The notes under the pieces: model-generated
What the model saw: the letters and a program-made list of their open reading frames with translations, nothing else
What the model was told of the DNA's origin: nothing
Databases searched by the model: none
Shown here: positions 1-46,847 of the stretch, one piece after another
How positions within the stretch are numbered: the stretch's first letter is position 1
Layout: every line of letters begins with the position of its first letter
Source: Candidatus Wallbacteria bacterium
Lineage (GTDB): Bacteria > Muiribacteriota > UBA9980
DNA: 46,847 nt
Direction of reading: 5' to 3'
NCBI GenBank assembly: GCA_041441465.1
Contig: JASDSY010000034.1
Span: 1 to 46,847, forward strand
Made by a program: the position numbers and the translations under genes

Positions 1-90
1 ATATAAACGGCGATCAGGCAAGAAAATCGTTGGAATTGGTGCTTACTATGTATAAATCTGCTGAAAGCGGAAAGTATATCGAATTTATAT
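1..90 (+). CDS. 3' fragment of an upstream gene; C-terminus resembles Gfo/Idh/MocA-family sugar oxidoreductases
   Basis: Frame 1 is open from the window edge to TAA at 88-90 (..INGDQARKSLELVLTMYKSAESGKYIEFI*). A ..SLELVLxxYxSAxxGK.. tail is typical of Gfo/Idh/MocA C-termini. Context with DegT, acetyltransferase and GT genes fits. Confidence 0.4.
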
Positions 91-124
91 AAAATTAGTC
101 ATAAGCCTATTTGCGGTTTGTAAA

Positions 125-170
125 TAAAAAAGGCTGTCCGGAAAGATAATTTCCGAACCAGCCTTTTTTG
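125..170. terminator. Bidirectional rho-independent terminator; copy 1 of a repeated nested-hairpin element
   Basis: AAAAAAGGCTGTCCGGAAAGATAATTTCCGAACCAGCCTTTTTTG. Outer stem AGGCTG/CAGCCT, inner stem TCCGGAAA/TTTCCGA, flanked by an A-run and a T-run. Lies between convergent genes. Confidence 0.7.
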
Positions 171-273
171 TTTGTGCTTTGAATTTATTTCACGTTGTTT
201 TAATTATTTGATATTGGTTGTATATTTTTCTTATGCCGATATACAATTATTAAAAAAGCTATTTTTAGGCAGT

Positions 274-1386
274 TTATTCTGGCAAATTGTTAATTTTATT
301 TGCAAGAGTGCGTGAAATGTTCTGAAATTCAAATAATTCAGAAGTTTTAAGAGCGTTGTCTTTTAATTGCTGCTTGGATTGCTGATCTAATTGATAATAA
401 TATTCTATCTTTTGGGTTAATTCTAAATCATTTCCGGTTTGGAAGAAAAATCCGTTTTCTCCTTCGACAATATAATCTTTAAGTCCGCCTTCAATGCTGC
501 CGATTACCGGAATGCCGCAGGCCATGGCTTCTATTCCGACAAGGCCGAGGCTGTCTTTAAACGTTGGGAAGATAAAAATATCAAGAATATTGTAATAATC
601 TACAAGCGATTCTGGATTGACTTGTGTAATATAAGTTATATCGTTTTCAAGTTTATATTCATTGATTTTATCGGTTAATTCAGATAAATCCGGGCCGGCG
701 CCGACTATAAGGCCGTGGATATTTTTAATCATCCCGTTATTGCGAAGCCTTTTTAATGCTTCTAAATATATGTGCCAGCCCTTTTTTTTATCTATTCTTG
801 ATATGTAGCCGATCACAAATTTGTCGCTCAATTTTAATTTTTGCTTTTCAAAATTAACTGATGGCAATGGATGGAAAAAAAATCGATTAACGCCGCCCGA
901 AGGTGAAATGAATATCTTTTCTTTTTTTACTTTATATTTTTGAGTTAAAATATCGTAGAAATGTTTTGAAGGCGAGACTATTAAGTCAGCGCGCGACAGA
1001 AAAAAACTTAATATTTTTATGAAAAAAAGATTATAAGATAAGCCGATGTATTTATTTTCAGGTATAAGATCGCCGCCGTGCACGTTTAGAACAATCTTAG
1101 TTTTGCGAGACAGCGAAACTAAGATCAAAGGAAAGCATATATGACTCGGGTAATGGCCGTAAATTATATCATAATTTTCCAAAAAGCCGGCCTTTATTAT
1201 TTTTATATAAAATTTTAAGTATTCTAAAATCTTTCCAATTATTCCGCGAAATTTATAATTTAAGACTATCTTTATTAAATCGAATCCGTTTTGGATCAAA
1301 CCTTCTTCGCATCTTTTGACGAAAATTCCATAAGACGGCATCTTATCGGTTGGGTATAAACTGGAAATATATAATATTTTTTTCAT
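274..1386 (-). CDS. Glycosyltransferase, family GT1/GT4-like
   Basis: 370 aa. C-terminal GT1 signature region ..EAMACGIPVIGSIEGGLKDYIVEGENGFFF... Co-directional with the aminotransferase and acetyltransferase. Confidence 0.8.
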   Translation of the reverse strand: MKKILYISSLYPTDKMPSYGIFVKRCEEGLIQNGFDLIKIVLNYKFRGIIGKILEYLKFYIKIIKAGFLENYDIIYGHYPSHICFPLILVSLSRKTKIVLNVHGGDLIPENKYIGLSYNLFFIKILSFFLSRADLIVSPSKHFYDILTQKYKVKKEKIFISPSGGVNRFFFHPLPSVNFEKQKLKLSDKFVIGYISRIDKKKGWHIYLEALKRLRNNGMIKNIHGLIVGAGPDLSELTDKINEYKLENDITYITQVNPESLVDYYNILDIFIFPTFKDSLGLVGIEAMACGIPVIGSIEGGLKDYIVEGENGFFFQTGNDLELTQKIEYYYQLDQQSKQQLKDNALKTSELFEFQNISRTLANKINNLPE

Positions 1387-1415
1387 AAATATTTTTTATG
1401 TGATAATATTTTTAT

Positions 1416-2165
1416 TTATTGATTTTCAAGCAATTGTTCGCCGGATACGTCGCGTATTATTTTAGCCGGAACACCCATTGCCACTTTTTTAGCCGGAACA
1501 TCTCTTGTAACTACCGAGCCGGCCGCCACTAAAGCGTCTTCGTTTAAAGTTACGCCCGGTAAAATTGTCGCGTTGCCCCCGATTCTGGAGCCCTTTTTAG
1601 CCGTTATGCCTTTCATTTTAGAAAGCCTTTCTTTGGTGCGCCCTAAATAATTATCGTTTGTGGTGCATACGTTCGGCGCTATGAAGACCCTGTCTTCGAT
1701 TTTGGAATATGCGGTTATATAAGCATTGGTTTCGAGCTTGACATATTCGCCTATTTCGCAAAAATTTTCGACGGCTACGCCGCGGCCGATAATTGTAAAT
1801 TGTCCGATTTTAACATTCTCGCGGATTGTTGCCAGATCCGCTATAAGTACTTTCTGGCCGATTTCACAGCCGCGGTAAATTACGACATTTGCGCCGATTA
1901 TACAGTTATCGCCAATTATGCACGCTGGAAGTTCGCCGGTTGGCTTCATGACGGAATTTGCCGCGCGCATCGGCAGTTTTCCGATTACCGTATTATCGTC
2001 AATTCTAACATTAGCGCCTATCGATGAGCCTTCATGAATTATGACATTTGAGCCTATGATTGTGCCGGGGCCGATTGTAACTTCCGCCGATATGATTACA
2101 TTAAATCCCATTTTGATGCCGGCCGGAATTTTGGCAGACTCGTGTATATGATTGTTGTTAAGCAT
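1416..2165 (-). CDS. Hexapeptide-repeat (left-handed beta-helix) sugar N-acetyltransferase, WbpD/PglD-like
   Basis: Many [LIV]-G-x-x-x-x hexapeptide repeats (IGANVVIYRGCEIGQKVLIAD...). Start moved to the ATG at 2165, which is preceded by AAGGAG 7 nt upstream. ATGCTTAA overlaps the stop of the upstream aminotransferase. Confidence 0.8.
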   Translation of the reverse strand: MLNNNHIHESAKIPAGIKMGFNVIISAEVTIGPGTIIGSNVIIHEGSSIGANVRIDDNTVIGKLPMRAANSVMKPTGELPACIIGDNCIIGANVVIYRGCEIGQKVLIADLATIRENVKIGQFTIIGRGVAVENFCEIGEYVKLETNAYITAYSKIEDRVFIAPNVCTTNDNYLGRTKERLSKMKGITAKKGSRIGGNATILPGVTLNEDALVAAGSVVTRDVPAKKVAMGVPAKIIRDVSGEQLLENQ

Positions 2166-3297
2166 GATTAGCTCCTTTTTTTGATTCGGTATTATAAAGT
2201 TTTTCGGCTTCGATAACTTTTTCGGCGACAAAGTTTATTTGATCTTCAGTCATTTCGGCGAATATCGGTAACGATAAAATGGTTTCCGTAGTATTTTCGC
2301 TGACCGGTAAGTCGCCTTTCGAATAGCCAAGTTCTTTAAAACATTCCTGTAAGTGCATTGACAAAGGATAATAAATGCCGGCTTCGATTTTATTTGATTT
2401 TAAAAATTCAAGTACTTTGTCGCGGTTACCAATTTTTATGGCATATTGATGATAAATGTGCCGGCCGTAATCAGCGGCGTAAGGTATTGTAATATTAGTA
2501 TTCCGGAATGCCGTGTTGTATTTTTGGGCTATATTTTGCCTTGTGCTATTCCAAAGTGATATATATTTAAGTTTAACCCTTAGTATTGCGGCTTGTATTT
2601 CATCAAGCCTTGAATTAATGCCTATCAGTTTATGATAATATTTAGGTTTGGCTCCGTGCAGCCTTAATAATCTTAATTTTTCAGCAAGTGTATCGTTATT
2701 TGTAGTGATTGCGCCGCCGTCGCCGAAACAGCCAAGGTTTTTAGTCGGGAAAAAAGAAATGCACCCTAAATCGCCGATTGTCGCGACATATTTATTTTTA
2801 TATTCCGCGCCGAACGCCTGGGCGCAGTCTTCTATCAAAGCGATGTTGTGTTCGGCCGCGATAGTTTTTAACGGGTCAAGATCGGCCGCCTGGCCGTAAA
2901 TATGGACGGGGATAATAGCTTTGGTTTTTGAAGTGATTTTTTCTTTGACAAGGCTCGGATTTATGTTGTAGGTTTGGGCGTCTATATCTACAAATACAGG
3001 TTTTGCGCCGAGCCGTACTATCGCGCCGGCTGTCGCGAAAAATGTAAACGGCGTTGTTATAACTTCGTCGCCTTGTTTTATGCCATACGCCATTAATGAT
3101 AATAAAATTGCGTCCGATCCCGATGCGCATGCAATAACGTGCTTAACATTCAAAAATTTCGCTATTTCTTCTTCCAGTGACTTTACGTTCGGTCCCATTA
3201 TAAAATGGCAATTTGATAAAACATCCAAAACGGCGTTATCTATTTCTGATTTTAGGTTTTTATATTGAAGCTTTAAATCTATGAACGGTACTGTCAT
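2158..3297 (-). CDS. DegT/DnrJ/EryC1/StrS-family PLP-dependent sugar aminotransferase
   Basis: 379 aa. N-terminus MTVPFIDLKLQYKNLKSEIDNAVLDVLSNCHFIMGPNVKSLEEEIAKF... is typical of the family. Candidate -35/-10 (TTGTTT/TAAAAT) and GGGAGAG ribosome-binding site upstream. Confidence 0.9.
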   Translation of the reverse strand: MTVPFIDLKLQYKNLKSEIDNAVLDVLSNCHFIMGPNVKSLEEEIAKFLNVKHVIACASGSDAILLSLMAYGIKQGDEVITTPFTFFATAGAIVRLGAKPVFVDIDAQTYNINPSLVKEKITSKTKAIIPVHIYGQAADLDPLKTIAAEHNIALIEDCAQAFGAEYKNKYVATIGDLGCISFFPTKNLGCFGDGGAITTNNDTLAEKLRLLRLHGAKPKYYHKLIGINSRLDEIQAAILRVKLKYISLWNSTRQNIAQKYNTAFRNTNITIPYAADYGRHIYHQYAIKIGNRDKVLEFLKSNKIEAGIYYPLSMHLQECFKELGYSKGDLPVSENTTETILSLPIFAEMTEDQINFVAEKVIEAEKLYNTESKKGANHA

Positions 3298-3371
3298 ATT
3301 TGCTCTCCCGGTATTTTAATTTTTATTATTTTACATTATTATCATAAAAAAAACAATAATTATTTAATGAT

Positions 3372-3415
3372 AAAACCCTTCGAAACAAATTATGTTTAGA
3401 AGGGTTTTTATTTAT
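3372..3415. terminator. Hairpin terminator between tRNA-Ala and the DegT operon promoter
   Basis: AAAACCCTTC-(17 nt)-GAAGGGTTTT followed by a T-rich run. Readable on both strands. Confidence 0.6.
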
Positions 3416-3417
3416 TA

Positions 3418-3491
<74 letters not shown>

Positions 3492-3549
3492 TTATGAATT
3501 TTTAAACGTGCATAAAATACCAAAAAAATATATTTTTGTCAATATTTTG

Positions 3550-6054
3550 TTAGTATATTGATGAAATTTTTTGTGCTTTATAATTTACTATATCGAATTT
3601 ATTACCGTTTGGAATGATTATTATCCCGCCGCTTTCTTTAGATACTAATAAAAGTTTCGAGTATTTTCCTAAAATTTCGGCGCTTTTTTTGTGAGGATGT
3701 CCGAATTTATTGTTTTCTGCGGCGTAAACAAACGACAATTCAGGCCTGAGTTTTTTAATAAATTCTTCGCTGCTTGAAGTTTTGGAGCCGTGATGAGCTA
3801 CTTTTAAAATTTTAACGCCTGCGTCTGGGATTTTGGTTATTAACTCATTTTCAACATTTTGGGAAATATCGCCGCCAAAAAAAGCCGTTAAATTTTTGTA
3901 ACTCATTAAAAATGCTATTGAACAGTCGTTTTCGTTCTGCCTGAAATTGATTTTATGATTTGGAATGCCGGGCCATAAAAATTTAAAATTTATATTATCG
4001 ATATCTAGTTCATTACCTGCTTTAACATAAACTTGATTTTGATCGGTACCATCGAGCCTCAGTAATAGCCTTTTATATTCGGTTTCATTTGAATACGAAT
4101 CGGAATAAATCCAATTTTTTATGATTAAGCCGCTTTCAAGAAGTTTTAAGGCGGCGCAATAATGATCATAATGGCCGTGAGTTATGATCAAATATTCGAT
4201 TTTATTGACTCTGATCTTTTGAAATAGCGGAAGCAGTATTTTTTCGTATACATTCTCGTTGCTGCCTCCGGCGTCGATCAGGATATACCGTCCCTTTTCG
4301 GTTCTGATCAATGTGCAGTCGCCCTGACCGGTATCTATAAAATACATTTCAAAACCGCGCTGATATTGTAATATAAATGATTTTACGGTGATCAGCAATA
4401 TGATTATAATCGAAGTTTTTAATAGAAAATTAAAATTGATGTAATTATCTAAAAGTATTTTTAAATTGTCAAAAAACAATCCGGAAAATATTAAAATGGC
4501 CGCATAAAGCAAAAATACTTCAATAAATGAAAGATCATAAGGCGCCAGATTGTATTGCATTATTAAAGATAAAAAAGAATTTATTTTAAGAGCGACAAAT
4601 GAAATAAAAAACAGCGCCGGCGTTATTAATAGGCATAACGGAGCGATTGTGATATGGAAAAAAATGAATAGTATAGCTAAAATTAGCACCAATTCATATA
4701 GCCATAATGTTAAAACATTTGAAATAAATGCGCATGACGGTAAAAAGCCTGTGAAGTAAGCTATCGCAGGATATGTTCCGGCCGTTGTTATTACGCAGGC
4801 GTTAATGTTTTCAAAAATGGTTTTTATAAGCTCATGATTGCAAATTTTTGTCTTATCCAAAAAATAAAAAATATTTATACTTTTAGAGGCCAGCAGCATA
4901 ATTGTAGCTATGTATGAAAGCCAGAATCCAAAATTAAATATGAAATTCGGCCATATTAAAACTTGTATAAAAAATGCTGCGGCCAGAATTTGAAATTCAT
5001 ATTTTTCACGTCCGGCAAGCGAAGCTAATTGACACAGCATAAACGCTATATACGCTCTCACAACTGCGGCCTGAATGCCTACAATTGCTATATAAGATGT
5101 CGTTATCGTTCCTATTATTAGAAAACTAAATTTAAAGTCTAATTTTAATTTTTTCAACAATGAATTAATAAGTGAAATTAAAAGTGTGAGATGGCTTCCG
5201 CTGACTACCAGAACATGTATGAGTCCGGTTTTTTTAAAATCTGTCAGAATGTTTTTTTCAAGTTCGCTCGAGTCGCCGAGAATGAACGCTTTTAAAAATC
5301 CGGCAATTTCCGGCCTGAAATTATTTGTGAATCCTGTTTTGATTTTTTCGGCGAAAAATTCATTTAAACTTAGAAATTTTTTTCTTGAAATAATTTTTAA
5401 ATTGGTATTATGTGTTTTTACTCGAAAATTTGGTTTTGAAATTAATGGATTAATTCCGTAATATATTACCGGATTTTTATATTCGTGAGTTTTTTCAACT
5501 ATTCCTTTTAAATTAATCTTATCGCCATTTATTAATAATGTCCTATTTACGCCTTTTTCAACTGAAATATAAACAGGAATATCGCCCGTTATGTTAAAAT
5601 TTTTGTTTTTATGATTTTTAACGCTTTCTATTTCTAAAATAAAAAAGATGCTGTTATTTTCATTTTTAATATTTTTAATAAATCCTGTCAATTCAATAAT
5701 GGTGCCGTTAGTTATGAAATAGTTTAATAAGGTTGCGTGTTCTGCCGCTAAATTGAGGCCGCGGTAATTCCCGGACAAAAAAATGCAGATTAATGAAATG
5801 AAGACGATGTGTTTTTCGGTTAATGAAGTATTTGAGTAAAGCCTTATTATCAGTATAAATATAATTGAAAATAAGAAAATATAAATGAATTTTATTTTTA
5901 ACAAAACGGCGCCGTTGAAATAACTTATTAACCCGGCGCCGCTTAATACACCGAAGACATAGAATATTATTATTATTAAAAGTTTAAAATTTATTTTGTT
6001 AAGCATAGCGGCTGCAGTATTGTTCCTAACGGCCTTTTTTATTTTGGCCTGCAT
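3550..6054 (-). CDS. comEC: DNA internalisation competence protein ComEC/Rec2
   Basis: 834 aa polytopic membrane protein. C-terminal metallo-beta-lactamase domain (DTGQGDCTLI...ITHGHYDHY...VAHHGSKTSS). Confidence 0.9.
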   Translation of the reverse strand: MQAKIKKAVRNNTAAAMLNKINFKLLIIIIFYVFGVLSGAGLISYFNGAVLLKIKFIYIFLFSIIFILIIRLYSNTSLTEKHIVFISLICIFLSGNYRGLNLAAEHATLLNYFITNGTIIELTGFIKNIKNENNSIFFILEIESVKNHKNKNFNITGDIPVYISVEKGVNRTLLINGDKINLKGIVEKTHEYKNPVIYYGINPLISKPNFRVKTHNTNLKIISRKKFLSLNEFFAEKIKTGFTNNFRPEIAGFLKAFILGDSSELEKNILTDFKKTGLIHVLVVSGSHLTLLISLINSLLKKLKLDFKFSFLIIGTITTSYIAIVGIQAAVVRAYIAFMLCQLASLAGREKYEFQILAAAFFIQVLIWPNFIFNFGFWLSYIATIMLLASKSINIFYFLDKTKICNHELIKTIFENINACVITTAGTYPAIAYFTGFLPSCAFISNVLTLWLYELVLILAILFIFFHITIAPLCLLITPALFFISFVALKINSFLSLIMQYNLAPYDLSFIEVFLLYAAILIFSGLFFDNLKILLDNYINFNFLLKTSIIIILLITVKSFILQYQRGFEMYFIDTGQGDCTLIRTEKGRYILIDAGGSNENVYEKILLPLFQKIRVNKIEYLIITHGHYDHYCAALKLLESGLIIKNWIYSDSYSNETEYKRLLLRLDGTDQNQVYVKAGNELDIDNINFKFLWPGIPNHKINFRQNENDCSIAFLMSYKNLTAFFGGDISQNVENELITKIPDAGVKILKVAHHGSKTSSSEEFIKKLRPELSFVYAAENNKFGHPHKKSAEILGKYSKLLLVSKESGGIIIIPNGNKFDIVNYKAQKISSIY

Positions 6055-6263
6055 TTAATAGATGATATGTCGTAGTTGACTTTTCATGTTTATAATTCGG
6101 CGGACTCGAGACCATTTTAAACAGGTTATTCGCTTAACTCGTATAGAAACGAATACATTTAAACAGCCAGATTTTAAAATATTTATTATAAATTTATTAA
6201 TATTTTTTTTTAATAATAACTTTCAATAATCAAAAAAATGCTGCGATATTTTTGGCGGAAGTA

Positions 6264-7337
6264 TTAGTTACTCAAAAAACCGGCTTTTACCTTTTGCTCT
6301 ATTTGCCTGAATATTTGTTCATTCTGCTTGAGAAAACATTTTATATTTTCTCGGCCCTGGCCGATTCTTTCTTTGTCGAAGCTATACCACGCGCCGTTTT
6401 TTTCGATTACGCCCTGGGCCAGCGCGAGTTCTATCATGTCGGCTTCGGCTGAAAACCCTTCATTGAACATAAGATCCAACTCGGCTGATTTGAAAGGCAT
6501 TGCGCATTTATTTTTTGTGACTTTGACCCGGACTTTTATGCCGGCCGGCGTTTCTGCGTTTTTTATTACCTCGATTTTTCTTACTTCAAGCCTTATGGAT
6601 GAAAAAAATTTTAATGCGCGTCCGCCCGGCGTAGTTTCTGAATTTCCGAACATTACTCCGATTTTATCTCTGAGCTGATTTATGAATATTACAGTGCAGT
6701 TATTATTAGCTGCCAGGGAGGTTATGCGCCTCAATCCGGAAGCCATTAATCTCGCTTGAAGCCCTATTTGCATTTCATTCATTGTGGCCTCGATTTCAGC
6801 TCTGGGAACTAGCGCAGCGACCGAATCGATTACGATTAATTTAATTATTCCGCTTTTTATAAGGGCGGAACAGATTTCAAAGCTTTCTTCGCCGCTTCCG
6901 GGCTGTGATATTAAAAGGTTTTGAGTCTGGATGCCGATTTTCTTGGCTAATTTTATATCGAGCGCATGTTCTGCGTCGATAAATGCCGCCACGCCGCCGT
7001 TCATCTGATAATTTGCGATAATGTTAAGCGTTAAAGTCGTTTTGCCGGAAGATTCAGGGCCGTATATTTCTATTATCCTGCCGCACGGTATTCCGCCGAT
7101 TCCTAATGCCGCGTCTAACGATAATAATCCGGTGGAAATCGCATCGATATTTTCGGATGCCGCGTTATCGCAATCGTCGCTGAATATTGTGCCAGCACCG
7201 AATTTCTTTATCATTTGCTGCTTTAAGCCGTTCAGGCTTTCTGAGTTTAAAGCTTTAGGCGAATCCTCGAAAGCTGTCGGCCGTTCTGTAATGTTATTTT
7301 TTTCGTTTTTCCTGGTTTTCACTTTTTCGTTTTCCAT
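6264..7337 (-). CDS. recA: Recombinase RecA
   Basis: GRIIEIYGPESSGKTTLTL Walker A. Aligns along its full length with RecA. About 40-aa low-complexity N-terminal extension. GGGGAGG ribosome-binding site. Confidence 0.95.
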   Translation of the reverse strand: MENEKVKTRKNEKNNITERPTAFEDSPKALNSESLNGLKQQMIKKFGAGTIFSDDCDNAASENIDAISTGLLSLDAALGIGGIPCGRIIEIYGPESSGKTTLTLNIIANYQMNGGVAAFIDAEHALDIKLAKKIGIQTQNLLISQPGSGEESFEICSALIKSGIIKLIVIDSVAALVPRAEIEATMNEMQIGLQARLMASGLRRITSLAANNNCTVIFINQLRDKIGVMFGNSETTPGGRALKFFSSIRLEVRKIEVIKNAETPAGIKVRVKVTKNKCAMPFKSAELDLMFNEGFSAEADMIELALAQGVIEKNGAWYSFDKERIGQGRENIKCFLKQNEQIFRQIEQKVKAGFLSN

Positions 7338-7444
7338 TTAAAACCTCCCCTAAATTTAGATTTTATAGTTTTGAGAATTGCTATATAAAAAAATCAATAA
7401 TAAGTGAAATGGTTTCCTTTAATTGCTTTTTTATGATATCCATT

Positions 7445-8047
7445 TTAATAAGCGATAAAATATTTTTTTAATGTCTGGATTCTTTTGGTGCCAATTCCGC
7501 CAATGGATGTGAGTTCGTCGATTTTCTGGATTCTATTTCCGTTTTTTTGCCTGTATTCGATTATCTTAATACCAATCTTTTCGCCGAGGCCTTTGATTTT
7601 TTTAAACTGATTGATGTCAGCCAAATTTATGTCGATGCGCGGATTTTCAGATTCACCGGAATTGTTTAATTCGTCAGGATTTGAAAGATCAGGCGTTAAA
7701 TCGCCAGAAACATAAATTTTATCCTTGATTTTTTCATACATTCTTGGACCTATTCCGCTGATTTTCCTTAATTCGCATTTTGTCCGGAATTCGCCGGCTT
7801 CTTCACGGTATTTTATTATTCTTTCGGCCAGGCCGCTCCCGATTCCCGGGATTAATGACATTTCTTCGGCTGTAGCATCGTTCAGGCTCAATGGAAATTC
7901 AATTACGGCGATATTTTTTGAGTTGTATGGACCGTCGCCCGCCCATACCTTATTTTCAAAAAATACGTTTGCGAATATTCCGAATAATAAGACTCCGATT
8001 AAAAATAATGACATTAAACGGTTGTTTTTACTTTTTGTTTCTTTCAT
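7445..8047 (-). CDS. comEA: Competence protein ComEA (helix-hairpin-helix DNA receptor)
   Basis: N-terminal transmembrane anchor. Two HhH repeats (LNDATAEEMSLIPGIGSGLAERII ; LNNS..INLADINQFKKIKGLGEKIGIKIIEYR). GGAGG ribosome-binding site. Confidence 0.85.
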   Translation of the reverse strand: MKETKSKNNRLMSLFLIGVLLFGIFANVFFENKVWAGDGPYNSKNIAVIEFPLSLNDATAEEMSLIPGIGSGLAERIIKYREEAGEFRTKCELRKISGIGPRMYEKIKDKIYVSGDLTPDLSNPDELNNSGESENPRIDINLADINQFKKIKGLGEKIGIKIIEYRQKNGNRIQKIDELTSIGGIGTKRIQTLKKYFIAY

Positions 8048-8085
8048 GATATTGTTCCTCCGTTAAGTTTATTATTGTAATGACA

Positions 8086-8103
8086 AAAAGCGTGCCATTT
8101 AAA
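8086..8103 (-). promoter_or_regulatory. Candidate sigma-54 promoter upstream of comEA (perfect -24 element, imperfect -12)
   Basis: Minus strand reads TGGCACGCTTTTTGTCA, against consensus TGGCACG-N4-TTGCW. The only deviation is TTGT instead of TTGC. Sits about 40-55 nt upstream of the comEA ATG. Confidence 0.3.
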
Positions 8104-8488
8104 AACCATTGAAAAAAGGTTTAATTATAAAACCGGCAGTATCGATTTGAGACTTGATCTTGTAATTTTTTTAAAAAAAATCAGGCGCTGAATAAAAAAA
8201 CCTTATAACGCCTTATTTTTTTAATCATAAACTAACTAAAAAAATGCAGTTAAAAAATCTCAAATTGACACTTGCGATATCAAAATGAGACCATGGTTTT
8301 ATGTTTTAACTATGGAATTATAATAATTAAGGAATTAAGGTAATTTTGATTGTTATAATAAATTCCCGATTTTATTATATTTTGAAAGGAAATATTATAT
8401 ATATTTTTTTCTTTTGAGAAGTTTTTAAAAAAAAATATATATAATCACGGTTTTAAGCATAATATCGATATATTGTACTTAATTTTAC

Positions 8489-8517
8489 TTGACAATTTCT
8501 TTTTTTAAATATATAAT
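8489..8517 (+). promoter_or_regulatory. Sigma-70 promoter for the 8562-10599 operon
   Basis: TTGACA-17 nt-TATAAT. A second copy of the -10/CAC motif (AAATATATATAATCAC) lies about 74 bp upstream at 8433-8448. Confidence 0.65.
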
Positions 8518-8561
8518 CACACAGTAAAATTTAAGGTTTTATAATAATGGAGGTATGATTA

Positions 8562-9386
8562 ATGGTTTTAAATAAACGTGCATTTGCGTTTTTGATATCT
8601 GTGTTTTTGTTAAGCGGGTCAAGTATGGTTTTAGCTCAGCAAACTGCTCCCGTTGAAGTGAAAACGACTGCAGAAGCTGCTGTTGTTCCTGCAACTTCAG
8701 AAATTTCAGCTGATAAGCCTGCCGCTTCGACGTCAGAAACAAAGGTATCGGCTGATAAGAGCGTTAATCAGCCGGCTGCTACAGAAAAGACAGCAGAAGT
8801 TACAGTGCCGCCTGTTCAGACGTCTTCTGAAAATACAACCGGCGAAGTGAAAGATAACGCAGTAAAACCGATCGAACCGGCAAAAACTGCAGAAACTGCT
8901 GTTTCCGGCAGCGGGTTAAGCGCTAAAGACTTTGTATTGAAGCAGGAAGAACTTGCTTACGGCGTCAGTCTCGTTCAAAAAGGAATAAAAAAGATTCCGT
9001 TCAAGGATAATCCCGCGGTTTACGATACTACGGAAAAAGATAAACTTCAAGAAATCGCCAAGAGGCTTTTCCCGGATGATAATTTAAAAAACCTTGGAAG
9101 CAGTTTGAATTCGATTGCTATAACCTTATTGACTTCGAAAAAAGATGATAAAGACCTTGATTATGGACTTGTTTCGCTGGAATTGTCAGAAACAGCTAAA
9201 AAAGATTTTGATACCATCAAGACAAATATAAAAAACTCGATGCTGGTATATTTTAAAGGTGAAAATTTCTTTATTCACGATAAATTTCCGATTATAGTGA
9301 TCCTGGCTCCGAATTTACCTGACAATAAAAAAGAAGATATTCAATGGGCCAGCGAACTTATTCAGAAAAAACTTTCTTCAAAGTAA
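8562..9386 (+). CDS. Secreted hypothetical protein (signal peptide, Ala/Thr/Glu-rich N-terminal region)
   Basis: 274 aa. N-terminal signal MVLNKRAFAFLISVFLLSGSSMVLAQQ. GGAGG ribosome-binding site. No recognisable catalytic motif. Confidence 0.6.
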   Translation: MVLNKRAFAFLISVFLLSGSSMVLAQQTAPVEVKTTAEAAVVPATSEISADKPAASTSETKVSADKSVNQPAATEKTAEVTVPPVQTSSENTTGEVKDNAVKPIEPAKTAETAVSGSGLSAKDFVLKQEELAYGVSLVQKGIKKIPFKDNPAVYDTTEKDKLQEIAKRLFPDDNLKNLGSSLNSIAITLLTSKKDDKDLDYGLVSLELSETAKKDFDTIKTNIKNSMLVYFKGENFFIHDKFPIIVILAPNLPDNKKEDIQWASELIQKKLSSK

Positions 9387-9387
9387 G

Positions 9388-10599
9388 GTGCGAATTTCAA
9401 AAAAAATGATATCAAATAATAGTGAAACAATAAACAATAAAAATTCAAAAATTAAATTATGGCAAAATGGCGCGGCTGTAAAAATAACGAACGGCGAATT
9501 AGCTGGAAATGTGGCTAAAAATGGCGTTGTCGCAACCATCGGCGGCGCCGGAATGACGCCGGAGCAATTAAAACGCGAAATGCAGATTGCCCGTGAAATT
9601 TCTCCGGACGGTGAAATTGGCGTTAATCTTATGTACGTCGCCAAGGAATTTCATGACGCCGCTATTGCCGCTCAAGAAGCCGGCGCTAACTTTATTGTCC
9701 TTGCCGCGGGTTATGATTCGAATGTTTTGAACTCAACCGGCGATTACGAAGACATAAAGATAGAACTTATACCTAAAGTTGCGCACCCGACGCTTGCGTT
9801 GCGTGTATTTCAAACCGGTATAGTCAAAAGAATAATTCTCGAAGGTTCGGGCTGCGGCGGTCACATAGGGTACAGCTCGATTAAAAACTTTATACCTGTT
9901 GAAAAACTTGTAAAATTAACGGCCGATAGATTCAAAAGCCATATTGCGGCACATGCGCTGGGAAAAAATGTTCCTCAATCAGAGCTTGATGCTTTCTTAA
10001 AAGAGCTTTCAGATAACAGGGAAGAGTATCGTAAAAAATATCATGTCCCTGAATTGATAGCTGCCGGCGGTATCAATGAATCGAATTTTCAACAGGTAAT
10101 CGATAACGGCGCAAGCTACCTTGGAAGCTGCTTGATTTATACTATTTCAAAAGAATCTAACGCGCACGATAATTGGAAAAAAATGCAGTTTGAAACTAAA
10201 AATCGCATTTTTTTCGAAAGCCCTGTAAAAGGTATGATAGGCTCCGCTATTAAAAATAAATTTATCGAAAAATATTTTGAGCTCGATGACGAAGGCATTT
10301 ATCGATTTAAGGCTACTGCCAAGCAAAATGCCGTGCACGGCACCAATATAAAATCCGATTTTATTGATCGTTGCAATGTCGAATGTATGGCGAATAATTT
10401 TTGCCTTAAGTATTCCAAAGAATACCGTCACCCTATGTGTATTTATTTCAGGCTGGAAGAGGCGGCTGTCGTCGGAAATGTCGATGACGGTATAGTCTTT
10501 ACTTCTGAAAACTTCAGTTATATTCAAAAAGTTGCGCGTCCTAATATCAGCGTTAAAGAAATCGTCGATATAATCAAAAAATACACCTATGGCGCTTAA
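9388..10599 (+). CDS. NMO/FabK-family FMN oxidoreductase (nitronate monooxygenase / enoyl-reductase-like) with Cys-containing C-terminal extension
   Basis: Motifs ..ILEGSGCGGHIG.. (like EAGGH) and ..LIAAGGI.. are characteristic of the 2-nitropropane dioxygenase/FabK TIM-barrel family. An extra about 130-aa C-terminal region (CNVECMANNFC...HPMC). Starts 2 nt after the upstream stop; the ATG at 9406 is an alternative start. Confidence 0.65.
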   Translation: MRISKKMISNNSETINNKNSKIKLWQNGAAVKITNGELAGNVAKNGVVATIGGAGMTPEQLKREMQIAREISPDGEIGVNLMYVAKEFHDAAIAAQEAGANFIVLAAGYDSNVLNSTGDYEDIKIELIPKVAHPTLALRVFQTGIVKRIILEGSGCGGHIGYSSIKNFIPVEKLVKLTADRFKSHIAAHALGKNVPQSELDAFLKELSDNREEYRKKYHVPELIAAGGINESNFQQVIDNGASYLGSCLIYTISKESNAHDNWKKMQFETKNRIFFESPVKGMIGSAIKNKFIEKYFELDDEGIYRFKATAKQNAVHGTNIKSDFIDRCNVECMANNFCLKYSKEYRHPMCIYFRLEEAAVVGNVDDGIVFTSENFSYIQKVARPNISVKEIVDIIKKYTYGA

Positions 10600-10626
10600 A
10601 TTATAATTATAATTTTAAATGTAAAA

Positions 10627-10676
10627 AGAAAAAGGCTGTCTGGAAATTTTAAATTTCTGAACGGCCTTTTTCTTTT
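10627..10676. terminator. Bidirectional rho-independent terminator; copy 2 of the repeated nested-hairpin element
   Basis: AAAAAGGCTGTCTGGAAATTTTAAATTTCTGAACGGCCTTTTTCTTTTG. About 85% identical to the element at 125-170. Confidence 0.7.
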
Positions 10677-10770
10677 GTGTAATTATTTATTTTTAACCAG
10701 AAGATATATTTTATAAAAAATTAAGTTATTTATATTAGAAATGTGGTTTATTACAGCATTTTGTTCTATA

Positions 10771-12417
10771 TTAGAAAGGGAAATCGTTTGTATTATTTTT
10801 CAGCTGTTTATCGGCGTTAATTTCGCGCGGGTCTTTAGCTTTACCCTGTTTTTTTAACGGCATAACTTTTATAGGCTTATGTTCGCCGTGAACAGGGCAG
10901 GCATGCTGGCAGATGCCGCAGCCGATGCAGTATGGTTTTCTGATTTTAGGAACGAAAATGTCGCCGAGTTTTTCCATGTAAACTGCGCCGGTCGGGCAAT
11001 GTTCGGCGCATGCACCGCAGTCCTGATGATTTTTATATGCGACACATTCTGTGTTTGTGCCGGTATTAAGTTCGACAATTCCTATTTTTATGAGCTTTTT
11101 TTGTTCGATATCGTGGTATTTGATCGCCTGATTGGGGCATATCGATGAACACATATTGCATTCAAATTCGCAGTACGATTTATTATAGTCCAGTTTAGGT
11201 TTTGACAGGCCAATAATGCCGTTTTCAAATCCTGACGGTACAAGCACTTTTGACGGACAGACCGATATGCATAAATGACAGGCTGAACAGTTATTAAAAA
11301 ATTCCTGCGGAGTCCCGGCGCCGGGCGGCATTATAGTTTTTATTTCCAGTGTCTCGGGCTGAGCAATTGCTTTCAGTGAATATGGAATGAGCGTTCCTGC
11401 TATTACTGTGAAAGATGTTGTCAGAAATTTCCGCCTTGACCCGGAAATTTTGTGATTGACGTTTTTTTCGGTTTCGTTATTGATTTCGGATTTTTGAGAT
11501 GGTTCTTGAGCGGTGTTTATATTGTCAACTTCATTATAATCCGATTTACGGCAGATAGTTTGGCTCGGCGTGTTTTGGGCGGCTGAAGAACCGCGGCTTA
11601 TATTTAAAGCGCCAAATGTACACTTGCCGACACATTCGTAACATGAAACACAGAGGTTTTTATCTATGATTCCGTTATTTATGCAGTAAGCCGGGCATAT
11701 TTTCGCGCATTGTCCGCAATTTACGCAATTTTCGTTGACTTTTATATTAATAAATGAATTTTGGGCGATCATGCCGTAAATGGCGCCGGATGGACACAAA
11801 GTATTGCAATACCAACGTGGCCTGAGCGCTGCCGCGACCACTAACATCAAAAGAAAAAGCGAGGCGTATAAAAACTCAAAGGAGGTGGATTTTAATTCGC
11901 TTATCTGGAAATTGGATGTTTTATTCAAATACTCCGAAAACGGCGATAATAATTTTATGAAAATCGGCTGGATAAAATCGGTTAAAATACGGCCGAAATT
12001 ACTTGAATGATCGAGCCAGCCCCATATAAAAATTCCAAATGCGGCTGAGGCTAGGCATGTGATGAAAAGAAGCAGCCTGAAGTATTTATAAAATGCCGGG
12101 GCCGCTTTTTTTATTTTTAATTTTGTGCCTATCGCTGCCGCAAGGTCCTGGATAAATCCGACCGGGCATAAATAACTGCAGTATAGGCGGCCGGCGCTAA
12201 AAGTTAAAATTATAAGTAAAATCGTCACTATTATAAACTTTGTATAAACATAAGAATTAATTCCGGCAGTTACCGGAAATATATGCAGCGCGCCCCAGAA
12301 AAGCAGACAGGATGAAGACGTTATAAATCTCAAAAAAATTAAAACAGCGAAAATAAAAAAAATAGACTGTGTTAATTTTCTAAAAAACCATAATTTGGAT
12401 TTTTTCATATATTTCAC
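10771..12417 (-). CDS. Membrane polyferredoxin: NapH/MauN-like N-terminal half fused to a NapG/MauM-like four-cluster ferredoxin half
   Basis: 548 aa. N-terminal transmembrane region with two CX3CP motifs (CSYLCPVGF, CNTLCPSGA) plus CVNCGQCAKICP and CVSCYECVGKC. An internal twin-arginine motif GSRRKFLTTSFTVIAGTLI is followed by four further Cys clusters (CSACHLCISVCP, CNMCSSICP, CGACAEHCP, CIGCGICQHACP). Confidence 0.8.
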   Translation of the reverse strand: MKYMKKSKLWFFRKLTQSIFFIFAVLIFLRFITSSSCLLFWGALHIFPVTAGINSYVYTKFIIVTILLIILTFSAGRLYCSYLCPVGFIQDLAAAIGTKLKIKKAAPAFYKYFRLLLFITCLASAAFGIFIWGWLDHSSNFGRILTDFIQPIFIKLLSPFSEYLNKTSNFQISELKSTSFEFLYASLFLLMLVVAAALRPRWYCNTLCPSGAIYGMIAQNSFINIKVNENCVNCGQCAKICPAYCINNGIIDKNLCVSCYECVGKCTFGALNISRGSSAAQNTPSQTICRKSDYNEVDNINTAQEPSQKSEINNETEKNVNHKISGSRRKFLTTSFTVIAGTLIPYSLKAIAQPETLEIKTIMPPGAGTPQEFFNNCSACHLCISVCPSKVLVPSGFENGIIGLSKPKLDYNKSYCEFECNMCSSICPNQAIKYHDIEQKKLIKIGIVELNTGTNTECVAYKNHQDCGACAEHCPTGAVYMEKLGDIFVPKIRKPYCIGCGICQHACPVHGEHKPIKVMPLKKQGKAKDPREINADKQLKNNTNDFPF

Positions 12418-12628
12418 TTTCTATGCTTAAATTGACAAGTAGTTATTACCTGTTTAATAAATGAAAATTTTTCACCGAATACTATTGCTGTTAATAATAT
12501 ATTCATATTGCGTTCGGGCTATCTTGGGTAATAGATTTAATTGGCCATATTCGCAGTGCGCCTGTAAAAGTGCCTGTAACAAGCGTAAATGCCTGATTCT
12601 GCCCGAAGTGCAATAATGTATAAAGTTT

Positions 12629-13543
12629 TTAAAGAGTGACTTTATTTATTTTTAGTTTATCGATTGCCATGGTGCCTATGCCAAGATCCTGGGCAAATTT
12701 CAGGTAATTGATTCCGGCCGGGTCGAATTCAAGGATTTTAGCAGCCGCGGTGTCGGCTGCGACCATGTCGGTTGCGATTATTTGCATTCTTTTAGAGGCT
12801 ATATCGGCTTTTGATATGCCGCGCGGGCCGTTTTTAAACATTACATTAAAAGCGTCAATTACAGTTAAATCCGGTTTTCTGATTAAAGGGAAATCAGCGA
12901 TGCACTGGTGCAATCCTTTGTTATGGTAAAAGTCCCTGTTCCATACCACGCCCATAAGATTTTTTAAAGAAGACGTCATTTGTGAACTGCCGTGGTGTTT
13001 TAAGACAGGGACGTTTATTATGACGTCTGAATCAAGGTAAAGCTCATGGATCATAGCATTTTTTAAAATTTTAGAATTGTTTATTTCTTTTTTACGATAG
13101 CTTTCTTTTTTGTTTCCGGAAACTATGGTGCCGCCGGCGCCGATTACGGCTTTTTCTATGCCGCTTAAATTGTAGCAATCCTTCCAGTTATTGCATGTGT
13201 TGTCAAAAACATATACTTTTTTTGCGCCTTCTTTTAGCGCTAATTCGACTATTTTGGCGACAAGATCGGGCTGCGTGTTAGCGCCTTCCGCCGGCGTGCG
13301 CGCCCAGCCGATGTTCGGCTTTACAAGGACAATCTGGCCTTTTTTTACGAATCTTGACATGCCGCCGATTTCTGCGATGCCTTTTTCAAACATTTGTGCC
13401 GGCGTACCGTTTCGCAGTGCGACCATGTCAGGTTCGGAAGCTTTTTTTTCGTCAGCGAAAAGTAAATTTGAAAAGCCGCCCATGGCAAGAGTCAAGCCGG
13501 CTCCGACTCCAAGTTTTATAAAATTACGCCTGGTTATATTCAT
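12629..13543 (-). CDS. Tat-exported DUF362-family protein
   Basis: N-terminal twin-arginine signal MNITRRNFIKLGVGAGLTLAMGG. The core (..GQIVLVKPNIGWA..) resembles DUF362 proteins, which are often found with Fe-S proteins. Confidence 0.6.
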   Translation of the reverse strand: MNITRRNFIKLGVGAGLTLAMGGFSNLLFADEKKASEPDMVALRNGTPAQMFEKGIAEIGGMSRFVKKGQIVLVKPNIGWARTPAEGANTQPDLVAKIVELALKEGAKKVYVFDNTCNNWKDCYNLSGIEKAVIGAGGTIVSGNKKESYRKKEINNSKILKNAMIHELYLDSDVIINVPVLKHHGSSQMTSSLKNLMGVVWNRDFYHNKGLHQCIADFPLIRKPDLTVIDAFNVMFKNGPRGISKADIASKRMQIIATDMVAADTAAAKILEFDPAGINYLKFAQDLGIGTMAIDKLKINKVTL

Positions 13544-13587
13544 AATTTAAACCTCCGCTATTTTTATTTTTTGTGTTACATTATACA

Positions 13588-13628
13588 AAAAAACACGGAG
13601 AATGACAATGATTCTCCGTGTTTTTTAT
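13588..13628. terminator. Rho-independent terminator after mazG
   Basis: CACGGAGAAT-(7 nt)-ATTCTCCGTG followed by TTTTTT. Confidence 0.7.
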
Positions 13629-13662
13629 TTTATTATTTTAAATATTATTTTGAAAATATGAA

Positions 13663-14151
13663 TCAGTTGTTGTCTATGATAACTTTTTTTGGTTTTTCAT
13701 AGCGCCCGCGGCATTTTTCTTTGGGGTATTTTTTGACGTTTTTAACGACTTTCTCGGTAATAGCTTGAGATAAGTCGATACCAAGGACGTTAGCAAGCGA
13801 CATGCAATAAAGCATAATGTCCGAAAGTTCGTCGCATATATCGGTATAGTTGGGTGAATCTTTTTTTATTTTTCTTACCTGTTCATTAGTCAGCCATTGG
13901 AAAAGTTCCATTAATTCAGCGGCTTCAATCGCTATTGACATGGAAAGGTTTTTGGGATCGTGGTATTGCTGCCAATCGCGTTCCGCTACAAAACTTTTCA
14001 TTATTTTTTTAAGGTCGTCGATGGTTGTTTTGGAATCTTTATATTTTTTTTCTGCAAGTAATCCATCGAGGCTTGTTTCATTTTGTCCGGCTGCTGATTT
14101 GTTTGATTTTTCGCCGGATTTGTCTTTGAGTGAATTTTTTTTATTTATCAT
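13663..14151 (-). CDS. MazG-like nucleotide pyrophosphohydrolase
   Basis: ..SIAIEAAELMELFQW.. (EExxE-type MazG motif). Lys/Ser-rich N-terminal extension. Start overlaps the dedA stop by 1 nt. Confidence 0.7.
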   Translation of the reverse strand: MINKKNSLKDKSGEKSNKSAAGQNETSLDGLLAEKKYKDSKTTIDDLKKIMKSFVAERDWQQYHDPKNLSMSIAIEAAELMELFQWLTNEQVRKIKKDSPNYTDICDELSDIMLYCMSLANVLGIDLSQAITEKVVKNVKKYPKEKCRGRYEKPKKVIIDNN

Positions 14152-14807
14152 TATTGACCAGGCTCCGTATTATTATTTTTTTTTTCAAAATGCGCTTTTA
14201 CATATTCAAACACTATAGGTAAGAGCGATATGAATATGACTATTGGCACTACGACGTTTAAAGGGAAGCGGGTGCCTATGAAATATCCGATAAGGCACAT
14301 ACTGCAAACCCAGCCAATGCCGCCTATTACGTTATATATAAGAAATTTCGTATAATGCATTTCGGCGACGCCGGCGATAACCGGGGCAAAGGTTCTTATG
14401 AGCGGCACAAAACGGGCCAGTATAATAGTTTTGCCGCCGTATTTTTCATAAAATTTCTTTGTTTTAATTAAATGACTTTTTTTAAATAGCAGCGAGTCTT
14501 CGCGTGTAAATAATTTCGGACCGGCTTTATAGCCGATTGAATAACCTACTGAATCGCCTATAATAGCAGCCGCGCAAAGAAGTAAAATTAAATGATTGAT
14601 ATCTAAAATCCCTTTCGAGGCCAGAACTCCGGCAGTAACTAAAAGCGAGTCGCCCGGCAGAAAAAAACCTATCAACAGGCCGGTTTCGCTGAAAACAATG
14701 GCGGTTAAGACCGTCAGGCCGCCCCAGCGTATTAATTCGTCAAGATTATAAAGGTGATCGAAAAAAAATTTAATGACATCAAACATTAGCATTACCTCTT
14801 TTAGCAT
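14151..14807 (-). CDS. DedA-family (SNARE-associated) inner-membrane protein
   Basis: ..VLTAIVFSETGLLIGFFLPGDSLLVTAGVLA.. is the DedA signature. Multi-transmembrane protein. Confidence 0.85.
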   Translation of the reverse strand: MLKEVMLMFDVIKFFFDHLYNLDELIRWGGLTVLTAIVFSETGLLIGFFLPGDSLLVTAGVLASKGILDINHLILLLCAAAIIGDSVGYSIGYKAGPKLFTREDSLLFKKSHLIKTKKFYEKYGGKTIILARFVPLIRTFAPVIAGVAEMHYTKFLIYNVIGGIGWVCSMCLIGYFIGTRFPLNVVVPIVIFISLLPIVFEYVKAHFEKKNNNTEPGQ

Positions 14808-15002
14808 AGATTATTAATGTTGTTATAATTTTCAGTTGCTTATTCATAAAGCAGGGCACAGATTCAGACTGTGCCCTACTTTAACATTATAAGTATTATT
14901 TCGGCATTAATTTCAAAAATTAAAATAAAGTTTAAGATATAACTTAATTTTAGAAATTAAAAATTGTATTAAGAACTTTTATTAATTTATTAATTTATTG
15001 AA

Positions 15003-16289
15003 TTATATTATAAATTTTTCAAATGTAACGTCTCTTGTTGTAATTCCAAGTTTTGACACTTTAAACGGAACGTTAGGATAAAGCATAGCGTATTCATCTT
15101 TCCAATAAAGTGCGGTGGCGATACGGCCGACAGAATCACATTTCATAATTCCAGAGCCAGAATCGCCGGATACCACGATTAAATCATCCATCGGTCTGAA
15201 AATGTACGGGTTTTTATCTATCGTGTTATAAGAATAAGCGCCTGCCACCATGCTTTCAAGGCGCGCAGTCTTAAACTGCGGGAATACCTCTACCAGAACC
15301 GGTAAAATACTATTTTCGTAATATTCCCTTTCAGGTTCTACATCATAATTGAAAGCCCGGCCGATATCGTCGGCACAGCCGACATACATGCAATTCTCGC
15401 GAGGTTCGGCTTTTATATAAATACCGGCCTTTTGGATTATTGTGAAAGGCAGGATATTCATATCATTAAAAAATGAACATTTCATGAGAGGTTCGAGCGA
15501 GCTGCCTTTTATCTGGTATAATTGTCGTTTTTTGGGTTTAACATGCGCATCGATACCGATAGGGTCGAGAAGCTCGTTTGACCATACGCCGGCTGCTATT
15601 ATAGTTGTTTTAGCGCGAAATTCGCCGTTATTTGTCCTTATACCCGAGATTTTAGGTTCCTGCCATATTAACGGCTCGCCTGGAATATCGAGCTTTTCTT
15701 TTGGTTCGAGCATCAGCGATTCAACTTTAGTGTTATATTTAGTCACTCCGCCAAGTTTTTTAAATTCGGCTTCGTAGTAAGAAACTATAGCACCCGGGTC
15801 GAGCGAGCCGCATTTTTTGCCGAATAATCCGCACTTTATGCGGTTCAGACCGAGCATCTGACACTCTTCTGAATCGTATTTATCTATATTTATTTCGGGA
15901 ATCGCCCTTAATTGTTCGGCGAACAATACTGAAAAATCGACGTTATTTTTTTTCATCAAATTAATGGCTTCCTGTGATTTTTTATATTTTTCATCGGTCA
16001 TAAGCCAGAGGTAGCCGTACATTTTGATGTTCAAATTATAATTTTCACGTTTTTCGACGTCAAGAAATTTATCGATAGATGTGCTTGTTAAAACAACGTT
16101 TTCCGGCGACGAGAAAGTGTCGCGAAATCCTGCCGCTGATTTACAGGTATTGCCTTCGCCGCATCCGCCTTCGCGGTCAACCACTAAAACATTTAAAGCT
16201 CTGTCGGTTTGTTTTAAATAATACGCCGTTGACATGCCGAATACGCCGGCGCCGACGATTATTACATCATAAATAATATCATTTGACAT
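15003..16289 (-). CDS. FAD-dependent oxidoreductase (DAO family)
   Basis: N-terminal Rossmann dinucleotide motif DVIIVGAGVFGMSTAYYL. 428 aa. Confidence 0.75.
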   Translation of the reverse strand: MSNDIIYDVIIVGAGVFGMSTAYYLKQTDRALNVLVVDREGGCGEGNTCKSAAGFRDTFSSPENVVLTSTSIDKFLDVEKRENYNLNIKMYGYLWLMTDEKYKKSQEAINLMKKNNVDFSVLFAEQLRAIPEINIDKYDSEECQMLGLNRIKCGLFGKKCGSLDPGAIVSYYEAEFKKLGGVTKYNTKVESLMLEPKEKLDIPGEPLIWQEPKISGIRTNNGEFRAKTTIIAAGVWSNELLDPIGIDAHVKPKKRQLYQIKGSSLEPLMKCSFFNDMNILPFTIIQKAGIYIKAEPRENCMYVGCADDIGRAFNYDVEPEREYYENSILPVLVEVFPQFKTARLESMVAGAYSYNTIDKNPYIFRPMDDLIVVSGDSGSGIMKCDSVGRIATALYWKDEYAMLYPNVPFKVSKLGITTRDVTFEKFII

Positions 16290-16416
16290 AAAAATACCAT
16301 CCCCTTAAGTTATGCGTATATCTTTAAAAATAATAATATATAAGCGTTTATATATTATTTGGCATTTTATCAAAAAGAATTAATTGTGTCAATATTTATT
16401 AGCCGGAAAAATATAC

Positions 16417-16446
16417 TTGACTTTTTTTATCATGTAACTGTATAAT
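16417..16446 (+). promoter_or_regulatory. Sigma-70 promoter for the HExxH protein gene
   Basis: TTGACT-18 nt-TATAAT with TG immediately upstream of the -10. Confidence 0.55.
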
Positions 16447-16488
16447 ATATTATAAGGTTTATTGTAGCTATTAAAAATGGAGGCTGTT

Positions 16489-17493
16489 ATGTCTGGCATC
16501 AACAGATTAGACTATAGCGGCTATGATACGATGATAAGTTATACCGGACACGGTATGATTGAAAAACATCCTGCCAACTTAACAATTGCCGGAGTTATGA
16601 CACATGAGCTCGGGCATTTGAATGAGGCGCGGCTGGATTCAGTCATGACCGGCGATGAGATCGTTTCGCAAAATATTGATTTAAATCTTCAATATGTCGA
16701 CGGCCGGCTTATAGCTACCGGCGGCCTCGCTACGACTGTAACCAGGAAAAATGCAGATAAATTATTAAATAAATATCAAAAATATAATTCTGAAAATTTA
16801 GCTAAAAATAATCAGCCTTCAAATTCCGATTATAAAACGAGTAATTTGAATAATTTAACGTCAGGGCCTGAAGTTACGAAATCCGAACGTCAAAAACTCG
16901 ATGAAGCAGCTTTTCAAATGCAGCAATATAAAATCAAGCTTGAAAGCGAAATTCGAAGGCTAGAGAAAATTAACTCTGAATATTTATCGGTGCCGGCTGC
17001 CGGCGCCGAATTTAATCAGCCCGTGGTTAATGATATAGCCGTTAACGAAGCTGATGGCTCTGAGAAAAAAGGCACTGAAACTATAAAATTGAGTTCCGGC
17101 GTCAAAAATTTGAAACTTGAAAATTTAAAAAAACAATTAGCTAAAATAGAAAATATGATTAACACGATAAATATGGCTAAAACCGGAGAAACGTTTAAAA
17201 AGCTTATAAAAGCAGTCGCTCAGGCTAATTTCGGGATAGCTTTTGATATGGCCGGCACTGCTGTTAAAGGAAAGATCGCTTCGCCGGATAATGGCAATAA
17301 TTCGGTAACATTAGTTCAGGATAATAAAAACTCGGCTTCGACGAATATCTTTCCGCAGGATGATAACAGCAAAACCAATTTTTTAGATGATAGTAAAAGA
17401 AACAACGGAGCTAATAATGTTTCACAAATAGAAAGTATGGTTTCATTAATAGAACAGTCTATATCCGGGGCACTTTTAGATGTTAAAGTATAA
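16489..17493 (+). CDS. Hypothetical protein with N-terminal HExxH (zincin-like) motif and Asn-rich coiled-coil region
   Basis: Start chosen at the ATG at 16489, which has GGAGG 5 nt upstream. The track ORF starts at 16477. Motif ..LTIAGVMTHELGHLNEARLD.., followed by coiled-coil and low-complexity sequence. Confidence 0.55.
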   Translation: MSGINRLDYSGYDTMISYTGHGMIEKHPANLTIAGVMTHELGHLNEARLDSVMTGDEIVSQNIDLNLQYVDGRLIATGGLATTVTRKNADKLLNKYQKYNSENLAKNNQPSNSDYKTSNLNNLTSGPEVTKSERQKLDEAAFQMQQYKIKLESEIRRLEKINSEYLSVPAAGAEFNQPVVNDIAVNEADGSEKKGTETIKLSSGVKNLKLENLKKQLAKIENMINTINMAKTGETFKKLIKAVAQANFGIAFDMAGTAVKGKIASPDNGNNSVTLVQDNKNSASTNIFPQDDNSKTNFLDDSKRNNGANNVSQIESMVSLIEQSISGALLDVKV

Positions 17494-17501
17494 TCGTCCG
17501 A

Positions 17502-19349
17502 TTAAAGCAAATCGTATTTTTTCATCCGGCGCCATAGCGCCATACGGCTTATTTTCAGCTTCTCGGCGGCTATAGTTTTATTGTAATCGCACTCTTCTAA
17601 AACCTGCAAAATTTTATCACGTTTCCATAAGTCTGATTTTTTCGTAATTGTCTTAAAATTGCCGTTCATATTTTCGTTCGCGGTATTTGCAAATTCAGGC
17701 TTAATTAAAATCGCCGGCTGCTTTACTACACTGTTAAGGATTTCTTCGAATCTTTGTTTATATTCGCTCGAGAAATTTTCAAATGAAATGATGTCGTTTT
17801 TGCAAAAAATGAATGCATGTTCAATCATATTCTGGAGTTCCCTGACGTTGCCCGGGAAACTGTAAATTGCGAAGAATTTTTTTACATCCGGCGCCACATC
17901 GGCGATGGCTTTGGAATGTCTTTCGTTCAGTTTCTTTATAAAGCTTTTGGTCAATAATTCGATATCATCCCGTCTTTCTCTTAAGGGCGGGATTTTTATG
18001 TTTATGACTTTTAAACGATAATACAGATCTTCCCGGAATTTTCCTGCGCGTATGATCTCTTCAAAATTCTTATTTGATGCCGCTATTATTCTTACTTCGG
18101 CTTTTTGCGATTTTACGTCACCGAGCGGTTCATATAATTTTTCCTCAATTACCCTGAGAAGCTTTACCTGTAGATGGATTGGCATTTCGCTTATTTCATC
18201 TAAAAATATCGTGCCGCCCGCAGCAATTGAAAACCTTCCAGGTTTATCTTTTTTTGCGTCGGTAAATGCGCCCTTTACATAGCCGAATAATTCCGATTCG
18301 AGTAGAGTTTCGGGAATTGCGCCGCAGTTTACGACTATGAACGGCCCTTTGGCGCGGTTTGAAAGACTGTGGATTGTTTTGGCGATCAGGCTCTTGCCGG
18401 TGCCTGATGCGCCTTCTATTAATACGTTACAATCGCTTTCCGCGGTTATTGGAAGCAGTTCGAATATTTCAAGCATGGCTTTGCTTTTGCCTTTAATATC
18501 ATTAAATGAATATTTTTCGACAAGTTCTTTTTCAGTCTGTTCTATTTGTTTTTTTAGAAGTTCGTTTTCCGTTATGTCGTTGACTAACATGAATGTTCCG
18601 GTTAATTTGCCTTTTTCATTGCGAAATCCGGCGATTGAAATATATGTATAAATCGGGCGTCCTTCTTTATGTTTAAAATTAAGGTTAAATTTTATGGCCG
18701 TTACCGATAAATTATCTATATTTTTTATATGGACCATACATATATTGGCATTCCCCTCGTCCATAAATTCGAACGGGGTTTTGCCTATTAATTCATGCTG
18801 CTGGTACCCTAAAATTTCGCTTATTCGGGCGTTAACGAAAGTAGTTTTGAAATTATTGTCAATTACCCAGAATCCTTCATTAGCCGTTTCGACAAATTGT
18901 TTGTATTGGCTTTCATTTTTTATGAGTTCTTCGAAGTTTCGGGCCGACTCGAAAATAGCCGTTGCCGGCGAGTAGGCGATTATAAAACCGGTGAGATGGT
19001 TATCTAGTTCGAAAATTGGAGTTATTTTGAAGTGTACGTTTTCGGCGATGTTTTCATTATTTAAAAAATTAAGGTATCCTTCATAGCAGTGCGTTTCTTC
19101 GGAGGCTTCAAGTTTTTGCGTGAATTCATACTGGTTTTCAGGTTGTATCATTAATTTCAAAAAATTTTTGCCGGTCAGATAATTTGAATCGGCTTTAAAT
19201 AATTTCTGCGCTTCAGAATTGGCGTAAACTATGAATGCGGAAATATCTATTACTAAAATAGCATAGCCTATTTTTTCAAGAATGGCTTGATAAAATTGCT
19301 TCGTATATTTTTCGGTATTTACTATTGATACTTTGTTAATATAATCCAT
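17502..19349 (-). CDS. Sigma-54-dependent transcriptional activator (PAS sensor, AAA+ sigma-54 interaction domain, Fis-type HTH)
   Basis: Walker A EGASGTGKS. ESELFGYVKGAFTDA (the GAFTGA motif reads GAFTDA here). C-terminal HTH ..TIAAEKLKISRMALWRRMKKY. N-terminal PAS-like region of about 270 aa. Confidence 0.85.
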   Translation of the reverse strand: MDYINKVSIVNTEKYTKQFYQAILEKIGYAILVIDISAFIVYANSEAQKLFKADSNYLTGKNFLKLMIQPENQYEFTQKLEASEETHCYEGYLNFLNNENIAENVHFKITPIFELDNHLTGFIIAYSPATAIFESARNFEELIKNESQYKQFVETANEGFWVIDNNFKTTFVNARISEILGYQQHELIGKTPFEFMDEGNANICMVHIKNIDNLSVTAIKFNLNFKHKEGRPIYTYISIAGFRNEKGKLTGTFMLVNDITENELLKKQIEQTEKELVEKYSFNDIKGKSKAMLEIFELLPITAESDCNVLIEGASGTGKSLIAKTIHSLSNRAKGPFIVVNCGAIPETLLESELFGYVKGAFTDAKKDKPGRFSIAAGGTIFLDEISEMPIHLQVKLLRVIEEKLYEPLGDVKSQKAEVRIIAASNKNFEEIIRAGKFREDLYYRLKVINIKIPPLRERRDDIELLTKSFIKKLNERHSKAIADVAPDVKKFFAIYSFPGNVRELQNMIEHAFIFCKNDIISFENFSSEYKQRFEEILNSVVKQPAILIKPEFANTANENMNGNFKTITKKSDLWKRDKILQVLEECDYNKTIAAEKLKISRMALWRRMKKYDLL

Positions 19350-19417
19350 ATAAATTTCCTGATGAATTTCTTATAAGAAATGCTGCCGGCCCATTCACAT
19401 AATTATTTTGAATAAAT

Positions 19418-20503
19418 TTAAAATGATGTTTTACATTCATTTATAATAAAGCTCGTATTGTTGTCATGCCATTTAAGGCCGCCTGGTTTTGAACTTTTTT
19501 CATATTTCATGAAAATTTTACTTTCACACAATAACTTAAAAATAATATAATTAAAATACTCTTTATTTATATTCAATTCATTATTACCTTGTAATAATGA
19601 ATTGAATATGTCGATATTTTTAATAGCGTTTTTTTGTTTTTTTATTATATTCAATATTTCGTTTTCAAGGTTACTTATATGATCATAATTTGATATTAGG
19701 CGGCAATCGTTTATTTCAGCGGTATCTCTCGCAGTCGAATAAATAGCGCTGCCATTTTCAAAAACTATCATTTCGCCGAACTTAAAAGGCTGCCATTTAC
19801 AATAGCTTAAAGGCCTTGAAGCTATTACAAATCCTGCGGAGTTTTTTTCTGCGCATTTTTTATAGCTGAATTTGGCGTCGAGCTGTTTGAAATTTATATC
19901 GCCTTGCGATAAATCATCATGCCTTACAAAGCAAAGGCCGTTATAGCCGTTTTTGTCGTAATAGCAGAAAAGCTTGCTGCCGTCGCTTAAAACGCAATTA
20001 AAATTACCCTTCTCATTGATTCGCTTAAAAATGTCATGTATTTTTTTGAAATTAGATTCGTTCCATTCTGAAATTTTATTCTTTTCGATTCCGGCGAGTA
20101 TATGGCAGAACAAGTGTTCTGAATCGGTATGGCCTAACGGTTGGAATCTTTTCAGCCCGAATTTTTGATATGCAGAGATAGTGCCGTTATGCATGAATAA
20201 ATAATTTTTTCCGTCAAGTTCCCGGCTAAACGGGTGGCAGTTTTTAAGGGTTTTGACGCCTACGCTGCTATAGCGGACATGCGCCATTATAATTTGCGCG
20301 CCGATAAAATTATTTTTGGTAATATTATCATATAATCTGCTTTCAAGAGCGTTTTCAGGAGATTTTACAATTTGCGCGCATTCGTCTTCATACCACGCAA
20401 GTCCGAATCCGTCGGGATTTTCAAATGCCCTGCATTTGAACGCTTCGAGGTGCCATTTTAAGTTTATTTTTTTATTAAAATCCGCGCATAGTAATTCGCA
20501 CAT
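19418..20503 (-). CDS. Class-II (Ntn) glutamine amidotransferase, YafJ/EgtC-like, with about 110-aa Asn-rich C-terminal extension
   Basis: Begins MCELL, so Cys2 is the nucleophile after Met removal. AGGTGG ribosome-binding site. Hairpin plus U-tract immediately upstream. Confidence 0.65.
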   Translation of the reverse strand: MCELLCADFNKKINLKWHLEAFKCRAFENPDGFGLAWYEDECAQIVKSPENALESRLYDNITKNNFIGAQIIMAHVRYSSVGVKTLKNCHPFSRELDGKNYLFMHNGTISAYQKFGLKRFQPLGHTDSEHLFCHILAGIEKNKISEWNESNFKKIHDIFKRINEKGNFNCVLSDGSKLFCYYDKNGYNGLCFVRHDDLSQGDINFKQLDAKFSYKKCAEKNSAGFVIASRPLSYCKWQPFKFGEMIVFENGSAIYSTARDTAEINDCRLISNYDHISNLENEILNIIKKQKNAIKNIDIFNSLLQGNNELNINKEYFNYIIFKLLCESKIFMKYEKSSKPGGLKWHDNNTSFIINECKTSF

Positions 20504-20512
20504 AATCCACCT

Positions 20513-20565
20513 TAATTTTTTTTATAAAAGCAGCCCTGAGTTTGTAACTAAATTCAGGGCTGCTT
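20513..20565 (-). promoter_or_regulatory. Terminator-like hairpin (attenuator?) between ftcD and the amidotransferase gene
   Basis: Minus strand reads AAGCAGCCCTGA-(14 nt)-TCAGGGCTGCTT, then TTTTATAAAAAAAATT, then AAGGTGG and ATG. Confidence 0.5.
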
Positions 20566-20636
20566 GGGTTGAGTGATAAATTTAAAACGTAATTTTTACC
20601 ATGAAAATTTATGGTTTTTAATACGTTAAAAATTAA

Positions 20637-21527
20637 TTATAAATTGCTTTCGATTACCTGTTTCATTTCGAAATTTTCGATGCGTAAATAATAATCTGCG
20701 CATTGTATTAAGGCTTCCATCGGGGTAAGGCCTATCAATTCGGAGCCGATAACGTTTATTCCGTAGTGCGCTGCTTCATTTTTTACCATGTCGAAAACTC
20801 TGAATATAGGCGTTTTTTTGTAATTTACAAGGTTCATCGAAACCTGCACGATTCCGCGGCCTGAAAGTTCAACGCCCATAGCCTTTACGAACATTAACCC
20901 GCCTGACGAGCCTCTTACGGCGCGTGCGATTTTATCGGCTATTTTTATATCATTGGTGTCAAGGTTTATGTTGAACGCTATAAGATATTCGCGTGCGCCG
21001 ATAACTGTCGCACCGGCTGTCGGATGGAGTTTATCAGGACCGAAATCGGGTTTCCAGTTAGGGTCTTTTATTTTATCATGCCAGCCTTCGAATTCGCCTT
21101 TTCTGATTGTGGCAAGATTCTGGCGGTCGGGTTTTGAAGCGGCTGCTTCATATAAGAAAATCGGAAGTCCGTGCTTTTCAGAAAGCGTTTTTGCGACTTC
21201 TTTGGCCATTTCAATGCATTCAGACATGCTGGCATTACGTACAGGAATGAACGGTATTACGTCAACCGCTCCCATTCTTGGATGTTCGCCTTTATGTTTG
21301 GTCAAATCGATGTTTTTAACTGCGATTTCGACGGCATTATAAACGCATTTTTTTAACGGTTCTGGTTCGCCGACTGCGGTTACGACTGTCCGGTTATGGT
21401 CTTTATCCGGCTTTACGTCAAGAAGTTTTACGTTTTCGACATTTCTGAAGCAATCTGCGATTTTATTAATAACTTCTTCGTTGCGGCCTTCCGAGAAATT
21501 AGGAACGGTTTCAATAATTTTATTCAC
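20637..21527 (-). CDS. ftcD: Glutamate formimidoyltransferase (FtcD-type formiminotransferase domain)
   Basis: N-terminus ..IETVPNFSEGRNEEVI.. matches the formiminotransferase signature. 296 aa. Confidence 0.8.
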   Translation of the reverse strand: MNKIIETVPNFSEGRNEEVINKIADCFRNVENVKLLDVKPDKDHNRTVVTAVGEPEPLKKCVYNAVEIAVKNIDLTKHKGEHPRMGAVDVIPFIPVRNASMSECIEMAKEVAKTLSEKHGLPIFLYEAAASKPDRQNLATIRKGEFEGWHDKIKDPNWKPDFGPDKLHPTAGATVIGAREYLIAFNINLDTNDIKIADKIARAVRGSSGGLMFVKAMGVELSGRGIVQVSMNLVNYKKTPIFRVFDMVKNEAAHYGINVIGSELIGLTPMEALIQCADYYLRIENFEMKQVIESNL

Positions 21528-21630
21528 TTAAATTTCTTCCTTTCGATTAAAATTTAGAAATACGTTTTGTGTTTTATGATTTAATTAAATTAGTTTCCTT
21601 ATTGATATTAGCATTTCAGACTGAGTTAAC

Positions 21631-23283
21631 TTAAATTGTAACGCCGGGTATTTTAAGATCGCTTTTTTTAGCGAAGTCGATAGCTTCCGGATACCCTGCA
21701 TCAACATGTCTTACCACACCCATGCCAGGATCGCTTGTCAATACTCTTTGCAGCCTTTCCTGCATGATGTCGCTGCCGTCCGCTACGATTACCATTCCTG
21801 AATGTATCGAATAGCCCATGCCGACTCCGCCGCCATGGTGCAGCGATACCCATGAAGCGCCGCCGACTGCGTTAATAAGAGCGTTTAAAACCGGCCAATC
21901 TGCGACTGCATCCGAGCCGTCACGCATAGCTTCCGTTTCTCGGTTAGGCGAAGCTACCGAACCAGAGTCTAGATGATCTCGGCCTATTACTATAGGAGCC
22001 GAAATTTCTCCTTTGCGGACCATTTCGTTTATTATCTGGCCGAAACGGGCTCGCTCGCCGTATCCGAGCCAGCATATTCTTGCCGGTAAACCCTGGAAAT
22101 GCACTTTTTCACGTGCCATTTTTATCCAGTTGCATAAGCGTTTGTTATAGGAAAATTCTTTTAATATGACTTCATCGGTTTTATAAATATCCTGCGGATC
22201 GCCTGATAAAGCGACCCATCTGAACGGGCCTTTGCCTTCGCAGAAAAGCGGTCTGATATAAGCCGGAACGAAACCTGGAAAATCGAATGCGTTATTTACG
22301 CCCATTTTTTGCGCCTGCGCCCTTATATTGTTGCCGTAATCGAATGTGATCGCGCCCATTTTTTGAAGTTCGAGCATTGCGCGCACATGGACGGCCATTG
22401 ATTCCATCGACAGCTCTATGTATTTTTTAGGGTCTGATTTTCTTAATTTCAGGGCTTCCTCGTAACTAATCTGGTATGGCACGTAGCCGTTTAATTCGTC
22501 GTGGGCCGAAGTCTGATCGGTTAGAACGTCAGGCACGAATCCTCTTTTAATTAATTCAGGAAGTATCGTAGCGGCATTGCCAAGAAGCGCAACCGATTTT
22601 GCGATTTTATTTTTTTTGTATTCAGTAACGCGTTTCAACGCTTCGTCAAGGTCGGTTACTACTTCGTCGCAATAGCCTGTTTTTAAGCGCTTTTCAATTC
22701 TTGACATATCGACGTCGATTCCAAGAAACGTGGCGCCGGCCATTGTCGCCGCAAGCGGCTGTGCGCCGCCCATTCCGCCGAGCCCGGCTGTGACTACTAT
22801 TTTACCTGAAAGGTCTGAACCGAAATGTTTTTCGCCGCACTGGGCGAATGTTTCGTATGTGCCCTGCAAAATTCCCTGTGTGCCGATATAAATCCATGAA
22901 CCTGCGGTCATCTGGCCGTACATCATAAGGCCTTTGGCGTCTAATTCACGAAAATGCTCCCATGTCGCCCATTTTGGCACAAGCATCGAATTTACCAGAA
23001 GCGCCCGCGGAGCCTGTTTATGAGATTTAAAAACAGCTACAGGCTTTCCTGACTGAATAAGCATTGTTTCGTCGTCTTCGAGATTTTTTATAGTATTGAC
23101 TATTTTGTCGAAACAATCCCAATTTCTTGCGGCTTTACCGAGGCCGCCGTAAACTATCAAATTTTTCGGGTCTTCGGCGACTTCGGGGTCTAAATTGTTC
23201 GAAAGCATCCTTAATATCGCTTCCTGCTGCCAGCCTTTACATGAAAGCTTGGCGCCGCGCGGAGCTTTAATAACTCTTTCCAT
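21631..23283 (-). CDS. hutU: Urocanate hydratase
   Basis: 550 aa. NAD-binding [17 protein letters not shown]. Aligns with urocanase along its full length. Confidence 0.9.
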
Positions 23284-23370
23284 TCATACCATCCCCTGAC
23301 GATTAAGTTAAATTGTTATTTTTATTTATACTTAATACAACATAAAATCTGAAATAATTATTGTGAAGAT

Positions 23371-23399
23371 ATTATAACACAATGGTTTTTATCCGTCAA
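23371..23399 (-). promoter_or_regulatory. Strong sigma-70 promoter for hutU
   Basis: Minus strand reads TTGACG-17 nt-TATAAT with an extended-10 TGT. Confidence 0.65.
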
Positions 23400-23497
23400 A
23401 TAATTTTATGCGGCGAAAACAAGTCGATGTTTGACAGATTAAATTATCAGTTTTTATAAATTTTTCGTTAATAAAAAATTACGTTTAAATTGAAATA

Positions 23498-23541
23498 AAT
23501 TAAAAAAAGGACTGCACTAGTTGATTTGTTTGTGCAGTCCT
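23498..23541 (-). terminator. Rho-independent terminator after the large repetitive gene
   Basis: AGGACTGCAC-(14 nt)-GTGCAGTCCT followed by TTTTTTTA on the minus strand. Confidence 0.75.
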
Positions 23542-23585
23542 TAATTTTTATATAGTATTCTTATCAATTTTTATAAAGCGCAATT

Positions 23586-26498
23586 TTATTTTTGAGTGTT
23601 TTTATCGCTTGTTTTTGTTGAAGTTGTGGTTGTACCGCTCTGGCCTGAAACATATGCTTCGTATTCATTGAATGCCTGTTTGTATTCTTGTAAAGCCTGC
23701 TGGCCTTCTGCGGATTCACCCTTGCCTTCAGCAAGTAACTGCGCGTATTTCTGATATGCCGCTTTCATCTTTTCCTGAAGTTGTTTTACGTTATCCGTAC
23801 CCGATGAATTTTTATCAGCTACTACATCGGTATTGCCGGTAACGGTGGTATTATTTTTATCGGTTGTCTGTTCGACGTCGCCGGTTGAAGCCTGCGGTGT
23901 TACGTTGATAGTTGCGCCTGTGCCTGTAACTCTGATGCTTGTCTGTTCATTTGTCGATTTTTTACCGCGGATTAACTCTACGACTTTACCGCCTATGAAG
24001 TTACCTACGATACCGCCTATCATCGAACCTATGCCAGGTAATAACATCGAACCTAATGTAGCGCCTATCGTCGAACCGATTGCGCGTCCGGCAAGGTCGG
24101 CTTTGTCTATTGCGGCCCATGCTTTCTTGAATGAAGGTTTGTTGCCTGCCGCGATATCGTTACCCATCTGACCGCCTATAGCGCCGCCTGCCATCGAGAA
24201 TACTGTCGGCATTAATGCGCCTATTACAGGACCTACTACCGGGATTGTCGATGCGAATGTGCCTACGAACGCACCGGCTGCCGAACCAAGGCCGGAACCT
24301 ACAAATGAGCCTACATATTCGCCTGAAGCGAGGTACGATACTGCTTTTCCTATGTTAACCGGTTCGCCTTTTACAACCTGGTCTACTATCTTGAAGCCTA
24401 CTGTTAAGCCAGCTGAAAGTGCGACATTTTTTACTGAGAATGATTCTTTTAAAGCTGTGCCTGCTGCTTTACCGGCTGCCGTTGTGGTTTCTTTACCCCA
24501 TTTATAGCCTTTTTCATAAGCCTCTGAATGTTTGCCGCCTGGTTTTGGTTTCGCGTTCTGATCGCCGTTTGCTGAAGCGGTCGTGCCGTCATCGGCGCCA
24601 GCGGCAGGTGCTGATGTACCATCATCTGTCGATGCTGATGCCGGCTTAGGATTTGTGCCGTCAGCGTCAGCCTGTGAGTTAGGTTTCGGGTTTGTACCGT
24701 CATCCGAACTAGCAGCCGGAGTTGATGTACCGTCATCTGTCGATGCTGATGTCGGCTTAGGATTTGTGCCGTCAGCGTCGCCTGTACCTGTTGCAGCAGA
24801 AGGCTGACCGCCGTTTTCTGCCGTTGCAGGCGCCTGATTTGATGATGTAGGTTTGTTATTGCTTGCAGTTGAACTTGAAGCCGGTGTACCGTCAACATCG
24901 CCGGTTGAACTAGGTTTCGGGCTGTTATTGCCGGCTGCCGGTGTACCGTCTAAATCGCCTGAAGCGGTTGTGCCGCCGTTGCCTGAAGCGCTGCCGGAAT
25001 TATTCGAAGGTGTTGAAGCAGGAACGCCGTCATCTGTCGAAACAGGCGTTGAATTATTTGAAGGTGTCGAGTTAGATGCTGTATTTGAGCCAGCCGGAGT
25101 TGATGATGAAGCCGGCGTTGAGCTTGTCGAACCTGTTGTTGATGCAGCTGCCGGTGTTTCAGGAGCGGTGCCGCCTACACCAGTTGCTGATGAAGCGCTT
25201 CCGGAATTAGCTGCCGGTGTGCTTGATGATGCTGTGTTTGAGCCGGTTGAAGCCGCAGGAGTTGATGACGAAGCAGCCGGTGTGCTGCCTGCAGTCTGCG
25301 GTGCCGGTGAAGTTGCGGCATTGCCTGCGCCTGTTGCAGGGCTTGGGCCGTTATTGTTTATTATCGTGATCTGACGTCTGTCGATGATTGTTACTTTATT
25401 GTTCGAATCGCGTATTACAGTTGTTTTATTATTTGAGCGCGCTGTGTTTGTGGTATTGGTCGTATTTGTGGTGTTGCCTGAATTTGTATTTGTAACAGTG
25501 TTTGTGTTTGATGTATTTCCTGCATTTTCGATTCTTGATGACGATGATGTATTTCCTGAGCGGGAAATATTACTTGAAGTTGATGATGTTGTTGACGAAT
25601 CGGTAGCGATACGTGTCGAATTACCTGAATTAGCAACTTTGCTTGAGTTCGAACTTGAAGTTGAAAGAGTATTGCCCGAATCGGTAATTCTTGATGTCGC
25701 TGAGTTCGAAGTTGATGTTGTAACATTTTTTGTTGAAATTGCGACATCAGTGTCCGCGATGCGTGTCGATGTCGAGGTAGTTGTATTCGTCTTCGATGAA
25801 GTTGTGCTTGTTACAGGTTTATTGACGACCGATGTGTTGTTGGTATTGCTGTTGCTTGTATTTGAAGCCGATACTGTCGTTGTCTGTTTAGGAGCCGGTA
25901 ATGCTAAAGTTTCCTTAGGGGCTGGCAATGCCAGTGTTTCTTTAGGAGCCGGCAGGGCTAACTGCTGCTTAGGAGCTGGAAGCGCCAATGTTTCTTTAGG
26001 AGCCGGTAATGCTAACTGTTGTTTTGCGGCTGTTGTCGAAGCAGAAGATGAGCTTGCCGAAGCGGTGCTTGGCGTTGCAGTCGAGGTGGCGGCAGCCGGA
26101 GTCGATGAAGTAGCAGCAGAAGTTGCCGAAGTTGAAGCGGTTGAAGAACCGTCGGCGAATTTCCAGGTTTTAAACAAACCGTTTGAATCGCGGACTACTG
26201 TTCTGGCGCGCCCATCGCTCCAGGTTTCCGTTGTAACTTTTCCCCAAGATACAAAATGTCCGTTAGCGTCGCGCACAACCCAGCGCTGTACGCCGTCAGC
26301 CCATGTTTCCATCGAACCTGTACCGAATGTAGTGTTTTGCCCTTTAGGCGTGCTGACATTCCATACTTCTTTTGCGGCGGTAGCGGTAACGCTTGCTGAA
26401 GCCTGAGCTATAGCCGGCGCAAATATCGATGTGAAAAAGCTGAATATTAAATATACTATAAATATCTTTTTTAACATCGAGCGTTTCATAATAATCAC
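23586..26498 (-). CDS. Large secreted Ser/Thr/Ala/Asn-rich repetitive protein with C-terminal glycine-zipper membrane-interacting domain
   Basis: 970 aa. Signal peptide. Duplicated N-terminal module (ETWADGVQRWVVRDANGHFVSW / ETWSDGRARTVVRDSNGLFKTW). Five copies of LALPAPK(E/Q)(T/Q) from 27-nt DNA repeats. Two copies of a 37-aa DADGTNPKP unit. About 700 aa of low complexity. C-terminal GxxxG-rich block and coiled coil. AAGGATAGGTGA ribosome-binding site. Confidence 0.8.
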   Translation of the reverse strand: MIIMKRSMLKKIFIVYLIFSFFTSIFAPAIAQASASVTATAAKEVWNVSTPKGQNTTFGTGSMETWADGVQRWVVRDANGHFVSWGKVTTETWSDGRARTVVRDSNGLFKTWKFADGSSTASTSATSAATSSTPAAATSTATPSTASASSSSASTTAAKQQLALPAPKETLALPAPKQQLALPAPKETLALPAPKETLALPAPKQTTTVSASNTSNSNTNNTSVVNKPVTSTTSSKTNTTTSTSTRIADTDVAISTKNVTTSTSNSATSRITDSGNTLSTSSSNSSKVANSGNSTRIATDSSTTSSTSSNISRSGNTSSSSRIENAGNTSNTNTVTNTNSGNTTNTTNTTNTARSNNKTTVIRDSNNKVTIIDRRQITIINNNGPSPATGAGNAATSPAPQTAGSTPAASSSTPAASTGSNTASSSTPAANSGSASSATGVGGTAPETPAAASTTGSTSSTPASSSTPAGSNTASNSTPSNNSTPVSTDDGVPASTPSNNSGSASGNGGTTASGDLDGTPAAGNNSPKPSSTGDVDGTPASSSTASNNKPTSSNQAPATAENGGQPSAATGTGDADGTNPKPTSASTDDGTSTPAASSDDGTNPKPNSQADADGTNPKPASASTDDGTSAPAAGADDGTTASANGDQNAKPKPGGKHSEAYEKGYKWGKETTTAAGKAAGTALKESFSVKNVALSAGLTVGFKIVDQVVKGEPVNIGKAVSYLASGEYVGSFVGSGLGSAAGAFVGTFASTIPVVGPVIGALMPTVFSMAGGAIGGQMGNDIAAGNKPSFKKAWAAIDKADLAGRAIGSTIGATLGSMLLPGIGSMIGGIVGNFIGGKVVELIRGKKSTNEQTSIRVTGTGATINVTPQASTGDVEQTTDKNNTTVTGNTDVVADKNSSGTDNVKQLQEKMKAAYQKYAQLLAEGKGESAEGQQALQEYKQAFNEYEAYVSGQSGTTTTSTKTSDKNTQK

Positions 26499-26710
26499 CT
26501 ATCCTTAAAGTTTTTCTCGTTATTCGTAAAATTGAATCCTGATATTTGCCGCTGGCAGCGGTAATTACTGTCACCTCCGATAAAAAAATACAAAAATACA
26601 AAAAATAAATGTACGTCAGAAATAAATGCGTAAAAATTAACTTTTTAATAATTATATTAAAAAAACTAAACCTTGTCAAGGAATGGGGCCTATAATTATT
26701 TAAAACGTTA

Positions 26711-27649
26711 TTAATTTAAAAAGGCTTCGATCCTTATTTTATCACGGAGACTTAAAAATGCTCCGCCCGCATATTCAACTGATAAGTACTGGCATGTTAT
26801 TTTTTTATTAAAATATGAATCCTCAATTTCGTAATGTGAAAATTTCGGGAAAAAGTGTAATACTTTTATTTTTCCTTTTTTATTGCTGCCATAAGTTTTG
26901 GCAAATGTTTCGCTTTTAATGAAATCATCCAATAATTTAATTATACTTGAGATATTTTCATGCCTATGGTTCATGTCAAAAAATTCTTTTTCTGAAAATT
27001 TATTTTCGAATATAGAGGAAAACATTAAATTAAGATATTCGAAATAAAATATAATGCAGTTTTTATTCTTTAAAAAATCATAAATATCTGCAAAACATGG
27101 CGGCGCCGTTCCTATGATTACCAAAAAAAATAAGGTTTCACCCTTAAATTCAAGGTCTTGATTAATTTGTCTATCACTGATTATAAGCGGCCGGATTTTA
27201 TCGAAAAGAATCGGACTAAGTTCCTGTAATATATTGTTATTAAGCATTTCTTTATTTATGTTTAAAAATTCATCAATGCTTTTGATTTTTAGATTGTTGC
27301 TATTTGTTGCATTCGATTCTTCATAATTAATTTTTTTCATCGTAATGTAATTTGATTTCGAAAAAATTTCAAGAGCTGCCATAAGGTCTCTGGAAATAAA
27401 TCGTGATGAATAAATTACTTCGGTTGAGATATTTTTTTCTTCGCAATATTTGAGGTAACCGGTCATAATTTTTGCCTGAGGGTTGATATTAGCGCATCCT
27501 ATGAATTTTTCACCGCTTATTTCATAATTTAAATATTCCGGGTTGAAAATAAGTTCATCGCTGGAATTATTTATCAAACAATGATTTTCAACTAATTGAA
27601 AGGATGGAAGGAACCCTATTTTAATATTATTAATTTTTTTTTTAATCAT
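26711..27649 (-). CDS. Hypothetical protein (AT-rich, Asn/Ile/Lys-rich), function unknown
   Basis: 312 aa. AAAGGTG ribosome-binding site. No confident motif. Faint, unverified resemblance of GYLKYCEE to the 2-hydroxyacyl-CoA dehydratase D-component N-terminus. Confidence 0.5.
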   Translation of the reverse strand: MIKKKINNIKIGFLPSFQLVENHCLINNSSDELIFNPEYLNYEISGEKFIGCANINPQAKIMTGYLKYCEEKNISTEVIYSSRFISRDLMAALEIFSKSNYITMKKINYEESNATNSNNLKIKSIDEFLNINKEMLNNNILQELSPILFDKIRPLIISDRQINQDLEFKGETLFFLVIIGTAPPCFADIYDFLKNKNCIIFYFEYLNLMFSSIFENKFSEKEFFDMNHRHENISSIIKLLDDFIKSETFAKTYGSNKKGKIKVLHFFPKFSHYEIEDSYFNKKITCQYLSVEYAGGAFLSLRDKIRIEAFLN

Positions 27650-27704
27650 TTTGTTACATTACACCTTTACTTATGATATAATATAAAGTGGAGGTTAAGG
27701 AATT

Positions 27705-28124
27705 ATGAATGAAGAGCCGCTGGTAAAAGTCTTAATTATTGATGATGATGAAGATATTGTTATGGTAATAAGAGATTTTTTTGAGGGCTTTGAGCAGTCT
27801 CATAATTTGTCTGTTTGTACTTCTTCAGTTGCTCTGGATGCGCAAAAAAAAATCAAAGACCTTAAACCTGATATTTTAATAACTGATATTTTAATTCCCG
27901 GCGCGGATGGCTATCAGCTGGCTGAATTTGCAAAACAATCAAACGAAAATTGTTGTGTCGCAATAATTAGCGGCAAAATAAACAACGAAACCAACCCTAT
28001 TGTTAATTATTATTTGAAAAAACCATTTGAGTTCGAAAAATTTGAGTCATTAGTCAGCGAAATGATAACTTATGCGCTCACATGTCAAAATAAGATATTA
28101 TCACAAAATATAGGTAATAATTAA
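27705..28124 (+). CDS. Stand-alone response-regulator receiver (CheY-like) domain protein
   Basis: KVLIIDDDEDIV...KPDILITDILIPGADG.. supplies the acidic pocket and the phospho-acceptor Asp. GGAGG ribosome-binding site. TATAAT in the 55-bp divergent region. Confidence 0.8.
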   Translation: MNEEPLVKVLIIDDDEDIVMVIRDFFEGFEQSHNLSVCTSSVALDAQKKIKDLKPDILITDILIPGADGYQLAEFAKQSNENCCVAIISGKINNETNPIVNYYLKKPFEFEKFESLVSEMITYALTCQNKILSQNIGNN

Positions 28125-28163
28125 ATAACGTTTTTATTAAATTTTTCTAATCATAAACACTAA

Positions 28164-28200
28164 AAATAAGAGCAGGCTTTTTTAGCTTGCTCTTATTTTT
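28164..28200. terminator. Bidirectional terminator
   Basis: AAATAAGAGCAGGC-tttttt-AGCTTGCTCTTATTT followed by TTTTTTT. Confidence 0.65.
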
Positions 28201-28216
28201 TTACTTATTTTATTTT

Positions 28217-29356
28217 TTAAAATTTGTTATAAAGTTTTTCAACTGTTTTGTTAAGGGAGTGATTCATTACGCCGCCCGGCCCCTGGAACATTCCGAATAC
28301 TTGTTTCTTTTGATGTTCTTTTACCGAGTTGTCGTAAATGTATTTACCTTTGGCCGAGTTAAACACTTTTGTGCTAATTGAAACATCGCCGTAATTATGT
28401 ACGCCGCTTACTATTCCGCCGAGCAATAATCCGGCGAGTCTTACTTTTTTGTAATGATCGAAGCGGTTTATTGTACCTGTTACGACAAGATCAGCGTTTA
28501 AATTTTGTGAAATTTTTTGCATATCCTCTTCTGTTAGTGAATTTATGTCGGCTGCGACCGCTCTGACCCTGTCTGGTTCGATTACTTCATAGCCTTTTTC
28601 AATAAACTCTTCTTCGATTTTTTGATTTACGCGCTGAACGGCCATTTTATTTTCTGTTAAATTTTCGAAGGGAATAACGGCTACTCTTTTTTTGCCTGGA
28701 TAAACTCTTTCATTAAGCTGATTTTCAACGCTGGGATGGCGTATTTCATTATATTTTGTCATGACTTCGCTTCTTGAAAAAGTCTTTTGCGTATTAGGGT
28801 GAACGGCTATTAATTTTTTTTCTGCAATCGGCTCTGCCGCTGCGGCGGTTTCATTTTTTTCGCTAACCGCTTTAGAATTTACTTCAACGCCGGCGCTTCC
28901 GCCTTCTTGCATTTTCATGGCTTCTTTAATAAGTTTGCGCGCTTCGCCTCTTGAAATATCATGGCCGTGCGATTGGCAGTAAGCCATGACATAGCCGTCT
29001 AATGACATGTAATTTGTCTGGGCCGAAAACGGTTTGAGGCCTCTTATGTCAGGTATTGTTATTTTCTCGGCGGAAAATGACGGAATTATATAAAACATTA
29101 CTGACGCTGTCGAAACGCAGAAAATATAAATGACGGCGCCATAAGTTTTTTCATTTAACTGCCTTTGTTTTAAATATTCTTTTAAGTTCTGGACAATAAT
29201 TATTCCGCTGGTCGAGTTATCGAAGAAAGTGTCTAATGTTAATATTGCTATGAGCTGAGCTACGATTAGTGATATTGAAACGTCCGTTCCGGAGTAAAGA
29301 GTGAGTAACGATAATACTAAAGAAATTTTTAGAAAAAGTGATGTGATAAAAGACAT
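28217..29356 (-). CDS. Membrane-anchored LpoB/CsgG-like periplasmic domain protein
   Basis: Start moved to the ATG at 29356, which has AGGTGA 7 nt upstream. Two transmembrane segments, then ..RVAVIPFENLTENKMAVQ..DLVVTGTINRFD.., typical of LpoB-like (PBP activator) and CsgG-like periplasmic domains. Confidence 0.55.
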   Translation of the reverse strand: MSFITSLFLKISLVLSLLTLYSGTDVSISLIVAQLIAILTLDTFFDNSTSGIIIVQNLKEYLKQRQLNEKTYGAVIYIFCVSTASVMFYIIPSFSAEKITIPDIRGLKPFSAQTNYMSLDGYVMAYCQSHGHDISRGEARKLIKEAMKMQEGGSAGVEVNSKAVSEKNETAAAAEPIAEKKLIAVHPNTQKTFSRSEVMTKYNEIRHPSVENQLNERVYPGKKRVAVIPFENLTENKMAVQRVNQKIEEEFIEKGYEVIEPDRVRAVAADINSLTEEDMQKISQNLNADLVVTGTINRFDHYKKVRLAGLLLGGIVSGVHNYGDVSISTKVFNSAKGKYIYDNSVKEHQKKQVFGMFQGPGGVMNHSLNKTVEKLYNKF

Positions 29357-29584
29357 TAATGTCACCTCATTATTATTTAAAATGTAAGGACTGGCAAAAA
29401 AACCAGATAGTCCTTTAGTAAAAAGTACGAAGTCGTAAAAACAAAAAACCGCACTTCGCGCATGACACACGAAGAACGGCATCCTCTTGATAGCCAATCC
29501 ATCCTTAGACATTTAATGTACGATTGATATTCTTATTTTAATTTATTTGCCCAAAAAAGTCAAGTTTTTATTTTATAAGGCAGT

Positions 29585-30241
29585 TTATTTTATAATTTCA
29601 AATTTATTGTTTAATGCATATTTTAAAAGCTTTGTTTCAGGGTTTACAGCGACCCTGTTGCCGACAATTTCAAACATCGGCATATCCGTAATACTGTCAG
29701 AAAACGCATAAGAATTTTGAAGGTCATAATCGCTAGTATTTATTTCTTTATTCAATCTTAGAATTTTTTCTTTGCCTTTACAATTTTGTCCGATTATTTC
29801 AGGTAAAAATTTTTGATCTGCGGTATAACCGGTTTTGGTTGCGATAGTTTTAAATGCATTTAATCTGGAGCCTATCTTGCTTATGTAAAACTCGGGAGAA
29901 GCTGAAATTACTATTAGTTTATAACCTTTTTGAGCTAATTCGGAAATTTTGTCGAATACTTTTTTATTAAGTCGTTTAGACCACAATGACTCAACAAATT
30001 CCTCGGATAAATTTTCAATATATTCCTTGTCTTCTTTTTCAAAAATCTTCAAAAAAATTTCTTTGAGCTTGACATTAGTGACTATTTTTAAAATAAAGGC
30101 CAGCGCGTAAAAAAACATCACTGCTAAGTGTATTATTTTATATGGTTTTTTTTTGAGGTAAAATAAAATAATAAATAAAAAAGAATCGCCGTAAAAAAGA
30201 GTTTCGTCAATGTCTAAAAGTATTAATTTTTCTTTTTCCAA
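29585..30241 (-). CDS. HAD-superfamily hydrolase, subfamily IB-like
   Basis: Motif I LLDIDETL. Motif II ..LIVISASPE. Motif IV ..FSDSITDMPM... Confidence 0.7.
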   Translation of the reverse strand: MEKEKLILLDIDETLFYGDSFLFIILFYLKKKPYKIIHLAVMFFYALAFILKIVTNVKLKEIFLKIFEKEDKEYIENLSEEFVESLWSKRLNKKVFDKISELAQKGYKLIVISASPEFYISKIGSRLNAFKTIATKTGYTADQKFLPEIIGQNCKGKEKILRLNKEINTSDYDLQNSYAFSDSITDMPMFEIVGNRVAVNPETKLLKYALNNKFEIIK

Positions 30242-30378
30242 AATGAAAATTCCTTTTAAAATTAAAATATAATAATTCTGATATTTTTTAAACTCCAGGT
30301 TATTATAAAGAAACCGTTAAACATTGTCAAGTTAAATTGTTGTTTATTGTTAGTGCAGTACCTTTATTTAAGTATAGT

Positions 30379-30407
30379 TTGACATATAAATTTAAATATG
30401 ATAAGAT
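30379..30407 (+). promoter_or_regulatory. Sigma-70 promoter for the nfeD-flotillin module
   Basis: TTGACA-17 nt-TAAGAT. Confidence 0.55.
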
Positions 30408-30457
30408 GATTTAATAAGCATAACATGCCATTTTTACTAAAAAAGGGGTGTGGAAAT

Positions 30458-31054
30458 ATGGCGGCTATTACAATTGGCTCTGTTTATACCTTTTGTTTTG
30501 TTCTAGGTCTTGGCTTTTCTATTTTATCAGCGATTTTTTCAAGTTTTTTTGACCATCATACCGATATACACGGTGTTCATATAGAGCATGATTCAGGTCA
30601 CGGCGGCGATACGCAAATGCAAATTGAAGCAAATAATGATGGTTTCGCTACTATACAGCCGTTATCCCCTTTGACTATGTCTGTTTTTGCGACTTCGTTC
30701 GGCGGTTACGGGCTGCTGTGGCAGCGATTTACCGCAGGTACCATGCCTGAGCTGGGTGTGGTTTCAGGAATCGTATTTGGAGTTATTATTGCAGCTATTA
30801 CATTTATGGTTTTTATTCATATATTCCGCGAAACTCAAAGCAGCTCGCTGGTGCATTCAAATGATATTATAGGCATTGAAGGAGAGCTTACCGTTGGAAT
30901 CTCAAATGAAAATCCCATAGGCCAGATTGTTTATACGGCTAAAAATCGCCGCAATGTTTCTATGGCAAGATCATTCGACGGAAATCCGATCGAGAAGAAC
31001 AGAAAAGTTACAATATTGAAGGTTGACAATAATCAGGTTTATGTTAAAGAGTAA
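30458..31054 (+). CDS. NfeD-family membrane protein (C-terminal OB-fold), flotillin partner
   Basis: Start at the ATG at 30458 with AAAGGGGTG upstream. The track ORF begins at 30425. Membrane helices, then C-terminal ..IGIEGELTVGIS...VTILKVDNNQVYVKE beta-barrel. Confidence 0.75.
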   Translation: MAAITIGSVYTFCFVLGLGFSILSAIFSSFFDHHTDIHGVHIEHDSGHGGDTQMQIEANNDGFATIQPLSPLTMSVFATSFGGYGLLWQRFTAGTMPELGVVSGIVFGVIIAAITFMVFIHIFRETQSSSLVHSNDIIGIEGELTVGISNENPIGQIVYTAKNRRNVSMARSFDGNPIEKNRKVTILKVDNNQVYVKE

Positions 31055-31245
31055 ATTGATATTTAATGAATAATTAAATGTTTTAAATTATTTACCAATT
31101 ATTTGCTTTATTAAAAGTTTTAAAAAAAGCAGTCTTAAAATAAAAAATCATCTATAGATAAATGTGATTCATTTTTTTAATATTTGTCCCTGTAAAAGTT
31201 GAGTTGGTATAAATCAATAAAAATTAAAAAGGAGAGTTTGACACT

Positions 31246-32763
31246 ATGGAAGGCCTTATCAGTAGTATTACCGCAAATGCGGCTTATGTGGCAGGTTTTA
31301 TTTTACTTGTAATTTTTCTTTTTATGTACATCTGGGCGACCCGTTACATTAAAGTCGGGCCTAATGAGGTTTTAATCATAGCAGGCCGCAAAAGAAAAGT
31401 ATTAAAGGCAAATGGCAATGTCGAAGAAGTCGGCTACCGTATTGTTCACGGCGGCGGCGCTTTTGTTATTCCTGTAATCGAGCAGGCGCAGATCATGTCG
31501 ATGGAACTTATTACTCTTGAAGTGAAAACTCCTCCGGTAATTACTTTGCACGGCGTTCCTATACTTGTCGACGGCGTTGCGCAGATCAAGGTAAAATCTG
31601 ATGAAGTGGCTATCGGTACCGCGGCAGAGCAATTTCTTTCTAAAACTCAGGCTGAAATTATGAGAATTGCGCATCAAACTCTTGAAGGACACCTTCGCGC
31701 GATACTTGGTACGATGACGGTCGAGGATATTTATAAAAATCGTGATGAATTTGCTATAAAAGTCCAGCAGGTTTCCGCGCCAGATCTTTCGAATATGGGA
31801 CTTTGCATAGTTTCATTCACTTTGCGCGACATCAAGGACGAGCATGGTTACCTTGAATCGCTTGGTAAAACGAGAATCGCGGAAGTCAAAAAAGACGCTA
31901 CTATAGGCGAGGCCAATGCGCTTAAAGAAGCGACCATGAAATCGGCGGTTGCGACTCAGGACGGAGAAATAGCTAAAATAGAAGCTAAAACTAAAATAGC
32001 CGAGGCAAACAGGGATTTTGAAATGAAACAGGCCGAGTATCAGGCTTCTATCAATCAGCGTAAAGCAGAAACTGATCTTGCTTATGACCTGCAATATAAC
32101 AAATCGCAGCAACTGGTCAAGCGCGAGGAAATTAACGTGCAAATTGTTGAAAAAGAACGCGCTATCGAAGTTCAGGAAAAAGAAGTTATGAGAAAGCAGA
32201 AAGAGCTTGAAGCTACGGTTATTAAGCCGGCGGATGCCGAAAAAACTAAGATTCAGATGATATCTGACGCTGACAGATATAAAATAGCGACTACCGCGAG
32301 CGGTCAGGCTGAAGCGCAGAAACTTCTTGGTTTGTCAACTGCCGAAGCAGAAAAAGCAAAAGGCCTTGCTGAAGCTGAAGTATTAAAAATTCGCGGTATG
32401 AATGAGGCTCAGATTATTGAGGCAAAGGGTCTTGCCGAAGCTAATGCCATGGCTGAAAAAGCGGCTTCATGGGAAAAATACGGAAACGCGGCTATCGTTC
32501 AAATGGTTATTGAAAAATTGCCTGAACTGGCTAAAGCTATATCAGAACCTCTCTCTAAGACGGAAAAAATTGTCATGATAAATTCCGGCGGTGAAGGCGG
32601 CGGTGCTTCTAAGTTGACTAAAGATGTAATTAATGTGATTTCTCAGCTGCCTCCTGCTGTCGAGGCATTGACAGGAATAAAACTTGAAAATATCGTAAAA
32701 AAATTCAGTTCGGATATCGTTTCATCGGAGGACGTAACTGAACAAAAGATTGATAAAAAATAA
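31246..32763 (+). CDS. Flotillin / SPFH (band-7) family protein
   Basis: 505 aa. N-terminal transmembrane segment, SPFH domain, then a long Ala/Glu-rich coiled coil with EA repeats. AAAGGAGAG ribosome-binding site. Confidence 0.85.
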   Translation: MEGLISSITANAAYVAGFILLVIFLFMYIWATRYIKVGPNEVLIIAGRKRKVLKANGNVEEVGYRIVHGGGAFVIPVIEQAQIMSMELITLEVKTPPVITLHGVPILVDGVAQIKVKSDEVAIGTAAEQFLSKTQAEIMRIAHQTLEGHLRAILGTMTVEDIYKNRDEFAIKVQQVSAPDLSNMGLCIVSFTLRDIKDEHGYLESLGKTRIAEVKKDATIGEANALKEATMKSAVATQDGEIAKIEAKTKIAEANRDFEMKQAEYQASINQRKAETDLAYDLQYNKSQQLVKREEINVQIVEKERAIEVQEKEVMRKQKELEATVIKPADAEKTKIQMISDADRYKIATTASGQAEAQKLLGLSTAEAEKAKGLAEAEVLKIRGMNEAQIIEAKGLAEANAMAEKAASWEKYGNAAIVQMVIEKLPELAKAISEPLSKTEKIVMINSGGEGGGASKLTKDVINVISQLPPAVEALTGIKLENIVKKFSSDIVSSEDVTEQKIDKK

Positions 32764-32891
32764 CTATTAAACGCTTAATATTAAGCGTAGAAATTTAAAT
32801 GAAATATAGTCATTAAAAGCTTTAATTTAATGACTATATTTTTTTGAGCGGATTATTTTGGTTAATTTATTTTGGAGGTTATAAAAAAATT

Positions 32892-33830
32892 ATGAATAAG
32901 AAAACAGCTTTTATTTTAGTATTTGCAGGGCTGGTTTATTTTAATTCGTTATCTCCGGCAGTTGCAGAAGATGACGGAGTTTTTACTCAAAATACTTCTG
33001 TGCCTGGAATCGAGGCTGCTAATCAGGCTATAAACGAAGCCAACTCGCAGGTCCAGAACGCGATGAGCGATGGTATGAAACAGGCGCAGGAAGGGCTTGA
33101 TGATGCGCAAAAAGCGTTGTCAGAAGCGTCTAAATTATCTCAGGAAGGTTTAAACCAGGGAATTAATGCCGCTAATCAGGCTATAAGCGAAGCCAACTCG
33201 CAGGTCCAGAACGCGGCGGGCGAAGGCATGAAGCAGGCGCAGGAAGGACTTAATGATGCGCAAAAAGCGGTTTCGGAAGCGTCTAAATTATCTCAGGAAG
33301 GTTTAAATCAGGGAATTAATGCCGCGAACCAGGCGGTGAGCGAAGCGAAGCAAATCAGCGAAGAAAGCATAAAACAGGGTCAGAACGCGGCTGGTGAAGG
33401 ACTGAAAAACGCGGCTCAGACCGTAAATGAGGCTTTGAAAGCCGCTCAAACAGGCGCGGCGGCGTCCGGTATTTCGCAAATATCTGTGAATAATAACAGT
33501 ACGACACAGGTTCAAACAGATTCAAATGTTAATATTATAAATCAAAATAACACTAAAAATTTAATCGAGACCAAAAATATCGATATGATTGGCAGTTTTA
33601 TCAAGGAAAATGACAGGATTTATTTTATTAATGCTAACGGCGAAAAATATCCGGTTTCTAAAAATCCTGAGATTGAATCTGAACTTTCCAAATTAAAAGA
33701 TTATTCATTAAAAAATTTTTCGGTAAAAGGTATTTACACTAAAAATATTTTTTCTAAGGATAATAAAATAACTGATTTTTCGAATCTGAAGATAAGCGAA
33801 TTCAAGGAAATCAAACCGGAAAAAAAGTAA
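32892..33830 (+). CDS. Secreted protein with three tandem about 51-aa helical repeats
   Basis: Start at the ATG at 32892 with GGAGG upstream. Signal peptide. Repeats NQAI(N/S)EANSQVQNA...LSQEGLNQGINAA are encoded by 153-nt tandem DNA repeats from 33018 to about 33476. Confidence 0.65.
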   Translation: MNKKTAFILVFAGLVYFNSLSPAVAEDDGVFTQNTSVPGIEAANQAINEANSQVQNAMSDGMKQAQEGLDDAQKALSEASKLSQEGLNQGINAANQAISEANSQVQNAAGEGMKQAQEGLNDAQKAVSEASKLSQEGLNQGINAANQAVSEAKQISEESIKQGQNAAGEGLKNAAQTVNEALKAAQTGAAASGISQISVNNNSTTQVQTDSNVNIINQNNTKNLIETKNIDMIGSFIKENDRIYFINANGEKYPVSKNPEIESELSKLKDYSLKNFSVKGIYTKNIFSKDNKITDFSNLKISEFKEIKPEKK

Positions 33831-33867
33831 TTTTAAAAATAAAAAAAAATTGTTTTATATAAAGAAA

Positions 33868-33900
33868 AAGGATAGGAAATAAAATTCCTATCCTTTATTT
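33868..33900. terminator. Bidirectional terminator
   Basis: GGATAGGAAT-aaaa-ATTCCTATCC followed by TTTATTT. Confidence 0.65.
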
Positions 33901-33930
33901 ATTATTATTAACACTTTTTTTCACCAGCCG

Positions 33931-35136
33931 TTAATATTGTATGTATGCAAGAGGGTTTAAAGGGTTGCCGTTCTTGCGGACTTCAAAATGGAGATGATAA
34001 CCGGTTGATGTTCCTGTGTCGCCGACATAGCCCACGATTTTTGAAGAAGTAACTTCCTGGCCTACCTTAACATTTATTTTAGACATATGCGCATACCTTG
34101 TGGTGTAGCCTTTTGGATGCTTAATTTCGACCAGTTTGCCATAACCGCCCAGCCAGCCGGCGAAAGTTACCTTTCCGCCCATTGCGGCTGTTATCGGCCT
34201 GCCTTTGCCTGCGCCGATATCAATGCCGGTGTGCATTTTAGATTCGCCCCATACCGGATGCAGCCTCATACCGAATTTTGATGTCACCACCCCTCTTACC
34301 GGCCATTTAAAAACCCGGCGTTTCTTTTTTGCGCTTTTTATAATATCCGAAAGCGGGTCGCGTGATTCGGTCGATACGTTTTCAAGCTGCGGACTGTTGT
34401 TTTTACCTTTTAATGATCTTGTTTTTACATTTTTTAAGATGTTTGCAATTTCATCGTCAAGTTTTTGAGATTTCTTTTTTGCAGTTTTAATTTCAACTTC
34501 CGATTGTTCATCAAGTGTTGAATTTTTTTCGCTGCTGGAAATTATTTTTGCTTTTTGTTCTTCTAAAATTTTCTTGAATGTTTCCGGACTTGTTGCTGCG
34601 GCAGTTGTTTGTTGGGCGGCTTCGGCCGTTACCATTATCTTCTGGCCTATGTAAATTCTATAATCGCTTCCAAAATTATTGATTTTTTTCAGTTCGTCAA
34701 TCGGCATAGAATAAATTTTAGCGACGTCTGAAAGTTTCTGTCCGTAAGTGAGAGTGTGAAATATTATTTTTTTGCCGTAAGGAACCTCGGCGGCAGGAGC
34801 TTTTGAGGCTTCCGCCTGCGGTTTGTATTCTTCGATGAAATTTTCCTGCGAAATCCTTACAGTCATTTTTTCGGGAGTATTGTCAGGTTCTGATTTTGTC
34901 TTGCCTGAATATGCCACACGTGAAAGTGTGTTTAAAAACTTGTCGGCGCCATGTACAGGTTTTTCTTCGGCATTTACATTGCCCGTTATGATATTGGCGT
35001 TATCGAACGAAGCTTTTACAGCAAGATTATTGTCGCCGTGAGTGTACTTTATGAATAATATGGCGACCGACTGGAAAAATATGGATATGAATAGTACCAT
35101 TAACAGGTACATGAATAATTTTTTCAGTGTCTGCAA
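33931..35136 (-). CDS. LysM-domain M23-family metallopeptidase
   Basis: LysM region (HTLTYGQKLSDVAKIYSMPIDELKKINN). M23 motifs HTGIDIGAGKG ... GYHLHFEV. N-terminal membrane anchor. Confidence 0.85.
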   Translation of the reverse strand: MQTLKKLFMYLLMVLFISIFFQSVAILFIKYTHGDNNLAVKASFDNANIITGNVNAEEKPVHGADKFLNTLSRVAYSGKTKSEPDNTPEKMTVRISQENFIEEYKPQAEASKAPAAEVPYGKKIIFHTLTYGQKLSDVAKIYSMPIDELKKINNFGSDYRIYIGQKIMVTAEAAQQTTAAATSPETFKKILEEQKAKIISSSEKNSTLDEQSEVEIKTAKKKSQKLDDEIANILKNVKTRSLKGKNNSPQLENVSTESRDPLSDIIKSAKKKRRVFKWPVRGVVTSKFGMRLHPVWGESKMHTGIDIGAGKGRPITAAMGGKVTFAGWLGGYGKLVEIKHPKGYTTRYAHMSKINVKVGQEVTSSKIVGYVGDTGTSTGYHLHFEVRKNGNPLNPLAYIQY

Positions 35137-35520
35137 ATTATTGCCTCCGATACTACTAAAATACTACGTCTAAAAAGTGTGAATGTGTTTTGCTTTGTAC
35201 AATGAATAAATTTTAAATTTTGAAAAAATTATCATACCAGCTTGCGTTTTATTTAAAATTATTTTATTTATTTTTTAAAACGCAAAAGATATTTTATTAA
35301 GTTTTTTGGTGCCTGCGTTAAATTTATAAGAATTTTAGCAACTATTTTGAAATAACGCAAGGGCATGTTTGAAATTTTTTTATAAAGAACAATTATTAGT
35401 TTTATTTGTGTTTTTAATAAAGAATCTAATATTTATTTTTTAATTTTAGGCTCTAAATTATCGTTCATATCGGTAAATATTTAAATTAAAATAGGCAGCT
35501 TTAAAATATTTGTATAAAAT

Positions 35521-35561
35521 ATTAAACAAAAAAGACCATAAAATTATATTTTTACGGTCTT
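35521..35561 (-). terminator. Rho-independent terminator immediately after atpG
   Basis: Minus strand reads AAGACCGTAAAA-(6 nt)-TTTTATGGTCTT followed by TTTTTTGTTT. Confidence 0.7.
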
Positions 35562-35623
35562 TCTTAGTTTATAAGTATTATATATAGTTTAAGCCTATTA
35601 AGTGTTATTGCTATGCATGATTA

Positions 35624-36511
35624 TTATTTTTTCTTTAGAGCCTCTACTCCACCGTTTATATCGAGAAGTTCGCTTGTGATCGATTCCTGACGTGCCCTGT
35701 TCAAAACTAATGTCAGGGAACCTATCATTTCCTGGGCTTTATCGGTAGCCGAACTCATTGTTATCATGCGCGAACCCTGTTCGGAGCATGATGATTCAAC
35801 AATTGCGCTGAATATGTGCATTTTTACGAAACGAGGAAGCAAATACTCGATTATGCTGTTTGGAGTCGGCTCGAATTTAAAGTCTTTAGCCATGGCTGCG
35901 CTGTTATCTTCGTTAGCCGGTTCGTCAAATTTAAAAGGAAGGACTTTTTCAGTTTTGGTAGCATATGAAATCGAAGACAGGAATTTGGTATTTATTATAT
36001 AAACCTCCGCTGCGTCACCGCTTTCGAACACATCCATAATGGCGGTAACCACTTCTGAAACATCCTCGAATTTAGGGTCCGGTTTTTGAAGAGGAGTGCT
36101 GAAATGAATGTTATAACCGCGCTTATTAAAATAGTCGTAGCCTTTGGTGCCGATCGTTATCAGTATCGATTCGAAACCTTCTTTATGCGCTTTTAAAACC
36201 TGTGCTTCGACTTCTTTGCATACATTCATGTTAAAGGAGCCGCAAAGTCCTTTATCGCCTGTGATTACGACGAAACATCTTGTGCTCGCGGCGTTTTCGA
36301 TACCTTTAATATAATTGTGGCCTATGCTTTTTAAATATGATTCGAGATCGTTAATCGTCTGCTTGATTCTGGCGTAATACGCTTTTATGCCTGAAAAACG
36401 GTTCTGCGCTTTTTTGAACTTCGCGGCTGATACCATTTTCATTGCGCGGGTTATGTGCTGGATAGAAGTTATGGATTTTATTTTACGCCGTATTTCTTTT
36501 GCCTGTTTCAT
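35624..36511 (-). CDS. atpG: F1 ATP synthase gamma subunit
   Basis: MKQAKEIRRKIKSITSIQHITRAMKMVSAAKFKKAQ is the canonical gamma N-terminus. Confidence 0.9.
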   Translation of the reverse strand: MKQAKEIRRKIKSITSIQHITRAMKMVSAAKFKKAQNRFSGIKAYYARIKQTINDLESYLKSIGHNYIKGIENAASTRCFVVITGDKGLCGSFNMNVCKEVEAQVLKAHKEGFESILITIGTKGYDYFNKRGYNIHFSTPLQKPDPKFEDVSEVVTAIMDVFESGDAAEVYIINTKFLSSISYATKTEKVLPFKFDEPANEDNSAAMAKDFKFEPTPNSIIEYLLPRFVKMHIFSAIVESSCSEQGSRMITMSSATDKAQEMIGSLTLVLNRARQESITSELLDINGGVEALKKK

Positions 36512-36581
36512 TTACACGCCCCGATTAAAATTACCTTTGGCTCATTATTATAATTATGACCATAAAGGATTAAATTTTTTA

Positions 36582-38096
36582 TTATTGCTTTTCATTAAAA
36601 ATATCGGTAAATTCCTTGCAAGCTTTTTTCAAGACTTCAGAGGTTTGATCGTCCAGAGTCTTGTTTTTCTTTATGTTCATAAGAACCTGCGGATATTTAT
36701 CCTCGATGAATTTAAGGAACTTTTCCTCGAATTCCTTGACTTTATCGTTAGGAAGACTGTCCATCAATCCCCAGGTGCCGACTGCAATTATTGCTATCTG
36801 ATACTCGACTTCCATCGATTTATATTGCGGCTGTTTAAGTATTTCCGTGAGTTTCTGACCGCGGTTCAACTGGTCTCGTGTCGCTTTATCAAGATCTGAC
36901 GCGAATTGCGCGAATGACTGAAGTTCGCGGAATTGCGCCATGTCCATTCTAAGGCGTCCTGCGATTTGTTTCATGGCCTTGATTTGTGCGTTGCCGCCGA
37001 CACGCGAAACGGAAATACCGACGTTAATGGCCGGCCTTATACCTGAATAAAAAAGGTCCGATTCGAGATATATCTGACCGTCGGTGATTGAAATAACGTT
37101 TGTCGGAATGTAAGCGGAAACGTCGCCGGCCTGAGTTTCGATTATAGGAAGTGCGGTAAGCGAACCGCCGCCTTTTTTATCACTGAATTTGCAAGCTCTT
37201 TCGAGAAGTCTTGAGTGAAGATAAAATATATCGCCAGGATATGCTTCGCGGCCCGGCGGTCTTCTCAAGAGTAACGATATTTCCCTGTATGCGACTGAGT
37301 GTTTGGAAAGGTCATCGTAGACAATGAGCGCATGTTCGCCTTTATTTCTGAAATATTCGCCGATCGCGCAGCCGGAATAAGGCGCGAGAAACTGCTGAGA
37401 AGCCGGATCTGAAGCGGTAGCTGAAACTACCGTCGTATATTCCATTGCGCCGTGTTTTTCAAGGGTAAATACGACCTGTGCTACAGTTGAGCGTTTTTGG
37501 CCGATAGCGACGTATATGCAGTGGACGTTTTTACCTTTCTGGTTGATTATAGCGTCGATAGCGATAGCCGTTTTTCCCGTGGCGCGGTCGCCTATTATAA
37601 GTTCGCGCTGGCCGCGGCCGATTGGAATCATTGCGTCGATAGCTTTTATGCCGGTCTGTAAAGGTTCTTTAACCGGCTGCCTTTCTATAACGCCGGGAGC
37701 TTTGGTTTCTACCGGCATAAATTCGCTTGTAGTTATAGGGCCTTTGCCGTCGATCGGCTTGCCGAGGGCGTCAACTACTCGTCCGGTAAGAGCGGGACCG
37801 ACTGGAACAGAAACGATTTTACCGGTACATCTTGCCGTATCGCCTTCTTTAATGAGTTTGTCGTCGCCGAGCAAAATGCAGCCTACTGAACTTTCTTCAA
37901 GGTTAAGGGCCATTCCGAAAACCTCGTTCGGAAATTCGATAAGTTCGCCGGCCATTGCATTCTCAAGGCCGTAAACGCGCGCGATCGAGTCGCCGACGCT
38001 TACAACGGTACCAACCTGGTCTAAATGCAGATTGGTGTCAAATTTATTTATTTCTTTGGTTAAAATACCAACTATTTCATCAGGCCTGATAGGCAT
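36582..38096 (-). CDS. atpA: F1 ATP synthase alpha subunit
   Basis: 504 aa. Walker [12 protein letters not shown]. Aligns with alpha subunits along its full length. Confidence 0.95.
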
Positions 38097-38177
38097 TTAT
38101 TAATCCCCCATTCAAGTTATTATGAGTTGATCGGTGCATGCTTTCGAGTTTAAACTTTAAGATAAAAGCAGGCGCGG

Positions 38178-38732
38178 TTAAAGTTTTATCAAGGAATTTT
38201 CGCGTAATTTTTCGTTTAACGTTTCAAGAGTGCGTGAAATGCGCCAATCGATTACCTCGTCGCCGATACGTACCGAGAGTCCGCCGATTATCGAAGGATT
38301 AACTTTATTGTCGATCAATAACTTAAGAGCGGTAACTTTTTCAAGCTGCGCTTTTAGTTTTTCGGCATCTACGGCTTCGAGAGCTACGGCAGTTTCGACT
38401 TTCGCAATGCATATTCCTTTTACCTTATTCATCTGTACAACATACTCGTCGTATATTGCATTAAGCTGGTTAATTCTTCTTTTATCAATAAGAAGTTTCA
38501 TAAAATTAAAGACGGTCTTGTGAACATGCTCTTTCCATATCTTTTCTATAAGATCCAATTTTTGAGCCTTGTTGATGAACGGATGGAAAAGCACCTTTTC
38601 AAGACGAGGTTCTAATTTAATAGTTTGGATTATGAACTCTATATCATCTTCAAAACGCTGAACTTCGTTTTCGTTATGAGCGAGCATTATAAGCGCTTCC
38701 GCGTAACGGCTTGCTACTACCTCTTCTGCCAC
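38178..38732 (-). CDS. atpH: F1 ATP synthase delta (OSCP) subunit
   Basis: 184 aa. N-terminus ..ASRYAEALIMLA.. is typical of OSCP/delta. Located between atpF and atpA. Confidence 0.8.
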   Translation of the reverse strand: MAEEVVASRYAEALIMLAHNENEVQRFEDDIEFIIQTIKLEPRLEKVLFHPFINKAQKLDLIEKIWKEHVHKTVFNFMKLLIDKRRINQLNAIYDEYVVQMNKVKGICIAKVETAVALEAVDAEKLKAQLEKVTALKLLIDNKVNPSIIGGLSVRIGDEVIDWRISRTLETLNEKLRENSLIKL

Positions 38733-39214
38733 TCTATTTCACCAACTTTTTGTATAAACTCGTCGATCATCTGCTTGTGTTTGCTTTTATCAATTTCCTG
38801 CTTTAATATTTTACCGGCAATGCGCACTGACAGGTCGGCGACATAGTCCTGAAGCTTGTCGAGCTCTTTTTGCGTTTCGTTTTTTACTTTTTCAAGTCCC
38901 TTATTGACGACTGCCTGCGCTTCCTGACGCGCCTCTTCAAGAATCTCATCTTTTTGAGCCTGAGCTTCCTTCATAGCTGTTCTTTTAAGCTCGGCGATCT
39001 CAATTTCAATCTTTTTGATCTGCTCGTCATGAATTTCTTTCAGGGCGAGGGCTGCTTTTTTGTCTGAGTCTATGGCGTCATAAAGTTTTTGCATGTCCTC
39101 CTGGCGCTTTTTTAATACCGCACCGACAGGTTTGAATAAAAAAGCGTTAAGCACAAACATGACAATTAGAAAGTTAAGAAATTGCCATAGTAGTGTCAGG
39201 TTAATGTCTAACAT
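38717..39214 (-). CDS. atpF: Fo ATP synthase subunit b
   Basis: Single N-terminal transmembrane segment, then a long charged coiled coil. Conserved position in the operon. Confidence 0.8.
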   Translation of the reverse strand: MLDINLTLLWQFLNFLIVMFVLNAFLFKPVGAVLKKRQEDMQKLYDAIDSDKKAALALKEIHDEQIKKIEIEIAELKRTAMKEAQAQKDEILEEARQEAQAVVNKGLEKVKNETQKELDKLQDYVADLSVRIAGKILKQEIDKSKHKQMIDEFIQKVGEIEWQKR

Positions 39215-39297
39215 CGTTTACTCCCCTTTGAATCAGGTACTTTAAAATATTTCTAACCTCGCGGTCAATCCTGGCGTAAAATTTAAAAATATTTAAA

Positions 39298-39531
39298 TTA
39301 CCATTTAACGAATAACAATATAAGGGAAATAACAAGACAGTAAATAGCTAACGATTCGATAAGCGCGAGACCTATGATCATTGTAGTTCTAATTTCGCCG
39401 GAAACCTGCGGCTGTCTTGCGATTCCTTCTAAAGCCGATGAAATTGCGCGACCCTGAGCTAAAGCAGCTCCGAATGCACCTATTGCGATACAAAGTGATG
39501 AGAAAATAATACTAAAAACATGGATATCCAT
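39298..39531 (-). CDS. atpE: Fo ATP synthase subunit c
   Basis: 77-aa hairpin proteolipid. ..GLALIESLAIYCLVISLILLF.. carries the ion-binding Glu. Confidence 0.9.
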   Translation of the reverse strand: MDIHVFSIIFSSLCIAIGAFGAALAQGRAISSALEGIARQPQVSGEIRTTMIIGLALIESLAIYCLVISLILLFVKW

Positions 39532-39672
39532 TGAACTTCCCCTTTCCTATTTTTGTTTTGGTTTGATATTTCTTGTTTGTTTTTGAAATTATATATTTTT
39601 GTTGTATTGATTTATTTTTATACTGAAACAAATATAATTATAACATAAAATCCGGCATTTATTGATATAAAA

Positions 39673-40596
39673 TTAATGGCTTTTTTTATGGCCGTGTTCC
39701 TCATCATGGTGTTCTTCATGCTCATGAGGAAGCGCGCCTGATATGTACGACATTGTAAGCATTGTAAATACCAGGGCCTGTATGAAACTGGTGAAACATC
39801 CTAAAAATAACATCGGCAGATGAAAAAACGGTATATAAGCCATTATGCCGAGAACAAATAATATGCAAATCGTAATATCTTCGCCGCGGATATTACCGAA
39901 AAGACGAATGGCCAGCGAAAGCGGTCTTGAAAGTTCGCCGATTATGTGTATTACAAACATCAACGGCGAAAGCCACCATATATCGCCGGTAAAATGTTTG
40001 AGATATTTAAAACCCTGTGATTTGAACCCTACATAATGAATTGATAAAAAAACAAATATCGCTATTGCCGCCGTAGTATTTAAGTTCGCTGTCGGCGACT
40101 CAAGGCCCGGCACCTGCCCGAGAAGGTTATTTAGTAATATAAAAATAAAAAGCGAACCGATTATCACTAAAAATTTTCTTCCGGATTCACCCATTATTGA
40201 AATAACATATTTTTCAAGGGATTCATAAATAAGTTCGACGAAATTTTGCACAGGCGAAATATTTTTTATGGTGAGGTTGCGTGTGGCCATATATAAAAAA
40301 CCGCCGATTACCATTGTCAATAAAAAGCTCATTATTACGACTACGAAATGCCCGCCGCCGATATGTTCAAATGTATGTTCGATCCATTCCCTGTTTAATA
40401 TGATCGACGGTTCTATCCAATTCGGGCCATGTTCCGCAGTTTTTTTTGCGCCGTGAGAAAGCGCGGCTTCGGCAGTTGTCATAACCTCGGCGGTTCCGGC
40501 GGCTAATGCAGGCGAAACCGAATTTATTAAAGCATAAAGAGCGATTCCCGTTCCGTTAATTAAATTAAATTTAGATATTGACATATAATTCCTCAA
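39673..40596 (-). CDS. atpB: Fo ATP synthase subunit a, with N-terminal extension and His-rich C-terminal tail
   Basis: Conserved ..LSLAIRLFGNI.. Arg-containing helix. C-terminus HEHEEHHDEEHGHKKSH. Confidence 0.85.
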   Translation of the reverse strand: MRNYMSISKFNLINGTGIALYALINSVSPALAAGTAEVMTTAEAALSHGAKKTAEHGPNWIEPSIILNREWIEHTFEHIGGGHFVVVIMSFLLTMVIGGFLYMATRNLTIKNISPVQNFVELIYESLEKYVISIMGESGRKFLVIIGSLFIFILLNNLLGQVPGLESPTANLNTTAAIAIFVFLSIHYVGFKSQGFKYLKHFTGDIWWLSPLMFVIHIIGELSRPLSLAIRLFGNIRGEDITICILFVLGIMAYIPFFHLPMLFLGCFTSFIQALVFTMLTMSYISGALPHEHEEHHDEEHGHKKSH

Positions 40597-40617
40597 ATTT
40601 TATTTTGTTGATTTCTA

Positions 40618-41103
40618 TTAATAATTGTTGTTTTTGCTTGATTTCAAGCACATACCGGCGAATAGCAGCGCCGGTATTATTACAGAAAAACCGGCCATAA
40701 ATGATAATATTGCATAAATGCCGGCCCTGGCCGCCTGCCAGAAAAAAAATACGAAAAGCGCTAATTTTGCCAGATATAACAAAAATAATTTTACTTTATC
40801 AAAAAAATCAGGCCCCGGAGCTTTTAATTTATTTTTGATATCATTCTCCGGCCGGGTGTCGGGGTTATTATTCACAACTGCCGTTTTTTCAATTTCAGGC
40901 GGATTTGCGGCACCGGGTTCAGGAATTATTATGTAAGCAAGCTTTATAATTCCGGCGAATGAAACTATTCCGAGAAATACTCCTGCCGTAAAAAAAATCA
41001 AGGCATAAAAACCAAAATAATACGCTGTAAATGGTGCTGCGATAATAGTTATTTTAATTATTAATGAAATTGAATAATTCCATAAAGGGTTGTCATTAAA
41101 CAT
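40618..41103 (-). CDS. Small polytopic membrane protein in the AtpI position (ATP synthase protein I-like)
   Basis: 161 aa with 4 predicted transmembrane segments. Located between atpZ and atpB. Identity by position only. Confidence 0.45.
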   Translation of the reverse strand: MFNDNPLWNYSISLIIKITIIAAPFTAYYFGFYALIFFTAGVFLGIVSFAGIIKLAYIIIPEPGAANPPEIEKTAVVNNNPDTRPENDIKNKLKAPGPDFFDKVKLFLLYLAKLALFVFFFWQAARAGIYAILSFMAGFSVIIPALLFAGMCLKSSKNNNY

Positions 41104-41146
41104 GAAAAATAAACTTTCGGAACATTTTTTATTTTAAATTCATACG

Positions 41147-41380
41147 TTATTTTATTTTTTTTACTACGTTGAAAATCTCGCTCAAGCCGGTTAATATTCC
41201 GATGAAAATAAATAACAACAGTAAAAACGGTTTGGTGCCGAAGAATTGGTCGGCATAATAGCCGATTGCCATGCTTATCAATAGTGCCGCGCATATATAA
41301 TAACCTATGTTAAAAAGCAGGCCGGCACTTTTCCAGAGTTCGCCCAATTCGTTTTTCTTTTTTGGTGAATTGTTATTCAT
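41147..41380 (-). CDS. atpZ: AtpZ/AtpI-family small membrane protein (ATP synthase gene 1)
   Basis: 77 aa with two transmembrane segments (..LLFNIGYYICAALLISMAIGYYADQFFGTKPFLLLLFIFIGILTG..). First gene of the operon. Confidence 0.6.
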   Translation of the reverse strand: MNNNSPKKKNELGELWKSAGLLFNIGYYICAALLISMAIGYYADQFFGTKPFLLLLFIFIGILTGLSEIFNVVKKIK

Positions 41381-41538
41381 TTACTTACTCTTTTTTGTAT
41401 GATAACAAATTTTTTTATAAATTGCAAGAATAAAATCTATCAGTTGATTTTTTTGAAAAAATCTGTTAAAATTCCACTTCGCTTTATTACTCCAGGATAA
41501 ATTGAAGGTTTAAAATTGGCAGGAACCAGGCATTTTTT

Positions 41539-43224
41539 ATGAAACGGTACATTATTAGACAAAATAAGTTGGATTATATCAAAACAAGAATTGCAAGCGT
41601 AAATTTCATTAAATATTATTTATGCATCGGTTTGGCGTTGTTTTTTCTGTCGGTTTGTGCATTGCCCTCGTATTCCGCTGATAAGAAAAAAAATTCGCCG
41701 CCTGATAATCCTATCGATAAGGCACAGTTATATTCTTTTATTCTGCCGGAAAAAATTTCAGCGATCGCAAAATACGTTCGAGATGTGGATGCTGTTTTAG
41801 TAAGTGCCGGGTTGAAGGAAAAAAAGGATGCTTTTTTGGCGCCTGGTTTAAAATTCGGCGCGCCGCGTGACGTGATGATAAAAAACAGCTTGGCGGCCTA
41901 TGAAATTCCAGTGATATCCGATGATTATAGTGCTCGGTTTCTTTATCTTTCACAGGATTTAAGATTATTGCAGCCGCCTATTTCAAATGAAAACGGCGGG
42001 CGTTTTTTCCTGACATTAAAAGAATGGGAAGAAACCCAAAATATTGCTCAGAATATTCCCGCTGATTATTTTGAACAATACCCTCCTGATTTTCAAAGTT
42101 CATGTTTCCCTTATACTTTTACAGAAAAATTCCAGAGTTTATACAAAATAAACGGTATCGCGGTTAAGGCGGAAAAACTTAGAGATTTTAAGCTTATAAA
42201 AAATTTTAACATTCTGCCCGCTAAAAAAATTATCGCTGTTCCGATAAAGCCGTTTGGTGAAAATGATACAAAATATGAAGCTGCAAGTAATTTTGATAAT
42301 GCGGTTACTGTTATTCCGCTGAAATCCTGCTCTTATGCGGCGGCATTTTGCTCCGATTGGTGGCGTGTTTCGAGTTCCGATTCGGCCGAAATCACATTTG
42401 AAAAATATTATGATTTAGTCGCCAAAAAAAATGCATTCGGAATCAATCCGAGGGCGCTCGAACGTTTATATCAAATTAAATCGGTTGATAATCCTGATTT
42501 TTTTTCTTTTTCGGAATATTTAAAGGAACATGTTTTTTCAAATGAAAAGGTTTGCGATTCGCTTGAAGGATTTGCTTCCATATTGGTATTACCTGAAGAA
42601 TCTTTTGTTACAGATTCGATGGCACCCCAAAAAGGCCATAAAATTGATGAAACAAGAAAATTTTACATGGATGACGATTATATAAAAATTTTTGAAAATT
42701 TCGAAGGAAAAGATGAGGAGCTTATATCGGCGCTCGATCTTTATGGAATTGTCCTCGGGAGTACATCTTTTTATATGAACGGAATTCCATTGAAAAAAGC
42801 GGATTACGGAGTGGCGGTTATCGGATATAAACGCATCGGCGAACATGTTTTTTTTGTTTACAGGGACTTTGAAGATGAGTATGACGTTTTTCGTATCGCG
42901 CCTGTCGGTATTTTTAAAGAGGCATATTGTTTTCCGCATGAATTTTCAGGAAAGGCTAAATATATTGTCAAACAAAGAAAACTTGTAATTGAAACATTTG
43001 ACAAGAACGGAAATCATATCGATGTAAATTCAATCGAGGCAACGTTTCCGACGGAAGATAAAAAAGTTAAATTTTATAAGGAAGGTACCGGTTGTTATTT
43101 TCATCAGGTCAAAAAAGAAGATTTTAAAGGAGTAGAGCGCGCTACATTAATTGCCAGAATAAAAAGGAATTATTATGTAAAAGGCGATAATCCCGAAGTA
43201 ATAATTAAATATGCGATATATTGA
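41539..43224 (+). CDS. Secreted or membrane-anchored hypothetical protein (possible papain/C39-like cysteine peptidase fold; weak)
   Basis: 561 aa. N-terminal hydrophobic signal or anchor. Candidate Cys/His residues (..KSCSYAAAFCSDWW.. ; ..GHKIDET..). No firm family assignment. Confidence 0.5.
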   Translation: MKRYIIRQNKLDYIKTRIASVNFIKYYLCIGLALFFLSVCALPSYSADKKKNSPPDNPIDKAQLYSFILPEKISAIAKYVRDVDAVLVSAGLKEKKDAFLAPGLKFGAPRDVMIKNSLAAYEIPVISDDYSARFLYLSQDLRLLQPPISNENGGRFFLTLKEWEETQNIAQNIPADYFEQYPPDFQSSCFPYTFTEKFQSLYKINGIAVKAEKLRDFKLIKNFNILPAKKIIAVPIKPFGENDTKYEAASNFDNAVTVIPLKSCSYAAAFCSDWWRVSSSDSAEITFEKYYDLVAKKNAFGINPRALERLYQIKSVDNPDFFSFSEYLKEHVFSNEKVCDSLEGFASILVLPEESFVTDSMAPQKGHKIDETRKFYMDDDYIKIFENFEGKDEELISALDLYGIVLGSTSFYMNGIPLKKADYGVAVIGYKRIGEHVFFVYRDFEDEYDVFRIAPVGIFKEAYCFPHEFSGKAKYIVKQRKLVIETFDKNGNHIDVNSIEATFPTEDKKVKFYKEGTGCYFHQVKKEDFKGVERATLIARIKRNYYVKGDNPEVIIKYAIY

Positions 43225-43337
43225 TTTGTTTCTTGCGGTGTAATATGCGATTTTAATAATTTAAAAGTTTTTTATTTACAGAAGCCGAATTGATATCTTA
43301 TTGTCGGGTGAAATAATTTTAAGGGAGGTTTAAAGTG

Positions 43338-43955
43338 ATGCGTGTATTTTTAAAATGGGTTTCTTTCTTTTTTTTGTTATTTGTCGTTTGTGCGAATGCT
43401 TTTATTTTAGGCGGTTGTGGTACCAATAAGCATTTAACAAAAGGTCATGATCTCTATCGTGATAAAAATATTCAGGGAGCTATTGACGAAGTCAAGATAG
43501 CGGTTCAGGATGAACCTAAAAATATCGATGCTTTAAATTTTTTGTTAAAACTTTATTCCGAGAATAAAAATTATTCCGAAGCTGTTGAAATCGGCCAAAA
43601 AATATTGGCTTTATTCCCTAAAGATATTAAGGTTCATTTTAACCTCGCCAAAGCGTATAAGGAAAATAATGAATTTGAAAAAGCGCTCGAAGAATTTAAT
43701 GCGGTGATAAATTTAAATCCGAACGGAAAATTAGCAGGCGAGGCTCAAAAATTGATAAGCGAATGCGAGGCCGGAAAAACGCAGGCTCCTAAAGCGGCGG
43801 CAGCGGAGGCTGAGAAAAAGCAATCCGGCGCAGCCGGCAAGGGGCAGGATAAAAACCTTAAACCCGGCGTTAATAATGTTAAAGGAAATAATACAGGAAA
43901 TAAGGGGTCTTTAAATACCGGCGAAAATAAGGCGCCTAAAAGTTACAATTATTAA
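43338..43955 (+). CDS. TPR-repeat lipoprotein
   Basis: GGGAGG ribosome-binding site 9 nt upstream. Lipobox ILGGC. TPR-like repeats (..AVEIGQKILALFPKDIKVHFNLAKAYKENNEFEKALEEFNAVINLNP..). Low-complexity Gly/Asn/Lys tail. Confidence 0.75.
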   Translation: MRVFLKWVSFFFLLFVVCANAFILGGCGTNKHLTKGHDLYRDKNIQGAIDEVKIAVQDEPKNIDALNFLLKLYSENKNYSEAVEIGQKILALFPKDIKVHFNLAKAYKENNEFEKALEEFNAVINLNPNGKLAGEAQKLISECEAGKTQAPKAAAAEAEKKQSGAAGKGQDKNLKPGVNNVKGNNTGNKGSLNTGENKAPKSYNY

Positions 43956-44005
43956 TTTAGTTTTGAATGTTTATATGCAGTTTATTATAAAGGATGGATT
44001 TACTT

Positions 44006-45484
44006 ATGTCTATTAAGGTATTTGATACGTTAAGTAACAGGATGACCGAATTTGTTCCGCAGAATGAAAAAGAGATAAAAATGTATGTATGCGGTGTGAC
44101 TGTTTATGATGAATGCCATCTCGGACACGCGCGCGCCGCTATTTGTTTTGATGTCATAAGGAAATATTTCGAGTTTAAAGGTTATAACGTCAATATGGTC
44201 GTTAATTTTACCGACGTCGACGATAAAATTATTAACCGTGCTAAACTCGAGAAAAAGGACGCGCTTGAAATATCGTCGAAATATATCGACAGGTACTTCG
44301 AAGATATGGACAAGCTGCGCATTAAAAGGGCTACTCATTATCCGAAAGCGACCGAGCATATTTCTCATATAATTAAATTTATCGAGGGGCTTATCGAAAA
44401 AGGTTTCGCTTACGTGGTTGACGGCGAAGTTTATTTTGAGGTTTCAAAGTTCGATGAATACGGCAAGCTTTCGAAAAGAAATTTCGAGGATATGCTGGCT
44501 GGCGCGCGAATAGCAGTTGATGAAAGACTGAAAAACCCTCACGATTTTTGTTTGTGGAAAGCCGCCAAACCCGGCGAAATAAAATGGAAAAGTCCTTGGG
44601 CGGAAGGCCGTCCAGGCTGGCACATCGAATGTTCGGCCATGAGCAATCACTATTTGGGCGATACTCTTGACATTCACGGCGGCGGCCTTGATTTGATATT
44701 CCCGCACCATGAAAACGAGATAGCGCAATCAGAAGCCAGAAACGGCAAGCCTTTCGTAAAATATTGGATGCATAACGGGCTTGTGAACGTTAATTCGGAA
44801 AAAATGAGCAAATCGCTCGGCAACTTTTTTACCATTTCCGGCTTGCTGGAAAAGTTTTCGGCGGATGTCATAAGATATTTCATACTTTCTAATCATTACA
44901 GGAGCCCGATAAATTTTACTCCTGAAAAAATGGAAGAATTGAGAAAAAGCCTTGCCACGATAGTAAAATTCATGAAAAAACTCATGGCGTTAAGGGAAGA
45001 AGTCGTTTTAGACGCCGCGAATGAGGATATGATAAAAGGACGATTATCTGAAGGACTGAAAGCTAAAGTCTGCGAATTCGAAGGCAAGTTTAATGAATAT
45101 ATGGAAAGCGATTTTAATACGGCTGGCGCAATCGGCAGTGTTTTTCAATATATGCCGGTATTGAGCGAAGCGATATTGAAGGAAAATGACAATAAGAAAT
45201 ACGCTGCAGCCTACGTATATTCAAGATACATGGCATATCTTGACGGGTTGCTGGCTATTGTCGACGAAGATTGCATTAAGGGCGAAAAGAGCTCGAACAG
45301 CGAAGAGGCGGCTAACGACTCTGGGCTGGCCGAAAAATTGATCGGTCTTCTGATCAAGATTAGAGCCGAGTTAAAGGCCGAAAAAAACTATAAAATGTCC
45401 GATACTATAAGAAACGGGCTTAAGGAAATCGGCATAATTTTAGAAGACACCAAGCAGGGAACGAATTTTCATATTGAAAAATAA
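44006..45484 (+). CDS. cysS: Cysteinyl-tRNA synthetase
   Basis: HIGH-type motif [18 protein letters not shown] motif. Zinc and Cys-binding region. Start chosen at the ATG at 44006 because AAGGATGG lies upstream. The track ORF begins at 43994. Confidence 0.9.
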
Positions 45485-45504
45485 TAAAAAAGCGGGTATA
45501 AAAG

Positions 45505-46248
45505 ATGGAATATGTATACGGAAAGAATACGGTAATAGAACTGATAAAAAGCAAAAACGAGGTTGCCGGAATATATCTTGAAGATAAACAATCAAAGAAG
45601 CCTTACTTCAAAGAAATTTTTGTCGAATTAAAAAAATCAGGCCGCAGCATTCCGGTCGGATATAAATCGCGCGAAGAGCTTATAAAGCTTTCGGGGTCGC
45701 CTGAAAATCAGGGAGTTATAGCGGAAGTGCCGGGCTTTAAAAAAATGAGCCTTGGCGGATTTTTAAAGGAAAATAAGAATGTCGAGAAATCGTTTTTATT
45801 TTTGCTTGATTGCATTCACGATCCGCATAATATGGGCGCTATAATAAGATCGGCATATGCCATGGGCGTAACTGGCTGCGTTGTTTTTGATAAAAGATCG
45901 GCGAAGATAAACTCCACGGTAGCTAAAACCTCGGCAGGCGCGCTTTTTCATATCCCGATAATATGCGCTTCCGGTGTCTTGGAGGCTATAGCGAATTTAA
46001 AAAACGACGGTTACCAGATACTCGGCTGCGAGATGACCGCCGAGAAAAACGTGTTCGACGAGGATTTTACTAAAGGCAAATACGCCGTAATACTGGGTAA
46101 CGAGGGCGAAGGGCTTGCCGGCAAAACATCGGCGAAAGTTGACCGTGAAGTGAGAATCCCTATGCCCGGCCAGTTTGAATCATTGAATGTTTCGGTTACG
46201 GCCGGAATACTTGCTTATGAATATATGCGCCAGAACGTAAAAAATTAA
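45505..46248 (+). CDS. rlmB: SpoU/TrmH-family RNA 2'-O-methyltransferase (RlmB-like)
   Basis: SpoU-family motifs (..VILGNEGEGL.. ; ..ESLNVSVTAGILAYE..). The cysS-rlmB adjacency is conserved in many bacteria. RlmB versus TrmH assignment is uncertain. Confidence 0.7.
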   Translation: MEYVYGKNTVIELIKSKNEVAGIYLEDKQSKKPYFKEIFVELKKSGRSIPVGYKSREELIKLSGSPENQGVIAEVPGFKKMSLGGFLKENKNVEKSFLFLLDCIHDPHNMGAIIRSAYAMGVTGCVVFDKRSAKINSTVAKTSAGALFHIPIICASGVLEAIANLKNDGYQILGCEMTAEKNVFDEDFTKGKYAVILGNEGEGLAGKTSAKVDREVRIPMPGQFESLNVSVTAGILAYEYMRQNVKN

Positions 46249-46379
46249 AAAAAAGACTTTTATTGTTCTTTATCAAAAGAAAAAACTAAAAAAAAATATT
46301 AAAAACTTAATTTTAAAAGAAAAATTAATGTAATTTAATTTTTTGAACGAAAATAAACTTATTTAATGATAAAAACGTA

Positions 46380-46408
46380 TTTACATAAAAATTTATGTGT
46401 GATATAAT
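46380..46408 (+). promoter_or_regulatory. Sigma-70 promoter for the tRNA-tuf transcription unit
   Basis: TTTACA-17 nt-TATAAT with extended-10 TGa. Confidence 0.6.
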
Positions 46409-46440
46409 GTAACCACTTAAATTTTGAATACGTTTAGGTT

Positions 46441-46513
46441 GCCGACATAGCTCAATTGGTAGAGCACCGCACTTGTAATGCGGGGGTTAAGGGTTCGAGT
46501 CCCATTGTCGGCT
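46441..46513 (+). tRNA. tRNA-Thr (anticodon TGT)
   Basis: GCCGACATAGCTCAATTGGTAGAGCACCGCACTTGTAATGCGGGGGTTAAGGGTTCGAGTCCCATTGTCGGCT. Cloverleaf folds. Close to E. coli thrU. Confidence 0.9.
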
Positions 46514-46520
46514 TAAAAAT

Positions 46521-46603
46521 GGAGAGATTCCCAAGTGGTCAAAGGGAACGGACTGTAAATCCGTCGTCTTCGGGCTTCGAAGGTTCGAATCCTTCTCTCT
46601 CCA
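46521..46603 (+). tRNA. tRNA-Tyr (anticodon GTA), long variable arm
   Basis: GGAGAGATTCCCAAGTGGTCAAAGGGAACGGACTGTAAATCCGTCGTCTTCGGGCTTCGAAGGTTCGAATCCTTCTCTCTCCA. Close to E. coli tyrT. Confidence 0.9.
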
Positions 46604-46623
46604 TCTTTTTCCTTATTACTTAA

Positions 46624-46696
46624 GCCCACCTAGCTCAGATGGTAGAGCGTATCCTTGGTAAGGATAAGGTGACCGGTTCAATACCGGTGGTGGGCT
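46624..46696 (+). tRNA. tRNA-Thr (anticodon GGT)
   Basis: GCCCACCTAGCTCAGATGGTAGAGCGTATCCTTGGTAAGGATAAGGTGACCGGTTCAATACCGGTGGTGGGCT. Close to E. coli thrT. Confidence 0.9.
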
Positions 46697-46771
46697 TTTT
46701 AGTATAGTTAAGGTTTTTTTTATTTTTAGGGAATGTTAAAAAATACACTTCATTAAGGAGGATTTTCTAAA

Positions 46772-46847
46772 ATGGCAAAAGAAAAATTTGACAGAAGTAA
46801 ACCGCACCTGAATATTGGTACGATCGGACACGTTGACCACGGTAAAA
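46772..46847 (+). CDS. tuf: Elongation factor Tu, 5' end (runs off the window)
   Basis: [25 protein letters not shown] is the canonical EF-Tu N-terminus including the start of the G1 motif. AAGGAGG ribosome-binding site. Confidence 0.95.

Follow-up and report, generated by a model that had tools for sequence, protein, structure and literature searches.

The comEA, recA and comEC genes, encoding a DNA receptor, a recombinase and a DNA channel, stand in this order throughout a clade of Wallbacteria, and we consider it fairly probable that they form one operon that requires sigma-54 and an enhancer-binding protein for its expression and would couple DNA uptake to RecA in this uncultured candidate phylum. 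The window, i.e. the whole stretch of DNA analysed here, is a 46,847-nt (46.8-kb) contig labelled Candidatus Wallbacteria at NCBI. The three open reading frames lie head-to-tail on its minus strand, comEA at 7445-8047 (200 aa), recA at 6264-7337 (357 aa) and comEC at 3550-6054 (834 aa), with gaps of 107 nt (7338-7444) and 209 nt (6055-6263) between them and a tRNA-Ala gene after the last, exactly as described in an earlier note on this DNA, in which co-expression of DNA import and homologous recombination had been suggested.

A clade was defined by RecA similarity and 14 loci were recovered, 13 of which are long enough to reach comEC. They span about ten sublineages, although some loci are closely related and therefore not fully independent; one contig (L009) encodes a RecA identical to that of the window and was treated as the same species. 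RecA identity is 73-78% in four between-sublineage comparisons, while the ComEA and ComEC proteins of the clade are 41-45% and only 32-35% identical, respectively, to those of the window. The comEA-recA order was found in 14/14 loci, followed by comEC in all 13 that extend that far; the Bacillus-type order comEA-comEB-comEC does not occur in these 13 loci, the middle position being occupied by recA and not by a dCMP deaminase gene. When 80 arbitrary metagenome recA loci were inspected (approximately 60 with at least 1 kb of flanking sequence per side), the arrangement was detected in none, using a ComEC profile that picks up outgroup ComEC proteins at 235-292 bits. It is also absent from an outgroup recA locus (L095, with the order pgsA-cinA-recA-recX) and from the three closest ComEC loci outside the clade. 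The gene order is not due to chance; it is a clade-wide trait, and probably a phylum-wide one. The location of recA inside an uptake module is real, but it is not peculiar to the window genome. A synteny common across the phylum had been regarded there as speaking against the proposed coupling; we read it the other way, as an argument for selection on the linkage. The genes flanking the trio change between sublineages and have no relation to competence, and the retention of the trio across a deep clade while its neighbours change supports the co-expression idea.

The identities of the three products are clear from their domains. The comEA product is a membrane-anchored DNA receptor by sequence, with a single N-terminal hydrophobic segment and two tandem helix-hairpin-helix (HhH) domains (HHH_3, PF12836, 112 bits). 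It passes the ComEA HhH region model TIGR00426 (89 bits vs a cutoff of 53) and falls under the cutoff of the full-length comE subfamily model TIGR01259 (105 bits vs 152), as fits its atypical double-HhH architecture; its gene is preceded closely by a GGAGGA ribosome-binding site. RecA matches the TIGR02012 equivalog model over its full length (444 bits vs a cutoff of 325.3), PF00154 (365 bits) and RecA_C (74 bits), carries the Walker A sequence GPESSGKT at residue 93, and has all the invariant core residues of a canonical RecA. Its unusual feature is a clade-specific N-terminal extension of about 30 aa rich in Lys, Glu and Asn. The comEC product has the domain composition of a DNA channel, i.e. 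an OB-like DUF4131, a Competence membrane domain and a metallo-beta-lactamase (Lactamase_B) nuclease domain, all above the Pfam gathering thresholds, with about 11 hydrophobic segments and the motif HGHYDH (MBL HxHxDH) at residue 626; its score against TIGR00361 is marginally under the cutoff (188.8 vs 190.05 bits).

In the relatives the three genes are packed more tightly than in the window, which is the least compact member of the clade. The gap between recA and comEC is -14 to +26 nt in 12/13 loci, the 209-nt gap of the window being the exception, and some loci have only 4-26 nt between neighbouring genes of the trio. The comEA-recA gap is 10-225 nt in relatives, with 95-225 nt in several and 10-39 nt in four loci (L102, L100, L091 and L006). 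The AT-rich, minus-strand comEA-recA spacer of the window (107 nt) contains the recA ribosome-binding site GGGGAGG noticed previously, at 7344-7350, but no terminator and no motif shared with the spacers of relatives. The recA-comEC spacer (209 nt, minus strand, also AT-rich) occurs in this species only (window and L009) and contains no open reading frame, no terminator and no repeat found elsewhere. A search for intrinsic terminators in the spacers of the clade yielded nothing except one weak hairpin in L001. Sigma-70-like hexamers are present in both window spacers, at 7389-7360 upstream of recA and at 6213-6185 (TTAAAA-17-TATAAT) upstream of comEC, so that a secondary comEC promoter is possible; such hexamers are, however, no commoner than in shuffled sequence (31 found vs 24.5 expected). 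The conserved trio and the near-fusion of recA and comEC lend strong comparative support to the co-expression of import and recombination, from which we infer co-transcription.

The earlier note had sought regulation in the gap upstream of recA; conserved elements were found upstream of comEA instead. A sigma-54-type -24/-12 element, TGGCACGCTTTTTGTC, lies at 8082-8097 on the minus strand and ends 35 nt before the comEA ATG. The window has no other match to GGCAYR-N4-TTGY, and the coding strand of every clade locus (14/14) carries this pattern between 29 and 112 nt ahead of the comEA ATG, against a background of nine matches in 689 kb. In a set of 28,000 shuffled upstream regions, 15 contained a match within their last 150 nt and none combined a match with the palindrome described below. 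The GG, the exact spacing and the TTG are invariant in all 14 loci and fit the sigma-54 consensus TGGCACG-N4-TTGC(W), with TTGT as the -12 element in 11 loci and the canonical TTGC in three (L102, L091 and L100), among them the two loci whose upstream regions are richest in GC. Both patterns were defined on ten clade loci, and the four fetched afterwards (L100, L101, L102 and L103/L104) all match. No coding-strand sigma-70-like site was seen upstream of comEA in the GC-richer relative L091.

Upstream of the -24/-12 element, a 13-bp palindrome, TCTCA-N3-TGAGA, is present in each clade locus in one to three copies. In the window the proximal copy TCTCAAATCGATA (8140-8152) has its centre 50 nt before the -24 GG, and two distal copies, TGTCAATTTGAGA (8258-8270) and TCTCATTTTGATA (8278-8290), are centred about 168 and 188 nt upstream of it as further candidate activator sites. 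With at most one mismatch, no matches occur in the window other than those clustered at 8140-8290. Relative to the GG, the proximal centre falls at either -48 to -50 or -58 to -62 in 14/14 loci, and these two positions (approximately -49 and -60) are one helical turn apart, such that the same face of the helix is kept. The closest relative (L103/L104) has distal palindromes at -181 and -199, the same layout as the window, in upstream sequence that can otherwise be aligned only poorly, and the sequence flanking the palindromes is not conserved across clade loci. The palindromes probably bind an activator, although we know of no activator site that TCTCA-N3-TGAGA fits. The window encodes a sigma-54 activator of PAS-AAA+-HTH_8 organization at 17502-19349 (PF00158, 224 bits), and an activator gene is likewise present in L001, adjacent to a further -24/-12 match; both genes are 6-10 kb away from the trio and are not conserved neighbours.

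Both LexA boxes named in the earlier note (CTGT-N8-ACAG and CGAAC-N4-GTTCG) are indeed absent. A scan for five known LexA-box variants with at most one mismatch, in the comEA upstream region and the comEA-recA spacer of ten loci (the window and nine relatives), gave a single hit at chance level, which suggests, for the known box types, a lineage whose recA lacks recognisable SOS control. At the other end of the trio, the tRNA-Ala(GGC) gene (3418-3491, minus strand) adjoins comEC. It lies outside the comEA-recA-comEC unit as judged from its own promoter-like site (TTGACA-17-TATTTT with a TG, 3542-3514) and from its absence downstream of comEC in all relatives.

We propose that comEA, recA and comEC constitute one operon conserved over the Wallbacteria clade. 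It would be read from an RpoN (sigma-54) promoter of the -24/-12 kind, situated about 35 nt before comEA, and a bacterial enhancer-binding protein (bEBP) that binds the upstream palindromes T(C/A)TCA-N3-TGA(G/T)A would activate this promoter. The signal sensed by the activator would then turn on three components at once, the periplasmic DNA receptor, the membrane channel/nuclease and the recombinase with which the incoming single strand is coated. This would be a competence-type regulon for natural transformation, with sigma-54 taking the part that ComK, ComX or Sxy play elsewhere and with recA free of LexA control. In the window, the two AT-rich spacers (107 and 209 nt) may add secondary sigma-70 promoters, for instance for basal recA expression.

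Conserved neighbours could also be transcribed separately from sigma-70 promoters, with the sigma-54 element serving comEA only or nothing, in which case history or gene dosage, and not co-regulation, would account for the linkage. The spacers of the window leave room for such promoters and contain the hexamers mentioned above, the comEA-recA spacers of several relatives are 95-225 nt long, and recA needs basal expression for repair. We nevertheless consider separate transcription unlikely: recA and comEC overlap or nearly abut in 12/13 loci, the comEA-recA gaps of 10-39 nt leave no room for an intergenic promoter in four, the comEA-recA spacers share no motif, the spacers lack terminators apart from the L001 hairpin, and promoter-like hits in this AT-rich DNA are no more frequent than in shuffled sequence. 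A very unlikely explanation, in our view, is that the palindromes are operators of a classical repressor or activator of a sigma-70 promoter and that GGCAYR-N4-TTGY is not a sigma-54 promoter at all. It would accommodate the TTGT at -12 in most loci, the lack of a cognate activator among the conserved neighbours and the many sigma-70-like hexamers in the mostly AT-rich upstream regions; against it stand the sigma-54 consensus match with GG, spacing and TTG invariant in 14/14 loci, palindromes that are phased and at least 48-62 nt upstream, a geometry that suits activator sites and not an operator lying over a promoter, and L091, where a coding-strand sigma-70-like site upstream of comEA is missing.

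The dependence on an activator raises a different question, since sigma-54 promoters are normally silent without one; this would be awkward for a sole recA gene and implies either that an internal promoter went undetected or that a second recA exists. In the latter case the operon gene would be a paralogue dedicated to transformation and the operon a specialised add-on rather than the recombination system of the cell, with a housekeeping recA, possibly LexA-controlled, elsewhere in each genome. Some bacteria, e.g. Myxococcus, do have two recA genes, one background locus (L081) carries two RecA open reading frames, and both the unusual N-terminal extension of the clade RecA and the poor fit of a lone sigma-54 promoter to a housekeeping gene point in this direction. 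We judge a dedicated paralogue to be improbable, as the protein is a canonical RecA with its invariant core intact and a score well above the equivalog cutoff, and a search of 5.8 billion proteins returned one discrete clade RecA group and no second RecA labelled Wallbacteria, a result that makes a second gene less likely without excluding it. A further reading seems rather doubtful to us, namely that across the phylum the sole recA is transcribed essentially within the sigma-54/bEBP uptake operon, that a signal-gated competence switch replaces LexA/SOS, and that the Lys-rich RecA tail is an adaptation to loading on DNA emerging from ComEC.

To our knowledge, uptake and RecA have been found coupled in just a few model transformable bacteria, and there only through co-regulation in trans. 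The operon favoured here would have the coupling built into its structure, and the persistence of this linkage through deep divergence (ComEC being only about one-third identical between members) argues strongly, at the genomic level, that in this uncultured phylum ComEA and ComEC act in recombination and do not simply supply DNA as food. In the literature searched, no sigma-54 promoter was reported for comEA, comEC or recA, and sigma-54 with an enhancer-binding protein would be a route to competence for which we found no prior description there. The conserved palindrome offers a handle on the other members of the regulon in Wallbacteria genomes, and on the activator and the signal that it senses.

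Among the closest known systems is the comE operon of Bacillus subtilis (comEA-comEB-comEC), which is inducible rather than constitutive, as the Wallbacteria unit would be, and is transcribed from a ComK-dependent sigma-A promoter. Both encode a membrane-anchored HhH receptor and a three-domain channel in co-directional genes; the Wallbacteria unit differs in having recA instead of the dCMP deaminase gene comEB in the middle, two HHH_3 domains in ComEA, and a promoter of apparent sigma-54 type with palindromic upstream sites. Competence-induced recA is found in Streptococcus pneumoniae (cinA-recA-dinF-lytA under ComX) and in B. subtilis (recA stimulated by ComK), and the proposed likeness is that RecA is raised with the uptake machinery independently of DNA damage. 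In those two organisms, however, recA adjoins cinA (as in the outgroup L095) and is co-regulated in trans, whereas in Wallbacteria it is physically inside the putative uptake operon with no cinA or recX neighbour and, by prediction, under a different sigma factor. Compared with LexA/SOS-controlled recA genes, the recombinase is the same, and none of the five known types of LexA box is recognisable in the ten loci scanned beyond the chance-level hit. Sigma-54/enhancer-binding-protein promoters include those of the PilR-dependent type IV pilin genes of Pseudomonas and the NtrC- and NifA-type promoters; the Wallbacteria element resembles this class in its -24 GG, its -12 G(C/T) and its fixed spacing, and in upstream inverted repeats that keep to one face of the helix at distances of tens to hundreds of bp.

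Open reading frames and unambiguous matches in profile searches confirmed what the earlier note had read from the sequence about the three genes, their strand and spacing, the ribosome-binding site and the adjacent tRNA gene. On the minus strand of the window, comEA (7445-8047, 200 aa) encodes two HHH_3 domains preceded by a membrane anchor, recA (6264-7337, 357 aa) encodes a RecA protein with an intact Walker A motif (TIGR02012, 444 bits against a cutoff of 325), and comEC (3550-6054, 834 aa) encodes DUF4131, Competence and Lactamase_B domains with an intact HGHYDH motif in the MBL region. The spacers are 107 nt (comEA-recA) and 209 nt (recA-comEC), a GGGGAGG ribosome-binding site stands ahead of recA, and a tRNA-Ala(GGC) gene (3418-3491, minus strand) lies downstream of comEC. 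Since the tRNA gene has a good promoter-like site of its own and no tRNA directly follows comEC in any of the relatives, it is a neighbour of the trio and not a component. At gathering thresholds, Rfam matched only four tRNAs across the entire window and no RNA element in the trio spacers.

The remainder of the window is ordinary chromosome with histidine-utilisation genes, a partial ATP synthase operon, cysS and a sigma-54 activator gene. A LysM/M23 peptidase gene (33931-35136) comes directly after the genes for ATP synthase subunits a, delta, alpha and gamma (35624-41103, minus strand), where the beta and epsilon genes are missing, so the atp operon appears split. An ORF of 970 aa (23586-26498, minus strand) is locally GC-rich (49% vs about 36%) and has no Pfam match. 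Its product carries a signal-like N-terminus, long low-complexity regions rich in Ser/Thr/Ala/Asn, five LALPAPK(E/Q)(T/Q) repeats and a Gly-rich hydrophobic C-terminal region, and is probably secreted or displayed on the cell surface.

Among 5.8 billion database proteins, the window RecA groups with only about a dozen RecA clusters (458-496 bits, 61-68% identity), and the next matches, from Marinimicrobia, Omnitrophota and others, fall to 411 bits or less. We took this gap in RecA scores as the clade boundary, the name Wallbacteria being carried by the window's own protein only, and by RecA comparison this is a small, discrete and deep lineage. Published phylogenomic work treats Wallbacteria as a candidate phylum that belongs to the diderm Terrabacteria and lies close to Riflebacteria; the literature otherwise makes passing mention of it only. 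A search for ComEA homologues returned just two close clusters. The protein P0243 has multiple HhH domains, but its genomic surroundings are unrelated.

The earlier note called for a synteny survey, which revealed a clade-wide and not a genome-specific arrangement. Scanning a single genome for each GTDB species recovered one Myxococcales locus and seven from the clade, UBP16_UBA6123 and ADurb.Bin243 among them; the order comEA-recA-comEC is found at all seven clade loci and is absent from the Myxococcales locus. Contig look-ups for clade RecA and ComEA proteins added L091, L094, L100, L101, L102 and L103/L104 (two contigs counted as one locus), every one with the same arrangement. In total, recA follows comEA at 14/14 clade loci, and comEC is next in all 13 whose contig extends to it. 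These loci represent about ten sublineages, with RecA 73-78% identical in the four between-sublineage comparisons made; identity to the window proteins is only 32-35% for ComEC and 41-45% for ComEA. The genes flanking the trio vary between sublineages (chemoreceptors, a methyltransferase, an ankyrin protein, beta-lactamase-fold proteins and a STAS protein in the relatives), and no competence-related gene is among the relatives' flanks.

Two protein features recur in the clade. ComEA has two tandem HHH_3 DNA-binding domains C-terminal to the membrane anchor throughout, and the window ComEA scores under the cutoff of the full-length comE subfamily model (105 bits vs 152). RecA carries a clade-wide N-terminal extension of 30-60 aa, rich in Lys/Glu/Asn, before the canonical first helix; it was seen in the window (residues 1-38 of the 6264-7337 minus-strand product), L001-L008, L091, L094 and L104, with a conserved start (M-x-x-E-K/R-x-K/R) and a variable low-complexity linker.

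As controls we used 80 arbitrary recA loci (48-57% identity) obtained by a metagenome scan with universal RecA motifs, approximately 60 of which are flanked by 1 kb or more in both directions. The clade ComEC and ComEA profiles found no match among the 80, a meaningful negative because the ComEC profile picks up outgroup ComECs at 235-292 bits. Neither recA nor comEA is present beside the three nearest non-clade ComECs, and an out-of-clade RecA, P0040 (95% of the query covered, N-terminal region aligned), is encoded in the classical rimO-pgsA-cinA-recA-recX context. Conservation within the clade, taken together with absence from the control and outgroup loci, indicates that the trio is a clade-specific conserved unit; the genes are not neighbours by chance, and bacteria in general do not share the arrangement. 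One control metagenome contig (L081) has two full-length RecA ORFs, 7001-7957 (plus strand) and 13434-14540 (minus strand), about 6 kb apart.

The unit is compact. In 12 of the 13 loci with comEC the distance from the recA stop to the comEC start is -14 to +26 nt, the window being an outlier with its AT-rich 209-nt spacer; the comEA-recA gap is 10-225 nt across the clade and 10-39 nt in L102, L100, L091 and L006. No intrinsic terminator was found in either window spacer, nor in the spacers of nine relatives save for one weak hairpin in L001, by a scan that is insensitive in this lineage, being blank after comEC too. We rejected a mobile element as the source of the 209-nt spacer because it contains no ORF, no repeat found elsewhere in the window or the other loci, and no convincing structure. 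Sigma-70-like hexamers occur in it, at a frequency for the region not above that of shuffled sequence. The putative co-expression of DNA import and recombination suggested in the earlier note gains comparative support from conserved order and compactness.

The more informative finding is a conserved sigma-54-type promoter with palindromes before the operon. When the comEA upstream sequences of the clade loci were lined up, two conserved features stood out in otherwise unalignable DNA, i.e., a -24/-12 element and a 13-bp palindrome. In the window the element TGGCACGCTTTTTGTC (8097-8082, minus strand) ends 35 nt before the comEA ATG and is the single match to GGCAYR-N4-TTGY in the entire 46.8 kb; the pattern recurs on the coding strand at every clade locus, 29-112 nt ahead of the comEA start codon, against a background of 9 matches in 689 kb. 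A relaxed sigma-54 scan of the window revealed no other convincing promoter, and a weak sigma-54-like match in the 209-nt spacer, ctggctgtttaaatgt, was rejected as failing the pattern. The palindrome, T(C/A)TCA-N3-TGA(G/T)A, has its only window matches at up to one mismatch at 8140-8152, 8258-8270 and 8278-8290 (background, 18 such sites in 689 kb). In every clade locus the proximal copy is centred 48-50 or 58-62 nt upstream of the GG, two position classes one helical turn apart, with one or two more distal copies. None of 28,000 shuffled upstream regions had both a promoter match and a palindrome. The first ten loci served to define both patterns. Those fetched later, four in number (L100, L101, L102 and L103/L104), each carry a single promoter match, placed 32-36 nt ahead of the comEA start codon, together with palindromes at -48, -49 or -62 and distal copies. 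Between the window and its closest relative L103 (ComEA 68% identical), the comEA-proximal intergenic DNA is poorly conserved save at the element and the palindromes. Such geometry is typical of promoters activated by enhancer-binding proteins, by analogy with which we infer a promoter and activator sites here.

Two further features lie in this upstream DNA. Several loci (L001 at 7090-7130, L002, L003, L006, L091, L094 and L101) have a GC-rich hairpin and T-run that either shortly precedes the palindromes and the sigma-54 element or separates them. This hairpin may be a terminator that shields the operon from transcription entering from upstream. A perfect sigma-70 consensus promoter (TTGACA-17-TATAAT, 12/12 matches; 8489-8517, plus strand) faces a divergent pair of genes, 8562-9386 (274 aa, no family) and 9388-10599 (NMO-like), in an intergenic part highly conserved in L103.

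The earlier note's failure to see a LexA box near recA holds more widely: five variants (its own two boxes and three other known ones) are absent at up to one mismatch from the comEA upstream region and comEA-recA spacer of ten loci, although a lineage-specific site of another form would escape. The comEA-recA spacers of the loci have no common motif of any kind.

A sigma-54 enhancer-binding protein (PAS, PAS, AAA+, HTH_8; sigma-54 interaction domain 224 bits) is encoded at 17502-19349 on the minus strand, 9.5 kb upstream of comEA and on the same strand, and in L001 a related activator fragment, accompanied by a second -24/-12 match, lies 6.3 kb upstream of comEA. The organism thus probably uses sigma-54 activators of this class. 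The remaining clade loci have no activator gene, and we therefore rejected a linked activator as a conserved partner of the trio; neither gene is a conserved neighbour, and no palindrome copies occur near them.

We propose a model that builds on the observed gene identity, order and compactness, the conservation and geometry of the motifs, and an activator gene of the appropriate class in the window. An activator sensing a signal would bind the palindromes upstream of comEA and remodel sigma-54 RNA polymerase at the -24/-12 element, and a single transcript would then run through comEA, recA and comEC. The DNA receptor, the channel/nuclease and the recombinase coating incoming single-stranded DNA would thus be made together, presumably for natural transformation. 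The model's chief problem is that a sigma-54 promoter normally stays silent until it is activated, whereas recA is usually needed at a basal level. Such a level may come from an internal promoter, located within the comEA coding sequence or in longer spacers such as those of the window; there may be a second recA; or these organisms may tolerate an inducible recA.

Full-text literature searches found no paper on recA between comEA and comEC, nor on sigma-54 control of comEA, comEC or recA. Assembled from familiar parts, the trio is a clear novelty of an uncultured phylum, both regulatory and evolutionary, and one open to testing. It would work like the Bacillus comE operon, with recA where comEB stands, and its promoter is laid out as in sigma-54/bEBP systems, for example the PilR-dependent pilin genes. 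In Streptococcus pneumoniae cinA-recA under ComX, and in B. subtilis recA stimulated by ComK, uptake and recombination are coupled in trans, whereas the trio would achieve the same coupling in cis.

Follow-up and report, generated by a model that had tools for sequence, protein, structure and literature searches.

A conserved two-gene module of a Tat-exported DUF362 protein with a LarA-like fold and a membrane polyferredoxin suggests a testable use of nickel-pincer chemistry outside the cytoplasm

The window, which is the whole stretch of 46,847 nucleotides (46.8 kb) analysed here, carries two adjoining minus-strand genes. The upstream gene encodes a Tat-signalled DUF362 protein and the downstream gene a polytopic polyferredoxin (PFD). 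The features of the locus are listed below.

13588..13626, strand not assigned: G+C-rich hairpin between A and T runs, intrinsic terminator of the upstream MazG-like gene
13580..13608, minus strand: top promoter-like site, TTGTCA-17-TATAAT, 11/12 by consensus match only, just 5′ of the DUF362 gene
12629..13543, minus strand: DUF362 gene, first in the two-gene module (Tat-signalled, 304 aa, LarA-like fold)
13454..13543, minus strand: Tat signal peptide of DUF362, residues 1–30, MNITRRNFIKLGVGAGLTLAMGGFSNLLFA, followed by DE, by direct reading
12893..13027, minus strand: putative cofactor or active-site segment of DUF362, residues 173–217, from conservation
12418..12628, minus strand: intergenic spacer between the DUF362 and PFD genes, 211 bp
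10771..12417, minus strand: PFD gene (NapH-like and NapG-like fusion), 548 aa from GTG
11593..12417, minus strand: NapH-like membrane core, residues 1–275, from hydropathy, motifs, NapH HMMs, Pfam Fer4_5 and helices of the AF2 model
11443..11592, minus strand: cytoplasmic linker, variable and of low complexity, residues 276–325, from alignment of homologues
11365..11442, minus strand: internal Tat signal-anchor, residues 326–351, with S-R-R-K-F-L, the fifth transmembrane segment (TMD5) TSFTVIAGTLIPYSL and K349, from the AF2 helix, the Hessa scale and conservation
10798..11364, minus strand: NapG-like periplasmic domain, residues 352–540, from the NapG HMM and invariant Cys columns
10774..10797, minus strand: C-terminal tail ending D-F-P-F, residues 541–548, candidate DUF362-docking peptide

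Direct reading and hydropathy agree with the earlier note on the coordinates, Cys motifs and transmembrane segments of these open reading frames, and place both on the minus strand. The true start of PFD is likely the ATG at 12408, giving a protein of probably 545 aa, because a 99%-identical database protein (P0001) has 545 residues. The 211-bp spacer holds no terminator-like site on the coding strand, so co-transcription of the two genes is likely; in most orthologous loci the gap is 0–20 bp. The module is bounded on its 5′ side by the hairpin at 13588..13626. The 46.8-kb window contains no lar, tat or nickel-transport gene, and the scan of 24 window ORFs found neither napA nor another nap gene.

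PFD has four strongly hydrophobic segments by hydropathy, at about residues 17–40, 58–76, 113–134 and 183–199. CX3CP motifs occupy residues 80–85 and 204–209, and ferredoxin-type CX2CX2CX3C clusters residues 231–241 and 256–266. The segments are predicted to be Sec-type helices, with the CX3CP motifs and the two Cys clusters facing the cytoplasm; that side is taken from the NapH topology cited in PMC5449189. Judging from the K/R-rich N-terminus and loops, the N-terminus would also be cytoplasmic (N-in). The linker contains an insertion of about 35 aa relative to homologues in the alignment, and its residues 281–325 have a pLDDT below 50 in the AF2 model. The NapG-like domain carries an invariant PPG motif and four invariant Cys clusters, at 377, 416, 458/467 and 497. 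F546 and F548 of the tail are invariant in the alignment, and the tail is disordered in the AF2 monomer model.

The proposal that PFD is a NapH/NapG-like fusion is supported by HMM matches to the two halves. NCBIfam NapH matches the N-terminal half with 83.6 bits (curated cutoff 234) and NapG the C-terminal half with 64.5 bits (cutoff 269; E=7.9e-18). The NapG match pairs PFD residues 322–529 with profile positions 5–217 and therefore begins within the NapG signal-peptide region. The napH subfamily model gives 78.8 bits (cutoff 213) and the mauM_napG subfamily model 45.4 bits (cutoff 179; E=6.7e-12). With scores this far below the cutoffs, and no napA in the window, PFD was rejected as a bona fide NapGH. 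There is no solved NapG structure for comparison. PFD has 714 homologues at E<=1e-10; of the 120 listed, almost all span the full length, which excludes a frameshift or two-gene artefact.

The earlier note described the twin-arginine segment in the middle of PFD as a relic, possibly now a transmembrane helix or a cleavage site. The helix is present in the AF2 model, where residues 326–351 form one continuous 26-residue helix starting with SRRKFL (residues 326–331) and running into a weakly hydrophobic stretch. The Hessa-scale sum of TMD5 is +6.4, compared with −1.6 to 0.0 for TM1–4, on a simple position-independent scale rather than the dGpred server used in Tooke et al. 2017. The motif has R or K in its first position, and its second Arg reaches a conservation of at least 90%. 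The [RK]R motif is kept in 109 of the 120 listed homologues, at overall identities of only 30–44%. Among these 109, TMD5 is less hydrophobic than TM1 in 96%, and at least one K/R follows at its C-terminal end in 96%; the window PFD has a single Lys (K349) near TMD5. This pattern indicates purifying selection on what would be a working internal Tat signal-anchor.

An experimental prototype exists for such an anchor. In Q1NSB0 of delta proteobacterium MLMS-1, reporters fused after TMD5 needed both Tat and the twin arginines for export (Tooke et al. 2017, eLife 6:e26577, PMC5449189). The same study attributes Tat-dependent export of the NapG-like half in the PFD family to the internal twin-arginine motif together with a fifth helix of weak hydrophobicity, and describes this weak hydrophobicity as a mechanistic requirement for the Sec-to-Tat hand-over. 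The window PFD resembles Q1NSB0 in its four Sec-type helices, CX3CP core, RR before TMD5 and four-cluster C-domain. The relationship is distant (BLASTP 30% identity over 194 aa, Q1NSB0 residues 82–273, E=2e-15). The window PFD has two cytoplasmic ferredoxin-type motifs whereas MLMS-1 is described with three clusters; its linker is longer, and TMD5 is directly followed by a single Lys. The internal RR motif that puzzled the earlier note is thus ordinary for a protein type already explained. If the motif were a non-functional remnant of a napH-napG fusion, the C-terminal half would stay cytoplasmic or be cleaved off. A weakly hydrophobic h-region might be read as such decay, but it is what the hand-over needs; reporters past TMD5 depend on Tat and RR in Q1NSB0, motif, weak hydrophobicity and K/R flank are retained together in about 109/120 homologues, and the partner DUF362 is itself periplasmic. 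The relic reading is already largely refuted, and we consider it very improbable.

The partnership with DUF362, which the earlier note had proposed, holds widely. In 69/80 PFD-seeded genome loci the DUF362 gene directly precedes PFD on the same strand, and PFD directly follows DUF362 in 63/66 DUF362-seeded metagenome loci. The genome loci span Bacteroidota, Ignavibacteriota, Planctomycetota, Verrucomicrobiota, Desulfobacterota, Lentisphaerota, Spirochaetia, Riflebacteria and others. There is no other broadly conserved neighbour. The DUF362–PFD pair is a conserved, widespread, previously uncharacterised two-gene module. An F-x-F tail ends all 69 DUF362-partnered PFDs and none of the four partnered by an AKR-Fer4 protein (Fisher p about 1e-6), and the tail is also present in 51 of the 52 complete metagenome PFDs. 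These sequence patterns make the F-P-F tail a candidate DUF362-docking peptide. Tooke et al. 2017 (PMC5449189) contains neither the DUF362 partner (DUF362 occurs 0 times) nor the C-terminal F-P-F tail nor lar genes.

The DUF362 protein begins MNITRRNFIKLG. Pfam PF04015 covers it with 161.4 bits (gathering cutoff 24; profile positions 1–200 of 200). The signal consists of T-R-R-N-F-I-K-L followed by GVGAGLTLAMGGFSNLLFA and then DE, with twin-arginine motif, h-region and an A-x-A-like cleavage site. The Pfam TAT_signal model scores 17.2 bits, under its cutoff of 22.7, and the M-x-RR-x-F motif is found in nearly all orthologues. Residues 13–34 are disordered in the structure model. The family comprises 9,904 representative clusters at E<=1e-3. 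Conservation of at least 90% across 133 representatives with pairwise identity of 50% or less is seen for D173, N177, K182, H184, K194, N195, R203 and H207. The Cys residues show little conservation over this diverse set, which makes an intrinsic Fe-S cluster unlikely; DUF362 domains often occur in proteins that also bear Fe-S-binding domains (PMC5742341).

DUF362 adopts the LarA alpha/beta fold, and its only significant structural relatives are enzymes that use the nickel-pincer cofactor (NPN). The two families share Pfam clan CL0471, and the Pfam DUF362 HMM matches authentic LarA proteins at 23–26 bits, around its gathering score of 24. At the fold level, DUF362 is a truncated LarA-fold enzyme. 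A diagonal scan, hhalign with diverse profiles and Pfam profile coordinates support a register with H184 at the catalytic His174 of LarA and K194 at Lys184, which tethers the cofactor. This register is the best diagonal at every window size of the scan, and no method on its own brings it to significance (hhalign E=0.07; diagonal z=2.4). The spacing His-x9-Lys, built from two of the residues with at least 90% conservation, is exactly that of LarA. One hmmsearch alignment to a LarA homologue, together with spacing, matches H207 to the nickel ligand His200. Narrow-profile hhalign pointed to a different Lys, K223.

Other parts of LarA are missing. DUF362 is about 120 residues shorter than members of the LarA superfamily (DUF2088/Lar_N; NPN-dependent 2-hydroxyacid racemases/epimerases), with no match to the LarA_C domain and no equivalent length. 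The second catalytic residue His108 aligns with N118 and Arg75 with W80, and Arg75, Gln295 and Lys298 are not conserved. These losses imply a chemistry other than 2-hydroxyacid racemisation, and DUF362 as a LarA-type racemase was rejected. DUF362 also differs from LarA in leaving the cytoplasm by Tat and in having an Fe-S electron-transfer protein as its partner; characterised LarA enzymes catalyse redox-neutral reactions and have no electron-transfer partner.

Genes for LarB, LarC or LarE stand beside the module in about 28 loci of at least three phyla. larC, larB and larE adjoin the module or PFD in 6/80 genome loci from three phyla, and larC is adjacent in 22/80 metagenome loci, by NCBIfam equivalog calls above cutoff. 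The control neighbour families TGT, LptFG, ECF S component and PRTase are confined to one phylum, PRTase with one exception. There are at least four arrangements, including DUF362-PFD-larE-larB-larC, and lar genes also occur with PFD alone; in loci L008 and L046, PFD is in one string with larC-larE-larB without DUF362. Adjacency is a minority feature, seen in 7 of 74 DUF362 clusters at 70% identity. The statement of the earlier note that DUF362 has no assigned chemistry agrees with the searchable literature, where we found no experimental function for any DUF362 protein, but fold and gene context point to nickel-pincer chemistry.

A working scheme can be put together from these data. Sec would insert TM1–4 of PFD, so that the CX3CP motifs and both of the [4Fe-4S] sites stay on the cytoplasmic side. 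Tat would then handle the internal twin-arginine motif and the weakly hydrophobic fifth helix, and the folded four-cluster NapG-like domain would come to lie on the outside, with TM5 as its membrane anchor. This route is known for the PFD family and is presumed by analogy for the window PFD. DUF362 would be exported separately by Tat, folded and cofactor-loaded; cofactor loading in the cytoplasm fits this export path. It would dock on the periplasmic domain of PFD, probably through the F-P-F tail. DUF362 most likely carries NPN made by LarB/C/E; Lys194 may tether the cofactor, while His207 would bind the nickel and His184 would serve as catalytic base. The Fe-S chain of PFD would link this site to the quinone pool, as in NapGH, or to a cytoplasmic reductant. 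The hidden internal hydride redox cycle of LarA could thereby be turned into one that oxidises or reduces, in net terms, a substrate in the periplasm.

We lean, without great confidence, towards an exported and probably NPN-dependent oxidoreductase that is electronically coupled to the membrane through PFD, the two forming a self-contained extracytoplasmic redox module. NPN binding, substrate and electron-flow direction are all deduced indirectly. Counting against this reading, the quinol-dehydrogenase role is extrapolated from NapGH, PFD falls well short of the NapH and NapG cutoffs, and its TMD5 has just the one Lys, K349, close by. We know of no precedent for NPN, a two-electron hydride cofactor, exchanging electrons with one-electron Fe-S clusters without a flavin.

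The module may be the same and DUF362 may lack NPN: the LarA fold would hold another cofactor or a simple metal or His-Lys site, and the nearby lar genes would serve another enzyme. This is rather unlikely in our judgement. It would agree with the absence of lar genes from the 46.8-kb window, lar adjacency in only 7/74 clusters, the statistically weak residue register, the missing LarA_C domain and substrate residues, and a searchable literature without experimental data on DUF362 proteins; it sits less well with lar adjacency that recurs in at least three phyla and four or more arrangements, also beside PFD alone, and with significant structural relatives that are NPN enzymes only. The exact His-x9-Lys spacing, with both residues at least 90% conserved, and the poorly conserved Cys residues, which make an intrinsic Fe-S cluster unlikely, also speak against this alternative. 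A different role for PFD is conceivable as well. It might be a maintenance or activation factor, sending reducing equivalents across the membrane to keep or restore a labile DUF362 cofactor in its active state, and not a catalytic conduit. NosR/NosGH play such a role for N2O reductase, and CcoG, a polyferredoxin-type membrane protein, is a cupric reductase. Fe-S sites on both sides of the membrane would suit this function, as would the described lability of holo-LarA proteins (PMC11796402), and the PFD-larC-larE-larB strings of L008 and L046 resemble a maturation operon. The strict 1:1 pairing with DUF362, usually translationally coupled, and the partner-specific tail look more like a stoichiometric enzyme complex, and the nearest relative that has been characterised, NapGH, works catalytically as a quinol dehydrogenase (PMC5449189). 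We regard a purely maintenance role as improbable; the two roles of PFD are not mutually exclusive.

Coupling through PFD can be set beside known systems. The NapGH quinol dehydrogenase of E. coli and Wolinella succinogenes and the MauM/MauN family have the same two domain types as PFD, and the presumed logic of NapGH also fits: a membrane Fe-S protein and a Tat-exported four-cluster ferredoxin feeding a periplasmic enzyme. Unlike NapGH, PFD is one fused polypeptide without a napA/napB or mau context, and its client is a LarA-fold protein, not a molybdoenzyme. To our knowledge, the enzymes so far known to use NPN comprise LarA racemases, the NphT aldo-keto reductases and a single cyclodeaminase, and an electron-transfer partner has been described for none of them. 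NphT, a nickel-pincer-dependent aldo-keto reductase, sets a precedent for NPN enzymes other than LarA, found through larBCE adjacency (Semersky et al. 2026, Nat Chem; PDB 9YEB). NphT is a TIM barrel, whereas DUF362 has a different fold. That paper does not mention ferredoxin, periplasm or twin-arginine, and describes no Fe-S partner of NphT.

A membrane iron-sulfur wire of a known type that has been studied by experiment, paired with an exported enzyme of nickel-pincer fold, suggests a testable use of a rare nickel cofactor outside the cytoplasm. If the module does use NPN, this cofactor would also serve in the periplasm and in electron transfer linked to the membrane, and the module could explain genomes with larBCE but without larA. 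It would offer a concrete experimental entry: a two-gene module, candidate ligands (K194, H207 and H184) and a candidate docking tail. Anaerobes that are abundant in gut and sediment carry the module, so the compound it acts on could be relevant to carbon or redox metabolism without oxygen.

A bolder reading, which we hold only tentatively, is that Tat-exported DUF362 proteins would be the first extracytoplasmic NPN enzymes and the first case of NPN–Fe-S electron exchange, docked on PFD by the F-P-F tail and coupling a periplasmic substrate to the quinone pool. The module would then be a nicotinamide-free, nickel-based respiratory dehydrogenase or reductase, spread widely over Bacteroidota (gut Parabacteroides among them), Akkermansia, Ignavibacteriota, Planctomycetota and candidate phyla. 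In Prevotella-type loci, the Tat-AKR-Fer4 proteins would have come to use NPN by convergence, as a second client of the same wire. In four Bacteroidales loci the partner of PFD is such a Tat-signalled AKR+Fer4 protein instead of DUF362, and its invariant His213 falls, by alignment-end arithmetic, at the nickel ligand His144 of NphT.

The polytopic polyferredoxin (PFD) and the Tat-signalled DUF362 protein are encoded by neighbouring minus-strand genes, both open reading frames lying where the earlier note had placed them:

12629-13543, minus strand, DUF362 gene, 304 residues
10771-12417, minus strand, PFD gene, 548 residues from a GTG start; 545 residues from the ATG at 12408, the more likely start
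10774-10797, minus strand, PFD residues 541-548, the F-[P/G/A]-F tail, with the stop codon directly after it

The ATG at 12408 is preferred because the 99%-identical database protein P0001 comprises 545 residues. The DUF362 protein exhibits a clear Pfam match and an N-terminal T-R-R-N-F-I-K motif. The best promoter-like site lies just upstream of the DUF362 gene and is overlapped by a hairpin terminator, which closes the MazG-like gene upstream of the module; the 211-bp gap from DUF362 to PFD contains no terminator-like site. An ORF of 403 residues for an NMO/FabK-like protein of the nitronate monooxygenase family (9388-10599, plus strand, GTG start) is convergent with the 3′ end of the PFD gene, and no functional link between the two is evident.

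In a script check, PFD showed four segments of strong hydrophobicity. CX3CP motifs occur at residues 80 and 204 and ferredoxin motifs at 231 and 256, and there are four further Cys clusters. The SRRKFL motif occupies residues 326-331 and is followed by a weakly hydrophobic stretch. The NCBIfam NapH model matches the first half and the NapG model the second, the latter match beginning at profile position 5, within the signal-peptide region; the NapH/NapG-like fusion that had been proposed from the sequence is thereby supported in both halves. A frameshift or two-gene artefact is ruled out by hundreds of fused homologues, nearly all of the 120 listed being full-length. Since both matches score far below the curated cutoffs and the nap context is missing, PFD is not a true NapGH. 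A Foldseek search of the PDB with the PFD model returned no significant match, because NapH and NapG structures are absent.

The internal twin-arginine motif had been regarded as a relic of the NapG signal peptide. Tooke et al. 2017 (PMC5449189) searched genomes for proteins in which an even number of transmembrane helices precedes an RR motif and one further helix, and found the "polytopic polyferredoxin" family, explicitly calling it a NapH-NapG fusion. For Q1NSB0, the MLMS-1 member tested in that work, reporters fused after TMD5 became periplasmic only with Tat and the RR pair (PMC5449189). The hand-over from Sec to Tat needs a TMD5 that is weakly hydrophobic and is followed by positive charges (PMC5449189). 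The window PFD displays 30% identity to Q1NSB0 over 194 residues (E=2e-15; residues 1-364 of Q1NSB0, from the supplement of Tooke et al., were compared), with an identical order of motifs. Among the 120 listed homologues (28-44% identity), 109 carry [RK]R followed within 75 residues by a NapG-type PPG; in 96% of these 109 the helix after [RK]R has a lower hydrophobicity than TM1, and in 96% K or R stands at its C-terminal end. TMD5 of the window PFD scores +6.4 on a Hessa-type scale, versus -1.6 to 0.0 for TM1-4, and in the AF2 model residues 326-351 form one helix while the linker 281-325 is disordered. The features defining the class thus hold in the homologues and in the window protein, leaving the idea of a relic unsupported; the tested Q1NSB0, together with the conserved motif, the weak TMD5 and the K/R flank, contradicts it. 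The window PFD belongs, as an ordinary member, to a class already published, and the literature already accounts for the puzzle of its RR motif. The earlier interpretation was therefore right about the fusion and the pairing with DUF362, and wrong about the relic.

In the linker before the RR pair (PFD residues 276-325, window 11443-11592), about 35 residues rich in N, E, S, Q and K form a low-complexity insertion. It is missing from 26 of 27 aligned homologues, the exception being the database protein P0043.

A genome scan with one genome per species yielded 80 loci that encode a fused PFD homologue and represent many phyla. DUF362 lies directly upstream of PFD on the same strand in 69 of them, the two genes usually overlapping or being 2-20 bp apart, with an M-x-RR-x-F start almost always; four of the remaining 11 are contig edges. 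An independent metagenome scan, seeded with DUF362, found PFD directly downstream in 63 of the 66 loci with room for it. The pairing with a Tat-signalled DUF362 is thus conserved. All-against-all clustering of the neighbours revealed no third broadly conserved gene beside the module. The Rosetta-stone candidate P0363 (778 residues) was rejected as a fusion of PFD with DUF362, since an unrelated membrane protein makes up its N-terminus. Three distant DUF362 representatives, P0459, P0465 and P0385, have a Tat signal and, joined by a linker rich in Pro, Ala and Glu, a TM anchor at the C-terminus; they are tail-anchored extracytoplasmic variants, which may be retained at the membrane without the help of a PFD tail.

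PFD has another partner in four Prevotella-type Bacteroidales loci. There it is not DUF362 but a Tat-signalled, lipobox-bearing aldo-keto reductase (AKR) with a 4Fe-4S dicluster domain (AKR-Fer4):

L074:9482-10885, AKR-Fer4 gene
L041:7592-8998, AKR-Fer4 gene
L079:1434-2843, AKR-Fer4 gene
L072:2902-4281, AKR-Fer4 gene
L074:7218-7970, tatC, beside PFD

As AKR-Fer4 replaces DUF362 in these loci, PFD behaves as a modular membrane wire serving Tat-exported redox enzymes.

The C-terminus of PFD follows the type of partner. All PFDs in the homologue alignment end in [D/E/G]-F-[P/G]-F. In the 80 genome loci, an F-[P/G/A]-F end is found in every PFD partnered by DUF362 (69/69) and in none of those partnered by AKR-Fer4 (0/4; Fisher p ~1e-6), which stop about 10 residues past the last cluster. 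The seven PFDs with no visible partner all have the tail, as do 51 of 52 complete metagenome PFDs. The AF2 monomer model shows the tail as disordered. The partner-specific occurrence and this disorder suggest that the tail is likely a DUF362-docking peptide.

The AF2 model of DUF362 is confident (pLDDT 90.1, pTM 0.85), and Foldseek against the PDB gave 18 significant matches, all of them LarA or LarA homologues. LarA uses the nickel-pincer nucleotide (NPN), the cofactor made by LarB, LarC and LarE. DUF362 and the LarA N-domain belong to the same Pfam clan, CL0471, and the Pfam DUF362 HMM scores 23-26 bits with authentic LarA proteins, over LarA residues 82-245. A sequence search of PDB chains with DUF362, as a single sequence or a profile, found nothing relevant, and the DUF362 subfamily HMM did not reach LarA.

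Across 133 representatives of the family, no two of which exceed 50% identity, K75-P-N77, D173, N177, K182, H184, K194-N195, R203, H207, D230 and D264 are conserved in at least 90%. Cys117, Cys123 and Cys214 are conserved in 34-47% of the representatives and only within the close subfamily, and residue 102 (window 13238-13240) is Ala here, although 82-95% of the family, and 82% of these representatives, have a Cys in this position. An intrinsic Fe-S cluster in DUF362 is judged unlikely on these grounds.

The comparison drew on LarA of L. plantarum and on ten divergent LarA homologues encoded by annotated plasmids. By direct reading, D173...H184-x9-K194 of DUF362 is a gapless match to D163...H174-x9-K184 of LarA. 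The same register was the best of all diagonals in a profile-profile scan with three window sizes (z=2.4 versus shuffles). With diverse profiles on both sides, hhalign produced a collinear alignment of 165 columns with the same equivalences, at a weak E=0.07. The Pfam profile coordinates, too, require the two sequences to run almost collinear (offset -7 to -10), and in the best hmmsearch domain H207 is paired with the residue equivalent to His200 in a LarA homologue. The collinear alignment appears only when both profiles are diverse: when the DUF362 alignment was run against one LarA sequence, or against a LarA set of low diversity, the result was not significant, and a diverse LarA profile with a narrow DUF362 profile selected an unrelated short segment. 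K223, offered as the alternative Lys by low-diversity hhalign, would put a beta-strand against a helix and was rejected. Each of these lines is weak alone; their agreement, joined to the LarA fold match, which is certain, favours H184 as the putative equivalent of the catalytic His174, K194 of the NPN-tethering Lys184, and H207 of the Ni-ligand His200. DUF362 does not retain His108, Arg75, Gln295 or Lys298 of LarA, nor the LarA_C domain; its substrate should therefore not be a LarA-type 2-hydroxyacid bound in the LarA mode.

Genes for NPN synthesis are found beside the module, their LarB, LarC and LarE products scoring above cutoff in NCBIfam equivalog models. A LarC gene is directly upstream of DUF362 in a Planctomycetota locus (L080), and a divergent lar operon abuts the module in three Bacteroidota loci, with the order larC-larB in L059 and L051 and with larE between larC and larB in L039. 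In two gammaproteobacterial MAGs (L008:7704-12304 and L046:1672-4489) larC directly follows PFD, and L008 also harbors larE and larB. The region covered in these two contains no DUF362 near PFD; both PFDs retain the F-P-F tail, so that a DUF362 partner encoded elsewhere is predicted. Of 80 metagenome loci, 22 have an adjacent larC, as do 14 of the 40 with at least 3 kb upstream, and the metagenome locus L147 carries DUF362-PFD-larE-larB-larC on a single strand. The lar-adjacent members fall into 7 of 74 DUF362 clusters (70% identity) and three deep lineages. LarC spans three phyla, whereas the control neighbours tRNA-guanine transglycosylase (TGT), LptFG and the ECF S component are confined to Bacteroidota, and the phosphoribosyltransferase (PRTase) likewise with one exception (Ignavibacteria). 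In the window itself, lar, tat and nickel-transport genes are absent.

NPN-dependent aldo-keto reductases (NphT, PDB 9YEB) were discovered through adjacency to larBCE by Semersky et al. 2026 (Nat Chem). His144 of NphT is on the Ni and Lys200 is the tether; covalent tethering of NPN had, according to these authors, previously been shown for the LarA fold only. Their paper makes no mention of DUF362, ferredoxins or the periplasm. AKR-Fer4 matches 9YEB with E=1.9e-12 and contains an invariant S-F-H213, where the canonical AKRs in the alignments have no His (e.g. S-N-F). Judged from the alignment end (profile 220 to 9YEB 151), H213 is a candidate equivalent of the Ni-ligand His144. The plain AKRs of 331 residues among the neighbours were set aside as ordinary NAD(P)H enzymes of the perakine-reductase-like type.

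In the PFD family, dual Sec/Tat assembly leaves the NapH-type sites on the inner side of the membrane and brings four clusters to its outer side (PMC5449189). We propose that DUF362 would carry NPN loaded in the cytoplasm and dock on PFD, and that the NPN site could exchange electrons with the quinone pool or a cytoplasmic reductant. The main chemical objection to this mechanism is the coupling of a hydride cofactor to one-electron centres. It is also conceivable, if rather unlikely, that DUF362 uses a cofactor other than NPN, and we give still less credence to PFD being a maintenance or repair factor. The searchable literature holds no functional study of DUF362, which serves as the LarA outgroup in one paper, and no report of lar genes combined with a polyferredoxin. 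What the present analysis adds is the conserved DUF362-PFD module and its ties to nickel-pincer chemistry, on which structure, individual residues and gene context converge; the connection is unreported in that literature and is directly testable.

Several neighbourhoods displayed other arrangements. A WbqC-like gene (PF08889) ends the divergent lar operon in the Bacteroidales loci (L059:3964-4587, L039:3162-3791, L051:4147-4785). In L017:5798-6781, L052:3644-4774 and their relatives (Bacteroidota), PRTase and ECF S-component genes are often upstream and a TGT gene downstream; being essentially confined to Bacteroidota, these neighbours are probably lineage synteny, and a queuosine link was rejected. 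On a C. butyricum plasmid (NZ_CP053375.1, L082:5995-12604), an annotated larB-larC-larE cluster precedes genes for an ECF Co/Ni-type transporter and an aldo/keto reductase, without larA, which fits the NphT-type discovery logic. This reductase gave no match to 9YEB at E<=1e-8 and was rejected as a bridge to NphT. Elsewhere in the window, an ORF of 970 residues without a Pfam match (23586-26498, minus strand) is overlapped by two long plus-strand ORFs (24853-25374 and 25384-26406) and lies within the window's one markedly G+C-rich stretch (GC 0.49 versus about 0.36).
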